The notes below the pieces were generated by a model that did no database searches, had not been told where the DNA came from, and saw only the letters and a list, made by a program, of their open reading frames with translations. The translations under genes were made by a program, and so were the position numbers. 64,000 nucleotides of DNA from Bacteroidales bacterium. GTDB lineage: Bacteria; Bacteroidota; Bacteroidia; Bacteroidales; JAFGHD01. Below, in pieces: positions 1 through 64,000 of the stretch; within the stretch, counting starts at the first letter, position 1; each line of letters starts with the position of its first letter. The stretch is from positions 4,208 through 68,207 of the forward strand of contig JAFGHD010000002.1 of assembly GCA_016939365.1 (NCBI GenBank), read 5' to 3'.

Positions 1-795
1 ACCCTCAGGGCAGTTGAAGTATTGGGGGGTATGGAAAAATTCGTGCCTCACGGATCCTCTGTCGGATTGCTCATCAATTCAGACTTTGAAGCTCCAGGGG
101 CATATGTTCATCCTGATATTTCCATAGCAGCGCTCCGGATGATACAGGACGCAGGGGCGGGCGAAATCTGGTCACTTCAGCAGGTCAAAGAGGAATACTG
201 GAAGAGAAGTTCCTTTTTTGAAGAAAACCGTGACCTGATCGGAGTTGTCAGATATGTGGCTTCCAATGTCTTTCCGGCCACTTACAACGAGGAGGATTTC
301 GTACGGATTAAGAAAATACCGGGTTCTGTATCGCTGGGGGAGGTGGAGGTAGTCAGGAAGTTCCTGGAATGTGATGTTTTTATCAATATCCCCATCTGCA
401 AGCACCATCCCTCCACCTTGTTGACCTGTGCATTAAAAAACCTGATGGGGATCAACAGCAGAAAAAGCAATATCACTTTCCATCTGGGTTCCGGTGTAAA
501 GAACGATCCGGAATTCCTTGGACAATGCATCGCCGATCTGAACCTGCTCAGAAAGACCGATTTGGTTATTGTGGATGCAACCCGTTTCATTACCACCAAT
601 GGTCCATCCGGGCCGGGAGAAATTTTGCATAAGGATCAGGTGGTGGCCGGAACTGACCCGGTGGCGGTCGATGCGACATGTACCCCTTTGCTTGGATATG
701 ATTCCAGGGATGTCATTTCAACGGTTAGGGCTTCCGGATTGGGTATCGGCCGTTACCTTGCTGAACAAATACAGGTTATAGAGTATACTCTCTGA
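1..795 (+). CDS. DUF362 domain-containing protein (5' end cut by window edge)
   Basis: Frame 1 is open to position 1 with no upstream stop, so the TTG at 22 is probably not the true start. The translation carries blocks I recognise as DUF362-like: NIPICKHHPSTLLTCALKNLMG and IVDATRFITTNGPSGPG...VAGTDPVAVDA. Function of the family is unknown. Confidence 0.75.
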   Translation, partial: TLRAVEVLGGMEKFVPHGSSVGLLINSDFEAPGAYVHPDISIAALRMIQDAGAGEIWSLQQVKEEYWKRSSFFEENRDLIGVVRYVASNVFPATYNEEDFVRIKKIPGSVSLGEVEVVRKFLECDVFINIPICKHHPSTLLTCALKNLMGINSRKSNITFHLGSGVKNDPEFLGQCIADLNLLRKTDLVIVDATRFITTNGPSGPGEILHKDQVVAGTDPVAVDATCTPLLGYDSRDVISTVRASGLGIGRYLAEQIQVIEYTL

Positions 796-801
796 ACAGA
801 A

Positions 802-2520
802 ATGGCGACTTTGCTTAGAGCGTGTCTTCGCTTTTTGTTGATCCTTCCCGGGATGTGGTACCTTTTACCTGTTTCAGGACAGAATGGGATCCCTTTTGGC
901 GACATCCTCCTTCCCACCGGGGCAGGAAACTGGACCAGTTCAGGCGAACCTCGTTTTTATCAGTCCAGAAAACTGTATGACCTCATGAACGGTGCAGCTG
1001 ATATTTTTCAGGAATATGGTTGTGAAGAGGCTTGCGTTATGGAGTTTTTCCATCCCTCCGGGAAATCTATAAAGGCAGAGGTTTACAGAATGCACGACGC
1101 ACCTGGAGCTTTTGGTGTCTACACTTTTCACAGGACGGATTATGCCAAGCCGGCTGGAGTGGGTCAGGATGGACAGATGAGCAGTACGTATCTGATTTTC
1201 TGGAAGGACCGTTACTTTATAAGCCTTACAGGGGCAGAAGAGAATATCGCTGTTTCTGCCGGCATCCGGCAGATATCTGACGAATTTGCCAAGTCGATCC
1301 ATCAACTGGGAGAAATACCTCGGATCCTTCGCTACCTGCCTCAGGATTTGTCCCTTTGTTACATCAGGGGAATCATCGGCCTGCGCAATACATACCCCTT
1401 CCCTGAGGCTCCCCTCTTCGATTTTATTGAAGGAGGGATTGCTGTAACGGACGATTATTTTCTGTGCCTTTTGCGATTTTCCGGCCCATCCGACGTTTTG
1501 ATCAGGCTCCGGCAGACCATCGAGAAGACCCTCCTGGCACCCCGTTTTATGTCGGTCTCAGATAACCAAACGGAGATGTCCTATACCGACTTGAAAAACA
1601 ATATCATTAAATTCAGGCAATTCCAGCAGTTTGTCTTGATTTTGGTTGCCCATTCGGAAACAACTGCTGCACGAAGCCATGATTTTTTTACCGGGATTGA
1701 GCACAAGATATTCGCCGATTTTCCGGATCAATTGGCGGGTTGTCCAGATTGCCCGGCATTCAGGGCGATCAGCGGCATCCCGACAAACAATGAAAAAAAT
1801 GAATGCGTTATTCATCTCTTGAACCCTCCCTCGTGGGCCGACCATGCAAACGCCATTGAATGGAAGTATCAGGGCGGTCATGATACAATACCCTGCTGCA
1901 GGGCCTGGCTGCTGGATAGCCCTGAGGATGCCTACGGATTCATGTCCTGGTATGACTTCCTTACAGGTCGTCTCAATGCAGTAAATACAAGATACCTGTC
2001 ATATGTTTCCGGCAGGATTTTCATCACATGCTCCGCATCATTCGTCATACAGGATGAGTGCCATCTGCTGGATTGCATTGAAGATGCTTTGCAGGTCATC
2101 TACCCTGGTGAACCGAAAATTCCTTTCATGGAGTCATTAATGGATAACTCCATGACTGGCAGTACCGCGAAGCTGTATTTCCCCCGGACCTTTCCAGGAC
2201 TGGAGGAATGGTTGCCCTGGTTGCCTGATGTTGACATCCCTGGAGCGGCCAGATGGTTTGACGGTAAGGTTTCTCTTTGCCTGGAGTTCCCTGACCTTGA
2301 AGCTGCCCAAAACGTATTGGACCAACTATTGAAGGAAAATGGCATGGCGGGGAAAACTTCCGATGAATCCAAGTTTGTCATCCTTTCAAATCATAGCGGT
2401 ATATTTGCTGCCGGTATCACAGGGCGCTTTTTACTCCTTTTTACAGGAATGGATGTTTTTTCTGCGGAAACTAAGTTCCAGGCCTTTATCCGTTCCTTGC
2501 AGGGATCATTAAAACAGTAA
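802..2520 (+). CDS. secreted protein of unknown function, long paralog of the next gene
   Basis: ATG lies 6 nt after the DUF362 stop. N-terminus is signal-peptide-like (MATLLRACLRFLLILPGMWYLLPVSGQ). It shares clear blocks with ORF 2526..3431: LYDLMNGAADIFQEYG/LYDFINGGADLYFEYG, DAPGAFGVYTF/DDAGAFGIFSV, YLIFWKDRYFISL/YLDIWKDKLFIRI, IRGIIGLRNTYPF/FRGIIALGNLYSF. It has an extra C-terminal half of about 290 aa. Confidence 0.7.
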   Translation: MATLLRACLRFLLILPGMWYLLPVSGQNGIPFGDILLPTGAGNWTSSGEPRFYQSRKLYDLMNGAADIFQEYGCEEACVMEFFHPSGKSIKAEVYRMHDAPGAFGVYTFHRTDYAKPAGVGQDGQMSSTYLIFWKDRYFISLTGAEENIAVSAGIRQISDEFAKSIHQLGEIPRILRYLPQDLSLCYIRGIIGLRNTYPFPEAPLFDFIEGGIAVTDDYFLCLLRFSGPSDVLIRLRQTIEKTLLAPRFMSVSDNQTEMSYTDLKNNIIKFRQFQQFVLILVAHSETTAARSHDFFTGIEHKIFADFPDQLAGCPDCPAFRAISGIPTNNEKNECVIHLLNPPSWADHANAIEWKYQGGHDTIPCCRAWLLDSPEDAYGFMSWYDFLTGRLNAVNTRYLSYVSGRIFITCSASFVIQDECHLLDCIEDALQVIYPGEPKIPFMESLMDNSMTGSTAKLYFPRTFPGLEEWLPWLPDVDIPGAARWFDGKVSLCLEFPDLEAAQNVLDQLLKENGMAGKTSDESKFVILSNHSGIFAAGITGRFLLLFTGMDVFSAETKFQAFIRSLQGSLKQ

Positions 2521-2525
2521 CAAGT

Positions 2526-3431
2526 ATGGGAAAGACAACTGCCATTCTTCTGATTTCAATATTGATCTTCAACATGAACACTGGAGGCCAGACCCTGTTC
2601 ATCGAAAGCCTGCACAAGGAATTACCTGGCCTGGAGTTCCAGGAGGGATGGGTAATGCCGGATACTTCATCTCTATTCCTGGATGAAGGACTCTATGATT
2701 TTATTAACGGCGGTGCGGACCTCTATTTTGAATATGGTATCCACGGTGTATTGTCAATGGTTGTGACCAACGATTCCCTTGAAGTGAACATTGAGTGTTA
2801 CGAGATGGAGGATGATGCGGGTGCGTTCGGGATTTTTTCTGTCCAGCGCGGCCAGGAGGGGAAAACGGTGGATATCGGTGAACTCGCCGTCGCCTATGAA
2901 TCCTACCTCGATATCTGGAAAGACAAACTTTTTATCCGGATCTTTCTGAAAGACGGTATAAAGGAACCTGAGGTATGCCAGTCATGGGGCAGATGGATTG
3001 CCGAAAAAGTGGCGGGCAGGGGACAGGTACCTGAAATTGTAACCCTTGTTGATTCTGCAGGCATCGATGTCTCGAATGCAAAATATTTCAGAGGGATCAT
3101 CGCACTTGGAAATTTGTATTCATTCGGATACGGAATCATTTCAGGCTTTTATGAGGGCCTCGTATCCGAAAACACAGACAGGAAAGTTTTTGTATTCCGG
3201 TACAAGGATGCCGAAAGTTGTTACGAGTGGTACCAGAGTGCCAGGGGAAAGATACAAGGTGGGCAGAGATACAATGGCTTTGCAGAGCAGGCCGACGGTT
3301 TTACGGTGACGGATAGTGAACAGCAAACGCTGTCCTTCTTCCGTACCGATGAAGCGATCCTTGTCATCAGGGGAGACACCTGGGAACAATCCGAAGTTAT
3401 CTTTCATTCATTGAAAAACATATTCAAATAA
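2526..3431 (+). CDS. secreted protein of unknown function, short paralog of the preceding gene
   Basis: ATG lies 5 nt after the previous stop. It has a signal-like N-terminus (MGKTTAILLISILIFNMNTGGQ). The conserved blocks shared with ORF 802..2520 are listed under that feature. Confidence 0.7.
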   Translation: MGKTTAILLISILIFNMNTGGQTLFIESLHKELPGLEFQEGWVMPDTSSLFLDEGLYDFINGGADLYFEYGIHGVLSMVVTNDSLEVNIECYEMEDDAGAFGIFSVQRGQEGKTVDIGELAVAYESYLDIWKDKLFIRIFLKDGIKEPEVCQSWGRWIAEKVAGRGQVPEIVTLVDSAGIDVSNAKYFRGIIALGNLYSFGYGIISGFYEGLVSENTDRKVFVFRYKDAESCYEWYQSARGKIQGGQRYNGFAEQADGFTVTDSEQQTLSFFRTDEAILVIRGDTWEQSEVIFHSLKNIFK

Positions 3432-3454
3432 TTGTAAATAAATCAATAAAATCA

Positions 3455-3462
3455 TATATTTG
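3455..3462 (+). promoter_or_regulatory. candidate Bacteroidota -7 promoter element (TATATTTG)
   Basis: Matches TAnnTTTG exactly, 27 nt upstream of the ATG at 3489, in an AT-rich gap. Confidence 0.35.
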
Positions 3463-3488
3463 CTATTATTAACTAAAAATTTTTATCC

Positions 3489-4496
3489 ATGAAAGCCTTG
3501 AAAATCATTGGAATTATTATCCTGGTCATTATTGCCATCATTCTGGTCGGTGCATTTTTTATGCCAGCCAAAATCGGATTGGAGAAGACGGTGGTGATCA
3601 ATGCAGCCACTGAAACCGTTTTTGAGCAGGTTAATTGTTTCAGGAATTGGGAAAAATGGTCACCCTGGAAAGACACTACGATGGTTTATTCTTATGAGGG
3701 TTCAGCCTGTGGTATGGGGAGCATCCAAAAATGGACAATTACCGGAAAAGAGGAACATGGAACCCAAACCATCACCCAGAGTGAACCTGGCAAGTTCATC
3801 AGAACCGAGATTGATTTCGGTCCCCAGGAAATGGTTTATTCCAACTGGCTTTTTGATGAGACCGGCGATGATGGAGTGAAAGTAACCTGGACTTTCGAAT
3901 CTGATGCGCCTTATCCCCTGGGAAGATGGTTCGGCCAGTTCCTCGTAAAACCTATGGTTGCCAGGGATTATGAGAAGGGATTGAACAACCTGAAGGAAAT
4001 GGCTGAAAATATGCCTCCACCACTGCTTTATCAAACGGGTCCGGTTACTGAGAAAATGGTACTGGGTAGCCCGGCGCTGACTATTCTGGATTCATGCAAT
4101 ATGGCAGACATAGGTACCAAGATGGGAAAAATGTTCGGTGAACTGCAGGCTTATGTCGAGAAGAACAGGATTGAGACCACCGGCCCGCCGTTTTGTGCGT
4201 ATCCCGATTGGGATCCAAGCAAAAAGATCGTAATGCTTGCCGGTATACCCATCAAAAAGCCGGTCAAGGCGATGGGCACTATCAAAATGAGCAAAACCTA
4301 CCAGGGTAAGACCCTTATGGCTGTTCACTACGGAGCTTATGAAGCTACACCGAAAACCTATGAGAAAATCCAGGGGTACATGAAGGAAAAAGGTTATCAG
4401 CCAAATGGTACCCCGTGGGAGATATATATCACGGATCCGATGAACGAACCCGATGTGAGTAAATGGGTCACTGAAGTCTATTATCCCGTGAAATAA
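3489..4496 (+). CDS. membrane-anchored SRPBCC (START/polyketide-cyclase-like) protein fused to a GyrI-like effector-binding domain
   Basis: N-terminal TM helix (IIGIIILVIIAIILVGAFF) followed by an SRPBCC-typical start (EKTVVINAATETVFEQVNCFRNWEKWSPW). The C-terminal half resembles GyrI-like/AraC effector-binding domains (GPPFCAYPDWDP..., VHYGAYEATPKTYEKIQGYMKEKGYQPNGTPWEIYITDP). Confidence 0.75.
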   Translation: MKALKIIGIIILVIIAIILVGAFFMPAKIGLEKTVVINAATETVFEQVNCFRNWEKWSPWKDTTMVYSYEGSACGMGSIQKWTITGKEEHGTQTITQSEPGKFIRTEIDFGPQEMVYSNWLFDETGDDGVKVTWTFESDAPYPLGRWFGQFLVKPMVARDYEKGLNNLKEMAENMPPPLLYQTGPVTEKMVLGSPALTILDSCNMADIGTKMGKMFGELQAYVEKNRIETTGPPFCAYPDWDPSKKIVMLAGIPIKKPVKAMGTIKMSKTYQGKTLMAVHYGAYEATPKTYEKIQGYMKEKGYQPNGTPWEIYITDPMNEPDVSKWVTEVYYPVK

Positions 4497-4614
4497 TACC
4501 GTTAGCGGTACCCCATGCCATGGTTCACGGGTTTCGCTGTGAAAAACGAAAAACATCTGTGGATGTGTTGCCGGATTGCAGTGAACACGCATCACTAATC
4601 AGCACTTAAAGCAA

Positions 4615-4977
4615 ATGGGAGTCAATAGAATCACAACACACCGGTTTCTATTCAGGTCGGTACTGATTGCAAACCTGCTCCTCTTCGGCATTACCGGAAC
4701 CGTTTACCTGATATCCGGCAGGAACTGGACAGGGGCATTGCTTCTGGCGGCATGTGCTGTCAACATCATTGCCTTTACTATAAAAATTACCCGCCACATC
4801 CGTCTGTTCGCGGTGGTTTTTTTCCTTTGTGGTGCCGTGTGCCTTTTCGTGAGTTATGATTATTATTTCAGGGATTCCAGGGTGATGCACCTGATCTGGC
4901 TTGCCATATCTGGAATATATCTGATTGCTGCCATCATCCTGCTGACGTTAAAGGGCAATCCGGAAAAAAAACCTTAG
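4615..4977 (+). CDS. small hypothetical membrane protein (about 4 TM segments)
   Basis: ORF of 120 aa made almost entirely of hydrophobic helices separated by short basic loops. No family recognised. Confidence 0.5.
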   Translation: MGVNRITTHRFLFRSVLIANLLLFGITGTVYLISGRNWTGALLLAACAVNIIAFTIKITRHIRLFAVVFFLCGAVCLFVSYDYYFRDSRVMHLIWLAISGIYLIAAIILLTLKGNPEKKP

Positions 4978-4997
4978 TCGGGCAGTAAACCTTTTCA

Positions 4998-5005
4998 TAT
5001 CTTTG
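4998..5005 (+). promoter_or_regulatory. candidate -7 promoter element (TATCTTTG)
   Basis: TAnnTTTG match 32 nt upstream of the ATG at 5037. Confidence 0.35.
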
Positions 5006-5036
5006 CCCATCAACAAAAAAACGAAAGGGAATAAGG

Positions 5037-6182
5037 ATGGTTAGTTTTGAATTGTCTGCCAGGCAGCTTGAGATCAGGGAGAAGTACCGTGATTTCACAC
5101 AACGCTGGATCGTGCCCAACCGGCTGAAATATGATGAACTGGAAAAGTTCCCTTGGGAAATTGTGAAAGCGGCTTATGAGGAAGGGATCATGAACGGACC
5201 CATACCGGAAAAGCACGGCGGCAACGGATACAGTCTTTTTGAAGGGGCTCTCGCCTCTGAAGAATTGGGAGCAGGCTGCATCGGTATCGGGATATGCATT
5301 GATGCCAATACCCTGGCATTGACTCCTTTGTTATTGGCAGCCAATGAAGAGCAGCAAAAACGTTTTTTCGACAGGATCAGGGAACAAAAGGCTGTAGCGG
5401 CATACTGTCTGACGGAACCCAATGCGGGATCGGATGTACAGGGTATCAAATCTACCGCGATCAGAAAGGGGGACGTTTATGTTTTAAACGGACACAAACG
5501 ATTCATTACCAATGGGGAGGCCGCTTCATTCATGACAGTCTTTGCACAGACAGATCCCGAGAAGGGATCCCGGAGCCTCACCGCACTGGTCGTACCAGCC
5601 GAATCCCCGGGGATCGAGATTAAACCCAGGCTGCGGAAAATGGGTCAGAGGGCGTCGGTGCAGAACGAGATCCTATTTCATGATGTGGAAGTGCCGCTAT
5701 CTAACAGATTGGGCGAAGAAGGCCATGGCTTTCTGATTGCAATGAGAACATTTGACCGTACAAGAACAGGGGTGGCTGCACTGAGCGTGGGAAATGCACG
5801 GGCTGCATATGAAATCGCAAAGGAATGGACACAGAACAGAATACAGTTCGGTAAACCAATAGCCGCCAACCAGGCCATCGGGTTCATGCTGGCTGACCTG
5901 GCAACACATATTGAAGCTGCAAGGCTCATCACATGGTATGCCGCCTGGGCTTATGATAACGGTAAAAAAAACCTTTCGAAACTTTCTGCCATGTCGAAGC
6001 TATTCGCATCCGATGTGGCTATGCGAGTCACTACGGATGCAGTTCAGGCCATGGGCGGAGATGGCTACTCACGGGATTTTCTGGTGGAGAAGATGATGCG
6101 CGATGCCAAGTTGTGCCAAATATATGAAGGTACTAATCAAATTCAGCGCCTGGTGATTTCCAAAAGCATTATGAAAGAATAG
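5037..6182 (+). CDS. acyl-CoA dehydrogenase (short/medium-chain, butyryl-CoA dehydrogenase-like)
   Basis: 381 aa. ACAD hallmarks: AAYCLTEPNAGSD, FITNG, and a C-terminal catalytic-Glu block QIYEGTNQIQRLVISK. Confidence 0.92.
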   Translation: MVSFELSARQLEIREKYRDFTQRWIVPNRLKYDELEKFPWEIVKAAYEEGIMNGPIPEKHGGNGYSLFEGALASEELGAGCIGIGICIDANTLALTPLLLAANEEQQKRFFDRIREQKAVAAYCLTEPNAGSDVQGIKSTAIRKGDVYVLNGHKRFITNGEAASFMTVFAQTDPEKGSRSLTALVVPAESPGIEIKPRLRKMGQRASVQNEILFHDVEVPLSNRLGEEGHGFLIAMRTFDRTRTGVAALSVGNARAAYEIAKEWTQNRIQFGKPIAANQAIGFMLADLATHIEAARLITWYAAWAYDNGKKNLSKLSAMSKLFASDVAMRVTTDAVQAMGGDGYSRDFLVEKMMRDAKLCQIYEGTNQIQRLVISKSIMKE

Positions 6183-6203
6183 TACCGGTAAGATTGCAAA
6201 GGC

Positions 6204-6242
6204 AAAGAGACTGCCCTGCTTCGGAAGGCAGTCTCTTTTTTT
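6204..6242 (+). terminator. rho-independent terminator between convergent acyl-CoA dehydrogenase genes
   Basis: Perfect 12-bp stem aaagagactgcc (6204-6215) / ggcagtctcttt (6227-6238) with an 11-nt loop, followed by a T-run. It starts 22 nt after the stop at 6182. Confidence 0.65.
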
Positions 6243-6288
6243 GGGGGGAGGAGGAAAAAATGGATACCCGGAGGACTCTATCCTGAGA

Positions 6289-8085
6289 TTACGGGAACCT
6301 GTACCGGTTATCTGCAATCAGTTTGTCTGCTATTGTCCTGCGGGCTTTCACCGTATTCACCGGGGCTACATGAGTAAAAAAACCGATTCTTCTATGCATG
6401 ATTTCCCTTTCGGGGCCTTCAACAAACGAATTGACAGCATCCCTGGCCGCCATCATGATCCTGGATGCGCAGTCATAGATATACACATCCAGGATATGCC
6501 GGAATACTTCACTTTCAGGATGGTTTTTAATTTTTTCGATCCTTTCTACCCGCAACAGAGTTGATTCAGCACCGTAAGACATCATAATGATGTCTGAGAT
6601 ATTGAAAAGGATTTCCTGTTCGGCCATGAAATCCCGCTTGAATTTTTCTGACAGGGTTCCCATCACCAGGAGTGCGGTTTTCTTGAAATTTCTGACATAG
6701 TACCATTTTTCCGTGAAATAATCCGGGAAAGAGTTGGGGGGGAGGGGATCTCCGGTCAGATGCCTGATGATGTAACTGGCATATCTTACCACATCGAATC
6801 CCGATTTGAGGGCCTTTTTGATGGTAGTGTCCACCACCAGAAGGCGGTTGATTTCATTGGTGCCCTCGAATATCCTGTTTATTCGCGAATCCCTGTAGGC
6901 ACGGTCGATATCAGTTTCGGCCGAGAATCCCATTCCGCCAAATATCTGAACGGCTTCGTCCACCACATAATTCAGGGCTTCCGATCCGAAGACCTTCATT
7001 GCAGCTGCTTCAATGGCATACTGTGCGATTCCTTCTATGGTGGCTTTCTCCCTGGGCATTCCCTGTGCCATCAGAACTGCCGTCATCTCATCTATATTAC
7101 GGCTGACCCGGTATACAGAAGATTCTGTCACCCAGGTACGGATTACCTGCTCGGCCAGTTTATATTTAATGGCACCAAACTCTGCGATAAATTTACCGAA
7201 TTGCTTGCGCTCATTTGCGTAATTTACCGACTGGGTGATCGCTCTTTTTGCAGCACCCAGAATTGTTCCTCCCAGTTTGATCCGTCCCATATGCAGGATA
7301 TTCAAAGCTATCCTGAATCCTTCGCCGCGCTTGCCCAGCAAGTTTTCAACCGGGACTCTCACATCATTGTAAAAAACCTGAACGGTGGATGAGCCCTTTA
7401 TTCCCATTTTCTTTTCCTCGGGATTGATTACCACGCCATCCCAATTCCTTTCCACTATGAATGCGCTGTGCACCCGGTCATTGTCGATTTTGGCAAAAAC
7501 AGTTTGAACATCAGCAAATCCACCATTAGTGATCCACATCTTCTGTCCGTTGAGGATATAATGGGTTCCGTTATCACTTAAAACAGCGTGGGTTTTCCCT
7601 GCATTGGCATCTGAGCCGGCATTTGGTTCTGTGAGGCAGTATGCAGCGATCCACTCACCCGAAGCCAGCCTGGGAAGGTATTTGTTCTTCTGGAGATCAT
7701 TTCCGTAGTAGAGTATGGGAAGTGATCCGATACCCGTATGTGCAGAGTAGGCTACGGAAAAGGAATATCCCGATCCCATGGATTCGCTGGCAAGCATGGA
7801 TGTCACGAAGGATTGTTCAAATCCGCCAAATACTTCAGGTAAGGATACTCCAAGCAGACCGAGTTCGCCAGCCCTGGCAAGAAGGCTCCGCATCAATCCC
7901 TCCTCCTGGCTGTCAATCCGGTCCAGTATGGGAAACACTTCAGATTCCAGGTAATCGCGACATGTCCCGGCTATCATTACTTGCTCTTCGTCGAAATCCT
8001 CCGGGATGAACACATCAGCAAAGGAGGTGTCCCTGATCAGGAATTCTCCGCCTTTAAGTAGTTTTTTGTTTTCTGCCATGACCAT
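6289..8085 (-). CDS. acyl-CoA dehydrogenase family protein, long (about 600 aa) form with C-terminal extension
   Basis: ACAD blocks AAYCLTEPNAGSD, WITNGGFAD and IFEGTNEINRLLV, plus a helical tail of about 170 aa typical of long FadE-like ACADs. Confidence 0.9.
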   Translation of the reverse strand: MVMAENKKLLKGGEFLIRDTSFADVFIPEDFDEEQVMIAGTCRDYLESEVFPILDRIDSQEEGLMRSLLARAGELGLLGVSLPEVFGGFEQSFVTSMLASESMGSGYSFSVAYSAHTGIGSLPILYYGNDLQKNKYLPRLASGEWIAAYCLTEPNAGSDANAGKTHAVLSDNGTHYILNGQKMWITNGGFADVQTVFAKIDNDRVHSAFIVERNWDGVVINPEEKKMGIKGSSTVQVFYNDVRVPVENLLGKRGEGFRIALNILHMGRIKLGGTILGAAKRAITQSVNYANERKQFGKFIAEFGAIKYKLAEQVIRTWVTESSVYRVSRNIDEMTAVLMAQGMPREKATIEGIAQYAIEAAAMKVFGSEALNYVVDEAVQIFGGMGFSAETDIDRAYRDSRINRIFEGTNEINRLLVVDTTIKKALKSGFDVVRYASYIIRHLTGDPLPPNSFPDYFTEKWYYVRNFKKTALLVMGTLSEKFKRDFMAEQEILFNISDIIMMSYGAESTLLRVERIEKIKNHPESEVFRHILDVYIYDCASRIMMAARDAVNSFVEGPEREIMHRRIGFFTHVAPVNTVKARRTIADKLIADNRYRFP

Positions 8086-8221
8086 TTTTTGGTAAGACGG
8101 ACAAAATTAGAAAATATTAACAACAGGAATCCTGATGATGTGGGTTATGGTATCCCGGATTTATAATATATATGGTCTGTTTTTTTTATCTTTACAAAAT
8201 TAGGAATACAATATCCGGTAT

Positions 8222-8890
8222 ATGGCAGATATCCTGAAATGGGCGGCGGGCTTGGCCATAATGTTGATTATTGGCTTGGTATACCGCAGGTTGTTGATAT
8301 TGAAAATATACAGGATTCTTTTCGGTCCTTTCAGCGCCCAGTATGTCCTGAAATTCAGGAAAACTCTGAATTCCAATCCCTATCCTTATTGTATCAGGGA
8401 AAATGTGCTGACCGGTTGCCATGCGTTTTATGTTCCCAACATTTCGGCAAAGCGGTTTCATACTCAAGATGAGATCGTATTCGAAAAAATCAGTCCCGGT
8501 ACACATTTTAACCAGGTGCAGAAGTATCGGGGCAAACCCAGATGCTTCAATATCCAGAAGGCGGGTCATGCCATCATCAGTGTGGCTGGTTTCGATAAGG
8601 AGATATGCGGAAGAAACGGAAAAGCACTTTTGTTCTTTCTGAAGGATAAATTTATAATGGGTGAGTATATCATTGAACCCTCGGATGATCATATCACCCG
8701 GAAGATTTCGGAAGCGATACGAAGGGAGCACAAAACCACCATGACCGGTGACTGTGATCATTTCTATATTACCGATGATAACGGTAATTCAATATATTTC
8801 CATGAAAATGGATTCTCGCTTTCGATCAAATACTATTTTGATTCCCCTGAAATCAGGTTGATGCTTGATCAGAAAACAGAGGATAGATAG
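8222..8890 (+). CDS. hypothetical protein with N-terminal TM anchor
   Basis: 222-aa ORF with ATG start and one TM helix (AAGLAIMLIIGLVYRRLLIL) followed by a soluble-looking domain. No family recognised. An almost fully overlapping 189-aa ORF exists on the minus strand (8192..8761), so the strand call is uncertain. Confidence 0.45.
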   Translation: MADILKWAAGLAIMLIIGLVYRRLLILKIYRILFGPFSAQYVLKFRKTLNSNPYPYCIRENVLTGCHAFYVPNISAKRFHTQDEIVFEKISPGTHFNQVQKYRGKPRCFNIQKAGHAIISVAGFDKEICGRNGKALLFFLKDKFIMGEYIIEPSDDHITRKISEAIRREHKTTMTGDCDHFYITDDNGNSIYFHENGFSLSIKYYFDSPEIRLMLDQKTEDR

Positions 8891-8901
8891 GAGGGTCGTA
8901 G

Positions 8902-11448
8902 TCAGCTCTTTTGCGCCGGTACTTGTTTTCCCTTGATTTTGACAGATAGTTCCTCACCTTCGCCGGGGTAGTCAACCTCAATGGAGTCGCCTGCTTTCAA
9001 TTTTGACTTGATGATCTCTTCGGCCAACGGATCCTCAATGTATTTTTGAATGGCTCTTTTCAGGGGGCGGGCTCCGAACTGTTCATCCCATCCCTTTTCA
9101 ACAATGAAATCCTTCGCACCGGATGAAACGTGCATAGTGTAACCCAGGCTTTGTATCCGAAGGAAAAGATAGTTGAGTTCGATATCGATGATTTTGTGAA
9201 TATCGTCTCTTTCAAGTGACTCAAAGATGACTACGTCGTCAATTCTGTTGAGGAACTCGGGAGCAAAAGCCTTTTTCAGTGCATTTTCGATCACACCGCG
9301 GGCGAAGGTATCCCGCGCAGATTTTCGTGAATTGGTATTGAATCCGACACCCTGGCCGAAGTCCTTAAGCTGTCTGGATCCGATGTTGGATGTCATGATG
9401 ATAATGGCGTTCTTGAAATCGATTTTCCGGCCGAGGCTGTCAGTAAGAACACCATCGTCAAGCATTTGCAGCAACAGGTGGAACACATCGGGATGTGCTT
9501 TTTCAATTTCGTCAAGCAATACAATAGCGTAGGGTTTTCTTCTGACCTTTTCGGTGAGTTGCCCTCCTTCCTCATATCCGACATAGCCCGGTGGTGCTCC
9601 GACGAGACGGGATACGGCAAATTTTTCCATATATTCGGACATGTCGATGCGGATCAGTGCGTCTTCACTGTCGAAGAGGTAACGGGCAAGCACTTTGGCC
9701 AGGTGGGTTTTTCCCACGCCGGTGGGTCCAAGAAAGATAAAGCTTCCGATCGGTTTGCCAGGATCTTTGAGTCCGGCACGGTTGCGACGAATGGCTTTGA
9801 CTACTTTGCGGATAGCCTCTTCCTGTCCGATGACCGCACCTTCCAGCTCATGCTCCATATTGGCGAGCCTGTCTCCCTCAGTTTGTGCGATCCGCTGCAC
9901 CGGAACACCGGTCATCATCGCAACCACTTCGGCTACATGTTCCTCTTCCACCGTTTCCCGGTTGAGCTTTGATTCGGCTTCCCATTTCCGCTTGGCCCGG
10001 TCCAGGTCATCCTGAAGTTTCCTTTCTATGTCACGGAACTTGGCTGCCTCCTCAAATTTCTGGTTGTTAATGGCCTGGGTCTTCTTCGATTTGATCTCTT
10101 CGATCCTGTTCTCAATGTCGATGATTTCAACGGGCACGTGGATATTGGTGATGTGAACACGCGATCCTGCCTCATCCAGGGCATCAATTGCCTTGTCGGG
10201 AAGGTACCTGTCGGAGAGGTAGCGGTGGGTCAGTGCAACACAGGCATGAAGGGCTTCGTCAGTGTATTTCACGAGGTGATGGTCCTCGTATTTCTCCTTG
10301 ATATTCTTCAGGATGTCGAGGGTTTCCTCCGGAGTGGTTGGGTCGACCAATACTTTCTGAAAACGCCTTTCCAGTGCACCGTCTTTTTCAATGTATTGCC
10401 TGTATTCATCCAGTGTCGTGGCGCCAATACATTGTATTTCACCCCTGGCAAGGGCAGGCTTGAACATGTTTGAAGCGTCAAGTGAACCGGATGCATTACC
10501 TGCGCCTACGATGGTATGTATCTCATCGATAAACAAAATTACATCCTGGTTTTTCTCAAGCTCATTAAGGACGGCTTTCATCCTTTCTTCAAACTGCCCG
10601 CGGTATTTGGTTCCCGCCACCAGCGAAGCAAGGTCGAGCGTGATGATGCGTTTGTTAAACAATGCCCTTGAAACCTTCCGCTGTATGATCCGAAGGGCAA
10701 GTCCTTCAGCTATGGCAGATTTTCCGACACCAGGCTCACCGATCAGGATGGGATTATTCTTTTTCCTCCTGCTGAGGATCTGGGCGATCCTTTCCAGTTC
10801 CTTCTCCCTACCCACAATGGGATCCAGACGGTCTTCCTCCGCAGCTTTGGTCAGATCCCTTCCGAAATTGTCGAGAACCGGTGTTTTTGATTTGGAGTCG
10901 CTTATTTTTTTGATGCTTCCGCCGAAATCCTTGGAACCTTCATCCATGTCATCGTCGGCAGTACCTCCGGGCAGTTCATCACGCGTTGCCTGGCTCCTGT
11001 CCTGATCATGGCTGGCAATGATCGCTTTCAGTTCTTCACGGACAGCCTGGTAGTCAATTCCCTGCTTGTTCAGGGTTTTAGTTACCACATTATCCTCATC
11101 CTTGAGTATTGCCAGCAGAAGATGTTCTGTGCCAATGACTTCACTCGAAAAAAGCTTGGCCTCCAGGTAGGTGATCTTCAGGGCCCTTTCAGCCTGCTTG
11201 ATCAGGGGCAGATTGTCAGGTGTCTTTTCATACCTGCTTTCTCCGGAAACTGCCCTTTCAATGGTTCTGCGAATGCTGGTCAGGTCAGCTCCCAGGTAGA
11301 CCAGTATCTGAATTGCCATTCCTTCTCCTTCTCTGATTATTCCCAGCAACAGATGCTCCAGGCCGATGTAATCGTTTCCCAGCCTGACCGCCTCTTCGCG
11401 GCTGAAGGACAGTACATCTTTTACCCGTTGTGAGAATTTGGCCTCCAT
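8902..11448 (-). CDS. clpC: ATP-dependent Clp protease ATP-binding subunit ClpC
   Basis: Clp_N repeats at the N-terminus, two AAA+ Walker A sites (GEPGVGKSAI, GPTGVGKTHLAK), and a UVR-like linker (FEEAAKFRDIERKL) characteristic of ClpC rather than ClpB. Confidence 0.93.
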   Translation of the reverse strand: MEAKFSQRVKDVLSFSREEAVRLGNDYIGLEHLLLGIIREGEGMAIQILVYLGADLTSIRRTIERAVSGESRYEKTPDNLPLIKQAERALKITYLEAKLFSSEVIGTEHLLLAILKDEDNVVTKTLNKQGIDYQAVREELKAIIASHDQDRSQATRDELPGGTADDDMDEGSKDFGGSIKKISDSKSKTPVLDNFGRDLTKAAEEDRLDPIVGREKELERIAQILSRRKKNNPILIGEPGVGKSAIAEGLALRIIQRKVSRALFNKRIITLDLASLVAGTKYRGQFEERMKAVLNELEKNQDVILFIDEIHTIVGAGNASGSLDASNMFKPALARGEIQCIGATTLDEYRQYIEKDGALERRFQKVLVDPTTPEETLDILKNIKEKYEDHHLVKYTDEALHACVALTHRYLSDRYLPDKAIDALDEAGSRVHITNIHVPVEIIDIENRIEEIKSKKTQAINNQKFEEAAKFRDIERKLQDDLDRAKRKWEAESKLNRETVEEEHVAEVVAMMTGVPVQRIAQTEGDRLANMEHELEGAVIGQEEAIRKVVKAIRRNRAGLKDPGKPIGSFIFLGPTGVGKTHLAKVLARYLFDSEDALIRIDMSEYMEKFAVSRLVGAPPGYVGYEEGGQLTEKVRRKPYAIVLLDEIEKAHPDVFHLLLQMLDDGVLTDSLGRKIDFKNAIIIMTSNIGSRQLKDFGQGVGFNTNSRKSARDTFARGVIENALKKAFAPEFLNRIDDVVIFESLERDDIHKIIDIELNYLFLRIQSLGYTMHVSSGAKDFIVEKGWDEQFGARPLKRAIQKYIEDPLAEEIIKSKLKAGDSIEVDYPGEGEELSVKIKGKQVPAQKS

Positions 11449-11702
11449 ATGAATCCTGTTTCAGGTATTAAACGGTGTTTCCAAACAGCTTATTACTTCT
11501 CTCTGTTGTTGTATAACAAGTTATAGTCAGTTTTGTTTGCCATCTCATGAAGCCTCAGCCAGAGCCGCCGGAAATACAACCCGCTTCAGGATCAAAACTA
11601 TTTACAAAATTACAGATTATCAGGCAAACCGGTACTTTTTATCAACAGGATTTTGTTGGTAATAACAGTACTAATGGGAATGGGATAACGTTATGAAAGT
11701 GC

Positions 11703-11710
11703 TAAATTTG
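11703..11710 (+). promoter_or_regulatory. candidate -7 promoter element (TAAATTTG) for gyrA
   Basis: TAnnTTTG match 33 nt upstream of the ATG at 11743. Confidence 0.35.
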
Positions 11711-11742
11711 CTTAGTAAATAACTAAGTGTAACATATTGATT

Positions 11743-14268
11743 ATGAATGATTCAACTGACATTGCAGCCGACGGGGGGCGCATTCTGAGGGTGGATATAG
11801 AAACACAGATGAAAACAGCCTATATCGATTACTCCATGTCGGTAATCGTGTCCAGGGCGCTTCCTGATGTGAGGGATGGCCTGAAGCCGGTACATCGCAG
11901 AGTGCTGTATGGAATGCTGGAACTGGGTCTGATGTCGAACAGACCCTATAAAAAATCTGCCAGAATTGTTGGGGAAGTACTTGGGAAATACCATCCCCAT
12001 GGCGACACTTCTGTGTACGATGCCATGGTCAGGATGGCACAGACCTGGTCATTGAGATACCCGTTGGTTGACGGACAGGGAAATTTCGGGTCCATAGATG
12101 GTGACAGCCCGGCGGCCATGCGCTATACCGAGGCAAGGCTGCACAGGATCGCTGAAGAGATGCTTGCAGACATCAATAAGAACACTGTTGATTTCCAGCT
12201 GAACTTCGACGATTCCCTTGAGGAGCCCACCGTCCTTCCCAGCCGGATCCCCAACCTGATCGTAAACGGAGGCTCTGGCATTGCAGTAGGAATGGCTACC
12301 AACATGCCTCCGCATAACCTCTCGGAGGTTGTGGATGGCATCATCGCCTTCATTGAAAATCCTGAAATACCCATTTCCGGTCTGGTGAAACATATCAAGG
12401 GACCTGATTTTCCTACCGGAGGATTAATATATGGTCATGATGGTGTCAGAGAAGCATTTGAAACCGGCAGGGGAAGGATTGTGCTCAGGGGTGAGGCCAA
12501 AATTGAGGAAGAACCTGGAGACCGCCAGCGAATTATCGTAACATCAATTCCCTACCAGGTCAATAAGGCGGAAATGATAAAAAAGACCGCCGAACTGATC
12601 AATGAAAAAAAAATAGATGGTATTACCGATATCCGCGATGAGTCCGACCGAACAGGTATCCGTATCGTTTATGAACTGAGAAGGGATGTGATCCCTACAG
12701 TAATCCTGAACAAGCTGTATCAGCAGACCCCGTTGCAAACCGCCTTTAATGTGAACAACATTGCCCTGGTGAACGGGAGGCCCCAGCTGCTCAACCTTAA
12801 AGACCTCGTGAGACACTATGTGGATCACCGACACGAAGTGCTCGTCCGTAAAACGGAATATGAGCTGAATGAGGCGGAAAAGAAGGCCCATATACTGGAG
12901 GGTCTTCTTAAGGCTATTGACTTCCTGGATGAAGTCATCTCACTGATCCGTTCATCCCAGACACCTGAAGAGGCCAAGATCGGCCTGATGGAGCGTTTTG
13001 AACTCTCTGATATTCAGGCTAAAGCGATTCTGGACATGAGACTGCAGCGCCTGACCGGCCTGGAAAGGGAAAAACTCAGGACCGAATACCAGGAACTGCT
13101 GAAGCAGATTGATTACTTCAGGGATGTGCTATCAAGCGAATCGCTCAGAATGGAAATCCTGAAGGACGAAATGCGCGAGATCAAGGAGAAATACGGTGAT
13201 GAGCCCAAAACGGATATCATCTATACAGCCAAGGATTTTTCAATTGAGGATACCATCGCAGATGAAGATGTAGTGATCACCATTTCACATTTGGGATATA
13301 TTAAAAGAACTCCCCTTTCTGACTACCGGCGTCAGGGAAGGGGAGGCACTGGTGCACGCGGCAGCGATATCAGGGATGAAGACTTCGTGGAATATCTCTA
13401 TGTGGCCTCTAATCACAATTATCTGCTCTTTTTCACCCAAAACGGGAAGTGTTACTGGCTGAAAGTTTATGAAATACCTGAGGGGATAAAAACATCAAAG
13501 GGTAGAGCCATACAGAACCTGATCCAGATTGAACCGGGTGACAAGGTACGTGCCTTTATTAAGGTCAAAAACCTTTCTGAGAAGGAGTATGTGGAAAGCA
13601 ATTTCATCATCCTGTGTACCCGAAAAGGAATTATTAAGAAAACCTCATTGGCAGCATACAGTCGGCCCAGGCAATCGGGCATAAACGCCATATCGATCCG
13701 GGAGGATGACCTGCTGCTGGAAGCCTCTCTGACGGATGGTCAGAATGAAATCGTAATGGCTCTGAGGTCAGGAAGGGCGATACGATTCAATGAACGTACC
13801 GTGCGGCCTATGGGGAGAAATGCAACGGGAGTAAGGGGAATTACGCTCGCAAGCCCCAAAGATGAGGTCATTGGAATGATTTGCCTCTCCAACGGTTACC
13901 AGGATGTCCTTGTTGTTTCGGAAAATGGTTTCGGTAAAAGGTCCAAGCTGGATGACTACCGCATTACCAATCGCGGTGGAAAGGGTGTGAAAACAATCCA
14001 GATCACTGCCCGGACAGGAGAGTTGATCGCAATTAAAGCTGTCAGCGACAAGGATGATCTGATCATTATCACCCGCCTGGGAATCCTGATCCGTCAACCG
14101 GTGGCACCGATCCGGGTTATGGGCCGTGCTACCCAAGGTGTCCGCCTGATCAACCTCCGTGAAGGTGACGCCATTGCATCGGTAACCAATGTTGAAATGG
14201 AAGAGGAAACCGGCGCGATGATGGAGGCTGGAACGCAACCGGATGACGAAAACTCAGCTAAAAGCTGA
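11743..14268 (+). CDS. gyrA: DNA gyrase subunit A
   Basis: The ORF track starts at a TTG (11737); an ATG follows two codons later. Motifs: YHPHGD, the active-site Tyr block [17 protein letters not shown], and C-terminal beta-pinwheel repeats. Confidence 0.97.
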
Positions 14269-14366
14269 CAGATGTGACCCAGATCATATTTTGCCGGTGC
14301 AATATTTCTCCAATACAGAATGATTATAAATTGGCAGGATATTTGAGCAATAACGCTGGTAATATC

Positions 14367-14374
14367 TATATTTG
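14367..14374 (+). promoter_or_regulatory. candidate -7 promoter element (TATATTTG) with upstream TTTG
   Basis: TAnnTTTG lies 30 nt upstream of the ATG at 14404. A TTTG at 14342-14345 lies 21 nt upstream of the TA, as expected for a -33 element. Confidence 0.4.
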
Positions 14375-14403
14375 CAGCATAAAATCATGAAAGGAAATCA
14401 TCC

Positions 14404-15630
14404 ATGAAACGGATTCAGACAATGCTGATCATGATCCTGATCAGCCAGGCCATGATGGCACAAAACAACAATGTGGTAAGCGCATATAATTACCACCGCA
14501 ACGGAAAGCTGGACAAGGCCAAGGAATACATCGACATGGCTGCCGTACATGAAAAAACCGCTACTGACCCTAAAATGTGGTTCTACAGGGGAAACATTTA
14601 CATGGACATCTACAGAAGCAATGACGAAACCATTAAGGCACTGGATGACCAGGCGTTGGAAAAGGCATATGAATCCTATGCCAATTGCAGAAAATTTGAC
14701 AGCAAAAACACATATACAACAGACGTGATTCCCAGATTGCTGCTTTGCGGAGAAGAGTATTTCAACAGGGGGGCGAATCATTTCAACAAAGGCCTGGAAT
14801 ATACCAACATGAATTCAGAGACCATGGCCAGAGATGAATTCGAAAAGGCAATGGAATGGTTTCAAAATACTTATCAGGTGTATGAATCAGTCGGAAATAC
14901 AGATACTCTTTCAGTTTATTATCTGGCCTTGAGTGCTGAGCAAGCCGGAAAGTACAACATAGCTAAAGAAAACCTGGACAAACTCATCAACGAGTTCAAA
15001 TATAAAAATGTTTCTGTATATCATGCATTGTACAACATTCAACTGAGCCAGGACAAGGATACGGTTGCTGCGCTGAATACGGCCATTGATGGCAGAAAAC
15101 TGTTCCCAGATAACCTCAGCCTGATTATCGACGAGACCAACATTTACCTAACCACCGGTGATACGGACAAGGCTCTTGAAAACCTGAGGCTCGCCCAGGA
15201 AATGGATACCACAAATGCCACCATATATTTCGCCGTCGGATCCATTATTGACAAGGAACTTGTCGGAGATACCACAAAAAGTGAAGCAATACGTGAAGAT
15301 GCATTTCAAAAGGCAACCGCAGCCTATGAAAAAGCAATTGCTGTCGATCCTGATTATTTCGACCCGATCTATAACCTGGGAGCCATTTATGTGAACAAGG
15401 CGTCAGCCATACTTGATATGGCCAACAGACTGCCACTGGATGCCGAAGAGGAGTACAACGCTGCCAAGGCAGAAGCGGATGAATTCCTTACACTTGCTTT
15501 GCCATACCTTGAAAGGGCACACGAGATAAATCAGGAGGATATGAGCACCATGGTGGCGCTGAAGGAAATCTATACCCGCCTGAATATGCTTGAAAAGCTC
15601 GGGGAGATCAATGCGAAGCTGAACAAATAA
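14404..15630 (+). CDS. tetratricopeptide-repeat protein (secreted)
   Basis: Signal peptide (MKRIQTMLIMILISQAMMAQ). Repeated TPR-like A/Y/L spacing throughout (for example AIAVDPDYFDPIYNLGAIYV). Confidence 0.85.
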   Translation: MKRIQTMLIMILISQAMMAQNNNVVSAYNYHRNGKLDKAKEYIDMAAVHEKTATDPKMWFYRGNIYMDIYRSNDETIKALDDQALEKAYESYANCRKFDSKNTYTTDVIPRLLLCGEEYFNRGANHFNKGLEYTNMNSETMARDEFEKAMEWFQNTYQVYESVGNTDTLSVYYLALSAEQAGKYNIAKENLDKLINEFKYKNVSVYHALYNIQLSQDKDTVAALNTAIDGRKLFPDNLSLIIDETNIYLTTGDTDKALENLRLAQEMDTTNATIYFAVGSIIDKELVGDTTKSEAIREDAFQKATAAYEKAIAVDPDYFDPIYNLGAIYVNKASAILDMANRLPLDAEEEYNAAKAEADEFLTLALPYLERAHEINQEDMSTMVALKEIYTRLNMLEKLGEINAKLNK

Positions 15631-15640
15631 AATGGGAGGG

Positions 15641-15667
15641 GGGAGATACATGAAATCTCCTCTTTCT
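15641..15667 (+). terminator. weak candidate intrinsic terminator after the TPR gene
   Basis: Stem gggagat (15641-15647) / atctcct (15655-15661, outer pair G-U), loop acatgaa, followed by a T-rich stretch tctttctt. Confidence 0.3.
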
Positions 15668-15855
15668 TGTGATTGTTATGCTTAACATAATATTAATTAT
15701 AGGACATTAATTTTTCTGGTAATTATGGCTCTCAAAGTATTCATATCCCGGCATGAAGTATGAATTCTGAATGCCAGTTTTTTTTATTTTTTGTTTCATT
15801 GTATTCAATTCTTATTTATTATTGCCATCGATTAAACATGTGCTTCAGTCTCTCT

Positions 15856-16155
15856 ATGGATAAGCTCAGAAAGGTCATCAACCTTGAAAACCTTCCGCCA
15901 GATGCGTGGGAAGCGATCCGGGAGCAGTATCCGGATGGATGGAAGGATTTCATCCGGAAAATTGTCAAACCCAACGGTGAATTTTTTCACGCGATCACCG
16001 TGGACACCCCTTCAGTGATTTACCTGGTCAAGGTACCCGTTAAGATCGACACCCGGGAAGATCTTGAAAAATTTTCTTCAGAGAAAGAATCTGAGGAGGA
16101 AAGCGTTGATGATCAACCCGAAGCAGATCATCAGGAACAGGGGGACGAAGAATAG
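15856..16155 (+). CDS. small hypothetical protein with strongly acidic tail
   Basis: The ORF track start (15760) adds an implausible hydrophobic leader. The internal ATG at 15856 gives MDKLRKVINLENLPPDAWEAIREQYPDGW..., ending in EKESEEESVDDQPEADHQEQGDEE. No family recognised. Confidence 0.5.
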   Translation: MDKLRKVINLENLPPDAWEAIREQYPDGWKDFIRKIVKPNGEFFHAITVDTPSVIYLVKVPVKIDTREDLEKFSSEKESEEESVDDQPEADHQEQGDEE

Positions 16156-16210
16156 CTTTCCCTTGTTTGGATGCTAAGGCAACCTGTTTTTTTCATTGTA
16201 CCTCAGTGTT

Positions 16211-16218
16211 TATTTTTG
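16211..16218 (+). promoter_or_regulatory. candidate -7 promoter element (TATTTTTG) for lon
   Basis: TAnnTTTG match 41 nt upstream of the ATG at 16259. Confidence 0.35.
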
Positions 16219-16258
16219 TATTTTACTACCCCTGCACGTTTCATAGCAGAGATAATAA

Positions 16259-18676
16259 ATGCCAAAGACTATGGCCGGAAAAAACAAAAAAAAGGAAGGA
16301 GAGAAACATACCCATCCTGTATTGATTTCAGAGATATTCCCGGATCATTTGGATATCCTGCCGCTTGCCAACCGTCCGCTTTTTCCGGGAATAGCAATTC
16401 CATTATCCTTCAGTGGTGCACCTTTTGTCGAGTTGATCAGACATTCCATTGACCATGGCAATGGCTTCCTTGGTGTTTCGCTGATCAGTGAAGCCAATGA
16501 GGAGGACTTCCTCATGTCTGAAGTGCATCCGGTCGGGACATTGATTAAAATCATCAAAGTCATACAGATAACTGAGGATTCGGTACATTTTTTTGCTCAG
16601 GCATTGCAACGGATCACTCTTGTCAGAAAGATGAAAGGACCCGGCCATCCGAGATGGGAAGTCAAATACCAGGAAGATTCCCGGGATAAACCTTCTGATG
16701 AGTTGAAGGCTTATGTGCTGGCCATCATGAGTTCAGTGAAGGAGCTGATCGGGATCAATCCGATGTTCCAGGAACAACTGAAGCTCTCACTCTCGAAGAT
16801 GGGTTTTGAGCATCCGGGTCTTCTCATGGATGTGATCTCCTCCATGCTTTCCGCATCCCCCGACAGGTTGCAGGAGCTGCTGGGCACATTTGATCTCTAT
16901 CGGAGGAGCGAACAGTTGCTTGTCCTTCTCAAGGAGGAAATCCAGTTGTCCCAGCTGCAGGAAAAAATTCAGAAACAGATCGATGAAAAGGTAAGCCAGC
17001 AGCAGAAGGAGTATTTTTTACGGGAGCAGCTTAAGTTGATCAAGAAAGAGCTGGGTATGGAGAAGGATGACAAGGCTGCAGAAATTGAGAAACTAGAGGA
17101 AAGGATCAGGAGCCTCAGGCTGACACCGGAGGCTGAGGGGGTCATCAGGGAAGAGATGGATAAACTCCGGTTGCTGGAACCGTCCTCATCCGAGTTCCAG
17201 GTTACCCGTACCTATTTGAGCGTTTTGACGGAGTTGCCCTGGGGTATTTATGACCATGGAATACTGGACATTGCGAAAGCACGGCAGATACTTGACCAGG
17301 ACCATTACGGCCTGGATGATGTGAAACAAAGGATTCTCGAATTCATCAGTACCATCATCAAACGCCGGAAGGTGTCGGGTTCCATCATCTGCCTGGTCGG
17401 TCCTCCGGGCGTGGGCAAGACTTCCATCGGCAGGTCCATCGCGGGGGCACTTGGCCGGAAGTTTTATCGCTTTTCTCTGGGAGGCATGCGGGACGAGGCT
17501 GAAATCAAAGGGCACAGGCGTACCTATGTCGGCGCTATGCCCGGAAAGATCATCCAGAGCCTCAAAAGAACCGGAACAGCCAATCCCGTCATTATGCTTG
17601 ACGAAATCGACAAGTTGGGTGCCAGTTATCAGGGTGATCCCGCATCGGCATTGCTGGAGGTGCTTGACCCGGAACAAAATACGGGTTTCCTGGACCATTA
17701 TCTTGATGTGCGTTTTGATCTGTCGAACGTTCTCTTCATCACGACCGCCAACCAGTTGGACACCATACCACAGCCTCTGCTTGACCGTATGGAAGTGATC
17801 AAACTTTCCGGATACATCCTTGAGGAAAAGGTTCAGATCGCCAAAAAGTATCTGATCCCAAAACAACGGACTGAACATGGTTTGTTGGCGTCTGAGGTTC
17901 ATATTACTGATCCTGCATTGCGAAGCATCGTTGATGGGTATGCCCGGGAAGCCGGTGTCAGGTCACTGGAAAACCAGATCAAAAAAATTATGCGTCATGT
18001 GACCATCCGGCAAGCTGAAGGGAAAACAGGCAAAACGAACGTCACCCTGCGCAATATCGAAGAATTCCTGGGCAAACCGATCTTTGTTACCGAAGAACTA
18101 TACCAGAACCAAATACCCGGAGTGGTGCTTGGTCTGGCCTGGACTCCTTTGGGTGGAGCCACACTTTATATTGAGGCCTCGGCCATCAAAACCTCTTTAA
18201 CGGGTCTCAAACAGACGGGCCAGCTTGGAAAGGTGATGCAGGAATCATCTGAAATCGCCTATTCCTATATCCGCTCCCTGATTTCACATGACCTCAAACT
18301 CCGGAACTTCTTCAATGATCATTTTATCCACATGCATGTACCTGCCGGAGCGACACCCAAAGACGGCCCCAGTGCAGGCATTACCATGGCTCTGGCCCTC
18401 TTTTCGCTGGCCACGAAGAAACCGGTTAGGAAAGGAATCGCGATGACAGGCGAGATCACCCTGACAGGAAAGGTGCTGCCCATCGGTGGGATTAGGGAAA
18501 AGACCATTGCAGCGCGCCGGGTGGGCATCATGGAGCTGATTCTTCCCGAAGATAACCGGAAGGACTTCGACAGTCTTCCTGCTCATATAACCAAAGGTAT
18601 CACAGCACATTTCGTTTCCTTTTTCGGGGATGTGATCCGGATCGTCTTTCCAGAAATCAAATTAGGCCAAGATTAA
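16259..18676 (+). CDS. lon: endopeptidase La (Lon protease)
   Basis: LON N-domain, AAA+ Walker A GPPGVGKTS, and a proteolytic domain with the catalytic Ser block PKDGPSAGITM. 805 aa. Confidence 0.97.
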   Translation: MPKTMAGKNKKKEGEKHTHPVLISEIFPDHLDILPLANRPLFPGIAIPLSFSGAPFVELIRHSIDHGNGFLGVSLISEANEEDFLMSEVHPVGTLIKIIKVIQITEDSVHFFAQALQRITLVRKMKGPGHPRWEVKYQEDSRDKPSDELKAYVLAIMSSVKELIGINPMFQEQLKLSLSKMGFEHPGLLMDVISSMLSASPDRLQELLGTFDLYRRSEQLLVLLKEEIQLSQLQEKIQKQIDEKVSQQQKEYFLREQLKLIKKELGMEKDDKAAEIEKLEERIRSLRLTPEAEGVIREEMDKLRLLEPSSSEFQVTRTYLSVLTELPWGIYDHGILDIAKARQILDQDHYGLDDVKQRILEFISTIIKRRKVSGSIICLVGPPGVGKTSIGRSIAGALGRKFYRFSLGGMRDEAEIKGHRRTYVGAMPGKIIQSLKRTGTANPVIMLDEIDKLGASYQGDPASALLEVLDPEQNTGFLDHYLDVRFDLSNVLFITTANQLDTIPQPLLDRMEVIKLSGYILEEKVQIAKKYLIPKQRTEHGLLASEVHITDPALRSIVDGYAREAGVRSLENQIKKIMRHVTIRQAEGKTGKTNVTLRNIEEFLGKPIFVTEELYQNQIPGVVLGLAWTPLGGATLYIEASAIKTSLTGLKQTGQLGKVMQESSEIAYSYIRSLISHDLKLRNFFNDHFIHMHVPAGATPKDGPSAGITMALALFSLATKKPVRKGIAMTGEITLTGKVLPIGGIREKTIAARRVGIMELILPEDNRKDFDSLPAHITKGITAHFVSFFGDVIRIVFPEIKLGQD

Positions 18677-18753
18677 TTGTCTGGGATGCAGGAATATGAA
18701 ATTCCCCGCTTCAAGTTTTTTATAGGTGATGGGTGTGTAATTGGAAGGATCAT

Positions 18754-19602
18754 TCAATCCACCGGCGGACAATCCTCGCAATCCAGGCTTCTGCTGTACA
18801 TACTCATTGCCCTGAGGCTCATCCCCATGCTTGAGAACCCTCCATCATGGAAAATATTCTGCATGGTGATCTTACGGGAGATATCTGAGAAAAGTACGAT
18901 GCAGAATCCAGCGCATTCATCGGCATCGGCATTTCCCAGCGGGGACATTCGCTCTGTAAAGTCCATCAGGTCCTGCATGCCTTTGACGCCGCTTCCGGCA
19001 GTTGTAAGTGTCGGTGATTGAGAAATGGTATTGATCCTGACCTTTTTCTCACGTCCATATATATAGCCAAAACTTCGGGTGATGGATTCCAGAAGGGCTT
19101 TGGCATCGGCCATATCGTTATAGCCGTAAAGAGTCCTTTGGGCGGCAATATAGGACAACGAGACGACCGAGCCACCCTCATGGATCGCATCGAGCTTGAA
19201 GGCGGTCTGCAAAATCTTGTGAAGTGAAATTGCAGATATATCAAGAGTTTTCGCGAAGAAATCATAATCCACATCACTGTATGCCCTCTTTTTTCTGACA
19301 TTCATTGACATACCGATGGAATGGAGAATAAAATCCACTTTCCCTCCCATTCGCTTCATGGCTTCCCGGAACAAATACTCCAGGTCTTTCACCTGTGTAC
19401 CGTCGGCAGGAATGATATCCGCATTACCGCATTTCATTGCGAGTTGATGGATATCTCCCATTCTGATGGCGGCAGGTGTATTGGTCAATACAAAACGTGC
19501 ACCCTCCTGATGCGCCATTTCAGCGACTTTCCAGGCAATGGATCTGTTATCAAGAGCTCCGAAAATAATGCCCTTTTTTCCGTTAAGCAGGTCATGTGCC
19601 AT
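18754..19602 (-). CDS. fabI: enoyl-[acyl-carrier-protein] reductase (NADH) FabI
   Basis: N-terminal GKKGIIFGALDNRSIAW dinucleotide-binding block and an SDR Tyr/Lys region (SYIAAQRTLYGYNDMADAKA). The start lies 24 nt downstream of the recN stop. Confidence 0.93.
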   Translation of the reverse strand: MAHDLLNGKKGIIFGALDNRSIAWKVAEMAHQEGARFVLTNTPAAIRMGDIHQLAMKCGNADIIPADGTQVKDLEYLFREAMKRMGGKVDFILHSIGMSMNVRKKRAYSDVDYDFFAKTLDISAISLHKILQTAFKLDAIHEGGSVVSLSYIAAQRTLYGYNDMADAKALLESITRSFGYIYGREKKVRINTISQSPTLTTAGSGVKGMQDLMDFTERMSPLGNADADECAGFCIVLFSDISRKITMQNIFHDGGFSSMGMSLRAMSMYSRSLDCEDCPPVD

Positions 19603-19626
19603 GATCAGTTTTTTGAACAGACTAAT

Positions 19627-21300
19627 TCATTTATCATGCGTGTGGTTCCCCAGCAAGTCGCGGGCTGCCACAAGTGTGGCCGTTGTCAGCTCCTTGCCTG
19701 AGAGCATCCTGGCAATTTCCGCTGTTCTCTCTTCCCCGGTGAGTTTTCTGATGCCCGACCTGGCTTCGGAGTCAGAAGTTTCCTTGAACACCTGAAAATG
19801 ATGATCTCCCTGAACAGCCAACTGAGGTAAATGGGTAATGACAATGACCTGCATGTTTTTTGCGGTAGATTTGAGAATTCTGCCCATACGGTCAGCGATC
19901 ATTCCTGATACACCGGAATCGATCTCGTCCAGTATCAGAGTGGGCAACATGTTTTGCAGGGAAACCATGGATTTGATGCCAAGCATGACCCTTGAAAGCT
20001 CTCCTCCCGATGCGATTCGCCTGATATTCATGAGCCCGGTGCCCGGATTGGCTGAGAAGAGAAACCTGAGGCTGTCCACACCGTCAGGGCCAGGTTCTTC
20101 GGAAGCCGTGAAGTCAATGGCAAAACGTGCATGGGGCATACCCAATTCCTTCAAAAGATAAACGATCTTCTCCTCGAATGCTTCTTTGATATCAAGTCTT
20201 TTGTTGTGCATCCAACGACTCATTTCTTCAACCGATTTCTTTTTCTTTCCCAATTCCTGCTTCACCTGGGCAATCATCTCCTCCAGTCCGGTGATCTGCT
20301 CCAGCCGCTCCTTCAGGCTGTCAAGCAGTCTCAGCAGCTCTTCCTCACCCTGTACCCTATGTTTTTGCTCAAGCCTGTAGATTATATCCAGCCTTTCACT
20401 GACAAGCCTCATCCTTTCAGGATCATGTTGAATTCCTTCCCCTGCCCTGCTGATATCGCCGACAATATCCTTAAGGTCAACGAAATTGCCGGCAAGCCTC
20501 TCTTCAAGCTGCCTGACGGCCGGATCAAAAGCTGATATCTGTGAAAGCCGCCGGATGGCTTCCACCAGTCCTTCTGTGACAGCATGCTCCGAATCGGAAA
20601 GTATCTGCAGAACCGCGAAAAGCTGTGATTTGATCTCACCGGCATGCGACAGTATAGAAAGCTCCTTCTCCAGTTCCATTTTCTCTCCCGGTTGAAGCCT
20701 GGTGGTTTCCAACTCATTGAGAAGAAATCTGAAGTAATCTTCATCTGAACGGGATTGGCGGTCAAGCTCCAGAAGTTCTTTCATCTTCTGGAACAGCGAA
20801 ACATAGTGTCTGTATTCCTTGCGGTATTTACCGATCTCTTCTGACAATCCAGCGAAACTGTCCAGCACGGCAAGCTGAAAATCCTGATGAAGCAAGGCCT
20901 GTGTCTTATGCTGCGAGTGAACATCGATTAGTCTCTCTCCCAGATACTGAAGGATATGAAGACTGGCGGGTGTATCGTTGATAAAGGCCCTGGATTTCCC
21001 TCCTGGTGCAAGTTCCCGGCGCAGGTATATATGGTCCGGGTCCCAGTCCAGCTCATGATCACTGAAGAATTCTTCCAGATAATTGCCGGGTGTCAGGAAC
21101 CTCGCTTCTACGATGCTTTTCCTGCCCGGATCTCCGATATGGCTGTAATCTGAACGGGCACCAAGTACCAGTGAAAGGGCATCCAGAAGGACCGATTTCC
21201 CCGAGCCCGTCTCGCCAGTAATGACGGTAAGGCCTTCCGAGAATTCAATCTCAAGCTCTTCGATAAGGGCATAATTCCTGATGTTCAGATCCTTCAGCAT
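19627..21300 (-). CDS. recN: DNA repair protein RecN
   Basis: Walker A GETGSGKSVLLDAL, a long coiled-coil middle region, the SMC signature ASGGELSRVML, and Walker B LILDEIDSG. Confidence 0.95.
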   Translation of the reverse strand: MLKDLNIRNYALIEELEIEFSEGLTVITGETGSGKSVLLDALSLVLGARSDYSHIGDPGRKSIVEARFLTPGNYLEEFFSDHELDWDPDHIYLRRELAPGGKSRAFINDTPASLHILQYLGERLIDVHSQHKTQALLHQDFQLAVLDSFAGLSEEIGKYRKEYRHYVSLFQKMKELLELDRQSRSDEDYFRFLLNELETTRLQPGEKMELEKELSILSHAGEIKSQLFAVLQILSDSEHAVTEGLVEAIRRLSQISAFDPAVRQLEERLAGNFVDLKDIVGDISRAGEGIQHDPERMRLVSERLDIIYRLEQKHRVQGEEELLRLLDSLKERLEQITGLEEMIAQVKQELGKKKKSVEEMSRWMHNKRLDIKEAFEEKIVYLLKELGMPHARFAIDFTASEEPGPDGVDSLRFLFSANPGTGLMNIRRIASGGELSRVMLGIKSMVSLQNMLPTLILDEIDSGVSGMIADRMGRILKSTAKNMQVIVITHLPQLAVQGDHHFQVFKETSDSEARSGIRKLTGEERTAEIARMLSGKELTTATLVAARDLLGNHTHDK

Positions 21301-21332
21301 AATTGGCTACCCTCGCTCCAATACAGTACCGA

Positions 21333-22253
21333 TCAGTTTCGGCCGGTGATTGCGGAATATCTGGATGAATTTGCAGGATCAATTTCCTTCAGGATGTTGG
21401 TTGCATTGGTCTTTTCACCAGGTGTTCCCTGCCTGAAAATATTGATCAGCTCATCTCTTTTGGCATCCAAAAAAAGCTGAAATATAAAAAGGCCTGGTCT
21501 CTGGTCATAGGCATTCTTCAGGAGTTTCAGGTTCTCATTGATATGGGCTCTGCCTGCATCCACTTTTTCCGACATCATATCCAATCCTTTCCTGTGATAC
21601 TCATAGCTGAACTTCCTGAGGTCACTGTATGAATTGTTCAGGTGGTTTTCGACCAGCCAATACCTGTTACGCTGACTTTCATATGATTTCCATCCGCTTT
21701 CAGAAGCACTTTGGGCTGCATTGACGATCATCTCTGCTTTTTCAAAGAAGGGTGATCCGGCAAAAGGCGCGAACGAATCGAAATCAAGAGCCAGGATGAT
21801 GTACAGGTAATATGCCACTACGGATGTCAGATTGGATGTATGTGTGTTTTCGATGAATTCGAGTGGCTGGTGTTCCACATACTCAAAATCAAAATCCTTA
21901 TCCTGGTAATTGAACAGTGTGGATGTATAGGATGTGTTAAAGACAGGACGTGATGCCACGATATTGATTGTAGCCCTGAAAACGTCGGTGGATATCCTCT
22001 CAGTGATATTGATGATAATCGAGCACTGTATCCGTTCCTCCACCCTGAAGGAGTAGTCTGTCCACCTTCGGTCATTGATGAATCTCAGGAGTTCATCCTG
22101 CAGGGTATAAAAGACATTCTTGTCTGTTCCCTGCACCTGTAAGGAACTTACCGTGACATTGCAATTGAATTCCTGTGCCCGGATGGTGGTCAAGCCCGTA
22201 AGAAACAGGAACAGGATCAGGCGGATCGGTAAAAACCGGTTTTTATTCTTCAA
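21333..22253 (-). CDS. DUF4835 family protein (some databases label this family T9SS PorD)
   Basis: Signal peptide (LILFLFLTGLTTIRAQ). The position between coaBC and recN is the conserved Bacteroidota location of DUF4835. The family call rests on synteny and remembered sequence character, not on a motif. Confidence 0.7.
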   Translation of the reverse strand: MKNKNRFLPIRLILFLFLTGLTTIRAQEFNCNVTVSSLQVQGTDKNVFYTLQDELLRFINDRRWTDYSFRVEERIQCSIIINITERISTDVFRATINIVASRPVFNTSYTSTLFNYQDKDFDFEYVEHQPLEFIENTHTSNLTSVVAYYLYIILALDFDSFAPFAGSPFFEKAEMIVNAAQSASESGWKSYESQRNRYWLVENHLNNSYSDLRKFSYEYHRKGLDMMSEKVDAGRAHINENLKLLKNAYDQRPGLFIFQLFLDAKRDELINIFRQGTPGEKTNATNILKEIDPANSSRYSAITGRN

Positions 22254-23460
22254 GGTTGCGGGTATGAATCCAATTACCGATAAAATTAACGATATCCTCC
22301 GATATCTGTTTTTTTGTTTTCAGAGGAATTTCAATTTCGTCACCCTTTCTGCTGATCAGGGTGACCCTGTTGGTATCATGACCGAAACCGGCACCCTGAT
22401 CGCGCAGTGAATTCAGAACGATCATATCCAGTTTCTTCGCCTTCAGCTTTTTTCTGGCATTAAGAAGTTCATTAGTAGTTTCAAGCGCAAATCCTACGAG
22501 AACCTGGCCTCTTTTCGCCGTTTCACCCATCCATGAGAGGATATCGTCGTTTTTAACGAGCCGGATTTCCAGAATTTTTTCAGTTTTTTTTATTTTTTCC
22601 GGTGAAAAGGACTCCGGTCTGTAGTCAGATACGGCAGCAGCCATGACAATAACATCCGCTCCGGCAAAATGGTCTGAACAGGCGTTTTTCATTTCTGCAG
22701 CTGAATTTACGCGGATCAGCCTGATGTTCGGGTGTGATATTTCCAGTGAAACCGGGCCGCTGACCAGTATGACATCCGCTCCCCGGTCTGCAAAGGATTC
22801 AGCCAGGGCATACCCCATTTTACCGGTGGAATGATTGGTGATGTACCTGACCGGGTCAATCGGTTCATGCGTGGGTCCGGCCGATATCAGGACTTTTGTT
22901 TTCCGGAATGAGTTTTTTTTTTCGAAATGATCATTCAGTATCCGGACAATTTCTTCGGGTTCCCGCATTCTCCCCGCTCCGTGCAGACCGCTTGCCAGTT
23001 CACCTTCCACGGGATCAATGATCCGGGCTCCATACTGACGCAAAGTAGTCAGGTTGGATTGAGTGGAAGGGTGCAAATACATATCTGCATCCATGGCAGG
23101 AACTAGAAAAACAGGGCACCTTGCCGCCAGGTAAACGGCAAGCATAAGATTGTCTGCAAGACCAGCCGCTATTTTCCCGATGGTATTTGCTGAAGCGGGA
23201 GCGATCATCATGACATCTGCCCATGCCGCCAGTTCAATATGACTGTTCCAGAGACCGTCATCCGTTTTGAAGAAACCGATCAGAACCGGCTTCCCGGATA
23301 ACGTGGATAATGTCAGCGGAGTTACGAAATCCAGTGCAGCAGGTGTCATAATAACCTGTACCTCCGCTTCCTGCTTTCTCAACAGACGGATCAGGTGGGG
23401 AATTTTGAATGCGGCAATACTGCCTGTAATTCCGATGATAATTTTCTTCCCTTGCAACAT
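22243..23460 (-). CDS. coaBC: bifunctional phosphopantothenoylcysteine decarboxylase / phosphopantothenate-cysteine ligase
   Basis: N-terminal flavoprotein block (IIGITGSIAAFK) and C-terminal CoaB block (ISAGPTHEPIDPVRYITNHSTGKMG). It overlaps the next gene by 11 nt, and its ATG shares 1 nt with the rpoZ stop (TGATG). Confidence 0.95.
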   Translation of the reverse strand: MLQGKKIIIGITGSIAAFKIPHLIRLLRKQEAEVQVIMTPAALDFVTPLTLSTLSGKPVLIGFFKTDDGLWNSHIELAAWADVMMIAPASANTIGKIAAGLADNLMLAVYLAARCPVFLVPAMDADMYLHPSTQSNLTTLRQYGARIIDPVEGELASGLHGAGRMREPEEIVRILNDHFEKKNSFRKTKVLISAGPTHEPIDPVRYITNHSTGKMGYALAESFADRGADVILVSGPVSLEISHPNIRLIRVNSAAEMKNACSDHFAGADVIVMAAAVSDYRPESFSPEKIKKTEKILEIRLVKNDDILSWMGETAKRGQVLVGFALETTNELLNARKKLKAKKLDMIVLNSLRDQGAGFGHDTNRVTLISRKGDEIEIPLKTKKQISEDIVNFIGNWIHTRNLEE

Positions 23461-23813
23461 CAGGATTCAACGGCAGTTTCCTGCTCCTTGACAGCAGTTT
23501 TAATTGGGTTACGGTGGTATACCCTGCCCCGGAGGAATTCATGAACGGCGAGCAGCGTCGGCTTAGGCAAGCGTTCGTAAAATTTGGCTATTTCGATCTG
23601 TTCCCTGTTCTCGAACACTTCCTCCAGATTATCCTGGGTCGTGGCAAATTCCTGGATCTTCTGGCTCAACTCCTCCTTGATTTCGTGCGATATCTGATTC
23701 GCTCTCTTGGCCAGAACAACCAAAGTTTCATAGATATTGCCTGTAGGCATATCGAAATCCCTGATGCGGCGGGTTACCGCCTCCGTGTCTGTTTTGATCT
23801 TCTTGAAATCCAT
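23460..23813 (-). CDS. rpoZ: DNA-directed RNA polymerase subunit omega (Bacteroidota type)
   Basis: 117 aa. The core NIYETLVVLAKRANQI resembles omega subunits. The position between bamD and coaBC is conserved. Confidence 0.7.
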   Translation of the reverse strand: MDFKKIKTDTEAVTRRIRDFDMPTGNIYETLVVLAKRANQISHEIKEELSQKIQEFATTQDNLEEVFENREQIEIAKFYERLPKPTLLAVHEFLRGRVYHRNPIKTAVKEQETAVES

Positions 23814-23822
23814 ATTTTGCGA

Positions 23823-24641
23823 TTAATTGTCTGCTAAAAATCTTTGCGATTCATCTGCCATACTCTTTATCTCCCTGATATAACGGCTGTCCGGATACAA
23901 TTCCATGAAATCCTGACTGGCCCTCAGGGCTTGCTGATAGCGCTCCTTTTTCTTGATCCAGACGCTGTTTTCGGCATACTCAAAATAAGCCTTGCCAATG
24001 CTGTAGAGTGCCTGTTCTTTGTATTGCGTGTCCGGAAAATTCTTCAGAAGGTTCCGGAAGGATGTTACAGCGGCTTCATGTTTTTCCATTTTCAGGTACA
24101 ACCGGGAAATCTCGTAGTCCTTTCGCTCCAGTTTTGCCCTGAGTTCATCAATAAGCCTGTTGCATTCTGCCGCCCGATCGCTGGCCGGGAATACATTCAG
24201 GAAAAGCTGCAATTCGTTGATAGCTTCCCGGGTCGTGGTCTGGTCCAGGCTGTAATTGGGCGATTCAAGAAATTTGCAGTAAGCACTCATGAAATAACAC
24301 TCCTCCACCTGGCTGCTTCGTGGGAAGGTTTTATAGAATTTCTGAAAATAATAGCTTGCAAGTACATAATCCCTCTGGTGAAAATATGCATAGGCGTAAT
24401 TATAATATATGATCTCCGCCTTTTCGGTACCGCGGTAAACAGGGATCAGTTGTTCATAAAGATTCATGGCCCTGTAATAATCCTCCTGCTCGAAATACTG
24501 GTTGGCTTTTTCATACTTCAGATCACTGTCTGGGCTTTTCAGCAGCTTCTGATACTTGCTGCAGGAGGCTAAGGTGACTGAAAATATGATTATTATCGAA
24601 CAGATGAACGGCCGGCCAAACATGGGTGCAAAATTACACAT
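23823..24641 (-). CDS. bamD: outer membrane protein assembly factor BamD
   Basis: Lipoprotein signal with lipobox (...FSVTLASC; the true start may be the ATG at 24623). YfiO/BamD-like TPR pattern (KANQYFEQEDYYRAMNLYEQLIPVYRG..., YYFQKFYKTFPRS). Confidence 0.85.
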   Translation of the reverse strand: MCNFAPMFGRPFICSIIIIFSVTLASCSKYQKLLKSPDSDLKYEKANQYFEQEDYYRAMNLYEQLIPVYRGTEKAEIIYYNYAYAYFHQRDYVLASYYFQKFYKTFPRSSQVEECYFMSAYCKFLESPNYSLDQTTTREAINELQLFLNVFPASDRAAECNRLIDELRAKLERKDYEISRLYLKMEKHEAAVTSFRNLLKNFPDTQYKEQALYSIGKAYFEYAENSVWIKKKERYQQALRASQDFMELYPDSRYIREIKSMADESQRFLADN

Positions 24642-24699
24642 TTAATCGTTACAAAAAACGGAATATGCGCGTGATTATTTTAATACATGTATCCTCCGC

Positions 24700-26655
24700 T
24701 CAGCCTTTCTTCTGTTGCAATTGGGATATCTGTTGAAGATATTGTTTCCCCAAACGATGATCCGGTTCGATCTGGAGGAGACGCAACCAGCACAATCTGG
24801 ATTTTTTCAGTTCCCCCTGCCTGAAGTACATCATGCCCAGATTCTGAAGGACATTGTAATACCTTAATCCGTCCCTGTTCATGAACTCCAGGTATAAGGG
24901 CTCTGCGTCAGTATACCTGGCAGTGAGATCCGCAAACATCGCAGGTTTCAGGTACCGGGGATACAGGTATGAAGATTTGCGGTACATGCCTTTCATCCAT
25001 TGATTCATCCATGGAACACGATCCATTGCAAGAATGCTTTTCACTGCTTCATCGGTATAATCCGAAGTATCTATCCCCACACTTCTGATAAAGTCTGCGA
25101 TTTGATAATCCGGCAAATCATCACGGTAACCCTTTCTGAGGTATATCGCTGTCTTTTCATCCAGGTACACGAGCCTCCATTCCCGCATCAGGTTTATCTG
25201 CATGATCCAACTGATATTGGATTCATAATCAAACAGTAATATCTGGGGTTGATATTGTCGGAGTATTGCCTGCAAGCCTCCCTCCTGCTGACTTGTAAGG
25301 TATTCGGTGTAAAAATCCTCCTGAACCACCTCCAGCCGTCCGTCAATAAAGGTTTTTTGAGGGATGCTCCAGGCAAGCCACCCTCCGATATTGAGGTCGT
25401 TTATGATCTTACCGTCCAGGTGATGTCTGAGCATGAACATCGAGGCTTTGACAGGCTGTTCCAGTGAATCCAGACCGGTACCCGTTTTAAAGTCCTGCCT
25501 TTTCTCCGTGTAAAAAGCATTGGTCAGTAGCCTGACCATCACGACGATCATAATGACAGCAGTGATACCTCCCACAAATTCTTTCAGGCGCATGCCCCTG
25601 ATTTTCTTCAAAGGATGCCGGTGCCCGGGGATCAGGTCTGATCCGGCGGATGCAATGAAAAGGATGGAGACTATTACAAAAAGCGGAATGTTGCGGATGG
25701 CCGTAAAAGCAAGATAAATAAAGACGGACAGGATCAGGAATTCATGAATTCGTCTTTTTCTGAAGGTTGCAATGAATAAACCCACAGCAATGGCTGCCAG
25801 CAGATAAAACAGAATAAAATCAGACGTGAAGTGCTCTTGGGTTTCCAGAACGGATTTGAACTCAATGATATTATTGAAAACATTGTTGCTGTCAAATCGG
25901 GTAAAGAGATAGAAAGGGAAATAGACTCCCCGGTGGAAATAAGGATTCAGAAATGACACAAGAATCACAAGGAACCCATACAGGAGCAATTTCCGGTCGG
26001 CTTTTCCCGACCTGACCCAATCACCCAGGAAATAAGCGCCGGTTACAAACCATCCAAGGATAAACAACCCCTGGCTGTTCACCCAAAGAATCATAATGAG
26101 GGGAAGGAGAAATAACGGGCCCTTGTGTTGCCGGTAATATGGATCGAGTATCAGGAGAAAACAGGTCAGGAAGATGTAGGTGAAAAGTTCAGGCCGCATC
26201 AGCAGCCTGCTTTGGATACATATAATCCCGGCGAGGAGCAGGGTTACCATGAGCAGCATGGAAGCCCTCAATTGTTTGCCTCTGATCCAAAGCAGTAAAA
26301 ACAATAAGAGAACGAGAACTGACTTGTATATGGTGATTCCAGAATAACCTCCCGCAAGATATATAAGGTAGAGGATAATCTGGAACATCCAGTGAAGATC
26401 GATATAATCATTCTGGGTGACTGTATAGGTATAGGTGTCCTTGTCCGGGAAATGCCCTTCCTGTATGATGAACTGCCCTCCTCTCAGATGAAATCCCAGG
26501 TCGGCATCCGACAATTTTCTCAGCCCGAAAAGGAAAACCACAATCAACAGGAATAGCTGCAATACTGTCCACATCCATGAGTGTATGGCTTTGGGAGCTG
26601 ATATCTCAGCAGGATGATACCGGTGCGACGGTTTGTTCCTGGAACTTTCCGGCAT
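24700..26655 (-). CDS. large polytopic membrane protein with C-terminal TPR segment (possible GT-C-type glycosyltransferase; function unknown)
   Basis: About 11 hydrophobic helices followed by a soluble C-terminal region ending in TPR-like repeats (NLGMMYFRQGELKKSRLCWLRLLQIEPDH). The ORF track start at 26757 is a TTG that overlaps the divergent HD gene. I use the first ATG (26655); the ATG at 26574 is also possible. Confidence 0.6.
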   Translation of the reverse strand: MPESSRNKPSHRYHPAEISAPKAIHSWMWTVLQLFLLIVVFLFGLRKLSDADLGFHLRGGQFIIQEGHFPDKDTYTYTVTQNDYIDLHWMFQIILYLIYLAGGYSGITIYKSVLVLLLFLLLWIRGKQLRASMLLMVTLLLAGIICIQSRLLMRPELFTYIFLTCFLLILDPYYRQHKGPLFLLPLIMILWVNSQGLFILGWFVTGAYFLGDWVRSGKADRKLLLYGFLVILVSFLNPYFHRGVYFPFYLFTRFDSNNVFNNIIEFKSVLETQEHFTSDFILFYLLAAIAVGLFIATFRKRRIHEFLILSVFIYLAFTAIRNIPLFVIVSILFIASAGSDLIPGHRHPLKKIRGMRLKEFVGGITAVIMIVVMVRLLTNAFYTEKRQDFKTGTGLDSLEQPVKASMFMLRHHLDGKIINDLNIGGWLAWSIPQKTFIDGRLEVVQEDFYTEYLTSQQEGGLQAILRQYQPQILLFDYESNISWIMQINLMREWRLVYLDEKTAIYLRKGYRDDLPDYQIADFIRSVGIDTSDYTDEAVKSILAMDRVPWMNQWMKGMYRKSSYLYPRYLKPAMFADLTARYTDAEPLYLEFMNRDGLRYYNVLQNLGMMYFRQGELKKSRLCWLRLLQIEPDHRLGKQYLQQISQLQQKKG

Positions 26656-26817
26656 GACTGTCGGATTGTGGATAATTGCTAATTTTGTTTGCGGCAAATC
26701 CCTTTGTGGGATTGGCGAGGAAAATCCGGTTTGTCGATCAGCAGTTCCTTCTGCCAAAATAAATCATTTTTTCTCAGAAGGGAGAATCAGGCACAATATC
26801 GTTTTTTCAAGAGCATC

Positions 26818-28056
26818 TTGGCGGAAAGAAGGAAACATAAGATCCTCAATGACCCCGTTTATGGCTTCATCAATCTGCCGGAAGGCCTGATCGTAAATTT
26901 AATTGACCACCCCTATTTTCAGAGACTGAGGCGTATCAAGCAACTGGGGCTTACGCACCTGGTGTATCCCGGTGCATTGCATACACGGTTTCATCATTCT
27001 ATTGGCGCCATGCACCTCATGACCCAAGCCATCGGTACCCTCAGATACAGGGGGCATGAGATCACACCGGATGAGGAGACGGCTGCGCAGGTTGCCATAT
27101 TGCTTCATGATGTGGGACATGGGCCGTTTTCTCATGCTTTGGAGCATTCATTGGTTAAAGGGACTTCTCATGAACAACTCTCCCTGCTATTCATGAAGCG
27201 TCTGGATCAGCAAATGGGTGGCGCATTGGAAACAGGTATCCGGATATTCACCGGCACTTACCCCAAGAGGTTCCTGTCCCAGCTGGTTTCCAGCCAGCTG
27301 GATATGGACCGGCTGGATTATCTTACCCGTGACAGTTTTTTTACCGGGGTTTCAGAAGGAATCATCGGAACAGAAAGAATCATCAAGATGCTGGATGTTT
27401 TCGGTGATGACATTGTGGCTGAAGCGAAAGGTATCTATTCCATTGAAAAATTCCTCATCGCCCGGAGGCTGATGTATTGGCAGGTATATCTTCACAAAAC
27501 GGTTGTGGCAGCCGAGCAGATACTGATAAGGATTCTCAGGCGTGCAGCATATCTGCGCCGTATTGGAGATCCGCTTTTTGCCACACCTTACCTTGACCGT
27601 TTTTTAGCGGACAATTGCTCGCTGGATGATTTCTCAACCCATCCCGATCTTCTGGATGCATTTGGAGTTATAGATGATTTTGACATTCTCACCGGGATCA
27701 AGGTCTGGACCCTGCATCCTGACAGGATTCTTTCAACATTGAGCAGATTGCTTGTGGAAAGAAGGCTGTTCCGGTGTTTGATGCAAAAGGATCCTTTTGA
27801 TTATTTCTTTGTTGAGCGGATCAGGAAGGAGGTTTCAGCACAATTCCGGCTGGCTGAAGATGAGATCGACTATTTCATCCATGCTGGACAGACTTCCAAT
27901 GAAGCCTATGATATGGAAACGGATCAGATCAAAATCCTGCATAAAGACGGACGGATCGAACGCATATCGGAAGCATCCGGACAGCTGGACATTTCAATGC
28001 TCTCCAAACCAGTCATTAAACACTTCCTGTGTTTTCCGAAAAACATTGCACCCTGA
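26818..28056 (+). CDS. HD domain-containing phosphohydrolase (dGTPase/SAMHD1-like superfamily)
   Basis: Family-typical N-terminus KILNDPVYGFI... and the HD block RFHHSIGAMHLM...LLHDVGHGPFSH...DMDRLDYLTRD. The track ORF starts at 26689 with no internal ATG before the conserved core. The in-frame TTG at 26818 (MAERRKHKILNDP) gives a family-typical length and removes the overlap with the divergent gene. Confidence 0.8.
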   Translation: MAERRKHKILNDPVYGFINLPEGLIVNLIDHPYFQRLRRIKQLGLTHLVYPGALHTRFHHSIGAMHLMTQAIGTLRYRGHEITPDEETAAQVAILLHDVGHGPFSHALEHSLVKGTSHEQLSLLFMKRLDQQMGGALETGIRIFTGTYPKRFLSQLVSSQLDMDRLDYLTRDSFFTGVSEGIIGTERIIKMLDVFGDDIVAEAKGIYSIEKFLIARRLMYWQVYLHKTVVAAEQILIRILRRAAYLRRIGDPLFATPYLDRFLADNCSLDDFSTHPDLLDAFGVIDDFDILTGIKVWTLHPDRILSTLSRLLVERRLFRCLMQKDPFDYFFVERIRKEVSAQFRLAEDEIDYFIHAGQTSNEAYDMETDQIKILHKDGRIERISEASGQLDISMLSKPVIKHFLCFPKNIAP

Positions 28057-28134
28057 GCGGGATACGATCATGTTAAAATTCTGGTTTTTATCTATTTTCG
28101 CATCTGCAAAACCACATCAAGCAGGCAATAAGAA

Positions 28135-29175
28135 ATGAATTTTACAGCACAAGAAATCGCAAATATTACCCATGGAGAGGTAGATGGTGACCCGAACGTT
28201 TCGGTGGATAATCTGTCCAGAATTGAGGAGGGTATACCCGGGACACTTTCTTTCCTGGCCAATCCGAAGTACACCCAATATATTTATACAACAAAAGCTT
28301 CTATTGTCCTGGTTAACAAAGACTTCAGGCCTGACCATGAAATCAGGGCAACATTGGTCCGGGTGGAGGATGCGTATGTGGCCTTTGCCACCCTGCTGGA
28401 GTATTATAACAAAATCAGCAAGGCCCGGAGCGGAATATCTTCACTTGCCTTTATCTCTGAGACTGCCATCATTGGAAAGAATGTATATATCGGGGAATGG
28501 GCTTACATCGGAAAGGATGTAAGAATCGGTGACAACACACTTGTTTACCCTCAGGTGTATATCGGAGACCACACGGTCGTCGGCGGTGATACCATTCTAT
28601 ATCCGGGAGTCAGGATTTATTCTGAAAACCGGATCGGAAACCGGTGTACCCTTCACTCAGGTGCTGTGATCGGCAGTGACGGTTTTGGATTTGCGCCTCA
28701 ATCAGACCAGCATTATGTCAAGGTGGCTCAGATCGGCAATGTGATCATCGAGGACGATGTGGAGATCGGAGCCAATACGACGATTGACCGTGCCACATTG
28801 GGTTCCACCATCATACGGCGGGGCGCAAAACTGGACAACCTTATTCAGGTGGCCCATAATGTTGAAATCGGCGAGAACACTGTTATCGCAGCACAAACCG
28901 GCATTTCCGGTTCATCAAAACTTGGCCGGAATTGTATGATCGGAGGCCAGGTCGGCATCATCGGACACCTGAGCATTGCAGATGATGTCAAGATTGCTGC
29001 GCAATCGGGTATCGGTGGAACGATCCGCACAAAAGCCTCTGTGGTTCAGGGATCACCCGCTTTTGACGTGGCACGGTACCGGAGATCCTACATCCATTTC
29101 AAAAATCTGCCTGACTTGTTCCGCCGCCTGGAACAGCTGGAAAACAAGCTGCAGGAGCTTGAAAGAAGAAGTTGA
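28135..29175 (+). CDS. lpxD: UDP-3-O-(3-hydroxyacyl)glucosamine N-acyltransferase LpxD
   Basis: LpxD-type N-terminal domain ([22 protein letters not shown]), a long left-handed beta-helix of hexapeptide repeats, and a C-terminal helical tail. Confidence 0.93.
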
Positions 29176-29245
29176 TACCTCTTGGCTTCAGTGATATTTT
29201 CATTGGGTCATTAAAACCAAATATCTGTATCTTAGTGCCCTGTTT

Positions 29246-30667
29246 ATGAGTGAAAGGCAACGAACCATCCAGTCGCCGGTATCTGTCTCCGGGAAAGGCT
29301 TGCATTCAGGGCTGACTGTCAATATGACATTCTGGCCTGCCGATACGAACCATGGAATCCGCTTCAGACGTGCCGACCTTGACAACCAACCGGTAATCCG
29401 GGCTGACTGTAATCTGGTTTCAGATACCAACAGGGGAACCAGTCTTTTGGAAAATGGAGCATCGGTAAGCACAATCGAGCATGTGATGGCAGCGTTGAGA
29501 GGGCTTGAAATCGACAATGTGCTTATCGATGTTGACAATCAGGAAATACCCATTCTGGACGGAAGTTCGCGTTTTTTTACCGAAGCTCTGTTAAAGGCAG
29601 GGTTCCGTGAGCAAAATGCGGAACGGATCAGCATTGCAATTGACCGTGTCATCATTTACCAGGACAGTTCCCGCAAGACTGAGTTTATCGCTATTCCGGC
29701 GGATGAATTCAGGGTGACGGTGATGATCGACTATGAAACGGAAGTGCTGGGCACTCAAAATGCCGCCCTGGAGCACATCTCCGATTTCAAGAATGAGATT
29801 GCCAACTGCCGGACTTTCGTTTTTCTTCATGAACTGGAATACCTGCTGCAAAACGACCTGATCAAGGGCGGTGACCTCAGTAATGCCATTGTCTTTGTCA
29901 ACCGGCTAATCAGCCAGGAAGAACTTGACCGCCTGGCCCGTCTTTTCAAAAAGCCTTCAGTCAAGGTTTTGAACAAAGGCATTCTGAATAACCTGGAGCT
30001 TTATTTTGAGAATGAGCCCGCCCGGCACAAGCTTCTTGATGTTGTCGGGGATCTTTCCCTTGTGGGAACCCCATTCAAGGCCCACATCATTGCCAGAAGA
30101 CCAGGGCACGGAGCCAATGTTCACTTTGCGAAAATTCTCAAACAATATATTGTGGAAAAGAAGATGCGACGGTTTGTTCCTCCCTTTGACCTGAACAAGT
30201 CCCCCTTGTACGATATCAACGTGATCAAGCAACTTCTCCCGCACCGGCCACCCTTTCTCCTGGTGGATAAGATAATAGACAAGGATGAGACACATGTGAT
30301 CGGCGTCAAAAATGTGACCATGAACGAAAGTTACTTCATGGGCCATTTCCCCGATGAGCCGGTCATGCCCGGAGTATTGCAGATTGAAGCCATGGCTCAG
30401 ACCGGAGGTTTGTTTATGCTCGGTTCTGTCAAGGATCCCGGAAATTACGCCACCTATTTCCTGAAAATTGACAATGTCAGGTTTCGGAGTAAAGTGGTGC
30501 CCGGAGACACCCTGGTTTTTTCGCTTGAGCTGGTTTCACCGATCAGGCGGGGATTGTGCCATATGAAGGGTGTGGCCTACGTTGCTGATAAGCCCGTGAT
30601 GGAAGCGGAGATGCTGGCACAGATATCCAGAAAAAAGACAAAGCAATCCTCCAAACAGAAAGAATGA
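29246..30667 (+). CDS. lpxC/fabZ: bifunctional UDP-3-O-acyl-GlcNAc deacetylase / 3-hydroxyacyl-ACP dehydratase (LpxC-FabZ fusion)
   Basis: The N-terminal approximately 300 aa are LpxC-like (SGKGLHSG, TIEHVMAAL, RPGHGANV). The C-terminal hot-dog domain has FabZ blocks (LPHRPPFLLVDKI, GHFPDEPVMPGVLQIEAMAQ). Confidence 0.95.
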   Translation: MSERQRTIQSPVSVSGKGLHSGLTVNMTFWPADTNHGIRFRRADLDNQPVIRADCNLVSDTNRGTSLLENGASVSTIEHVMAALRGLEIDNVLIDVDNQEIPILDGSSRFFTEALLKAGFREQNAERISIAIDRVIIYQDSSRKTEFIAIPADEFRVTVMIDYETEVLGTQNAALEHISDFKNEIANCRTFVFLHELEYLLQNDLIKGGDLSNAIVFVNRLISQEELDRLARLFKKPSVKVLNKGILNNLELYFENEPARHKLLDVVGDLSLVGTPFKAHIIARRPGHGANVHFAKILKQYIVEKKMRRFVPPFDLNKSPLYDINVIKQLLPHRPPFLLVDKIIDKDETHVIGVKNVTMNESYFMGHFPDEPVMPGVLQIEAMAQTGGLFMLGSVKDPGNYATYFLKIDNVRFRSKVVPGDTLVFSLELVSPIRRGLCHMKGVAYVADKPVMEAEMLAQISRKKTKQSSKQKE

Positions 30668-31458
30668 ATCAACCGTTAGCATATGTGCACCCTCAGGCCA
30701 AGGTGGCAAAAAATGCTGTAATTGAGCCTTTCGTAAACATTGAAGGCAACGTTGAGATCGGAGAAGGAACATGGATTGGCTCCAATGTGACCATCATGGA
30801 AGGTGTCCGTATCGGCAGGAACTGCAAGATATTTCCGGGAGCTGTCATTGGTGCCATACCTCAGGACATGAAGTATTCCGGTGAGAATACACTGGTAAAA
30901 ATCGGTGACAATACGACCATCCGCGAATTTGTGACCATTAACAGGGGTACGAAGGCAAGCTGGGAAACGGTCATTGGTGATTATTGCCTGATGATGGCCT
31001 ATGTGCATGTAGCCCATGACTGTATCGTGGGCAATAATTGCATCCTGGCCAATGCAGTCAATCTGGCCGGACATATTGAAATCGATGATTGGGCCATCGT
31101 GGGAGGCCTGACCGCCGTTCATCAGTTCGTGAAGATCGGTGCACACGTAATCATTGGTGGCGGTTCCTTGGTCAGAAAGGATGTCCCACCATATACCAAG
31201 GCTGCCCGCGAACCGCTTTCATATTCGGGCGTGAATTCCATCGGGTTGAGAAGGCGTGGTTTTTCCAATGATAAAATCAATGAAATACAGGATATTTACA
31301 GAATTTTGTACCTGAAGGGGTACAACGTGACTCAGGCGGTACGGTACATTGAGACCAACATGCCTTCCAGCCCCGAAAGAGACGAAATCCTGTCATTTAT
31401 CTCAAGGTCTACGCGTGGTATCATGAAGGGGTACTCCCGCCTTCCCGTCAATAGCTGA
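30664..31458 (+). CDS. lpxA: acyl-ACP--UDP-N-acetylglucosamine O-acyltransferase LpxA
   Basis: ATGA overlap with the lpxC-fabZ stop. Hexapeptide beta-helix plus an LpxA C-terminal helical domain (SGVNSIGLRRRGFS...EIQDIYRILY). Confidence 0.95.
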   Translation: MNQPLAYVHPQAKVAKNAVIEPFVNIEGNVEIGEGTWIGSNVTIMEGVRIGRNCKIFPGAVIGAIPQDMKYSGENTLVKIGDNTTIREFVTINRGTKASWETVIGDYCLMMAYVHVAHDCIVGNNCILANAVNLAGHIEIDDWAIVGGLTAVHQFVKIGAHVIIGGGSLVRKDVPPYTKAAREPLSYSGVNSIGLRRRGFSNDKINEIQDIYRILYLKGYNVTQAVRYIETNMPSSPERDEILSFISRSTRGIMKGYSRLPVNS

Positions 31459-31533
31459 TTTTCTCTTCATTATTATTGTCATTAACACAACTTATCACGA
31501 TAGAATGGTTTAAAACTGGAGGTACAATATATT

Positions 31534-32100
31534 ATGGCAACAACTGCAGATTTCAGAAACGGATTGTGTATCTACTTTAATGATGATCTTTACTCCATCA
31601 TTGAGTTTCAGCATGTAAAGCCAGGCAAGGGCGGCGCATTTGTGAGAACCAAGCTCAAAAACCTGAAAACGGGCAGGGTCATCAGTCATACCTTTAATGC
31701 AGGAGTGAAGATTGATGTGGCCCGCGTGGAGCGAAGACCCTATCAGTTCCTGTTCAAGGACGAAACCGGATATCATTTCATGCATACCGGTAACTTTGAG
31801 CAGGTCTACATCCCCGAAGAACTGATCGAGGCATCTCAATTCCTGAAAGAATCACAGGAGGTCGAAATCGTATTTCACGCGGATACCGAAACGCCCCTGA
31901 GTTGTGAATTACCGGCATATGTGATACTGCAAATCACTTACACGGAGCCCGGAGAAAGAGGGAATACGGCTACCAATGCCATGAAGGATGCCAGGCTTGA
32001 GACTGGAGCAACGATCAAGGTTCCACTCTTCATTAATACCGGTGAAAAAATCCGTGTGGATACACGATCAGGTTCCTATTCCGAACGTGTCAAGGAATAA
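31534..32100 (+). CDS. efp: elongation factor P
   Basis: 188 aa. The N-terminus [44 protein letters not shown] is canonical EF-P. Confidence 0.97.
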
Positions 32101-32145
32101 GAATCCGGCTATTCCCGCTGTCAAACTGATACATTATCCTGCCTT

Positions 32146-33111
32146 ATGAAGATCGATCCACCCGTCAGTGTGAAGGAACTGGCAGAAAAACTAGGCATTT
32201 CATTTACCGGTAACCCGGAACATCCCGTGTCCGGATTGAATGAAATCCACATGGTGGAACCGGGAGATATTACGTTTGTGGATCATCCCAAATATTATAA
32301 CAGGGCCCTCTTTTCTAAAGCCACCACCATAATCATCAACAAGGAAGTGGATTGCCCTGAGGGAAAAGCCTTGCTTCTGTCCGAGGATCCATTCCGGGAT
32401 TTCATGAAGATGATCTCTCTTCTCCGCCCCTTTGTACCTGCTTCCCGGCTGATCAATGAAACGTCGCAGATAGGAGAACATTCGGTGATCCAGCCAGGGG
32501 CTTTTATCGGCAATAATGTGGTCATCGGAAAGCATTGCATTATTCACCCCGGTGCGGTAATCTACGATCATTGTATGATCGGTGATCATGTCATTATTCA
32601 TTCAAATAGTGTTATTGGTGCGGATGCATTCTATTTTCAAAGACGCTCCGATCATGTTGTGAAATTTCTGTCCTGCGGGCGAACGATCATCAATGACCAT
32701 GTTGAGATCGGTGCCTGTTCCACTGTGGACAGGGGCGTCACAGGAGATACCATCATTGGGGAATATACCAAATTTGACAATCACGTTCATATCGGCCATG
32801 ATACGGTTATCGGGAAAAGATGTTTTTTTGCGGCTTCGGTTATTGTTGGTGGAGTGACCCGCATTGGCAATGATGTCACAGTCTGGGGACAGGTGGCCAT
32901 CAATAAGGGACTGATTATTGGTGATGGGGTTGTCTTGCTGGGTACTTCGGCCGTCGACAAGGATCTGGAAGGCCATAAGACCTATTTCGGAGCTCCGGCA
33001 GAGGAAGCCAAAAAAAAATGGAAGGAGATGGCCGCTATCCGCTCAATGGCAGAAGATTACATGAGGATACAAAAAAAGACAAACATATCTGATCTTACAG
33101 GAGATGCCTGA
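32146..33111 (+). CDS. second LpxD-like UDP-3-O-acylglucosamine N-acyltransferase paralog
   Basis: LpxD-type N-terminal domain ([37 protein letters not shown]) followed by hexapeptide repeats. It is 25 aa shorter than the upstream lpxD. Confidence 0.8.
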
Positions 33112-34171
33112 ACGGTAACAGCATCCTCTCAAATATCTTCTGGATCGCCGGTCTTCTTTTCCATTTTTCGTAATTGAAATTCTCGCAGTTTTTTATGGTT
33201 TCCCGGATGTGCCCGTCGATCTGTTTCACTGCCATCGGATCTCTTCCCACAATGGCGATTTCATGCATGTACCTGAAGCTCCGGTAATCAAAGTTGGGAG
33301 AACCAACGGAGAATACTTCCCGGTCGATGAGCAGAAGCTTGGCGTGCAGGTTATGGGGCAGGTAAAACAACAACCTGATCCCCTGTTTATGTAACATCCC
33401 GAGATACCGGTTCCGAAGAATGTCCACCAGGCCCACATCTGAGTGCTTTGGCATGATGACCGTCACCGCAACATCCCTTTTTGCAGCATCGGTCAAAGCT
33501 TTCCTGACGAGGTATCCCGGAAGAAAATAGGGTGTTTCGATGATGACCTCCCTGCCGGCAGTCCGGATCAACTCAATATATCTTCTCCTGATCCTCTGCC
33601 TTGTCAGGGAAGGCACATCCTGAAGAATCTCGCAGTCGCCGTGCCTGATCTTCCTGATCGGAGTCATCTTCTCGAAGACATACTTGTTAAAAGAGTTGAA
33701 GTCATTAATAAAGATTCGTTTCAACAACTGTGTCAGATCCGAGCGGACCCTGAGAAATGATTCGCGCCAGTTGAGAGAGTAGTCTGTAATATTTCCGGAA
33801 CCGATATAAGAGATCCTGTCGTCAATCAAAAGCAATTTCCGGTGATTGCGGCGGTGATTCTTTGTGAAAAAATCCCAGAATAATTTGATTTTTTTAAAAA
33901 ACCTTACCTCTCCCCCATGCCTGATCAATTCATGAAAGAAGGAGGAAGGTAAGGATGTCCCCCATGAATCCAACAATAGTTTGATCTCAACACCTTCCTT
34001 GGCTTTACGGGTGATCAGATCCCTGAATTTGATCCCGATGGAGTCGTTGTTAAAACGGTATGTCTGAAGGTAAATATAGTCTCTGGCATGCTCAATGTCA
34101 TCCAACATCGCATGGTAATACCTTATGGGATCGTCAAAAAGCCGGTACTCTTTATCGCTGGAGTTTGTCAT
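33095..34171 (-). CDS. phospholipase D-family protein (cardiolipin-synthase ClsB-like, no TM segment)
   Basis: Two HKD motifs: [19 protein letters not shown] and [19 protein letters not shown]. The 3' end overlaps the convergent lpxD paralog by 17 nt. Confidence 0.85.
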
Positions 34172-34223
34172 CCTCGTCTTCCGTATTCTGTCGGCTCTTT
34201 ATATGCGAAAATAACAAAAAGGC

Positions 34224-37085
34224 TTAAACCACGGGGTGGGAAACCTGCCGGAAGCAAATTCCTGAATAGGGACAATACCGGCATGCATCCGCATCCCCGG
34301 TTTGAATAAATGGCCGCGAATCATCAATCAGTTCATCAACGATGTTTCCCAGCAATTCCCTGAATTTATCCGTTGACTCACTGATTGTGCCTTCAGGCAC
34401 CTGTAGTGCCAGTATTCCCGATTCAGGCTGACGCATGGATATGATGCCCGCTCTGATTTGGGAAGGTTCTCCTTCTGTATTTCGCTCCAAGAGCCAGCTG
34501 TATAAAAGAAGCTGGAAGACCTTGCTTTTGTTTTCCTCCCTGATTTCTCCCCATGATTTCAGGACAAGGTCTCTTTTCTGGACATTACCGGTCTTGTAAT
34601 CAATGATTCTATATTCATCCCTTCTTCTGTCCACCCGGTCCAGTATGCCTGTGAAATTGGCCTGCAGGGATTTTCCCTTGAAGATGTTTGTTTCAGTGAA
34701 GGAAATGAGTTTTTTCTCAAGGTAAAATACTTCCCAGGGATCCGTGTCCTGAGTATGGCGGAATGCTTCCAGGTATCTGATGATCATTGATTCAGTGACA
34801 CGCATCATCAGCTTATTCCTTCCGGATGACATATCGCCCCCCGGATAAACGATTTTGAATGAATTTTTCAGGAGTTCGGGGATTTTCTCTGCCATGTTGC
34901 GGTATGCATCTTGTGGTATGGCTTTACCAATCCAGGGATTGTAAAGATGTTTCAGCACATCATGGATTACTGTGCCAAGTACATGGTCTTCAACTGACTC
35001 AGCCACGTCCTGAGGTTCCATGATACGGGCAACATACCTGAAATAGAACCTGAGACTGCACTGTAAATATGTGGTCATTGCTGTGGAGGACAATCCTGAT
35101 TGCAACAGGTTCAGCAGTTGGTTCATTATGTCAGGCACCTTATTGATCGTGACGGTCTGATGCCTGTCCGGTTGTGGCTCGAAGGACACGATCTCTTCAG
35201 TTATCTGCACACCGGGGGCCTTGTGAGGCATTTCATGGAGCAACTGGGTGATAAAACGGCTCATCTCCCCGCCTCCAAGCCCGCCGGGTTCGGTATTGTA
35301 AAGCAGCCAGATGTTTTCTGCTCTTTGCATCAAACGGTAAAAGTGATATGCATAGATTGCATGATGTTCTGAAGGAAGGGAAAGGCCAAACTCCCTGCGG
35401 ATATCAACCGGTATGAAGGTGGGAGGAATGCCGTGTGCCGGCAGGAAATCTTCATTGACAGATAACATGATGATGTTCCTGAAATCGATTGATCTGGTCT
35501 CCAGCATTCCCATTACCTGAAGACCCTTGAGAGGTTCGCCGTGCAAGGGTATCCTGAATTGCCTTGAAATGAGCCGGATAACGGCTCTCATATCCTCCAA
35601 GGTGGTGATGCAGGAATAGGTTTCTGCAAGGTTCCTGATCCTGATCATCATCCGTTGAGTGAAATCACACTGTTCAAACTCCTGAATCCGGCTGTTATCT
35701 TTAGCGTTTATTTCACCGTATTTCCCTTTGATGACTTCCAGCCACCGGCACATTACCTGTAGCGCTTTCAAGGGCATGATGTTCCAGTCACAGAAAAGTT
35801 CTTCCGCATCAAGCCCGGCGGAATGCAGAGGCAAACCGCACAATTGGATCAACTCCTGCCCGGGGAAATAGGCCTTCCCTGTTTTTCTAAGAATCGCCGG
35901 AAGTGCTTTCAAGCCATTCCCGTTGTTTTCCGAAAAAATTAAAAGGCTGGAATGTGAAAACAAACGGATCAGGTCCTTGAAATAAAAGCAATTTAGTCTA
36001 TTGTTTACATATGTTTCCGGCTTTCCGGGATGGTCATGAAGATCAAGCAAGGATTCAATCAGTGAATAAAAGACAGAATGTGATAAAGGTATCCCCATTG
36101 TAACATTGAAGTGGCCACACTGGTCTGCAATGGCGTTCAGCAAAGGAAGCAGCATTTGGTTGTCATTCAGGACAAGGGCCGTGTCATCCGTTTTTTCTCC
36201 ACATGAAATGATATCGCGGATCAGTTTCCCGGCCACCTGGGCCTGCCCGTTAAATCCAGGCACTCCGAGGATATTGATCTTTTTGGAGCTGGCGGTGAAA
36301 TGATCTTCCATCCAGAGGAAGCCCGAACCATGCCTGCGCATGAACTTTCTCAAGAAGCGGCCTGCTTCATGATCCTCATCCTCTGCATAATAACGATCTG
36401 CATCCCAGAATATCCGGGCTTGTCTCCTTTCCGTCAGTATCTCCATTACCTTTTCCTCAGCCGGGGAAAGTGCATTGAATCCTGCAAAAACAACTGATTT
36501 CCACCTGTCCAGAACCAGACCATCCTTCAGTTTTTCCACCGCCAGCCGGGAGGCCATTCCCTGGTATCCCAAACCTTTCCTGATCAGGACATCATGAAGC
36601 TCATTGTAATATCTTATCAGTGACCTGTAGAACTCCAGGTAATTTCTTTCATGCGCCGTCAGCGGGGTTTTGTCTGGATTCCATAAGGCTATGGCCTTGG
36701 CATCACTCAGGTAAGAGAAAATTTTTCCCGGATCCGCCAGACAAAGGTCAATGTCGTTAAAATCTGAAATGATCATCTGCCCCCATTCCGCAAATTCCCT
36801 GAGAGATGCATGCCCTTTGTCACCGGTAAGCTTTCTGTGGATCTCAAAAAGATCAAAAAGCAGGATCAGATCATCTGCAATCCGGACGCCGGAAATGTCG
36901 GAAACAAATTCTTCAATGGTCAATACATGCGGTGACCAGACAGGCGTTCCGATCAGGGATGAAATTTCCTTCCGGAGGTACAATCCCGCCCTTTTGTTGG
37001 GCAGTACCACACAGACATCCCTCAAATCATCGCCAATATGCCCGAGAATATGCTGAGCCAGATGTCCAAGAAACGATAATGTCAT
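34224..37085 (-). CDS. PD-(D/E)XK nuclease family protein, AddB-like with Fe-S cysteine staple
   Basis: 953 aa. The C-terminal nuclease block is ILDRVDRR...IIDYKTG. There are four Cys in AddB-like spacing: one upstream (TYLQCSLRFYF) and CRYCPYSGIC (C-x2-C-x5-C) at the end. I could not find a Walker A motif in the N-terminal part. Confidence 0.8.
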   Translation of the reverse strand: MTLSFLGHLAQHILGHIGDDLRDVCVVLPNKRAGLYLRKEISSLIGTPVWSPHVLTIEEFVSDISGVRIADDLILLFDLFEIHRKLTGDKGHASLREFAEWGQMIISDFNDIDLCLADPGKIFSYLSDAKAIALWNPDKTPLTAHERNYLEFYRSLIRYYNELHDVLIRKGLGYQGMASRLAVEKLKDGLVLDRWKSVVFAGFNALSPAEEKVMEILTERRQARIFWDADRYYAEDEDHEAGRFLRKFMRRHGSGFLWMEDHFTASSKKINILGVPGFNGQAQVAGKLIRDIISCGEKTDDTALVLNDNQMLLPLLNAIADQCGHFNVTMGIPLSHSVFYSLIESLLDLHDHPGKPETYVNNRLNCFYFKDLIRLFSHSSLLIFSENNGNGLKALPAILRKTGKAYFPGQELIQLCGLPLHSAGLDAEELFCDWNIMPLKALQVMCRWLEVIKGKYGEINAKDNSRIQEFEQCDFTQRMMIRIRNLAETYSCITTLEDMRAVIRLISRQFRIPLHGEPLKGLQVMGMLETRSIDFRNIIMLSVNEDFLPAHGIPPTFIPVDIRREFGLSLPSEHHAIYAYHFYRLMQRAENIWLLYNTEPGGLGGGEMSRFITQLLHEMPHKAPGVQITEEIVSFEPQPDRHQTVTINKVPDIMNQLLNLLQSGLSSTAMTTYLQCSLRFYFRYVARIMEPQDVAESVEDHVLGTVIHDVLKHLYNPWIGKAIPQDAYRNMAEKIPELLKNSFKIVYPGGDMSSGRNKLMMRVTESMIIRYLEAFRHTQDTDPWEVFYLEKKLISFTETNIFKGKSLQANFTGILDRVDRRRDEYRIIDYKTGNVQKRDLVLKSWGEIREENKSKVFQLLLYSWLLERNTEGEPSQIRAGIISMRQPESGILALQVPEGTISESTDKFRELLGNIVDELIDDSRPFIQTGDADACRYCPYSGICFRQVSHPVV

Positions 37086-37112
37086 AATCGTCCGGTCATG
37101 AATCAGGATGAA

Positions 37113-37811
37113 TTATCCCAAATTTTCGATTTTTCCCAAATCCAGCCATTCGGAATGATCGTGACTGTAATATCCGATCCTGTTTTCTTCAGAAAGCCGG
37201 AGGTACAACTCTACAAGGGAGAAAACCTCCCTTGCTTTGACCAGCGGGAACAATTCTGGACTGATGACCTGTATCCCGCTGAAGGCAAGATGCTCCAAAT
37301 GACCCCGATACGGTCTCGTGATGATCTTCTCACCGGTTGCTACATGCTCCCATCCGGAAAGCCAGCCCTCCTCGTCGAACAGTAAATATCTGTTCGATAT
37401 TCTTTTCTTAACTGCAAGGGTTGCCAGATTCGTTCCGCTGCAATGAAAATGATACATTTCCCTGAGTGACAGGTCGGTGCTGATATCTACATTGTGTACG
37501 AGGAAAGGTTTCTGATCATCGAAGAACCAGGAAGCGTTGATCAGCCCACCCCCAGTGTCCAGGAGCCTTTCGGTTTCGTCTGAGAACTCAATACGGACAC
37601 CGAAATGATCCTTTTGTGCGATAAATTCCCTGATCTGATCGGCAAAATGGTGTATGTTGATGATGATCTCATTGAAACCTTCATTGATGAGGCGATGGAT
37701 CACCCGTTCGATCATCGGTATTCCATGATAGGGAATCAGGGCTTTGGGGAGTGCATCCGTAAAGGGCCGGAGTCTGGTACCCAAGCCTGCTGACAGGATC
37801 ATGGCTTTCAT
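37113..37811 (-). CDS. sugar-1-phosphate nucleotidyltransferase, MurU-like (N-acetylmuramate alpha-1-phosphate uridylyltransferase-like)
   Basis: From the ATG at 37811, MKAMILSAGLGTRLRPFTDALPKALIP... is the canonical nucleotidyltransferase N-terminus, and the size of about 232 aa matches MurU-type enzymes. The track ORF extends to a TTG at 37982, adding a basic Cys-rich 57 aa (see findings). Confidence 0.8.
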   Translation of the reverse strand: MKAMILSAGLGTRLRPFTDALPKALIPYHGIPMIERVIHRLINEGFNEIIINIHHFADQIREFIAQKDHFGVRIEFSDETERLLDTGGGLINASWFFDDQKPFLVHNVDISTDLSLREMYHFHCSGTNLATLAVKKRISNRYLLFDEEGWLSGWEHVATGEKIITRPYRGHLEHLAFSGIQVISPELFPLVKAREVFSLVELYLRLSEENRIGYYSHDHSEWLDLGKIENLG

Positions 37812-37991
37812 GAAGCCCGTTTTTTTTTCAGGTTTGCAAAGATTCTTCTTCCTGTCGGCGGATGCATGGCATTTTCTACAGATGAAAACCGCACTCTTTA
37901 CGTCTGATTTCAGCCTTTGTTTCTTACATGCCCGTTTTTGACATCGGATCAATGCCCGGTAAGTTAATTGAAATGTTTTCAACCTTTTCTG

Positions 37992-38669
37992 TCATAGCGG
38001 CCTGTCCTCTTCGTCATGATAGATGTTGACGTTCAGCACAAACCGGATTTCACCCAGTCTTTGAAGTAGCTCCTTAGTATCTTTTCCCCTGCGTATGACG
38101 ACCCGGTAAAAGGCTTCGATCTGATTAGAGTTCTGTGTCTTCATATTGGTCAGGTGTATTTTTCGGCAATATTTGTTCAAAAGTTCATCCAATACCCGTT
38201 CTGATTGCTGATCCGGTTCATAGGACAATTGCAGGAGATGTTCATCCCATTGGGGATCGCCGAAGTGAAAAGATACGAGTATAACACTGATGAAACAGAT
38301 TACCAGGGTACCGGTAATGGCAATGACAAACAGGCCCACTCCTGCGGCCAGGCCGACAGCCAATGCCAGGAAGATAAAAACGATGTCCTGCACATCCCTG
38401 ATGGCAGTACGGAATCGGATGATAGACATGGCCCCTACCAGACCAAAGGCTCTGGCCAGGTTGTTTCCGATCACCATGATCACCACTGCAGTGATCATGG
38501 TTAACAGGATCAATGAATTTACATAGGAAGAGGAATAGCTGGTCCCCTTGTAAATAGCCCGGTAAACGATCGCGATCACCAGCCCGCAAACCAATGCTAC
38601 TCCGAGGTTAAAGAGTACCTGGGGCCAGGAGATGGTAATGGGGTCTAATGTCTGAATCTGTTCAAGCAT
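37992..38669 (-). CDS. DUF4956 domain-containing membrane protein
   Basis: Four hydrophobic helices including the GAMSIIRFRTAIRD block I associate with DUF4956, followed by a soluble C-terminal domain of about 90 aa. The start lies 4 nt after the VTC gene stop. Confidence 0.75.
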   Translation of the reverse strand: MLEQIQTLDPITISWPQVLFNLGVALVCGLVIAIVYRAIYKGTSYSSSYVNSLILLTMITAVVIMVIGNNLARAFGLVGAMSIIRFRTAIRDVQDIVFIFLALAVGLAAGVGLFVIAITGTLVICFISVILVSFHFGDPQWDEHLLQLSYEPDQQSERVLDELLNKYCRKIHLTNMKTQNSNQIEAFYRVVIRRGKDTKELLQRLGEIRFVLNVNIYHDEEDRPL

Positions 38670-38673
38670 AGGA

Positions 38674-39441
38674 TTATTTTTCTGCGAACCAGGTGGAATG
38701 CATCAGGATAGTGCTCCGGCCGGCGTTCTTGGCTATACGTTGAGAATCAATGCAGATCACATATTTTGAAGCCGCCTGGGCCCTGAGGTCAAATCGTGAC
38801 AACAGTGGCCTCAGCCATGACGGATACTGGTGATCGAATTTTACTTCCAGGATGAAATGACCGTTGATGGCTCTCTTAATACCCGTATTGTCGAACAATT
38901 GATCCACACCGGGAAAGGATTTTGATCTGAGATTCCTGTCAAATGTGATACGGACCGACCTGTCAAATTTGCTGAAGAATGCCTCCCGCTCATACATCAC
39001 CAGTATGACCGGGCGTAAATTTTGACCGAACAGTTCAAAGAAAAAAGAAGAAGCATTTTTGCGTGCCAGGGGAACATCGTCCTGCATGAAGACGAAACCA
39101 TTGATCGACGCCTTTCTGAACAACTCCAAGGCTTCCCCGTAAGTTAGTGGGATCCTGTTTTTAAGAATGGGGATATTGTACTTCCTCTTGATCTCAAGGT
39201 ACACACGGGTATCATCAGACCCCTTGTTATATCCTCGTATCCTGAACTTTTTCCTGTTTTTGATACCTTCCACCTTTTCATAATAATAATCCAGGCGAGG
39301 CGTATCAAAATATATGGACCGGACCGTATAGCCGTTTTCTTCATTTCGGTTATTGGAATCAGAATTGACAAAAGGAATGACCATGTGCCGGATGTCATCC
39401 AGCAATTCCTCCCTTACTATGTACTTATACTCGAACCTCAC
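38674..39441 (-). CDS. VTC domain-containing protein (triphosphate-tunnel / polyphosphate-polymerase-like)
   Basis: The GTG start directly abuts the TAA stop of the upstream gene. The N-terminal MRFEYKY fits the R-x-E-x-K tunnel signature. Also VRSIYFDTP and KFRIRGY strands. The family often pairs with DUF4956. Confidence 0.75.
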   Translation of the reverse strand: MRFEYKYIVREELLDDIRHMVIPFVNSDSNNRNEENGYTVRSIYFDTPRLDYYYEKVEGIKNRKKFRIRGYNKGSDDTRVYLEIKRKYNIPILKNRIPLTYGEALELFRKASINGFVFMQDDVPLARKNASSFFFELFGQNLRPVILVMYEREAFFSKFDRSVRITFDRNLRSKSFPGVDQLFDNTGIKRAINGHFILEVKFDHQYPSWLRPLLSRFDLRAQAASKYVICIDSQRIAKNAGRSTILMHSTWFAEK

Positions 39442-40497
39442 TTAACCGGCGGTGATATTTCTCTTGAAATACTCAAAAATACTGATCTTTTGGCAGATGA
39501 TCGTACAGGTGACATGCATGCCTGAATGCCAACCCTCCGGATGATTGGGAAGCATTGCCCTTACTATCAGGGGATTGGATCCATCAACAAGGGTAATGCT
39601 CTCTTCTTCCCCGATCCAGACTGCCGGCACTGCCTGTCCATTACCCTGTATCTCGACCTCTATACCCGTCACCTCTTTCAGGAATGGAATATACTTCGGA
39701 TGAATCATGCACTTGACGATCAACCCTGATGTATCAGAAACGCTGAATATGTCAGGTGTGACATGACTGAACTGAAGTGCTCCGGTCAGCGGGGAAACCA
39801 GGAAGTATTCATCCTTCAGGGACTTCATCTTCCTGATCTCCCTTTCATATCCGGCGATTCGTTCATTGACAAGATTGATTACGGCAGGCTTGCTACCTGT
39901 CACCAAGGCATCAAGGGCTGTACGGGCAACCTGGTGGTTGATTTCGGCCAGTCTGTATGTGTTTTCCGCAAGATCAAACTCAGCCTGTGATATAATACTG
40001 TCCTCGAAAAGAATTTTTTGCCGGCTGTAGTTTTTTCTTTCCAGTTCCAGCTGTTCCAACGCGATCTGTACCTGTTGTTCAGCCTGCCTTTTAATCTCCT
40101 CTTTTTCTCCGGTTGATTCCATATCCCGGTTCGCGATCTCGACCATTTTCAGATTCTCCAGACGGAGGATCTCATTTTCAAGAAAATGAGATTTAATGAT
40201 TCCAACAGTATCGCCCTTGTTTACGATCCCGGGTTGCTTGCAGGCTTGGGCCATAAAAACGGAAGCAATGTCCCCCCTTTCAAACCGGTAATTTTTTAGG
40301 CCATATACGGAATGTCCCACATAGTTATGGATTTCACTTGTAAAACTGTCATCCTGCCCTCTCACCAGCTTCCATTCACTGGTTGGCATCAAAATTCCTG
40401 TGGCAGTAATACGGTAAGGAATCCGGAAGGGCAGAAAAAAAGGTAGTAATGCCGCAACCAGGATCACCCATAAAAAGTGTCGTCTCTTCAATGGCAT
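39442..40497 (-). CDS. HlyD-type periplasmic adaptor / membrane-fusion-like protein
   Basis: N-terminal TM anchor (FLWVILVAALLPFFLPF), barrel-sandwich-like segments (GDTVGIIKS ... YFLVSPLTGAL) and a central coiled coil (EEIKRQAEQQVQIALEQLELERKNYSRQKILFEDSIISQAEFDLAENTYRLAE). No transporter gene is adjacent. Confidence 0.65.
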   Translation of the reverse strand: MPLKRRHFLWVILVAALLPFFLPFRIPYRITATGILMPTSEWKLVRGQDDSFTSEIHNYVGHSVYGLKNYRFERGDIASVFMAQACKQPGIVNKGDTVGIIKSHFLENEILRLENLKMVEIANRDMESTGEKEEIKRQAEQQVQIALEQLELERKNYSRQKILFEDSIISQAEFDLAENTYRLAEINHQVARTALDALVTGSKPAVINLVNERIAGYEREIRKMKSLKDEYFLVSPLTGALQFSHVTPDIFSVSDTSGLIVKCMIHPKYIPFLKEVTGIEVEIQGNGQAVPAVWIGEEESITLVDGSNPLIVRAMLPNHPEGWHSGMHVTCTIICQKISIFEYFKRNITAG

Positions 40498-40563
40498 GAT
40501 CAGATTTACGTAATTGACACGATTATGTTAACAGGCAGGAGAAATATTTTCCGGCCTCAGTTG

Positions 40564-41997
40564 TTATTCAGTATTCAATTCCCTGTGCTTCAGTACTACT
40601 CTCACAGCGGGAAATCGATTCTGCATCCTGCGATAAAACTCCTCCGCGCAGAAGACGGAACGGTGCTGTCCTCCGGTGCATCCAAAGCTGACCATCAGAT
40701 GAGTGAATCCTCTTTCCAGGTAATTGTGCACAGCCGATCCCACAAGGGCTTCAACATTTCTGATGTACTCCAGCACTTCTGCATGATTCCCCAGGAATTT
40801 CCTGACCGGTTCATCCAGACCGGTCAACGCTCTGAATTCCGGCAGTCTTCCCGGATTGGGCAAAGCCCTGCAATCAAAAACAAATCCGCCGCCATTCCCT
40901 GAGGGATCAGAAGGAATCCCTGTTTTATATGAAAAGCTCTTGACTGATAAGGTCAAAACATCCTGTACATCAATGGCGGGTTCATTTTCTGACTGATCTA
41001 TTGCCTTTTCCAGACACCGCCATATTTCCGGAAGATTTACGGGCAGCCTGATATGTTCAATGATCCAGGCCGAGTTGGTCAGGGCCATTTTCATACTGGC
41101 CAGGAAATGCGGTTTTTTTTCATGTATTCCCCTGAAACCATATGCACCGAGCACCTGAAGGTTTCTCAGTAAAATGAAAAGCGGGTAGTTTTGATGGAAT
41201 TTCTTTCTGCTTGGCAGGAGGTGATTCCCGGGAAAAACATCAAGATAGTATTCCAGCAAACGCTGCCTGTCATCCGGCAGCAATGAGGCCCTTGCCTGAA
41301 ACAAAAGTGAAACCAGATCATACTGCAGTGGGCCCCTTTTTCCGCCCTGGTAATCGATAAACCGCAGATTTCCGTTCTGTACCATAATGTTCCGTGCCTG
41401 AAAATCACGGTACATGAACCACCTGGCTTCAACCGATTTCAATAATCCCGTGAGCCTTTTAAAATCATCCTCAAGTGCCTGTTCATCGAAAGGGATGCCT
41501 TTGAGTTTCAGAAAATGATATTTGAAGTAGTTCAGGTCCCAGGTCACTGATTGGGTGTCGAAGGCTTCCCTTGGGTGGCATTTTGAAAAATCAAGACCTT
41601 CAGCCCCCTTTGTCTGGAATTCAACGAGCCAGGCCACTGCTTCCTGATACAGTCGTTCACTTACAAGCGACAGCGCTCCCGATTCTTCCTTTTCAATTAC
41701 AGAGAACATGGATTCATCGCCCAGATCCTCAAGGAGGCATATTCCGCTCTCAGGGTTGGCAACAAAGAGTTTTGGAACGGGCAAACCTTTGTCAGTAAAA
41801 TGCCTTGTAAGGTAAATAAATGCTTCATTCTCGCGACGGTCAGTATTGATGGCAGCGATCACGGTTTGCTTTCCACCGGTTATCCGGAAATAATCCCGGT
41901 GACTGCCTGAAGGCGGTAACGGGCGGATATCATCCGCTTCTTTACCTTGCCATTCCCTGAACGACCGGCCGATCTCTTCTATCCCAGAAAGCGCCAT
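40564..41997 (-). CDS. APH-fold sugar kinase (AmgK-like) fused to a RapZ C-terminal-like domain
   Basis: Residues 1 to about 330 have protein-kinase-like phosphotransferase motifs (SGSHRDYFRI; YRDFQARNIMV; FIDYQGG..GPLQYDLVSLL). Residues from about 335 to 477 match the C-terminal domain of RapZ/YvcJ block for block (SFSYKTGIP..GGGFVFDCRALPNP, LTGLDEPVRKFL, SFGCTGGQHRSV, KHRELN). Confidence 0.85.
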   Translation of the reverse strand: MALSGIEEIGRSFREWQGKEADDIRPLPPSGSHRDYFRITGGKQTVIAAINTDRRENEAFIYLTRHFTDKGLPVPKLFVANPESGICLLEDLGDESMFSVIEKEESGALSLVSERLYQEAVAWLVEFQTKGAEGLDFSKCHPREAFDTQSVTWDLNYFKYHFLKLKGIPFDEQALEDDFKRLTGLLKSVEARWFMYRDFQARNIMVQNGNLRFIDYQGGKRGPLQYDLVSLLFQARASLLPDDRQRLLEYYLDVFPGNHLLPSRKKFHQNYPLFILLRNLQVLGAYGFRGIHEKKPHFLASMKMALTNSAWIIEHIRLPVNLPEIWRCLEKAIDQSENEPAIDVQDVLTLSVKSFSYKTGIPSDPSGNGGGFVFDCRALPNPGRLPEFRALTGLDEPVRKFLGNHAEVLEYIRNVEALVGSAVHNYLERGFTHLMVSFGCTGGQHRSVFCAEEFYRRMQNRFPAVRVVLKHRELNTE

Positions 41998-42272
41998 ATC
42001 ACTTTAATCCATATCAAACCAATCAGAAATGAATGAAGATTCCCGGGATTGCACTGAGATGCCTGCCGGGTTGATCATGTCATCCATCATTGTGGATATC
42101 CATTAGACCCTTTAAATGCAAAGGGGTTTACCCCCCCCCATCCGGATCAAACCTTTTTAATTCAGGTACTGCCCCTTCAGCTTCTTCCGGTGTTTATCCC
42201 CCTTGTTTCACATTTGAAAAGACATTTTCTGCCCTGTTTTCGTTGCATTTTCCCACTCAGCCATATTTTCTC

Positions 42273-42280
42273 TATTTTTG
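42273..42280 (+). promoter_or_regulatory. candidate -7 promoter element (TATTTTTG)
   Basis: TAnnTTTG match 36 nt upstream of the ATG at 42316. Confidence 0.35.
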
Positions 42281-42315
42281 CAGTCAACTGAAATTCAGGA
42301 ATCAAATCGTTTGTT

Positions 42316-42822
42316 ATGGCAACCAAATCACCAAATGACATTTTAAAGGAAGCGATTTTACTTGAAAGACGCGGCAAGGCCTTTTACTCGAACATTGCGC
42401 GGCAGACAGAGAGTGAAGCTGTGCGTAAGGTGTTCAACATGATGGCAGAAGAGGAGGATGAGCATATCGAATTTCTATCGAGGCAATTCAAGGCGTTCAA
42501 TGAGAAGCACGAATTCCTCAGACCTGAGGCTCCGCAGGAACATCCTGACGAGGAGGTGGTCATGAACATCCTGACCAAGGAGATCAGGGAGCAGATATCC
42601 GCGGCCAGTTTCGAAGCAGCAGCCATATCTGCGGCCATCGACTTCGAGACCCGGGCGGTAAATATATACTCCGAGAGGGCTGAGCAGGCATCAGATCCTA
42701 TGGAAAAAGAGACCTACCGGATGCTGGCCGAATGGGAAAGCGGTCACCACAAGCTTCTGTATCGCCTGAATGAAGACCTGAAGGAACAGATATGGAATGA
42801 CAACAGCTTCTGGCCGTTCTGA
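42316..42822 (+). CDS. ferritin-like (rubrerythrin-family four-helix-bundle) protein
   Basis: 168 aa with paired E-x-x-H type blocks (EEEDEHIEFL and AEWESGHHKLL) in a helical repeat. Confidence 0.75.
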   Translation: MATKSPNDILKEAILLERRGKAFYSNIARQTESEAVRKVFNMMAEEEDEHIEFLSRQFKAFNEKHEFLRPEAPQEHPDEEVVMNILTKEIREQISAASFEAAAISAAIDFETRAVNIYSERAEQASDPMEKETYRMLAEWESGHHKLLYRLNEDLKEQIWNDNSFWPF

Positions 42823-42877
42823 TCAGGGCTCACTAAAACTTGATCACCAGATTTCATTAGAGGGTCACCTTCCTGAA

Positions 42878-43564
42878 ATGCCAATCCCTTTCGCTGAAAA
42901 GGTAATCCGTTTTTACGACTCACTGGTAATCCCGGAGCACCTTCCCAATGATATCGAGGTGATGAATCCCTATTTAGATCATTATAACAGGAATCTGGCG
43001 GAAGCTTTCTATCGTAGATTTTATTCGGACAACCGGCCGCGCAGGCTGATCCTAGGGATCAATCCCGGGCGGTTTGGCGGAGGTGTGACAGGCATCCCTT
43101 TCACCGACCCGGTCAAGCTTCAGAATGAATGCAAAATCCCCAACCGGCTTCCGAAGAGGACAGAACCCTCTGCCGGCTTTATCTATGACATGATCCGGCA
43201 ATACGGAGGGACCGAAGACTTCTATTCCCGCTATTTTATCTCTGCTATCTGCCCTCTGGGATTGTTGAAAAATGGTAAAAACTACAATTATTACGATTCA
43301 CCCAGGGTATTGAAGGCGCTGGAACCGTTTATTCGTCGATCTCTGCACGCGGTCTGCGGTTTTGGTATCGATCCGCATGAGGTGTACTGCCTTGGAAGAG
43401 GAGCAAATTTCACACACCTTCTCAGGTTGAATGAACAGGAAATGTTTTTCGGGAAGATCGTACCCCTGCCCCACCCTCGCTGGGTCGTTCAATACAGGAG
43501 AAATCAGTATCAGGAGATGATCTGGCTGTATCTGTACTACCTGAAGACCAAGTCATCTGCCTGA
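42878..43564 (+). CDS. uracil-DNA glycosylase superfamily protein (DUF4918 / SMUG2-like)
   Basis: The internal ATG at 42878 gives MPIPFAEKVIRFYDSL... Motifs: LILGINPGRFGGGVTGIPFTDP and LPHPRWVV. The track ORF start at 42797 overlaps the preceding gene and adds non-family sequence. Confidence 0.6.
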   Translation: MPIPFAEKVIRFYDSLVIPEHLPNDIEVMNPYLDHYNRNLAEAFYRRFYSDNRPRRLILGINPGRFGGGVTGIPFTDPVKLQNECKIPNRLPKRTEPSAGFIYDMIRQYGGTEDFYSRYFISAICPLGLLKNGKNYNYYDSPRVLKALEPFIRRSLHAVCGFGIDPHEVYCLGRGANFTHLLRLNEQEMFFGKIVPLPHPRWVVQYRRNQYQEMIWLYLYYLKTKSSA

Positions 43565-43569
43565 ACGGA

Positions 43570-44277
43570 TCAGTTCTCTGAAATAAAAACGGATTTGGCG
43601 GCTGCGCAGATGGGGCATATCCAGTCATCCGGCACTTCTGAGAATGGAGTTCCGGGAGGAATGCCCTGCAATTCATCCCCCACCCCGGGATCATAGATAT
43701 ATCCGCATACAGGGCATATAAATCGTTGACTTTCGGCAGAGAGCGTTTCCTCCTCTGTCTGCAGTTCCGATTTGTCAATATAGGTGGGGGCTCTTTCAGG
43801 TGCGGTCAATTTCTTGACATCCCTGTAATATGTATAGGTCAGGGGTTCTTTATGTTTGTCGAGCAATCCGCCGTCCACCACATCCCCGATGAACAGAATA
43901 TGGGAGCCCAGATCGAAACGGTCGGTCACCCTGCATTCAAACCAGGCGATTGCGTGCTTGGTTACAACCGGTATACCGGTACTCCCGGTCCGGTAATCGA
44001 CGTTCCGGAATTTTTCCTTTTCCCTGCCGGTATGATACCCGAACCACCCCAGGAATTCCACATCTGTGTCCTTTTCCAGAATTGAAATGCTGAATGCCCC
44101 TCCCTTATCGATGATCTCGCATGTCAGATTCTCGCGGTGGCAGCTGATGGCTATCCGTGAGGGATTTGATGTTACCTGAAATGCAGTATTCGCAATGTAT
44201 CCGTTTTTCCGCTCCCCGTCCCCCGAACAAATCAGATACATCCCATATGACATCCTGAAAAAAGCTTCCAGTTCCAT
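43570..44277 (-). CDS. flavin reductase domain fused to rubredoxin (high-molecular-weight rubredoxin type)
   Basis: N-terminal FMN-binding split-barrel domain ([30 protein letters not shown]) and a C-terminal rubredoxin with two Cys pairs ([10 protein letters not shown] ... [10 protein letters not shown]). Confidence 0.88.
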
Positions 44278-44710
44278 ATTTATAAAGTGTTAATCATGAA
44301 TACGACCCGTGACAACCAAACGTGATGATGGCACCGCCAGGTATCCGGGAAGCATCAATACATGAAGCCCCTGCGCTTCCCACTATGCATCAACCATTAA
44401 AATTAGATAAAAAATGGTATCCATAATAGATCCGGATTTCGACCGTTTGAGTTATTAACATCTCCATGTTACAATTTAGAAACACCGCTTCAGATTTACC
44501 GGATTGAACATCTCTAACTTTGTTTACCAAGCTGGTTTTGATCTGTATCAGAGCAATGCATTCCAGAGATATTAATGCAGGCATAGGGGAAATGACCATA
44601 ATTCCTTGATTGTCAGTATTTTTTTCCATTGCATGCTCTGCTGAGCGATATGCATCCTGCCTGATAAGCAGGTTTTGATAGAGCCCCTGAATCAGCAAGA
44701 ATCGAAGACT

Positions 44711-47700
44711 ATGAAGCGGTTATTCATTTTTATTCAGCCATTGTTTTTCTTATGGCTTCTGATCCCACTGAGGTCAGGGGGGCAACAATCAGCCTATTTT
44801 GAAGACCCTCCGGCCAGGTTCAGAAGCGCTCTTGATCTGATGGAAAAGGAGCAGTTCGGACAGGCACGGGAGCACTTCAGGTGGTTGCAGGAGCATGAAC
44901 TTCCCATGGGAAGCCGGATGCTGGCCGATGCAATACTGTATGAAGGTATCTGTGCCTATGAGCTGTACCATCCGGATGCATCACGACTGCTCAATGGTTT
45001 CATTGAAAAGTATCCGTCTGACACCCGGATCAGTGATGCCCTCTTTTACCTGGGTAAGCAGGAGTACCGGAACAGGAAATGGCACAGCGCATCCCGCTTT
45101 TTTGAAAAAGTTGATCCTGAAGTACTACCGGATGACTCGCAGGATGAATATTCCTTCAAATGGGGATACTGTTACTTTCAAACAGAAAAATTTGAAGAAG
45201 CCCTCCGTTGCCTTACTCGTGTAAAGGATGGGCAGGGCAAATATGCAGCGCCTGCCTGCTACTATTCAGGCCATATTTACTATATTCAAAAGAGTTATGA
45301 CAAGGCTCTCGACGAGTTCATGAGGCTTGAGACTGATGAGAACTTCGGGTCCATCGTCCCCTATTACATCCTGCAGATCCGGTTCATGCAGGGTGATTAT
45401 AATGCTGTGATCCGGACGGGCCCTGCTTTGCTTGAAGTTGCCACGCCTAAAAGAACTCCGGAAATTGCCCGTTTTACGGGATTGGCCTATATCCGGACCG
45501 CGCAGTATGAAAAAGGATTGCCATACCTGTTGCAGTTTCACGAATCTGAAGGTGTCCAGCCGGAACGTCCGGACCTTTTCGAACTGGGGTATGCGCTCTA
45601 CCGCACCGGAGATCATGAAAGGGCTTCAGAATATTTTGAGAAAGCGGCCAATGGCCGGGATACCATCGCCCAATATGCATACTATTATTTGGGCGACTGT
45701 TACCTGCAAACAGGGAAAAGACAATTTGCCGGAAATGCATTCATGTCTTCATTCAAGCTTGGCTATGACCAGGATATCCGTGAAGATGCACTGTTCCTCC
45801 AGGCACAACTGGCATATGAACTCTCATTCGACCCATACAGTGAAGCGATCAAATCCCTGAAACAATACCTGAATGAATACCCCGATTCACCCCGAAATGA
45901 TGAGGCATACCAATTTTTATACGACATCGCTATTTCAACGGGAAATTACACCGAGGCACTGCTGGCATTGGAACGAATGAAGGAAAAAGGACAGGATCAT
46001 GCGAAAAAATTGCAGAAAGCCCTTTACTTCAAAGGCGTTGACCTGTTTCATCAACAGCAGTTCAAGGAGGCAGCCGATACCTTCATCCAGTCTGCAGAAG
46101 CAGGTCCGGAGCGGGATATCGCAGCTGCAGCCTATTTCTGGGCGGGAGAGGCCTTTTTCAGGAATAATGAGGATGATCTGGCTGAGAACTATTTCAGGGG
46201 ATTCCTCCGCTCTCCCGGAGCATTTCATTCGGATTTGATCAATCCGGCCTATTACAGTCTCGGATATGTGCTCTTCCGCAAAAAGCAATATGACGAAGCA
46301 CTCATCCAGTTTTCGAAATTTACCGGAAACAATCAGGGACGGACAAAGGAGATGCTGGCCGATGCCTATGTCCGCAGCGGTGACTGCTATTTCATCAGGA
46401 AGGATTTCCAGGAATCGATCAGATGGTACGACCGGGCTGTTGACCTGGAAAGCGGGGAAGTAGATTATGCGCTCTACCAGAAAGCCCTGGCGTTGGGTGT
46501 CTTGCAAAAAAATGATGAGAAAGTCAGGATATTGCAGGAAATGATGGTCAAATATCCCCGTTCAACACTTCTCCCGGACGCCCTCTATGAATCAGGAAAC
46601 ACATGGCTGCTGTTGAATGATCCGGAAAAGGGTCTGATGAGCTTCAGAAAGATCATCACGGATTATCCGGCTTCCAGCCATAATGTAAAGGCACACCTGA
46701 AGTCGGGCCTGATTTACTATAACATGGATCAGAACGATCTGGCGCTTTCATTCTTCGAGAAGGTGGTCAGTGGTTATCCGGGAACCCCCGAGTCCAAAGA
46801 GGCCCTCGTCAGTATCCGGAACATCTATATGGCGGAAAACCGTGTAGATGAGTTCTTCAGGTATGTTCAGAACCTTGCCTTTGCCGACATTACCCAGGCG
46901 GAGCAGGACTCCATCACCTATATGGCTGCGGAGAATCAGTTCATGAAGGGTAACTGCACCAGCGCAAGGATTTCTCTCGAAAAGTACCTTGAGAGATTCC
47001 CGGAAGGTGCTTATATAGCTCATGCAAGCTTTTATGCCGCTGAATGTTATTCTGGTGAAAACAATCGCGATAAGGCTCTGGAACTCTATCTTCAGGTCAT
47101 CGGTCTTCCGAGATCACGATTTACAGAAACCGCTTTGCTGAAAACGGCCCGGATACTTCTCGAACAGGGCAGATACGAACAATCTCTGAATTACTTCGGT
47201 GAGCTGGAACAGATCGCTGAATCGAGAAACAATCTGACCGAAGCCCGCTACGGCAAGATGATCTGCAGTTACAGGCTGGAACAATATGATCAGGCTATAC
47301 AAAATGCAGATATTTTGCTTACCGTTGATAAAATCAGCGATGAGTGGAAGATTGATGCTTTGCTGATCCGGGCATCTTCCATGATGTCTCTTGACCGCCT
47401 TGATGACGCCGAAGCAGCTTTTCGCGAAGTCACGAAAATCTCCCGTGCGGAAGCCGGAGCTGAAGCGAAGTACAACCTTGCCAGAATCGAATATGTCCGG
47501 GGAGAGCTTCCTCAGGCAGAAAAAACGGTTTTCGAACTGATCAACCAGTTTGCGGCACACGATTACTGGGTGGCAAGTGGGTTCATACTGCTCGCCGACA
47601 TATATGTACAGGCCGGCAACCTCTTCCAGGCAAAACAAACCCTTCAGAGCATCATCGACAACTATGAAGGGAAAGATCTGATCACTGCTGCCAGGTTAAA

Positions 47701-47815
47701 AAAGGAAGAGATCGAAAGACAGGAGGAATCTGAGCGAATGATGAAGGCTGTTCCGGATACCATGCCTGATCAGCCTGATCAGATCGAGATCGATGAAGGG
47801 AAAATACCCGAGTAG
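44711..47815 (+). CDS. very large tetratricopeptide-repeat protein (secreted)
   Basis: The ATG at 44711 gives a signal peptide (MKRLFIFIQPLFFLWLLIPLRSGGQ). More than 1000 aa of recurring TPR/YbgF-like repeats follow (for example DALFYLGKQEY, EARYGKMICSY, EAKYNLARIEY). Confidence 0.85.
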   Translation: MKRLFIFIQPLFFLWLLIPLRSGGQQSAYFEDPPARFRSALDLMEKEQFGQAREHFRWLQEHELPMGSRMLADAILYEGICAYELYHPDASRLLNGFIEKYPSDTRISDALFYLGKQEYRNRKWHSASRFFEKVDPEVLPDDSQDEYSFKWGYCYFQTEKFEEALRCLTRVKDGQGKYAAPACYYSGHIYYIQKSYDKALDEFMRLETDENFGSIVPYYILQIRFMQGDYNAVIRTGPALLEVATPKRTPEIARFTGLAYIRTAQYEKGLPYLLQFHESEGVQPERPDLFELGYALYRTGDHERASEYFEKAANGRDTIAQYAYYYLGDCYLQTGKRQFAGNAFMSSFKLGYDQDIREDALFLQAQLAYELSFDPYSEAIKSLKQYLNEYPDSPRNDEAYQFLYDIAISTGNYTEALLALERMKEKGQDHAKKLQKALYFKGVDLFHQQQFKEAADTFIQSAEAGPERDIAAAAYFWAGEAFFRNNEDDLAENYFRGFLRSPGAFHSDLINPAYYSLGYVLFRKKQYDEALIQFSKFTGNNQGRTKEMLADAYVRSGDCYFIRKDFQESIRWYDRAVDLESGEVDYALYQKALALGVLQKNDEKVRILQEMMVKYPRSTLLPDALYESGNTWLLLNDPEKGLMSFRKIITDYPASSHNVKAHLKSGLIYYNMDQNDLALSFFEKVVSGYPGTPESKEALVSIRNIYMAENRVDEFFRYVQNLAFADITQAEQDSITYMAAENQFMKGNCTSARISLEKYLERFPEGAYIAHASFYAAECYSGENNRDKALELYLQVIGLPRSRFTETALLKTARILLEQGRYEQSLNYFGELEQIAESRNNLTEARYGKMICSYRLEQYDQAIQNADILLTVDKISDEWKIDALLIRASSMMSLDRLDDAEAAFREVTKISRAEAGAEAKYNLARIEYVRGELPQAEKTVFELINQFAAHDYWVASGFILLADIYVQAGNLFQAKQTLQSIIDNYEGKDLITAARLKKEEIERQEESERMMKAVPDTMPDQPDQIEIDEGKIPE

Positions 47816-47861
47816 CATGATTGACGAGATGCCATCAACTGAAGAAAAGCGAAATCAAGAT

Positions 47862-49550
47862 ATGAAGATGAAATCCTTCTTGCTGCCGGTTGTCACAGGG
47901 ATTTTGTCCCTGGTCATTTCATCCGGGGTGTTCCCACAGCAAATTGTACCGGAAGAGATTGTTGTCGAGGCACCTTATCATCCGTCCCTGTCGGAAGCAA
48001 ACAAGATCGGACTGAGTCCCCTGCTGCCTTTACAGGCATTGGAAAAACCTGCATTCAATTATAAACTGCTTCAGAAATCCCCCGTTAACCAGGTGGTGCC
48101 GGAGCCTATCGTTCCCGCTCAGATCAAGGGGGAGTCACTGACCAGGCTCCGGAACAACTATTTCAGGCTGGGAATGGGTACCTACACCACACCTTACCTT
48201 GAGTTCTTTGCCAATACCACCCGGTCGAAGAAACATTCCGTGGGGGTACGCATCAGGCATCTCTCTTCATCAGGCAAAATCCGCGATTATGCTTACAGCG
48301 GTTTCAGTGATAATGAAGTAAAATTGGATGCAAAAAAACTCAGTCGTGATCATACCCTTTCAGCCGGCCTGGACTACCGGCACGACATGATCCACCGCTA
48401 CGGATTCAAACCCGCCGACTTCCCCGGCATCACCCTGAGCAAAGAGGACACAAGGCAAATCTACCAGCGGCTGGGTGTGAACGCAGGATTGATGAGCAAT
48501 TATACCGGGGACGACCGGATGAATCACGAGGTCAGCCTTGGATACCGGTATTTTGCAGACCGATACGAAACCAGTGAGCACATGCTTTCCGTTTCCGGAG
48601 GAGTGAACAGGCAAACCGGTTTTTTCGATTTTTCAAGCCGAGAGTGGATGGGCGCCGACCTGGAATTTACTTACTTCATTCACCAGGACACGCTGGTTTC
48701 CCAAAACACCGGATTGCTTGGTATCAAGCCCTATTACCGTTTGAAATTCAATTCCTACTCCTTCCGGGCAGGCATCAATCCTGTGGTGGAGATTGATTCA
48801 GTGACGCAAATGCACTTCTACCCTGAAGTTCACGCTGAAGTGGAAGTGATACCTGCCGCACTGATCACCTATGCAGGTATCAGCGGTAAAATGGAACGAA
48901 ACGGCATCAGTGCCCTTACTGAAATGAATCCTTTCATCCGTGTGGGAGCACCTCTCATGTTTACCAATCACAAGTTTGAGCAGTACGGTGGGATTAAGGG
49001 ACGGATCGGCCGTATCATTGATTTTGACCTGAATTTTACCAACAGCTCATTGGAGCAGCTCCCCTTTTTCATCCAGGATACCCTTTCCGCTCCCCTGCCC
49101 GGCCTGTTCAACCAGTATACTGTCGTATATGACCGAGTCAGGCGGTCAACGGTGAACGCCAACATCCACGGTAAATGGAAGGACCGTCTGAGTGCACGCA
49201 TACATGGTGCCTATCACAGCTTCTTCATGGATAATGAGGAGAAGCCCTGGCATCAGCCTGCGTTTGAGATGCTTTTTTCAGTATCGTATTCGATCGGAGG
49301 GAAAATCTTATTGCGTTCTGAACTAAAGACTTTCAGCAAGATGTATGCCCCTGATTTCAGTGGCACTTCTGAAGGGATAGCAGAACTATCAGGTGCTGCT
49401 GATCTGCACCTGGGATTGGAATACCGTTATTCACGCGTATTGTCCGCATTTCTGAATTTCAGCAACCTGCTCAACCAGTCCTACGAAAGATGGTACCAGT
49501 ATCCATCGCAACGCTTCAGCCTGATGGGGGGTATCACCTACTCTTTCTGA
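47862..49550 (+). CDS. putative outer-membrane beta-barrel protein
   Basis: The ATG at 47862/47868 gives a signal peptide (MKMKSFLLPVVTGILSLVISSGVFPQ). Amphipathic beta-strand patterns alternate throughout, and the C-terminus ...SLMGGITYSF ends in Phe as in OM barrels. Confidence 0.65.
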   Translation: MKMKSFLLPVVTGILSLVISSGVFPQQIVPEEIVVEAPYHPSLSEANKIGLSPLLPLQALEKPAFNYKLLQKSPVNQVVPEPIVPAQIKGESLTRLRNNYFRLGMGTYTTPYLEFFANTTRSKKHSVGVRIRHLSSSGKIRDYAYSGFSDNEVKLDAKKLSRDHTLSAGLDYRHDMIHRYGFKPADFPGITLSKEDTRQIYQRLGVNAGLMSNYTGDDRMNHEVSLGYRYFADRYETSEHMLSVSGGVNRQTGFFDFSSREWMGADLEFTYFIHQDTLVSQNTGLLGIKPYYRLKFNSYSFRAGINPVVEIDSVTQMHFYPEVHAEVEVIPAALITYAGISGKMERNGISALTEMNPFIRVGAPLMFTNHKFEQYGGIKGRIGRIIDFDLNFTNSSLEQLPFFIQDTLSAPLPGLFNQYTVVYDRVRRSTVNANIHGKWKDRLSARIHGAYHSFFMDNEEKPWHQPAFEMLFSVSYSIGGKILLRSELKTFSKMYAPDFSGTSEGIAELSGAADLHLGLEYRYSRVLSAFLNFSNLLNQSYERWYQYPSQRFSLMGGITYSF

Positions 49551-49551
49551 T

Positions 49552-51417
49552 TCAGTATTCCAGATATTCCTGGTAAACCAGTTGAAGGAATGATTTCCCT
49601 TCACGAATCAGCCTTTCTTCATGACCCGGGGAGATGTCCTTGCAATAAAACAAATCCAGGCGCTTGTCATAGAAGTAGTATCCCTCGGGCCGGATCCAGC
49701 CGATCCCTTCCTCAAATGCCACCGGTGCAAAACGGGGTGAACAAGGGTCCAACAGGTTGCGGCTCCATCGGAACTCTTCCGGGTTCATTCTTAGCTGTTT
49801 CAACAGTGTTGCCGGCAGATCGAACTGTGAACCCATGTGATCCTGCTTTATCCCCCGCCATTCATCCCGGATCACCGGTCCGGCAAACAGCATGAATATC
49901 CGGTGGTATTCCGGAGAATGGTAATCCCACTGCTTGTAGCTGTGATGTCCGTGATCCGCCATCAGGATAAACAGGGTACTGTCATACCAGTCTTTCTGAT
50001 GCACTTCACTGAAATAAGCCCTCAGACAACTGTCTGTATACCATGCGGAATTCAGGTACAGATTGTAATCCTGGTTATCAGGGATAAAATTCCTGATCTG
50101 CATGGGCATGTCATACGGTGAATGGGTTGAAAGTGAAAAAATGGCCGAAAAGAAAGGTTGGGGGAATTCGTCGGCTTCGGCTGCCTGATAATGGAACACT
50201 TCACCATCATGAATGCCAAGCTTCCCGGTCCTTAATTCTCCTTGGAAATCCTTTTGCTCAGTGATCCTTTCAAATCCATTATTCAGCATCAATCCTTTAA
50301 TGTTGCCGTAGATCAGTTGCCCACCAAAATAGAATGAACTGTAATAGCCTGATTCTTTGAATACAGAGATCATACTGGGCAGGAAGATGAACTTGTCGGG
50401 ATGGTATGTGATACAAGTCACCGGGTGAGCAGGCGCGCCGTTGAAAATACTGGCCATTCCCTGTTCCGATCTCGACCCGCTTGAGTAAATCCGGGTAAAA
50501 AGAACACCCTCTTGCTCCAGATCATGAAAAAAAGGCGTTACACCTGGCATCGCCCCAAGTGATTCGATCAGGTCGGCAGACCAGCTTTCGAGGATAAACA
50601 GCACGATATTAGGTCTGCGTTTTTTCAAAATATACTGTGTTGAATCACAATGCGGGTTGTATATGTCATGGAGGGTGTTCTGCGCATCTTTTGCTTCATA
50701 GAAGACGAAAGGATTCTTGTTCAGGTAGTTCTGGTTTTCATAAATACTGTGCCCCAGGTTGAAGAAGGAATTTGTCGCCGAAAGATTTAATATCTGATGC
50801 CTCGAAAAATATGCCTGGCTCTGGCTGATGGGTATAGGTTGCCATCCTCCCCGAATTCCGAGGAAAAGAAGACCGGGTGTCAGAAGGATGAACAGGGCTG
50901 AACCCAGAAATCCTTTTGTGATCCGTGGGATACGAACAAGGAAGAACCGATTGAAAGCAATGAAACCAATCGTGATTTCAATCCCCAGAATGGACAGCAA
51001 CAGGAAAAAAGTCCCTGTTCTGGCCGAATTATAGATCTCATCGGGACGTTGCAGGTAATTCAGCGCCTTGATTGTAATCTTGGTTTTCCATTCCCTGTAT
51101 ATACCGATCTCAGCAGTTGTGAGAACGGAATACAAGGCAATGACTATGAAGGCAAAGACCAGGAGTATCCTGTTCAGGATCACCGGGCCGCTTAACGCCT
51201 GCAATGAGAGAATAAAAAAAGGCAGGATCAGGATGTAACAGGTAGTTGCCATATCCAGATTGAAGGCATGATAGAATGAGAGCAGCACCTCCCGGAAGGC
51301 AATATCGTCATCTGAGAGCTCCTGTATGTGGTATATCAGGAAAACAGCCCTTATCATCGCAAAGAACAGTATCCAGAAAATGAATTGTCTGACCAGATGA
51401 CTGATAATCTTTAACAT
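49552..51417 (-). CDS. LTA synthase family protein (membrane-anchored sulfatase/phosphoglycerol-transferase-like)
   Basis: The ATG at 51417 (MLKIISHLVRQ...) is followed by about 5 TM helices, then an alkaline-phosphatase-superfamily domain (NIVLFILESWSADL, FILMADHGHH). Confidence 0.85.
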   Translation of the reverse strand: MLKIISHLVRQFIFWILFFAMIRAVFLIYHIQELSDDDIAFREVLLSFYHAFNLDMATTCYILILPFFILSLQALSGPVILNRILLVFAFIVIALYSVLTTAEIGIYREWKTKITIKALNYLQRPDEIYNSARTGTFFLLLSILGIEITIGFIAFNRFFLVRIPRITKGFLGSALFILLTPGLLFLGIRGGWQPIPISQSQAYFSRHQILNLSATNSFFNLGHSIYENQNYLNKNPFVFYEAKDAQNTLHDIYNPHCDSTQYILKKRRPNIVLFILESWSADLIESLGAMPGVTPFFHDLEQEGVLFTRIYSSGSRSEQGMASIFNGAPAHPVTCITYHPDKFIFLPSMISVFKESGYYSSFYFGGQLIYGNIKGLMLNNGFERITEQKDFQGELRTGKLGIHDGEVFHYQAAEADEFPQPFFSAIFSLSTHSPYDMPMQIRNFIPDNQDYNLYLNSAWYTDSCLRAYFSEVHQKDWYDSTLFILMADHGHHSYKQWDYHSPEYHRIFMLFAGPVIRDEWRGIKQDHMGSQFDLPATLLKQLRMNPEEFRWSRNLLDPCSPRFAPVAFEEGIGWIRPEGYYFYDKRLDLFYCKDISPGHEERLIREGKSFLQLVYQEYLEY

Positions 51418-51511
51418 AGGCCTCCCATTGGTCGGCAAAATTAACAAATATGATATTGGTACGGATTTCGCTTGTACTTTTACCATAAACAACAGAACAA
51501 TCCCAAACGGT

Positions 51512-52723
51512 ATGAAAAAGAATTTGATGATGCTCCTCGCTGCTCTTTCGCTGGCTTTGCAATCGCAGGGACAAGAACCGGATCAGACAATTACCTGTTC
51601 TGAGCAGGTGAATCACTTTGGCCTGGAGCTGTTCAGGGAAATCAGCCATGATTCGGGCAACATGGTCTTTTCACCCCTAAGCATTTCGGCCGCTATGGCA
51701 ATGGTATATGCGGGTTCCAGGGGACACACCGCACAGGAGATCAGCCGGGTGTTGCATTACAATCCGGAAATGGATACTTTCAGGGTGGAATACCCCGCTT
51801 TTCTGAAACAGCTGGGAAAGGATGATTTTGCGCTGAACCGCTTTGAAATGGTGCACTCTGCCTGGCCACAGACCGGTTATGATTTTTTGCCAGGATACAT
51901 TGATTTCCTTGATGCATCATTTGAAGCTGAAATCAATCATGTCGATTACCACACGACAGAAAGCAGGGAGCAAGCCATCCACCGGATCAACGGATGGGTT
52001 GATCAGGCTACACAAGGCAAGATACCTCAACTCCTGTCACCCGGATTGCTTTCACCGGAGACGCGTCTCGTTCTCACCAATGCCGTATATTTCAAGGGAC
52101 AGTGGCTGATCGGATTCGATACCCTGTTCACAAGTGCCGGAGCTTTTTATTGTGAACCCGGAAAGCATGTTGAGGTCGAATTCATGTTTTCTGAGAGTGA
52201 ATACAATTACTTTGAGGATTACGGGATACGTGGTCTGGAAATTCCTTATGCCGGTAGAGAATTTTCAATGATTGTTCTTCTTCCGGAAGATCCTTTGGGG
52301 GTTGACTCGCTGATCCGGGTGATCAATCCGGAGATCCTTGCAACATGGCAGGGGATGATGATGGGGGAACATATTAATCTCTATCTTCCGAAATTCAAGG
52401 TGGAGACATTGATCAAGCTTGAGGACATCTTTACGGGAATGGGCATGGTATTACCCTTTTCAGATCTGGCCGATTTTTCAGGGATGTCTTCGTCATGCGA
52501 TCTTAAGATTGATAAGGTCATTCACCGGGCCCTGATTGAAACCGATGAAACAGGTACGGAAGCGGCAGCAGCAACAGCTGTGGTCATGATGGAAACAGCG
52601 ATTGCTGATGAACCGCCTCCCCTGGAATTTAGGGTGGATCACCCTTTCATTTTTCTGTTAAAGGAAAAGAAAACAGGTGTAATCCTGTTTGCAGGGAGGA
52701 TCAACAATCCAGCAGGGACGTAG
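51512..52723 (+). CDS. serpin family protein, secreted, inhibitory-type hinge
   Basis: The ATG at 51512 gives a signal peptide (MKKNLMMLLAALSLALQSQG). Serpin blocks: FSPLSISAAMAMVYAGSRG, NAVYFKGQW, a reactive-centre hinge ETGTEAAAATAV and a C-terminal FRVDHPFIFLL. Confidence 0.9.
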   Translation: MKKNLMMLLAALSLALQSQGQEPDQTITCSEQVNHFGLELFREISHDSGNMVFSPLSISAAMAMVYAGSRGHTAQEISRVLHYNPEMDTFRVEYPAFLKQLGKDDFALNRFEMVHSAWPQTGYDFLPGYIDFLDASFEAEINHVDYHTTESREQAIHRINGWVDQATQGKIPQLLSPGLLSPETRLVLTNAVYFKGQWLIGFDTLFTSAGAFYCEPGKHVEVEFMFSESEYNYFEDYGIRGLEIPYAGREFSMIVLLPEDPLGVDSLIRVINPEILATWQGMMMGEHINLYLPKFKVETLIKLEDIFTGMGMVLPFSDLADFSGMSSSCDLKIDKVIHRALIETDETGTEAAAATAVVMMETAIADEPPPLEFRVDHPFIFLLKEKKTGVILFAGRINNPAGT

Positions 52724-52725
52724 CA

Positions 52726-53190
52726 TTAACAGATATCCAGGATTTTGATCTCCTTTCCGCGGAATGTGAAAGAATCTCCTTTTTTCAGGCCTTTCATCGC
52801 CTGGTAGAAGGGAACCTGAAGGGAAATGGCGTAGAAACAATCGCTGTCGTCAACCTTCACTTTGCCCAGCCCTACTGAGACGAATACATTTTGCAATTCT
52901 GTGATCACGAGTGCACCGAATGAAACGGTTTCATGGCAGATGCTAATATCTATCTTGTGCAGTGTTTCCAGTTGATCCAGCTCGGTCTGTAGCTTCTGTG
53001 CATACATATCCCTTCCACCCAGTAATTGCAGTCTCGAAGAATCGTAAATGTCCTTGGGCTGTTCATATTCAATGGCGCTGTTCTGAGCATCGCTCATGGC
53101 ATGTTCAATTTGTCTGATCTTGTCCACCTGCAGCTGCACACATGCCTCATAAACCTTCTTTTTAAGCAGCTGCGTATCCATCCTGAACAT
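52726..53190 (-). CDS. hypothetical protein with GreA/GreB C-terminal-like domain
   Basis: Coiled-coil N-terminal half. The C-terminal ...AISLQVPFYQAMKGLKKGDSFTFRGKEIKILDI resembles the IS..SP...AL.G...GD block of the GreA C-domain. The track start (53211) is a TTG; ATGs occur at 53190 and 53181. Confidence 0.55.
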   Translation of the reverse strand: MFRMDTQLLKKKVYEACVQLQVDKIRQIEHAMSDAQNSAIEYEQPKDIYDSSRLQLLGGRDMYAQKLQTELDQLETLHKIDISICHETVSFGALVITELQNVFVSVGLGKVKVDDSDCFYAISLQVPFYQAMKGLKKGDSFTFRGKEIKILDIC

Positions 53191-53300
53191 ATTGATTTGC
53201 TTTAACTTCAAATATAGCTATTTTCAACGAAGAATACAACAAAATATTTCAACATTTTTACCATTTTTGTGCCAGAATACCCACTTATCGATGAAAAAAG

Positions 53301-53849
53301 ATGGAATACACCTACCCTGAAGAACCGGTCTTTTCGAAGAATGTAATTGAAATGTTGACTGTGGCCAACGAATACTGCCTGTTCCTTTCGGAAGTGGAAA
53401 AATATGAAACGGAATATGTTTTCGATTACCTGAGGAAAATTTTCCCTCTGATTTATCTGAAGGCATCCCTCCTTCCGGATATCGAACCTACCGATCCGGA
53501 CAGCGATGAACGTTACATAACAGATGAGGAGTGGCAAACCATTTTCAATTCCCTGAATACCAAATTTGCCCGCCATAATGATTTCTGTATTGTAGATCCC
53601 TTCCAGCTGGCCGATCCTGCTATTGAAAACCAGAACCTGGCAGCGTGTTGTACGGATGTTTTCAGGGACCTGATGGACTTCATCAGGCAATATCAGAAAT
53701 CATCAATCCTTTCAAAGGAAAATGCCGTTCATGCGCTCCGGCATCAGATGGTAATCCGCATGGGCTACCGGTTATTGTATGCTTTCAATGCCCTTCATTT
53801 CATCGCCTTCGGTCCTGAAGACGGAGATATTTATTCCGGTCTTGGTTGA
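53301..53849 (+). CDS. conserved hypothetical protein (DUF5063-like)
   Basis: 182-aa ORF with ATG start, acidic and helical (VIEMLTVANEYCLFLSEVEKY..., IFPLIYLKASLLPDIEP). The family assignment is from memory only. Confidence 0.5.
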   Translation: MEYTYPEEPVFSKNVIEMLTVANEYCLFLSEVEKYETEYVFDYLRKIFPLIYLKASLLPDIEPTDPDSDERYITDEEWQTIFNSLNTKFARHNDFCIVDPFQLADPAIENQNLAACCTDVFRDLMDFIRQYQKSSILSKENAVHALRHQMVIRMGYRLLYAFNALHFIAFGPEDGDIYSGLG

Positions 53850-53899
53850 GAAGCCGTTCAAATCCCTGATGAGAAATTTACACCGGCATGTAATTTTAT

Positions 53900-53907
53900 T
53901 ATTTTTG
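53900..53907 (+). promoter_or_regulatory. candidate -7 promoter element (TATTTTTG) for feoAB
   Basis: TAnnTTTG match 29 nt upstream of the ATG at 53936. Confidence 0.35.
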
Positions 53908-53935
53908 TCGCAATTTGTATTAAATCTAAATTAAG

Positions 53936-56449
53936 ATGACCCTGTATGACCTGAATCAGGGTGAATCGGCTGTTGTATTGCGCGTTTTGGGGCATGGCGC
54001 TTTCAGAAAACGTATTGCGGAGATGGGATTTGTCAGGGGGAAGGTTGTCGCTGTGGTCAAAAAGGCTCCCCTGAAGGATCCCGTTGAATACTCCATCATG
54101 GGGTATAACGTTAGTTTGCGCAGGAATGAGGCCAGGATGATCGAAGTGATACCCGGTGACATTACCACGGATATCACCACCGGAGAAGTCAACGGAACAA
54201 CGCAGATTTCTGATGAAGGTTACAGGAAACCGGAGGATCATCTGGCACAACGGGTCATTGATGTCGCCCTGGTCGGGAACCCAAACTCCGGTAAAACCTC
54301 TATTTTCAATTTTGCATCAGGATCCCGTGAGCACGTTGGCAATTACGGGGGAGTCACTGTGGATTCCAAACAGGCCAAAGTGCACCTTAACGGCTACATG
54401 ATCAATATCATGGATCTGCCCGGGACCTATTCCCTGACCGCCTATTCCCCGGAAGAACTTTATGTAAGGAAATACCTGCTGGAATACCAGCCCGATTTCG
54501 TGATCAATATTATTGACAGCTCAAACCTCGAACGAAATCTGTACCTTACTACCCAGTTGATCGACATGGGCCTGCCTTTAGTCGTTGCCCTGAATATGTA
54601 CGATGAGCTTGAAAGCAAGGGGGATAAATTTGACCATGAAGCCCTGGGACGGATGCTCGGTATCCCTTTCGTCCCCACCGTGGGAAACCGTGGCAAAGGG
54701 ATCAGGGAACTCTTCGAGAAGATCATTGAGGTCTATGAAGATCGTGAAGGTGATGTCCGGAGGATTCAGATCAATTATGGGAGTCATGTCGAAGAATCCA
54801 TTCAGCGTCTTCAGAATCTGATCATGAAAAACAAGGGGTACACCGATCATATCTCCCCCAGGTTTTATGCCATTAAACTCCTTGAAAAGGATAAAACGGT
54901 CATGCAGGTACTTTCGAGACAGGCGAATGCATCTCAGATACTATCCGCATGTGAGGAGGAAATCCAACGCCTTGACTCACTGCTTCATGAGGATGCCGAA
55001 ACCCTGATCACGGATGCCAAGTACGGTTTTATTGCCGGAGCCCTGAAAGAAACATACAGGCATGACAGCAGCAGGAAGAACCTGAAGACCGAGACAGAGA
55101 TCATCGACACTTTCATCACTCATAAGATTTTCGGTTTCCCGGTATTCATCCTGTTTCTCTGGGTTATGTTCCAGGCCACATTCAATTTGGGAGATTATGC
55201 AAAGCAATGGATTGAGGGTCTGGTACATGTTACTTCAGGATTGGCCGGCGCTTACCTGCCCGAAGGGATCGCCCGTGACCTGATCAAAAATGGCATTATC
55301 GAAGGTGTGGGCAGTGTTATTGTCTTCCTTCCCAACATTCTGATCCTTTTCTTTTTCATTTCACTGATGGAAGATACCGGGTATATGGCCCGGGCCGTAT
55401 TCATCATGGATAAGGTTATGCACCGGATCGGGCTGCATGGCAAGTCGTTCATTCCACTTATCATGGGTTTCGGGTGCAATGTACCTGCCATCATGGCCAC
55501 CAGAACTCTGGAAAACAGGAATGACCGCATCCTCACCATGTTGATCAACCCCTTTATGTCATGCAGTGCCCGCTTGCCGGTTTATATTCTCATCATTGGC
55601 GCTTTCTTTCCCGCTCATCAGGTGACCGTCCTGTTCCTGATCTACCTGATCGGAATCCTATTCGCCGTGATCATGGCACTGATCTTTAAGCGAACCCTTT
55701 TCAGATCTGAGGAGGCTCCCTTTGTTATGGAACTCCCACCCTATCGTATTCCTACCCTGAAGGCTACACTGTTGCATATGTGGAACAAAGCCTCACAGTA
55801 TCTGAAAAAAATGGGAGGTGTCATCCTTATCGCGTCGATCACTATTTGGTTTTTGGGCTATTTCCCAAGGAACACAAATGAAACGGCAGACCTTGACCGG
55901 CAGATTGCCTTGCTTCAAAGCGAACAGCCGACAGAAAAACCGGCTGCCCAAATGAAAGAATCCGCCGCAACCGTCAGCCACGACTCTCTGATTGTTGTCC
56001 TGACTGCTGAACGCGACCGGATTCGGTTCGACCAATCATTTATCGGCCAGATCGGGAGGTTGATTGAACCCGTCATGCAGCCTCTTGGATTTGATTGGAA
56101 AATGAGTGTGAGCCTTTTGGCGGGTGTGGTAGCCAAGGAGGTGGTGATCAGCACCCTCTCTTTGCTCTACCAGGCTGATCATGATGATATTTCCGGATCA
56201 CTCATTCCGAAGCTGCAAAGTGCGCGTCATCAGGATGGACCAAGGACAGGCCTTCCTGTTTTTACTCCGGTGGTAGCTTTTGGATTTCTGATGTTCATCC
56301 TGCTTTACTTCCCCTGCGTTGCAGTCGTTGCTGCCGTCCGTAAGGAATCCGGCAGCTGGAAGTGGGCCTTCTTCCTGGTAGGTTATACAACCCTCCTGGC
56401 ATGGATCACATCCTTTGTAACATACCAGCTGGGGAGTTTGCTCTTTTGA
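53936..56449 (+). CDS. feoB: ferrous iron transporter FeoB with N-terminal FeoA fusion
   Basis: N-terminal FeoA-like SH3 domain (LNQGESAVVLRVLGHGAFRKRIAEMGFVRG), G-domain (GNPNSGKTSIFN, DLPGTYSL) and a polytopic gate/permease domain. Confidence 0.95.
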   Translation: MTLYDLNQGESAVVLRVLGHGAFRKRIAEMGFVRGKVVAVVKKAPLKDPVEYSIMGYNVSLRRNEARMIEVIPGDITTDITTGEVNGTTQISDEGYRKPEDHLAQRVIDVALVGNPNSGKTSIFNFASGSREHVGNYGGVTVDSKQAKVHLNGYMINIMDLPGTYSLTAYSPEELYVRKYLLEYQPDFVINIIDSSNLERNLYLTTQLIDMGLPLVVALNMYDELESKGDKFDHEALGRMLGIPFVPTVGNRGKGIRELFEKIIEVYEDREGDVRRIQINYGSHVEESIQRLQNLIMKNKGYTDHISPRFYAIKLLEKDKTVMQVLSRQANASQILSACEEEIQRLDSLLHEDAETLITDAKYGFIAGALKETYRHDSSRKNLKTETEIIDTFITHKIFGFPVFILFLWVMFQATFNLGDYAKQWIEGLVHVTSGLAGAYLPEGIARDLIKNGIIEGVGSVIVFLPNILILFFFISLMEDTGYMARAVFIMDKVMHRIGLHGKSFIPLIMGFGCNVPAIMATRTLENRNDRILTMLINPFMSCSARLPVYILIIGAFFPAHQVTVLFLIYLIGILFAVIMALIFKRTLFRSEEAPFVMELPPYRIPTLKATLLHMWNKASQYLKKMGGVILIASITIWFLGYFPRNTNETADLDRQIALLQSEQPTEKPAAQMKESAATVSHDSLIVVLTAERDRIRFDQSFIGQIGRLIEPVMQPLGFDWKMSVSLLAGVVAKEVVISTLSLLYQADHDDISGSLIPKLQSARHQDGPRTGLPVFTPVVAFGFLMFILLYFPCVAVVAAVRKESGSWKWAFFLVGYTTLLAWITSFVTYQLGSLLF

Positions 56450-56460
56450 AATTGCAACGG

Positions 56461-57492
56461 TTAACGGCTGAGCAGGTTGTTGATCCGCCGCAGACCGTTT
56501 GTGGCCTTCTCGTGGGACGGATCCAACTCGAGCGTTCTACGATAATCATCAAGTGAGTTCACAACATCTTTTTTCAACTCGTAGCTGAAGCCCCGGTTAT
56601 AGTATGCATCTGCAAATTCAGGATCCAGCCTGACGGTCTCTGTGAAGTAATGTATTGCCTGATCAAAGTCCCGGAGATATACCATCTGGATATAGCCGAT
56701 ATTGTAATATGGATAGGCCAGCTCCGGATAATATTCGGTGATGGCAAGGTACTGATTGATTGCCTGCTCGTACTGGCCCTTCTCCTGGAGGAACATCGCC
56801 AGATGATATCGGGCCTGTTCATGAGCCGGATAAAGGTTGAGAATGTTCCTGAAATAATCAATGGCCAGCACTTCCTTCCGAAGGGTATGAAGGATACCCA
56901 ATTGAAGCATTGCTTCAGTAAAATCCTGGTCGATGTCACACGCCTTGCGCAGAAATACAATGGCAGAGGCCGTATCCCCCATTTCCATATGGATGATCCC
57001 TTTCAGGTAGTAGGCATGTGGGTTGAGCCGGTCCAGGGATAAAACCTTGTCGGTGTAGCTGATGGACTTGTCATAGCTTTGAAAAACAATGCTCAATTCG
57101 GCATATTTCAACAAGGCTTCGATATTATCGGGATCCATTACTACAGCTTTGTCAAGGGCTTCCACACTGTTTCTCAGCTGTGAGGTTCCCAGATAGATGT
57201 CAGACAGAATGGTGTAGTAGTCCGAACGGGTTGAATCCAGCCGGATGGCTTTAGAGATGTCAGACAATGCCATCTCCCAATTTTCGGCGTTGATGAAGTA
57301 AACTGCCCGTCTGCCGTATATTTCGCTGTTCATGCTATCCTTTTTGATAGCATCATTCATTTCTTTCAGCTCTGGAGGCAGGGTGTCTGTTAATCCGGAC
57401 TCCTCGTTTAATTCAGTCTTCTGATGCTGTCCGCATCCGCAGACCCACAATGTCAGGAACAGAAAGTATATAAGACGGTCAGAGAAATACAT
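56461..57492 (-). CDS. TPR-repeat lipoprotein
   Basis: The ATG at 57492 gives MYFSDRLIYFLFLTLWVCGC (lipobox), followed by about 8 TPR units (for example YYNIGYIQM, YYNRGFSYE). Confidence 0.8.
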   Translation of the reverse strand: MYFSDRLIYFLFLTLWVCGCGQHQKTELNEESGLTDTLPPELKEMNDAIKKDSMNSEIYGRRAVYFINAENWEMALSDISKAIRLDSTRSDYYTILSDIYLGTSQLRNSVEALDKAVVMDPDNIEALLKYAELSIVFQSYDKSISYTDKVLSLDRLNPHAYYLKGIIHMEMGDTASAIVFLRKACDIDQDFTEAMLQLGILHTLRKEVLAIDYFRNILNLYPAHEQARYHLAMFLQEKGQYEQAINQYLAITEYYPELAYPYYNIGYIQMVYLRDFDQAIHYFTETVRLDPEFADAYYNRGFSYELKKDVVNSLDDYRRTLELDPSHEKATNGLRRINNLLSR

Positions 57493-57536
57493 GATACGTC
57501 CGGGATTTCCAGAACCAGGGCACAATCCTCTCACGG

Positions 57537-58553
57537 TCAGGCCGGTTTTTCCTTCAGTTGTGTTCGTATGAGGCCTTCCAGCTCTTCGGCCAGCTCAGGG
57601 TTGTCGGCCAGAAGGCTCTTAACGGCATCTCTTCCCTGCCCCAGCCTGGTATCTCCGTAACTGTACCATGAGCCGCTTTTCTTGAGAATGGCCAGATCGG
57701 TGCCCATGTCGATGATCTCACCAGTCTTTGATATCCCTTCCCCGTAAATGAGATCGAACTCGGCATCCCTGAAAGGCGGAGCTACCTTGTTCTTGGTCAC
57801 CTTGACCCGAACCCTGTTTCCGACGACCTTATCCGTATCCTTGATCTGGCTGATCCGCCGAATGTCCAGTCGAACCGTAGCGTAGAACTTCAGCGCATTC
57901 CCTCCGGTGGTCGTTTCCGGATTGCCAAAGAGCACTCCGATCTTCTCCCTGAGTTGGTTGATAAATACACAGCAGCATCCTGTTTTACTGATCGTGGAAG
58001 TAAGCTTTCTGAGGGCCTGTGACATCAGCCGGGCCTGGAGACCCACCTTAGAATCGCCCATTTCTCCCTCGATCTCGCTTTTGGGGGTCAGTGCCGCTAC
58101 GGAATCGATCACGATGATGTCAATGGCACCTGAACGGATCAGATTATCGGTGATCTCCAGAGCCTGCTCCCCGTTATCCGGCTGTGAAATGAGCAGGTTC
58201 TCAATATCCACCCCGAGTTTCCTGGCATAAAGACGGTCAAACGCATGCTCGGCATCGATGAAAGCCGCTATACCGCCGGCTTTCTGGGCTTCGGCAATGG
58301 CATGAATTGCCAGGGTGGTTTTACCTGAAGATTCCGGACCGAAAATCTCGATCACCCTTCCCTTGGGAAGGCCTTTAACACCCAAGGCATGGTCCAGACC
58401 GATCGAACCGGTAGAAATGGAGGGAATGTCTTCTATTGCGGCATCCCCGAGCTTCATTACCGCACCCTTGCCGTAGGATCTTTCAAGCTTGTCAAGCGTA
58501 AGCTGCAATGCCTTCAACTTCTCTTTGTTCGGCTCCTGAATTTCCTTCGCCAT
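57537..58553 (-). CDS. recA: recombinase RecA
   Basis: [24 protein letters not shown], Walker [14 protein letters not shown], and the block [10 protein letters not shown]. Confidence 0.98.
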
Positions 58554-58572
58554 ATGAAAATAATTATTCTGA

Positions 58573-59037
58573 TTATGGGTATTCCTTTAAAATCTGTTCC
58601 GCATGTGATTTGGTCTCCACCTTATCAAACACCTTTTCAATGATCCCCTCTTCCGATATGACAAAGGTCATACGGTGTATCCCATCGAATTTCTTTCCCA
58701 TGAACTGTTTGGGTCCCCATGCGCCATAGGCACGTATCACGGTCTTTTCAGTATCCGCCAGTAGCGGGAAGGGAAGCTGATACTTTTCAGTGAATTTTTT
58801 TTGTTTTTGTGTATCATCCGCGCTGACACCGATTATCTCAAAGCCTTTCTGAAGCAGTTCACTGTAATGGTCCCTGAGGTTGCATGCTTCCGCGGTACAT
58901 CCCGGTGTATCCGCCTTGGGATAGAAGAATAGGATTACTTTTTTTCCCTGGAGTGAGGCCAGGGCAATCTGCCTACTGCTCTGGTCCATGGCCTGGAAGT
59001 CCGGTGCCGGATCCCCTGCTTTCAAGAGTGTCATCAT
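58573..59037 (-). CDS. bcp: thioredoxin-dependent thiol peroxidase (Bcp-type peroxiredoxin)
   Basis: 154 aa with the peroxidatic Cys context [15 protein letters not shown]. Confidence 0.92.
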
Positions 59038-59117
59038 GAATCGGTTTTGGAGGTGTTTACAAAAATATTAACTTTCATTACACTTCCCTGATTACAGGAA
59101 ATTTAGTTTTTAACATC

Positions 59118-59777
59118 CTATCGCTTCCTGACGGGTGGTATTCTTCCTGTGGAAAAGAAACGGCAATGGGATCTGATGCCGCATTCGGCACATTTGGGAT
59201 TACGGGCGTGACAGACATACCTGCCATGGAGGATCAGCCAATGGTGGGCCTTGTGGATCATGTCCCTGGGTATATACCGGACCAGTTGCCTCTCGGCATC
59301 CAGAGACGTTTTGGCACCTGTGGTGAGCCCAATCCTTGCAGACACCCTGAAGACATGTGTGTCTACCGCCAGAACAGGTTCATTAAAAAGTACAGAAACC
59401 AGGACATGGGCTGTTTTTCTTCCGATACCCGGCAATTTCTGAAGTTCGGAAGCCGTATCCGGCAATATTCCCCCATATTGAGCCATTACCTGGCGGGCCA
59501 TCCCGATCAGATGGCGGGTTTTGTTGTTGGGATATGAGCATATCCTGATCAGCTCAAAAACATCCTCCTCCCTGGCAGCAGCCAGAGAACCCACATCGGG
59601 ATACTTGCCGAAAAAACCAGGAGTGATCTGGTTTACCCTTTTGTCGGTACACTGTGCCGAAAGCATTACCGCTACGGCCAGCTCATATGGATTGATATAG
59701 GAGAGCTCTGTCCGGGGGGCCGGGAGGGTTTCCATAAAATAGGCCAGCACCCTCCTGAAACGTTCTTCTTTTCTCAT
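59118..59777 (-). CDS. nth: endonuclease III
   Basis: HhH-GPD block (LPGIGRKTAHVL) and a C-terminal 4Fe-4S ligand pattern C-x6-C-x2-C-x5-C (CHARNPKCAECGIRSHC). Confidence 0.95.
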   Translation of the reverse strand: MRKEERFRRVLAYFMETLPAPRTELSYINPYELAVAVMLSAQCTDKRVNQITPGFFGKYPDVGSLAAAREEDVFELIRICSYPNNKTRHLIGMARQVMAQYGGILPDTASELQKLPGIGRKTAHVLVSVLFNEPVLAVDTHVFRVSARIGLTTGAKTSLDAERQLVRYIPRDMIHKAHHWLILHGRYVCHARNPKCAECGIRSHCRFFSTGRIPPVRKR

Positions 59778-59875
59778 TCTGTTCTTGTTCCAAGGCAGAT
59801 ATCCCTGGACGGGTTACAATCCACCCCTGCCATAAAAAAGGCTTGAAAGGACATCACCCTCCTGTTATGTGCCTG

Positions 59876-60142
59876 TCAGTTCAGGATCACCGGCAGGTTG
59901 CCCGTCTGACGCGTTTCTACCATGACAAGCGCCCTGGAATATCCCATCAGGTTCCGGATGATACGTTGAGGTGGTGATACTTGATAACCCTCCAGGATCA
60001 ACCTGGATGCTGAAAACCCGGCATATCTCTTCATGAAATGCCCGTTTTCACTGAGAAGTCTGTGAAATTCCCCGTTCTCGTCTTCGGCAGTTTCATTATG
60101 GGTAAAACGGATCAGGTCATTCAAAGTAAAATATTTCCCCAT
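59876..60142 (-). CDS. small hypothetical protein downstream of the sigma factor
   Basis: 88-aa ORF with ATG start, no TM segment. The pattern LNDLIRFTHNE....E ... SPPQRIIRNLMGYSRAL resembles small proteins I recall downstream of ECF-type sigma genes in Bacteroidota. Confidence 0.5.
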   Translation of the reverse strand: MGKYFTLNDLIRFTHNETAEDENGEFHRLLSENGHFMKRYAGFSASRLILEGYQVSPPQRIIRNLMGYSRALVMVETRQTGNLPVILN

Positions 60143-60304
60143 AGGCTGAGTCAGTTGGTTACATCAGGACAAATCGAAAACCTAACGCAAATACCTGGGG
60201 AATTATTTTGCAAATGACCCGGAAATGATAATGGGTTATGTTTTCAGTATCCGGAAATATGATTATCCGGTGTGGGAATCGTCCGGTATTGCTGACGGAT
60301 TGTA

Positions 60305-60892
60305 CTACTGGGTGAGCATGATTTGCTTCCGTGCAATGAGTTTCCGGAGATTGATCAAAGCATACCTCATCCTTCCGAGTGCGGTATTTATGCTAACGTC
60401 AGTGATCTCTGCGATGTCCTTGAAACTCATCTGTGCATAATGCCTCATGTACAGTACCTCTTTCTGTTCATCGGGCAGCAATTCGATCAGGCGTCGCAGG
60501 TCTTTATGGATTTGCTCGTTGATCATCCGGTCCTCAACAGAATCTTCCAGCACATTGAGCGTTTCAAAGATGTCGTAATCATCCTGGTTGTTGTCGAGGA
60601 CAGGAATCCTGTTGGATTTCCTGAAGTGATCGATGATCAGGTTATGCGCGATACGCATCACCCACTGAAGAAATTTTCCCTCCTCCTTGTACGATCCCGA
60701 TCTAAGGGTGTTGATCACTTTAATGAATGTGTCCTGAAACAAGTCATCTGCCAGTTCCTTGTTTTTGACAATCATGAGGATATAGGCGTAAACCCTGTTC
60801 TGATGTCTGAGGATGAGCTGTTCTAGGCTGGAATGATCACCTCCCAAATACCTACCCACGAGCTCCCTGTCAGTGAATGACTGGGCCTTCAT
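60305..60892 (-). CDS. RNA polymerase sigma-70 family (ECF-type) sigma factor
   Basis: Region 2 (DDLFQDTFIKVINTL ... WVMRIAHNLIIDHFRK) and region 4 HTH (MSFKDIAEITDVSINTALGRMRYALINLRK). Confidence 0.9.
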   Translation of the reverse strand: MKAQSFTDRELVGRYLGGDHSSLEQLILRHQNRVYAYILMIVKNKELADDLFQDTFIKVINTLRSGSYKEEGKFLQWVMRIAHNLIIDHFRKSNRIPVLDNNQDDYDIFETLNVLEDSVEDRMINEQIHKDLRRLIELLPDEQKEVLYMRHYAQMSFKDIAEITDVSINTALGRMRYALINLRKLIARKQIMLTQ

Positions 60893-61058
60893 GAAACCTC
60901 CTTTTTTAGGTTATTTCGTGGTAGATATTTGTTCTATAGGCAATCAGCGTTTTGTGTTGATAAAAAAACCTTGAAAATGATCTTATTTGGAATGGTTGTC
61001 GATCATTTTCCTGGAAGCAAAGATATACAAAAATGGGATCAAGGGCAAATATTATTGA

Positions 61059-61066
61059 TAATTTTG
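61059..61066 (+). promoter_or_regulatory. candidate -7 promoter element (TAATTTTG) for uvrA, overlapped by an inverted repeat
   Basis: TAnnTTTG lies 19 nt upstream of the ATG at 61085. The arms gggcaaa (61043-61049) and tttgccc (61063-61069) form a 7-bp inverted repeat whose right arm overlaps the motif. Confidence 0.35.
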
Positions 61067-61084
61067 CCCCCTAACCGTTAAAAA

Positions 61085-63934
61085 ATGTTAACAAGGGACC
61101 TGGAGGGTTTTGATCCGAAGGAATACATTATTATCCGGGGAGCCAGGGTTCACAATCTGAAAAACCTAGATGTCGCCATACCCAAGAACAAACTTGTGGT
61201 GATCACCGGCCTGTCGGGTTCCGGAAAATCCTCTCTTGCTTTTGATACTCTCTATGCTGAAGGGCAGAGAAGGTATGTGGAAAGCCTGAGTTCATATGCC
61301 CGGCAGTTCTTAGGCAGAATGAGCAAACCGGAGGTGGATGCCATCCAGGGCATTGCCCCTGCTATCGCCATCGAGCAACGGATCAACACCCGCAATCCCA
61401 GATCCACTGTAGGAACCTCAACAGAGATATACGACTACCTCAAGCTTCTTTTTGCCAGGATTGGAAAGACATATTCGCCCATTTCAGGGAAGATTGTTGA
61501 GCGGCATCAGGTACATCATGTAGTGGATTATGTCAGGCAATTGCCAAAGGGGGCGGAAGTTCTCATCCTCTTTCCCCTTGTCATCAGGAAAGGAAAATCC
61601 GTGGGTGAGCATCTGTCACTGCTGATGCAGCAAGGCTTTACGAGGATTTTTCTCGACGGTCAGGTAATCCGGCTCACCGATCAGCCGGACATCCGGTCTG
61701 ACCGAAAAGATATCCGGGTGATTATCGACCGGATCATCGTTGATCCGGACGACCCCGACCTGCCTTCCCGGTTAGCCGATTCAGCAGGTATTGCATTTCA
61801 CGAGGGTCATGGATCATGCATAGTCATGTCTGGCGAAGCACCCGGTTACCGGACGGAGTTTTTTTCCAACCGGTTCGAATCGGATGGAATGACCTTTGAA
61901 GAGCCCACGGAAAATCTTTTCAGCTTCAACAACCCTTTTGGTGCCTGCAAAACATGTGAGGGATTTGGTAGTATTATTGGCATTGATGAGAACCTGGTGG
62001 TTCCGAACAAGAGTCTTTCGATCTATGAGGATGCCATTGCCTGCTGGAGAGGTGAAAAAATGAGTGAATGGAAGGAGCATTTGCTCCGGAATGCACATCA
62101 TTTCAGTTTCCCGGTGCATAAACCCTATTATGATCTATCCCAAAGCCAGAAAGAATTGTTATGGACGGGAAACAGTTATTTCAGCGGCTTGAAGGATTTT
62201 TTTGCCTTTGTGGAGGAGCAGTCATTCAAGATACAATATCGGGTCATTCTCTCAAGATACCGGGGCAAGACCGTATGCCCTGATTGCAGAGGTACCCGTC
62301 TCCGAAAGGATGCCCAGTATGTCAAGGTCGGGGGAAAGTCCATCAGTGATCTGGTTTTGATGCATATTTCATCCTTGCAGGAATTTTTCAACGACCTGGA
62401 TATTTCTTCCCATGAACTGCATGTTGCGGGGCGCATTCTCACGGAGATAAGGAACCGGTTGCAGTACCTCACGGATGTAGGTGTGGGTTATCTGACCCTG
62501 AACCGCCTCTCCTCTACTCTTTCGGGTGGGGAGTCTCAACGGATCAGGCTTGCCACGTCTCTGGGCAGCAGTCTCGTAGGTTCCATATACATTCTGGATG
62601 AGCCGAGTATTGGGCTGCATCCCAGGGATACGCACCGTCTCATAAAGGTGCTGAAAAGGTTGAGGGATCAGGGTAATACAGTGATTGTAGTTGAGCATGA
62701 CGAGGAGATCATCCGGGCAACCGACGAGCTGCTGGATATCGGCCCCATGGCAGGAGTAAATGGAGGTCAGCTGGTGTTCCAGGGAACACTGGAGGAACTT
62801 CTTCGCAGCGGGGAGGGCCTCACCTCCGGATACCTTTCCGGAAGACGTATCATTCCGGTGCCAGCCTCGAGGCGCAGGTTTAAGGAATACTTCGATATTC
62901 TCGGAGCCAGGGAAAATAATCTCAAAGGAATCGATGTACGAATTCCCCTGAATATTTTCACGGTTGTTACCGGTGTCAGCGGCTCAGGCAAAACATCCCT
63001 TGTAAGGGGGATTCTTTATCCGGCCCTGAAGCGGATGCTGGGAGGACATTCAGAAAAGACCGGCCTGTTCAACCGGCTGGATGGCGATATTTCAAGGATT
63101 GCAGATGTCCAGTTTGTAGATCAAAATCCGATCGGCCGTTCCTCGCGGTCCAATCCCGCTACATATATCAAGGCATATGATGACATCCGCAACCTGTTCG
63201 CCGAACAACCCCTCTCAAAGGTTCGGGGTTATAAACCAGGGTATTTCTCTTTCAATGTGGAGGGCGGCCGCTGTGAGGATTGTGAAGGTGAAGGTACCGT
63301 AAGGGTTGAAATGCAGTTTATGGCGGACATCTTTCTTACCTGTGAGTCATGTGGGGGCAAACGGTTCAAGGAGGAGGTGCTGGACATCAGATATAAGGAT
63401 ATGGATATCTATCAGGTGTTAAATCTGACTGTTAACCAGGCTATTGAGGTTTTTGGCGAGGGAAAGCCTTCCACCACCGAGAAGCGAATCGTCGAAAAAC
63501 TGCTTCCGTTGAAGGATGTCGGACTGGGCTATCTGGGACTTGGTCAACCCTCAAGCACACTAAGCGGTGGAGAGGCCCAACGTGTAAAGTTGGCTTCATT
63601 CCTTACCAAAGGAGCCAGTGACAAACCTACACTTTTCATCTTCGACGAGCCTACCACCGGGTTGCATTTCCATGATATCGGCAATTTACTTGCTGCATTT
63701 GATGCATTGATTGAAAAGGGACACTCCATAATGGTCATCGAACACAACATGGAGATCGTGAAATGCGCCGATTGGATCATTGATTTGGGCCCGGAAGGGG
63801 GCGATGAAGGAGGTGAGGTGGTCTTCACCGGAACTCCCGAAGAAATGATGAAAACCCCCACCTCACATACCGCCCTCTTTCTCAAAGGCAAAATCCCGGC
63901 AGATACTGACCGGTATGAGGCTCATATATACTAA
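61085..63934 (+). CDS. uvrA: excinuclease ABC subunit UvrA
   Basis: Two ABC modules ([14 protein letters not shown]; [11 protein letters not shown]), signature LSGGE twice, and zinc modules (CKTCEGFG; CPDCRGTRL; CEDCEGEG...CESCGGKRF). Confidence 0.98.
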
Positions 63935-64000
63935 CTTTGTTACTATGCTCCCTGGAAAAACTGCCTTGAAAACCGCCTTCCTAACCTTTGGACTGGCTCT

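Follow-up and report, generated by a model that had tools for sequence, protein, structure and literature searches.

The five minus-strand genes between positions 37113 and 41997 of the window (the whole 64,000-nucleotide stretch of Bacteroidales DNA analysed here) are an ordinary Bacteroidota sugar kinase/nucleotidyltransferase operon, split at this locus by a conserved, uncharacterised three-gene module. This trio, encoding a MacA-like periplasmic adaptor, a VTC protein and a DUF4956 protein, is a real, autonomous and tightly packed unit, with a possible role in polyphosphate synthesis and in transfer of the polymer through the cell envelope. The reading tentatively favoured here is that two units lie end to end, the host operon and an inserted trio, and that the latter forms an inner-membrane-anchored, Vtc4-type polyphosphate synthase coupled to a periplasm-spanning adaptor for export. 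The link of the trio to MurNAc salvage is lineage-specific and probably secondary.

Organization of the locus

The original prediction of five co-directional genes separated by 66, 0, 4 and 180 nt held in full. The AmgK-like gene (40564–41997, 477 aa) ends in a TAA 66 nt before the ATG of the adaptor gene (39442–40497, 351 aa), whose own TAA abuts the GTG start of the VTC gene (38674–39441, 255 aa) with 0 nt between them. The VTC TAA is followed by TCCT (4 nt) and the ATG of the DUF4956 gene (37992–38669, 225 aa), and the TGA of the latter lies 180 nt from the ATG of the MurU-like gene (37113–37811, 232 aa), or 9 nt if that ORF is extended to a TTG at 37982. The continuation of the array proposed earlier is also present on the same strand, with a 27-nt gap leading to an AddB-like gene (34224–37085; PDDEXK_1, 125.6 bits), and then a PLD/cardiolipin-synthase-like gene (33095–34171; PLDc_2, 143 bits; TIGR04265 cardiolipin synthase, 196.6 bits against a cut-off of 290), the last of the co-directional string. 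HMM searches bore out the domains assigned originally, with APH, RapZ C-terminal, VTC, DUF4956 and NTP_transferase all matched.

The host operon

The AmgK-like protein matched Pfam APH (47.8 bits) and PapZ_C, the RapZ C-terminal domain (117 bits), a two-domain architecture found in >8000 homologs; among solved structures it matched 5o5s (RapZ C-terminal domain) and 3csv (an APH protein). It is an anomeric-sugar-kinase-type APH domain fused to a sugar-phosphate-binding-type RapZ C-terminal domain, belonging to the host operon and not to the trio. AmgK models were the best named NCBIfam matches of its kinase domain (64.7 and 59.9 bits, cut-offs 550 and 500), while the MurU-like protein (NTP_transferase, 78 bits) best matched the solved structure of P. 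putida MurU, 4y7t (E = 2.9e-22), followed by 8hhd, and reached 133.9 bits with NF045761 MurU against a 250-bit cut-off. AmgK and MurU are therefore the nearest characterised families, as had been claimed, but both proteins score so far below the NCBI equivalog cut-offs that the substrate of neither is established. Judged from these families, the most likely task of the host operon is to convert a free amino sugar to the corresponding nucleotide sugar.

Adjacency of the two genes, on which the original prediction had called for a survey, recurs without the trio: in five of five other Bacteroidota loci, including one from a Pontibacter genome, the MurU-like gene lies 3' of the AmgK-like gene and the trio is absent. 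An ORF of ~40 aa, Lys-rich and with four Cys, is conserved 5' of MurU-like genes in Bacteroidales; it matches no Pfam family. Intact copies of 40–43 aa were found in ten loci, and since these occur with or without the trio, the small ORF goes with the MurU-like gene and not with the trio. The gene for the AddB-like PD-(D/E)XK protein lies 3' of the MurU-like gene in eleven loci; in Bacteroidales it is a conserved companion of that gene and no part of the trio. Copies of the PLD gene, 67–68% identical, were found 3' of the AddB-like gene in two loci only. The order of the host operon, which is widespread in Bacteroidota, is AmgK-like gene, small Cys/Lys ORF, MurU-like gene and AddB-like nuclease gene.

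Conservation and autonomy of the trio

The three middle genes had been proposed to be a translationally packed unit, and they occur tightly linked in the same order in 15 distinct loci, window included, all sampled from Bacteroidota. Gaps range from -1 to 18 nt between the adaptor and VTC genes and from -23 to 50 nt between the VTC and DUF4956 genes, with identities down to 27% for the adaptor and of 43–58% for VTC and DUF4956. In two divergent loci (L027 and L028) the trio stands in strict order with no MurU-like, AmgK-like or AddB-like/PDDEXK gene nearby, 9 kb having been examined on either side in L027. The VTC–DUF4956 pair is the universal core. It is adjacent in Firmicutes too, with CotH kinases inside surface-glycan clusters, and the third partner of the pair in monoderm bacteria is a CotH-family protein, again in surface-polymer loci; a distant adaptor homolog (25% identity) has no VTC gene downstream. 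The setting in Firmicutes fits an envelope-directed role, as does B. thetaiotaomicron, where a DUF4956 gene (BT3498) and its neighbour, the DUF2490 gene BT3499, are reported together. Mere co-inheritance of three functionally unrelated genes is very improbable; shared ancestry does contribute to conservation within a sample drawn wholly from Bacteroidota, but the flanking genes change in nearly every locus while the order of the trio and its 0–20 nt junctions or overlaps are kept, and the pair extends to Firmicutes.

The association with salvage-type genes is narrower than the original prediction had it. A low-GC Bacteroidales clade provides ten further loci in which the trio lies directly 5' of the small Cys/Lys ORF and the MurU-like gene, the AddB-like gene being next where the contig reaches that far. 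An AmgK-like gene, however, flanks the trio in the window only, and none was found upstream of it in the available sequence of the other loci (up to 10 kb), so that the proposed bracketing of the trio by AmgK-like and MurU-like genes does not hold beyond this locus. Where no AmgK-like gene precedes it, the trio has a Bacteroidota -7 box (TAnnTTTG) of its own, 29–44 nt before the adaptor ATG, and the 66-nt gap between the AmgK-like and adaptor genes of the window contains no such box.

The five genes had been interpreted as a single machine, with a functional coupling between the trio and sugar activation of the AmgK/MurU type; for example, the trio might export or phosphorylate an envelope polymer derived from nucleotide sugars, or pyrophosphate from the MurU-like enzyme might prime the VTC polymerase. 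Several observations agree with such coupling, including the ten loci of the low-GC clade with their divergent flanks, in seven of which the stretch from DUF4956 to the small ORF or MurU-like gene lacks a canonical -7 box, fitting co-transcription. The window shares the same junction with this clade despite a different composition, Firmicute VTC–DUF4956 pairs lie in glycan gene clusters, and pyrophosphate has been reported as a primer of Vtc4 (PMC12526157). A single machine is nevertheless improbable, given the restriction of the AmgK-like neighbour to the window, the trios of L027 and L028 that lack all of these genes, the five AmgK-like/MurU-like pairs without a trio, and the association of the small ORF with the MurU-like gene. 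In addition, MurU-like sequences beside the trio do not form a clade apart from those beside AmgK-like genes, and both salvage-like proteins fall below the equivalog cut-offs. The suggested wiring to cell-wall sugar salvage thus amounts at most to an operon shared by the trio and the MurU-like gene in one Bacteroidales clade, and this fusion is read as a secondary operon capture.

Predicted proteins and possible function of the trio

No Pfam family matched the adaptor itself, but its original assignment as HlyD-type is sustained by weak NCBIfam matches (RND_mfp, CzcB and HlyD) and by an AlphaFold2 model (pLDDT 94.6, pTM 0.77) with a TM helix at residues 5–21 and hairpin helices at 104–165 and 171–229. 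The best Foldseek matches of the model were MacA structures (3fpp, 9qgy, 5nik and 4dk0; E = 3e-14 to 4e-12), followed by MexA, EmrA and AcrA. At the modelled hairpin tip lies an RLS motif (R159-x3-L163-x6-S170; the motif is defined in PMC3391258), with R in 75, L in 72 and S in 49 of 80 family members (A in a further 18 and T in 4). From the model, the protein is confidently predicted to be a periplasmic adaptor (membrane fusion protein) of the tripartite-pump type, like MacA, that is anchored in the inner membrane and carries the TolC-docking RLS motif on a long alpha-hairpin. Its family is compact, with 670 cluster representatives at E <= 1e-3 among 1.84 billion. No canonical pump partner is linked here: as the original prediction stated of a cognate pump, no ABC, RND or MFS transporter gene was detected in Pfam scans of 27 large ORFs of the window, nor was a TolC-type gene, and no TolC-family gene is linked to the trio in the window or any other locus examined.

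The VTC protein (PF09359, 139 bits) is soluble, without an SPX or TM domain, and matches the Vtc4 catalytic domain 3g3q (E = 1.6e-8). By alignment it retains all Vtc4 catalytic residues, with R67/R69 corresponding to R264/R266, K85 to K281 and E199 to E426; an R264A/R266A/E426N triple mutant has served as catalytically impaired Vtc4 (PMC9911596). All of 120 homologs share these four residues as well as R41, E83, K87, R152, R164 and K201, while K226 is present in 119 of the 120, and R2, E4 and K6 in all 106 that cover the N-terminus. The protein is of the Vtc4 triphosphate-tunnel type and is the predicted polyphosphate polymerase. Since TTM enzymes include hydrolases and cyclases besides polymerases, this activity is not guaranteed, and no experimental work on any bacterial VTC or DUF4956 protein was found in the literature searched.

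The DUF4956 protein (PF16316, 66.7 bits) is an MgtC/YhiD-like membrane protein, with weak matches to MgtC PF02308 (17.5 bits, cut-off 31.4 bits) and NF007431, five predicted TM helices and a cytoplasmic ACT-like C-terminal domain. Family members from Bacteroidota to Firmicutes share its Arg-rich motif, G76-x-VGA-x-SI-x-RFRTA-xx-D-xx-D95, without change. AlphaFold2 gave a model of mean pLDDT 63, whose C-terminal domain (~80) matched ACT domains (IlvN) and the C-terminal domain of MgtC, 2lqj, in Foldseek; the TM part is of low confidence (~55), and Foldseek detected no similarity to the Vtc1/3/4 channel. The periplasmic loops are nearly absent, leaving little for the adaptor to grip. MgtC-family proteins are, as far as we know, regulators and not channels.

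These features could also describe a membrane-tethered intracellular device for polyphosphate or phosphate homeostasis, in which DUF4956 serves for anchoring or regulation in the manner of MgtC and not as a channel, the adaptor has no more than a stabilising or sensing part at the envelope, and nothing is exported. The resemblance to MgtC/YhiD, with an ACT-like domain typical of ligand-sensing regulators, the lack of a channel-like fold match, the cytoplasmic VTC protein and the lack of any linked outer-membrane partner are all consistent with this, and it is a serious but unlikely alternative. If no conduit through the envelope exists, a MacA-like adaptor with a conserved TolC-docking tip is difficult to account for, the strict co-linearity of adaptor and pair persists to 27% identity, and the CotH-family partner in monoderms places the pair in surface-polymer loci.

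A further alternative takes the VTC protein as a motor, whose hydrolysis of ATP, triphosphate or polyphosphate would drive conformational changes in DUF4956, with the adaptor transmitting them and a periplasmic or membrane substrate being expelled via TolC; the trio would then pump by mechanotransmission, as MacB does, but with an engine other than an ABC protein. In structure the adaptor is indeed closest to MacA, the partner of MacB, which is itself a mechanotransmission pump. The trio has no canonical transporter gene linked to it, and hydrolases are numerous in the TTM superfamily (PMC4641920). The conserved residues are, however, those of the Vtc4 polymerase subfamily, and DUF4956 lacks a counterpart of the periplasmic domain of MacB. 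No precedent is known, and a motor of this kind is considered improbable.

In the tentatively favoured reading, the trio is an insert between the AmgK-like kinase gene and the small ORF, and its soluble VTC enzyme would bind a DUF4956 oligomer (five TM helices, invariant RFRTAxxD Arg cluster and ACT-like domain) from the cytoplasmic side. There it would polymerise the phosphate of ATP into polyphosphate, and the chain would be fed through or along DUF4956. The TM-anchored adaptor would form its usual funnel above DUF4956 and dock its RLS hairpin tip on an unlinked TolC-family channel, so that the polymer would reach the periplasm or the cell surface. The proposed VTC/DUF4956 mechanism mirrors that of eukaryotic VTC, in which synthesis and translocation across the membrane are coupled. 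The analysis shows the order of the genes, the conservation and autonomy of the trio, the fold and RLS motif of the adaptor, the retention of Vtc4 catalytic residues and the MgtC-like character of DUF4956, and we infer from there that the proteins form a complex, that the product is polyphosphate and that it is exported.

The small ORF of the window

Reading-frame inspection and comparison with intact homologous copies placed a remnant or fused copy of the small Cys/Lys ORF at 37812–37944 on the minus strand. Its ATG (37944) is out of frame with its body, which has no stop and reads through into the MurU-like gene. Removal of one base in the A5/G3 runs (37940–37932) and one in the A9 run (37828–37820) would restore the frame, giving MSKTACKK...CKPEKKRAS with a stop overlapping the murU ATG.

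Organization and Distribution of the Gene Block

The five ORFs lying on the minus strand between 37113 and 41997 were proposed in the original prediction to act as one salvage-linked envelope machine, and the ORF listing recovers them at exactly the predicted coordinates, encoding an AmgK-like kinase (40564–41997), an adaptor (39442–40497), a VTC protein (38674–39441), a DUF4956 protein (37992–38669) and a MurU-like transferase (37113–37811). The predicted junctions also hold, with the kinase TAA followed after 66 nt by the adaptor ATG, the adaptor TAA abutting the VTC GTG, the VTC TAA lying 4 nt from the DUF4956 ATG, and the DUF4956 TGA separated by 180 nt from the MurU-like ATG at 37811, upstream of which there is an in-frame TTG at 37982. 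An AddB-like gene (34224–37085, minus strand; PDDEXK_1 by HMM scan) and a PLD gene (33095–34171, minus strand; PLDc_2 by HMM scan) are co-directional with the block. HMM searches supported the predicted APH, RapZ C-terminal, VTC, DUF4956 and NTP_transferase domains, but returned no Pfam match for the adaptor. A search with Rfam over 33000–42600 found no RNA elements. PADLOC assigned no defence-system model to the five genes, which rules out a defence-island reading, and the PADLOC matches at the level of domains were Cas4-like on the AddB-like protein and DrmC-like on the PLD protein.

What looked like a five-gene system bracketed by salvage genes is a common AmgK-like/MurU-like/AddB-like operon into which the adaptor, VTC and DUF4956 genes (the trio) have been inserted. 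Five independent AmgK-like contexts were compared (L001, L019 from a Pontibacter genome, L020, L021 and L022), and in all five the next enzyme gene after the kinase is a homolog of the window's transferase, and the trio is absent from all five. In the window the two genes lie 2.7 kb apart with the trio between them; a divergent rubrerythrin gene is common to the window, L020 and L022. The annotation picture is therefore corrected, the salvage-bracketed "system" being resolved into a common operon and an inserted trio.

Ten further loci of a close clade (L003, L005, L006, L008, L011, L012, L013, L014, L016, and L017) came from VTC homologs and an adaptor-profile scan of metagenomes. Their gene order is invariable, running from adaptor to VTC to DUF4956, usually then a 40-aa ORF, and then the MurU-like gene, with the AddB-like gene next wherever the contig is long enough, and the genes flanking the block vary from locus to locus. 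In none of the ten is an AmgK-like gene present upstream of the trio in the available sequence (up to 10 kb), and the bracketing of the trio by kinase and transferase that was central to the original prediction is unique to the window. The clade in which the trio is joined to the MurU-like gene is of low GC content and very similar tetranucleotide composition, and the joining is confined to this clade and the window.

The adaptor family is compact: in an exhaustive phmmer search, 670 cluster representatives out of 1.84 billion reached E ≤ 1e-3, and almost all of these are ∼350 aa long and match over their full length with 24–40% identity. Divergent loci keep the adaptor, VTC and DUF4956 genes together (L024, with 31% adaptor identity; L026, 27%; L027, 27%; L028, 30%), and in L027 and L028 this unit travels without the kinase and transferase, the flanks of both loci having no MurU-like, AmgK-like or PDDEXK genes. 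One adaptor homolog (L023, 25% identical) has no VTC gene downstream. Across the trio loci the adaptor–VTC gap ranges from −1 to 18 nt and the VTC–DUF4956 gap from −23 to 50 nt, and the three genes make up a module that is autonomous and co-translated.

HD-domain, lpxD, lpxC/fabZ and lpxA genes border the block both in the window (26689–33111, plus strand) and in the close-clade locus L005 (1757–6464). In L005 these lie at the head of the block in the same direction, and in the window at its tail and convergent to it, with efp and another lpxD-like gene intervening, an orientation that implies inversion of the whole block.

The AmgK-Like/MurU-Like Operon

The resemblance of the flanking enzymes to AmgK and MurU stands as far as nearest named families and structures are concerned, but both proteins fall far under the equivalog cut-offs. 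The kinase belongs to a very large Bacteroidota family (>8000 proteins at E < 1e-10, every one with APH and RapZ C-terminal domains). Its APH domain (PF01636, 47.8 bits, residues 24–252) matches the structure of the APH protein 3csv, and its catalytic loop is intact, the YRDFQARN and IDYQG motifs being readable in the translation. The best named families for this domain are the two AmgK models of NCBIfam (NF045759 and NF045698), against which it scores 64.7 bits vs. a cut-off of 550 and 59.9 vs. 500; these models span 324–360 positions and do not cover the extra RapZ C-terminal domain. The top hit of the transferase is the MurU model NF045761, matched over the full length (residues 1–231 on 1–220 of 226) at 133.9 bits vs. 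a cut-off of 250, and its closest solved structures are MurU, 4y7t (E = 2.9e-22) and then 8hhd (8.4e-21). The AmgK/MupP/MurU route is stated to occur in Bacteroides species (PMC8054146) and operates in Tannerella forsythia (PMC7670621). Taken with the nearest structures and best models, this makes "AmgK-like/MurU-like" a fair description, and the distance from the equivalog thresholds means that the substrate can only be a presumed one. The anabolic MurNAc/GlcNAc salvage pair AmgK–MurU, known from Pseudomonas putida and reported for Bacteroides and Tannerella as well, likewise joins a kinase of APH fold with a small NTP_transferase, and in Bacteroidota two such genes are normally neighbors. 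The window pair differs in the additional RapZ domain of the kinase, the scores of both proteins far under the cut-offs, the small Cys/Lys-rich ORF and AddB-like nuclease that the Bacteroidota operon keeps as partners, and the trio that splits the two genes.

A separate MurU-like paralog accompanying the trio was considered and rejected, as neighbor-joining trees were star-like, with trio-linked and other sequences interleaved. The trio locus L003 and the trio-less L022 come from one sample, and their GC contents of 39% vs. 55% indicate different organisms.

The AddB-like PD-(D/E)XK protein, of ∼950 aa, trails the AmgK-like/MurU-like pair in divergent Bacteroidales (window 34224–41997, minus strand; L001, L020, and L022, where the PDDEXK_1 gene comes after the MurU-like gene), whether the trio is there or not. 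Those AddB-like loci having gene calls showed no gene for an AddA-type helicase, and the association of a nuclease with a sugar-activation pair is conserved. Beyond the window, the PLD gene follows the AddB-like gene only in L011 and L014. This PLD/cardiolipin-synthase-like protein is 67–68% identical between the window and L011:16460–17536 and L014:7351–8427, vs. 36–58% for its neighbors, and it is without the N-terminal membrane region of the cardiolipin synthase model, its match beginning at model position 118.

A conserved ORF of 40–43 aa, unnoticed before in this operon, lies immediately 5′ of the MurU-like genes in Bacteroidales. It encodes four Cys and many Lys residues in the pattern MxKTxCKK...P[KR]FxCxKC...CKPEK and matched no family in Pfam. 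Intact copies are found both with the trio (e.g., L003:9499–9621) and without it (e.g., L001:9384–9515; L020:9038–9166), so the micro-ORF goes with the MurU-like gene. The window copy (37812–37944, minus strand) is disrupted: its ATG (37944) is offset by one base from the reading frame of the body, and its stop codon is absent, so that the body continues into the MurU-like gene, which accounts for the "TTG start" of the MurU-like ORF. Both lesions lie within homopolymer runs (A5/G3 and A9), making sequencing errors possible, and the copy is either a true fusion or pseudogene or the result of two such errors. In L020, a spacer of 600 nt (8425–9038) separates the AmgK-like gene from the small ORF; it contains purine-rich simple sequence together with two or three copies of a ∼95-nt repeat (AAAGCCCTGAAAGGGCGAAACATCATAACCGTGGGCGAGCG...) that looks like a REP-like or miniature mobile element. 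The small ORF is followed by an ORF of 132 aa (9169–9567) that matches no Pfam family.

Promoters and Regulatory Motifs

Where the trio heads a string of genes, the adaptor ATG is preceded at 29–44 nt by a −7 box of the canonical Bacteroidota type (TAnnTTTG). In 9 of 12 trio-headed loci there is additionally, exactly once per locus and with strict spacing, a GCAAC-N18-ATCT box, situated 84–120 nt upstream of the adaptor ATG and also upstream of the housekeeping −7 box (including L003:6819–6845, L006:6856–6882, L011:9912–9938, L012:9900–9926, L013:38–64, L014:831–857, L016:426–452, and L017:151–177). Its layout resembles that of ECF-sigma promoters. The sole near-copy in the window, at 42220–42246 (minus strand) and 223 nt upstream of the AmgK-like ATG, carries one mismatch and was set aside as roughly the chance expectation.

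The 66-nt gap between the AmgK-like and adaptor genes in the window contains no −7 box, which fits read-through from the kinase promoter. Downstream of DUF4956, ahead of the small ORF or MurU-like gene, only 3 of 10 loci have a −7 box, so that in the close clade the trio and the MurU-like gene are plausibly co-transcribed. Shared transcription of this kind would fit the rival reading, in which all five genes make up one salvage-linked machine; the distribution of the trio points to a module that happens to sit in a sugar-salvage-like operon. A search for a regulatory motif common to the AmgK-like and trio promoters found none.

A G9 run within a terminator-like hairpin (GGGGGGGGGTAAACCCCT then TTGCATTT) was also seen at 42122–42139 (minus strand), in the long 5′ intergenic region extending from the rubrerythrin gene to the AmgK-like gene.

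The Trio as a Putative Polyphosphate System

The VTC protein (PF09359, 139 bits) is homologous to the catalytic domain of Vtc4 (3g3q; E = 1.6e-8), and its residues R67, R69, K85, and E199, which are invariant in 120 homologs, align to Vtc4 R264, R266, K281, and E426; the R264A/R266A/E426N mutant of Vtc4 is catalytically impaired (PMC9911596). At 255 aa the protein consists of the TTM domain only, with neither an SPX nor a C-terminal TM domain in the polypeptide. Like the eukaryotic VTC complex, in which the catalytic TTM domain of Vtc4 is combined with a Vtc1/3/4 membrane channel, the trio has a homologous catalytic domain with the polymerase-critical Arg, Lys and Glu residues kept, and a cytoplasmic enzyme genetically coupled to a small multi-TM protein, a coupling which suggests that synthesis is linked to translocation. 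It differs in having neither an SPX sensor nor a DUF202-type TM domain fused to the enzyme, in its membrane partner, which is the unrelated MgtC-like DUF4956, and in the periplasmic adaptor, of which the eukaryotic complex has no counterpart. The literature treats VTC-type polyphosphate polymerases as eukaryotic, with PPK1 and PPK2 as the bacterial enzymes (PMC12526157), and the literature searched for bacterial VTC function yielded only incidental mentions.

The DUF4956 protein exceeds the Pfam gathering threshold of its own family (PF16316; 66.7 bits vs. 30.6) and is under that for MgtC (PF02308; 17.5 bits vs. 31.4). It gives weak MgtC/SapB HMM matches, and its homologs are labeled YhiD by JGI. 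The structural model has a pLDDT of 63, having been built from a shallow alignment with all members ∼55% identical, and only the C-terminal domain is informative; this is ACT-like, with a Foldseek match to the MgtC C-terminal domain 2lqj. The same weak model gave no Foldseek match to the Vtc channel. One rival reading would make the VTC–DUF4956 pair an MgtC-like regulator with no part in export, and the architecture does resemble that of MgtC/SapB/YhiD proteins, in which about five TM helices form a hydrophobic N-terminal domain and the ACT-like domain after it is cytoplasmic. DUF4956 is unlike these proteins in its distinct SIxRFRTAxxD signature, part of a GxVGAxSIxRFRTAxxDxxD motif invariant from Bacteroidota to Firmicutes, and in its obligatory VTC neighbor.

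The AlphaFold model of the adaptor, from an 80-sequence alignment, is of high confidence (pLDDT 94.6, pTM 0.77) and comprises a TM helix (residues 5–21), hairpin arms of ∼60 residues each (104–165 and 171–229) and a beta-rich body. Foldseek placed MacA first (E = 3e-14), followed by MexA, EmrA, and AcrA, down to 1e-9 over ∼330 columns. The TolC-binding RLS motif, RxxxLxxxxxxS (PMC3391258), is present as R159, L163 and S170 at the modeled hairpin turn (residues 166–170) and is well conserved among 80 family members (R in 75, L in 72, S/A/T in 71). Sequence models were less informative, with weak NCBIfam matches (RND_mfp, CzcB, HlyD) and no significant match to the Pfam HlyD-family models. The original description of an adaptor lacking a cognate pump was borne out, as neither the 15 trio loci nor the 64-kb window has an ABC, RND or MFS inner-membrane transporter, and no gene for a TolC-type or other outer-membrane factor was present in the cluster or the window. 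Like those of the MacAB-, EmrAB-, and HlyBD-TolC assemblies, the adaptor is anchored by a TM segment at its N terminus and has a beta-rich body and a long alpha-hairpin that carries the RLS motif at its tip, but its conserved neighbors are a TTM enzyme and DUF4956 and not a transporter. A further rival would have the TTM enzyme drive a MacB-like pump; the closeness of the adaptor to MacA agrees with this, and the retention in the VTC protein of the residues critical to a polymerase points instead to synthesis.

The best-supported reading is that the trio represents a Vtc4-type polyphosphate synthase, probably held at the membrane by an MgtC-like protein and linked to an adaptor that docks TolC, as judged from homology and modeled structures; it would be an envelope-directed polyphosphate system. 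From the structural and comparative results we infer that the product would be polyphosphate, that the three proteins would form a complex and that export would follow. A bolder proposal, considered rather unlikely, makes the trio the section in the inner membrane and periplasm of an envelope-spanning conduit of a new class, where a eukaryote-type, Vtc4-like polymerase stands in for the usual transporter ATPase; polyphosphate would then be made at an MgtC-like DUF4956 channel and extruded onto the cell surface by way of the MacA-like adaptor and TolC. If this proposal is true, the trio would be without precedent both as a VTC-type polyphosphate synthase in bacteria and as a secretion system dedicated to polyphosphate. 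In kind the trio combines VTC polymerases with tripartite adaptor systems, both known, with a minority chance of a categorically new secretion route, and no description of it with its adaptor was found in the literature. If the polyphosphate reading is true, tripartite-pump adaptors would serve a wider set of inner-membrane partners.

The VTC–DUF4956 pair is known in the literature only as an accessory gene set, and the literature on DUF4956 function likewise offered incidental mentions only; in B. thetaiotaomicron the DUF4956 gene BT3498 is reported with an adjacent DUF2490 gene, BT3499. The CotH–VTC–DUF4956 set of Firmicutes and Actinobacteria, found in Pel-like and other glycan loci and in NELoc-1 of C. 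perfringens, has the same adjacent, co-directional core pair in an envelope or surface-polymer context, but with a CotH kinase (plus DUF4832 or others) in place of the adaptor and in monoderm hosts. In Firmicutes, pairs with CotH kinases were found on the Pseudobutyrivibrio plasmid pNP95 (L029, 4221–7360) and on a Planococcus plasmid (L030, 4067–7842). One of these has GT2, GT4, acyltransferase and pyruvyltransferase genes around it, echoing the Pel-locus report, and the other has an overlapping gene ahead of it with a weak, below-threshold match to a xylose-isomerase-like TIM-barrel family. Should the bolder conduit proposal be true, the monoderm pair could give extracellular CotH kinases a phosphoryl donor. 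Bacterial VTC–DUF4956 pairs number in the thousands and are unstudied in the literature; the Bacteroidota pair with its TolC-docking adaptor points to a concrete candidate function, envelope-directed polyphosphate, and the trio offers a genetic handle on the role of bacterial VTC proteins and on a polyphosphate route to the periplasm or cell surface.

Other Genes in the Window

Two large ORFs, of 685 aa (24700–26757, minus strand) and 585 aa (47793–49550, plus strand), have no Pfam family at E ≤ 1e-5. Two DUF6599 proteins are encoded in tandem at 802–3431 (plus strand), and a full-length bacterial serpin (338 bits) is encoded at 51428–52723 (plus strand).

Follow-up and report, generated by a model that had tools for sequence, protein, structure and literature searches.

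The AmgK–MurU route, an anabolic bypass of peptidoglycan recycling, is known from Pseudomonas putida and Pseudomonas aeruginosa, and has been reported too in Caulobacter, Legionella, and Tannerella forsythia. In Pseudomonas, the MurNAc-6-phosphate phosphatase MupP, an enzyme of the HAD type with the chemistry of an Asp nucleophile, acts just upstream of AmgK. Classical AmgK has no module related to RapZ's C-terminal domain (RapZ_C), whereas the kinase family described here carries or accompanies one. RapZ (YhbJ in Escherichia coli; YvcJ in Bacillus subtilis), familiar from textbooks for regulating the supply of cell-envelope precursors, has a P-loop NTPase as its N-terminal domain, and YvcJ/RapZ reportedly hydrolyzes pNPP. 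The C-terminal domain (CTD) of the E. coli protein forms a swapped dimer and drives tetramer assembly (PMC5737377, PMC7199280), prefers GlcN6P over its close analogues (PMC7073468), and ends in a 19-residue basic tail that forms the RNA-binding domain (PMC7073468). Its anion site, seen crystallographically, accepts small dianions, among them sulfate and malonate (PMC5737377), and the residues of the pocket have been defined (PMC5737377, PMC9841335). The likeness of the loop to that of Cys phosphatases has been noted (PMC7199280), and published work has yet to settle what the pocket and the essential Cys247 do (PMC9841335, PMC7199280).

In the window, a 64,000-nucleotide stretch of a Bacteroidales genome, we found a single gene (40564..41997, on the minus strand, as are all features given below) encoding a 477-residue fusion of an AmgK-like kinase with RapZ_C. 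The open reading frame starts with ATG, contains no internal stop, and closes with the stop codon at 40564–40566. Residues 1–338 (40984..41997) make up the N-terminal APH-fold kinase domain of an AmgK-like subfamily, residues 339–347 (40957..40983) a linker, and residues 348–477 (40567..40956) the domain of the RapZ C-terminal type. In Pfam, RapZ_C (PF22740) matched residues 349–474 with an E-value of 5.9e-34 and 117.3 bits, well over its cut-off of 27, and APH (PF01636) matched residues 24–252 with an E-value of 2.1e-12 and 47.8 bits (cut-off, 23.2), with no match in the protein to PF03668, the N-terminal P-loop NTPase domain of RapZ that bears the Walker A motif. The RapZ equivalog NF003828 reached 108.1 bits of the 244 set as its cut-off and aligned over model positions 157–278 of 278 only. 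A PDB sequence search paired residues 348–473 with the E. coli RapZ-CTD (PDB ID: 5O5S; E-value, 6.6e-19), in line with a RapZ-CTD fold at the C-terminus, and residues 16–300 with a putative aminoglycoside phosphotransferase (PDB ID: 3CSV; E-value, 5.7e-13); the latter was also the top Foldseek match of the kinase (E-value, 1.3e-12), ranking ahead of choline, MTR, and aminoglycoside kinases. The AlphaFold2 model of the whole fusion has a mean pLDDT of 88.6 and a pTM of 0.70, with values below 50 at linker residues 340–345, and the linker varies in length and sequence among aligned homologs, the alignments of which cover 94–99% of the protein. The original prediction, that a RapZ_C domain is attached to an APH-fold kinase in place of its P-loop NTPase, is thus right, with both Pfam domains lying in one intact frame to which a split into two genes by a frameshift does not apply. 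The same applies to its motifs in the C-terminal half, all of which are in the translation: SFSYKTGIP (354–362), FVFDCRALPNP (372–382), LTGLDEPVRKFL (391–402), GCTGGQHRSV (439–448), and HREL (471–474). As to a canonical rapZ elsewhere, the genome contains this one RapZ_C copy and no PF03668 domain, which is likewise found in 0 of the 151 genomes of our phylum sample; YvcK/GlmR was not found in the source genome either.

The kinase domain retains the APH/protein-kinase-like fold together with the catalytic Asp198 and Asn203 and the metal-binding Asp215, each conserved in 24/24 aligned homologs. Both kinase motifs quoted in the prediction, YRDFQARNIM (196–205) and FIDYQGGKRGPLQYDL (213–228), occur in the translation. 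The former contains the Brenner-type catalytic loop Y196-R-D198-F-Q-A-R-N203 (41389..41412), in which Arg197, Asp198, Phe199, Gln200, Arg202, and Asn203 are invariant (24/24), and the latter contains the DFG-equivalent metal-binding motif F213-I-D215-Y-Q-G-G219 (41341..41361), in which Asp215, Gln217, Gly218, and Gly219 are invariant in the same alignment. The remark that Tyr occupies the position where APH enzymes usually have His holds as a trait of the subfamily: among 78 representatives matching the motif pattern, this position is Tyr in 47, Leu in 11, Phe in 10, His in 3, and another residue in 7. The best NCBIfam matches of the domain are the AmgK models NF045759 and NF045698, though its scores (64.7 and 59.9 bits) are far below the cut-offs (550 and 500); with 100.9–137.2 bits, the AmgK-like genes that stand alone in this phylum do not reach the cut-off either. 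Kinases linked to RapZ_C read [YF]RDFQ[AS]RN and IDYQGG, in contrast to NHRDYHSRN and IDFQDA in the stand-alone genes, and therefore constitute a distinct subfamily.

The same strand encodes, four genes downstream, a probable pathway partner, namely a MurU-like sugar-1-phosphate nucleotidyltransferase (37113..37811; PF00483). Called mechanically, its frame reaches back to a TTG at 37982, yet the ATG at 37811 (MKAMILSAG) is the likely start. Its best NCBIfam match is MurU (NF045761; 132.8 of the 250 bits set as the cut-off, in an alignment that begins at residue 58), and no gene of the genome matches MurU better. The two genes are parted by three unrelated ones (37992..40497), assigned by Pfam and NCBIfam as an HlyD/RND-adaptor-like gene (39442–40497), a VTC domain gene (38674–39441), and a DUF4956 gene (37992–38669); these lie beside homologs in 0/80 related loci and are outside the conserved cassette. 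In 66 of the 80 loci, the MurU-like gene directly follows the kinase gene and shares its strand; in the other 14, it is located elsewhere in the locus (2), or the locus is truncated (3), or the gene is lacking (9). A different conserved partner in loci with a non-adjacent MurU-like gene was sought and rejected, the downstream genes being unrelated (gluconolactonase-like, PPK1, DUF3822, GT1, two lipid A acyltransferases, and RF). The locus resembles AmgK–MurU in combining an APH-fold kinase with a nucleotidyltransferase whose best profiles are those of AmgK and MurU, a pair that is syntenic in 66/80 relatives, and differs from it in the scores of both enzymes far below the equivalog cut-offs, in the separation of the two genes in the window, and in that a MupP equivalog was not found here.

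The RapZ_C domain is itself a separable third part of this cassette, and recurs across phyla in fused or split form. All seven tested proteins of 714–768 residues consist of APH, RapZ_C, and NTP_transferase domains, and both of those with 372–387 residues (2/2) consist of RapZ_C and NTP_transferase without a kinase. Clusters of 5, 2, 6, and 5 members show such fused forms to be recurrent, as do 9 of 13 members at 387 residues. In three genomes, the kinase, RapZ_C, and transferase are three consecutive separate genes; the evidence for a free RapZ_C consists of these three complete loci, a short metagenome protein (P0122) being flagged as partial. In both the triple fusions and the operons, RapZ_C always lies between the kinase and the transferase. 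That the fusion is real and its RapZ_C belongs to the cassette is practically certain; the role as third cassette member is new here and had been missed in the prediction. The constant middle position might be taken to indicate that RapZ_C is mainly an assembly module, whose dimer or tetramer surface joins the two enzymes and channels the sugar-1-phosphate while the pocket holds the intermediate, as could be imagined from the oligomers of E. coli RapZ-CTD (PMC5737377, PMC7199280). We regard this role as improbable, since the enzymes of the triple fusions are already tethered and need no oligomerizing spacer, and the strongest conservation of the domain is in its anion loop, not in a surface patch. 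About equally improbable is catalysis on some other substrate, such as hydrolysis of the pyrophosphate released by the MurU-like enzyme, which would pull UDP-sugar formation, or proofreading of mis-phosphorylated sugars. The same middle position, the recurrent 387-residue fusion with the transferase alone, and the acceptance of sulfate and malonate by the E. coli pocket (PMC5737377) would fit this catalysis, but cells normally own a dedicated inorganic pyrophosphatase, and the GlcN6P selectivity of E. coli RapZ-CTD (PMC7073468) points to sugar recognition.

The anion-binding loop of the fusion protein, C440-T-G-G-Q-H-R446-S447 (C-x2-G-x2-R-S; 40657..40680), corresponds to Cys247–Ser254 of E. 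coli RapZ and sits between a predicted strand (433–440) and helix (446–461) in the AlphaFold2 model. Cys440, Thr441, Gly442, Gly443, His445, Arg446, and Ser447 are invariant in 24/24 homologs, and GCTGG[QRK]HRS is found in 149/150 representatives. Of the E. coli pocket residues His190, Thr248, Gly249, His252, and Arg253 together with Cys247, five of the six are kept in 24/24. The exception is the ligand-contacting His190, which with its next residue is replaced by Gly383–Arg384 (40846..40851); this position is Gly in 24/24, and NPG[RK] is found in 140/150 representatives, whereas canonical RapZ copies from the same genomes retain NPHF. A further mark of the subfamily is a Gly-rich insertion, P365-S-G-N-G-G-G371 (40885..40905), which precedes FVFDCR and provides five residues that have no counterpart in E. 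coli RapZ or in the canonical RapZ of the same genomes; x[NH]GGG is found in at least 134/150 representatives. With His190 replaced and the pocket remodeled, one cannot simply assume the ligand known from E. coli. Moreover, the fused form and canonical RapZ occur together in 3 of the 5 genomes tested from other phyla, so that the two are not interchangeable.

RapZ's RNA-binding features are lost in the fusion family. The basic tail has no counterpart, the protein ending in HRELNTE; Lys270, Lys281, Arg282, and Lys283 of RapZ are not conserved; and of the residues on the RNA path, Lys194 is replaced by Glu in 18/24 and Arg238 by Phe in 23/24 homologs. In addition, GlmZ (RF00083) was not found in the source genome, which is 97.5% complete, and the conserved gene partners are enzymes, not genes of RNA metabolism. 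An RNA-binding or RNase-adaptor output that couples the state of the kinase to sRNA decay, one of two outputs considered in the prediction, is disfavored by the missing tail, the replaced RNA-path residues, and the failure to find GlmZ, to the point of being hardly credible. The gene partners suggest, instead, a RapZ half that works within the sugar-recycling pathway.

The loop also fits the signature of cysteine-dependent phosphatases (PTP, DUSP, and LMW-PTP; C-x5-R-[ST]), as C440-T-G-G-Q-H-R-S reads C-x2-G-x2-R-[ST] and is likewise placed at a strand-to-helix transition. This phosphatase-type pocket loop, overlooked in the prediction, opens a catalytic reading of RapZ_C, in which the invariant Asp375 and His471 of the alignment are candidate general acids only. 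The main rival is the feedback sensing already envisaged in the prediction, whereby a non-catalytic RapZ_C binds either a phosphorylated amino sugar (GlcN6P or MurNAc-6-P) or a nucleotide sugar (UDP-GlcNAc or UDP-MurNAc) and tunes the kinase allosterically, matching salvage to de novo precursor supply. In addition to the conserved anion pocket, such a sensor is consistent with the common design in which an enzyme is fused to its own sensor, and with the occurrence of the kinase/transferase pair without RapZ_C in one genome (G028), as expected of an accessory regulator. On the other hand, binding alone has no obvious need for an invariant Cys or for the full C-x2-G-x2-R-S loop in 149/150 representatives, RapZ_C also occurs as a separate gene and fused to the transferase alone, and the remodeled pocket without His190 fits poorly with a direct transfer of the E. 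coli ligand; we consider the sensor role rather unlikely. Taken as a whole, the earlier interpretation is right in the domain swap, strongly supported in the salvage role, and disfavored in the RNA-binding output, and survives in its feedback sensing as this rival.

We favor, still tentatively and at somewhat less than even chances, the catalytic reading in which RapZ_C is a MurNAc-6-P phosphatase that feeds the kinase. In the route so conceived, AnmK would make MurNAc-6-P from anhydro-MurNAc, the RapZ_C domain at the C-terminus of the kinase would bind this phosphosugar, and its invariant Cys in the phosphatase-type loop would take off the 6-phosphate. Free MurNAc would then pass to the attached kinase, an AmgK-type anomeric amino-sugar kinase converting MurNAc and/or GlcNAc to the α-1-phosphate, and together with the MurU-like uridylyltransferase the three parts would salvage peptidoglycan sugars to UDP-MurNAc, bypassing MurA/MurB. 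The RapZ_C step would be the job of the unrelated HAD enzyme MupP in Pseudomonas; the likeness of the two, drawn from context, lies in this proposed job alone, as they share no homology and the chemistry of RapZ_C would depend on a Cys-x5-Arg loop. The succession of kinase and uridylyltransferase in a salvage route is likely, with the sugar specificity suggested by homology to AmgK and MurU and by synteny. The assignment of the kinase to cell-wall salvage, made in the prediction, is strongly supported because of the MurU-like partner conserved in 66/80 loci and the triple fusions.

The gene content of the source genome and the phylum sample was surveyed with respect to this route. The fusion kinase is the only AmgK-like gene of the source genome, which has AnmK (219 bits) and MurA; MurQ was not found, nor was a MupP equivalog, the best match reaching 31.5 of the 359 bits set as the cut-off. 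HAD_2 genes found by Pfam numbered four. Among the 151 genomes, 26 have the RapZ_C cassette, and all 26 RapZ_C matches adjoin or are fused to the kinase. AnmK was present in 21 of the 26 RapZ_C-positive and 80 of the 125 negative genomes, a co-occurrence that does not discriminate and is informative only when combined with the absence of MurQ. Ten of the 151 genomes are AnmK-positive and MurQ-negative, and nine of these, from six families, have the cassette; only one of the nine has a Gph/MupP-like match at an E-value of 1e-25 or below. RapZ_C is present in 21/21 genomes of the sample that have both AnmK and an AmgK-like kinase, and the sole genome with this kinase subfamily but without RapZ_C, G028, also has no AnmK. 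Complementarity with MupP was considered as support and discarded as too confounded: of the 19 genomes among the 151 that have Gph/MupP-like matches (E-value, 1e-25 or below), 18 belong to family f17, the other being G137, and none of the matches exceeds the MupP cut-off. Full-length GlmU over its cut-off is absent from the source genome and from 151/151 genomes of the phylum sample, and the cassette, present in only 26/151, cannot be a general substitute for it.

Homologs of the fusion number thousands and come from several phyla, Bacteroidota and Acidobacteriota among them, so that this very large family is not the curiosity it might have seemed. No published description of an AmgK-like kinase/RapZ_C fusion was found in the literature searched; the design is common but unstudied. 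The family provides a natural experiment on RapZ_C, in which the domain is placed in a purely metabolic cassette without RNA-binding features, in fused, half-fused, and free forms, and its core activity is amenable to simple enzyme assays. It is conceivable, though rather doubtful, that RapZ_C is fundamentally enzymatic, being a phosphosugar phosphatase that depends on cysteine, or else a module for phosphotransfer, in amino-sugar metabolism, and that it performs the MupP-like step of a three-enzyme MurNAc salvage cassette in thousands of bacteria, with the RNA-adaptor and GlcN6P-sensor roles in E. coli being later moonlighting. If so, the association of RapZ_C with either a P-loop NTPase (RapZ) or an APH kinase would reflect a conserved phosphatase–kinase partnership. 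These findings bear on how peptidoglycan is recycled by Acidobacteriota and by Bacteroidota, gut Bacteroides and oral Tannerella among them, and suggest that the AmgK/MurU tools for cell-wall labeling may carry an unrecognized third activity. The genome of Bacteroides thetaiotaomicron, used as a control, gives matches to the RapZ_C and AmgK models alike. A Tannerella sp. genome has the fused form only, and the studied T. forsythia AmgK therefore probably belongs to the fused family. In annotation, members are recurrently misnamed 'RNase adapter RapZ' or 'aminoglycoside phosphotransferase'.

The gene at 40564–41997 (−) encodes 477 amino acid residues in one continuous frame that opens with ATG and is free of internal stops, which disposes of the concern that two ORFs might have been read as one. 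Pfam placed an APH phosphotransferase domain at residues 24–252 (E 2.1e-12) and the RapZ C-terminal domain (RapZ_C; PF22740) at residues 349–474 (E 5.9e-34), both on the (−) strand. The RapZ equivalog of NCBIfam aligned over only the final 122 of its 278 model positions (108 bits versus a cut-off of 244), and the top NCBIfam models for the N-terminal half were two AmgK models, with scores (64.7 and 59.9 bits) well below their cut-offs (550 and 500). By sequence comparison, residues 348–473 matched the solved structure of the E. coli RapZ C-terminal domain (5O5S; E 6.6e-19), and residues 16–300 matched 3CSV (E 5.7e-13). An AlphaFold2 model, built with 24 homologs as input, showed a mean pLDDT of 88.6 and a pTM of 0.70, with the linker at residues 340–345 as its sole very-low-confidence segment; in Foldseek searches, the N-terminal domain matched folds of the APH, choline-kinase, and MTR-kinase types, whereas RapZ was the match for the C-terminal domain. 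The original observation of an APH-type kinase joined to RapZ_C is confirmed. Every motif quoted there was found in the translation, and the Tyr noted in place of the usual His of the kinase motif is a trait of the RapZ_C-linked kinase subfamily. The product is a probable salvage-type anomeric sugar kinase carrying a RapZ_C phosphosugar module, and the gene is a member of a kinase/RapZ_C/uridylyltransferase cassette.

RapZ_C is the third part of this cassette, beside the kinase and a MurU-like uridylyltransferase. Of 80 related loci, 66 have a MurU-like nucleotidyltransferase as the next gene downstream in the same orientation, at intergenic distances of −48 to +310 nt; among the other 14, the MurU-like gene is elsewhere in two, the locus is truncated in three, and there is room but no such gene in nine, the downstream genes at these exceptional loci sharing no relationship with each other. 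Among the top 150 domain matches, all seven proteins of 714–768 residues consist of APH, RapZ_C, and NTP_transferase domains, and two of 372–387 residues consist of RapZ_C and NTP_transferase. The triple-fusion clusters contain 5, 2, 6, and 5 members drawn from more than one source, with contigs reaching 154 kb, and 9 of the 13 members of the 387-residue RapZ_C–NTP_transferase cluster share that exact length; the fusions are therefore not one-off gene calls. A phylum sample, made up of 151 genomes that belong to the window's phylum and are each at least 90% complete, includes three in which RapZ_C occupies a short frame of its own; in all three, the kinase (327–339 residues), RapZ_C (133–135), and nucleotidyltransferase (235–258) are consecutive genes on one strand. 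By coordinates, RapZ_C is fused to or immediately beside an AmgK-like kinase in all 26 matches of the sample. In G028, a 100%-complete genome that lacks RapZ_C altogether, the transferase directly follows a kinase of the RapZ_C-linked subfamily; RapZ_C is therefore a conserved yet dispensable accessory of the kinase/transferase core. That the domain serves as an assembly or channelling module seems improbable. In f17, a family of the sample, 30 genomes lack RapZ_C and have a stand-alone AmgK-like gene that is closer to the canonical type (100.9–137.2 bits), whose motifs (HRDYH, IDFQDA, and GDASxRxYFR) differ from those of the RapZ_C-linked kinase. Other arrangements, each seen in one protein, are HEAT repeats with RapZ_C (P0162; 570 residues, cluster of one member) and a 3'-5' exonuclease ahead of APH kinase and RapZ_C (P0224; 718 residues). 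In a Bacteroidaceae locus (L047), the gene after the fused kinase (6217–7071, +) weakly matches BcrAD_BadFG (E 8.4e-5), the family to which the MurNAc 6-kinase MurK presumably belongs, and the MurU-like gene is upstream on the opposite strand.

The architecture is not a one-off but a large family spanning Bacteroidota, Acidobacteriota, and other groups, and the domain pair is already present in databases and widespread. A word-indexed search gave at least 8000 matches at E ≤ 0.001, every one of the 8000 scored candidates matching; among the 120 matches listed, PF22740 was found in 120 and PF01636 in 118, and the homologs were mostly 470–490 residues long and, self-match aside, 46–53% identical to the query. 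Their source names are 'phosphotransferase', 'aminoglycoside/choline kinase family phosphotransferase', 'RapZ C-terminal domain-containing protein', and 'RNase adapter RapZ', the last of which is misleading. In a pattern search of one-genome-per-species contigs, 597 of the 599 matches listed encode a relative (total at least 597). Counted from record titles, mostly metagenome-assembled-genome labels, the best 80 loci comprise about 50 from Bacteroidota, 21 from Acidobacteriota, and nine others (Ignavibacteriales, Eremiobacterota, Gemmatimonadota, Spirochaetales, Delongbacteria, one Bdellovibrionales label, and two Acutalibacteraceae labels). A full HMMER pass queried with only the C-terminal domain returned 3869 representative clusters at E ≤ 0.001, of which 230 reached E ≤ 1e-30. 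RapZ_C is present in 26 of the 151 phylum-sample genomes, so that the distribution is patchy rather than universal, and the RapZ N-terminal domain is found in none of the 151. A search of mostly open-access literature turned up no paper dealing with kinase-linked RapZ_C proteins, the separate-gene or triple-fusion forms of the domain, or a link to the MupP step. We class the gene group as an AmgK/MurU bypass plus a third, RapZ-derived component.

E. coli RapZ, taken from the annotated K-12 record, was aligned with 24 family members. Its pocket, as described in two papers (PMC5737377, PMC9841335), is formed by H190, H252, and R253 through their side chains and by T248 and G249 through their backbone, and C247 lies next to it. 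C247, T248, G249, G250, H252, R253, and S254 correspond to C440–G443 and H445–S447 here and are invariant in 24/24, and GCTGG[QRK]HRS occurs in 149 of 150 diverse representatives. In contrast, H190 is replaced by Gly in 24/24 kinase-linked members, with Arg/Lys next to it (NPG[RK] in 140/150), and a five-residue Gly-rich insertion precedes the FVFDxR strand (x[NH]GGG in at least 134/150). Two Acidobacteriota genomes and one Eremiobacterota genome encode both forms; their canonical RapZ has NPHF and no insertion, whereas their kinase-linked copy carries ETGNGGG and NPGR. Replacement of K251 by Gln was rejected as a diagnostic, Gln being also found in two of those canonical RapZs.

RNA binding was put forward originally as a possible output of the kinase. 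The RNA-path residues K170 and R184 are retained. Of the other basic residues on that path in the GlmZ complex of E. coli RapZ, K194 is replaced by Glu in 18/24, R238 by Phe in 23/24, and R211 is variable. The kinase-linked family has nothing corresponding to the basic tail of 19 residues that, in E. coli RapZ, is described as its RNA-binding domain (PMC7073468). YvcK/GlmR is the Firmicute partner of YvcJ, and neither this gene nor GlmZ was found in the window's genome. RapZ_C is therefore unlikely to serve here as an RNA adaptor in the manner of E. coli RapZ, and we regard RNA binding by it as very improbable.

The C-T-G-G-Q-H-R-S loop, lying between a predicted strand (residues 433–440) and helix (446–461) in the AlphaFold2 model, matches the extended cysteine-dependent phosphatase signature C-x2-G-x2-R-[ST], a resemblance already published for E. 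coli RapZ (PMC7199280). Islam et al. describe activity abolished by C247A and even by C247S, and a GlcN6P-soaked crystal of the C-terminal domain with density resembling a chemically transformed product (PMC9841335). We tentatively favor a catalytic role, in which RapZ_C would dephosphorylate MurNAc-6-P or a related sugar-6-P; that it instead acts on a different substrate, for example pyrophosphate, has a low probability. A ligand sensor that tunes the attached kinase is the main rival and somewhat less likely than the phosphatase; ligand sensing is the sole activity demonstrated for a RapZ_C domain in any system.

The proposed phosphatase role would fall within MurNAc salvage, which in Pseudomonas runs from anhydro-MurNAc through MurNAc-6-P (AnmK), MurNAc (MupP), and MurNAc-1-P (AmgK) to UDP-MurNAc (MurU) (PMC13691567). 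The window's genome has AnmK and MurA, its sole AmgK-like gene is the fused one, and its best MurU-like gene is in the same cluster. From homology, synteny, and the RapZ_C-linked form being the only AmgK-like gene in a Tannerella sp. genome and three Bacteroidales genomes, we infer MurNAc, and perhaps also GlcNAc, as the substrate; T. forsythia AmgK/MurU was reported to be functional when expressed in E. coli (PMC10941766). Neither MurQ nor a MupP equivalog was found in the window's genome (the best of four HAD_2 genes scored 31.5 bits versus a cut-off of 359), so that, barring a phosphatase that supplies the kinase, no fate can be assigned to the MurNAc-6-P made by AnmK. Across the sample, in which related genomes are non-independent and negatives are dominated by f17, MurQ occurs in 104/151 genomes; it is present in 91 of 94 RapZ_C-negative genomes outside f17 versus only 13 of 26 RapZ_C-positive ones. 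Ten of the 151 are AnmK-positive and MurQ-negative. The RapZ_C cassette occurs in nine of these, which span six families; the tenth, G063, is assembled in 170 contigs, and MurQ is present in all its relatives. A Gph/MupP-like match at E ≤ 1e-25 was found in only one of the nine. AnmK and an AmgK-like kinase are combined in 21 genomes, all with RapZ_C, and G028, being without RapZ_C, also lacks AnmK; AnmK is absent from five RapZ_C-positive genomes. This co-occurrence fits, but does not prove, the need for a phosphatase when MurNAc arrives as the 6-phosphate, a reading tempered by the existence of generic phosphatases. On contig C179 of the window's genome, about 10 kb separates AnmK (27940–28971) from the most MupP/Gph-like HAD gene (39374–40069). 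HAD motif I is normally DxDGT; the latter gene has IIWDWNGTL with the second Asp replaced, so that its activity appears doubtful from the sequence.

At the window locus, three same-strand genes (37992–40497, −), encoding HlyD/RND-adaptor-like, VTC-domain, and DUF4956 proteins, separate the kinase–RapZ_C gene from the MurU-like gene (37113–37811, −) and are found beside homologs in none of the 80 related loci. The MurU-like ORF probably starts at ATG 37811, the point from which the profile aligns, rather than at an upstream TTG. The VTC-domain protein (38674–39441, −) is of the polyphosphate-polymerase type, and in a Prolixibacteraceae locus the polyphosphate kinase PPK1 directly follows the fused kinase (L019:7608–9677, +); these two kinds of polyphosphate-related neighbors may be a coincidence. 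Upstream, on both strands (42316–44277), are redox genes (rubrerythrin-like and a flavin reductase–rubredoxin fusion) and a UDG-superfamily protein, none conserved beside homologs.

Full-length bifunctional GlmU above the TIGR01173 cut-off was found in none of the 151 genomes. Partial matches at E ≤ 1e-30 occur in 68/151, mostly as ORFs of about 250–300 residues with the uridylyltransferase half only, and in none of the window's own class, its own genome included (best 56 bits). The second-best MurU/GlmU-like nucleotidyltransferase of the window's genome is followed by a GmhB-like HAD phosphatase (LFLDRDGVIN; C58:32905–34177), and the two look like a heptose-nucleotide pathway pair rather than an amino-sugar enzyme.
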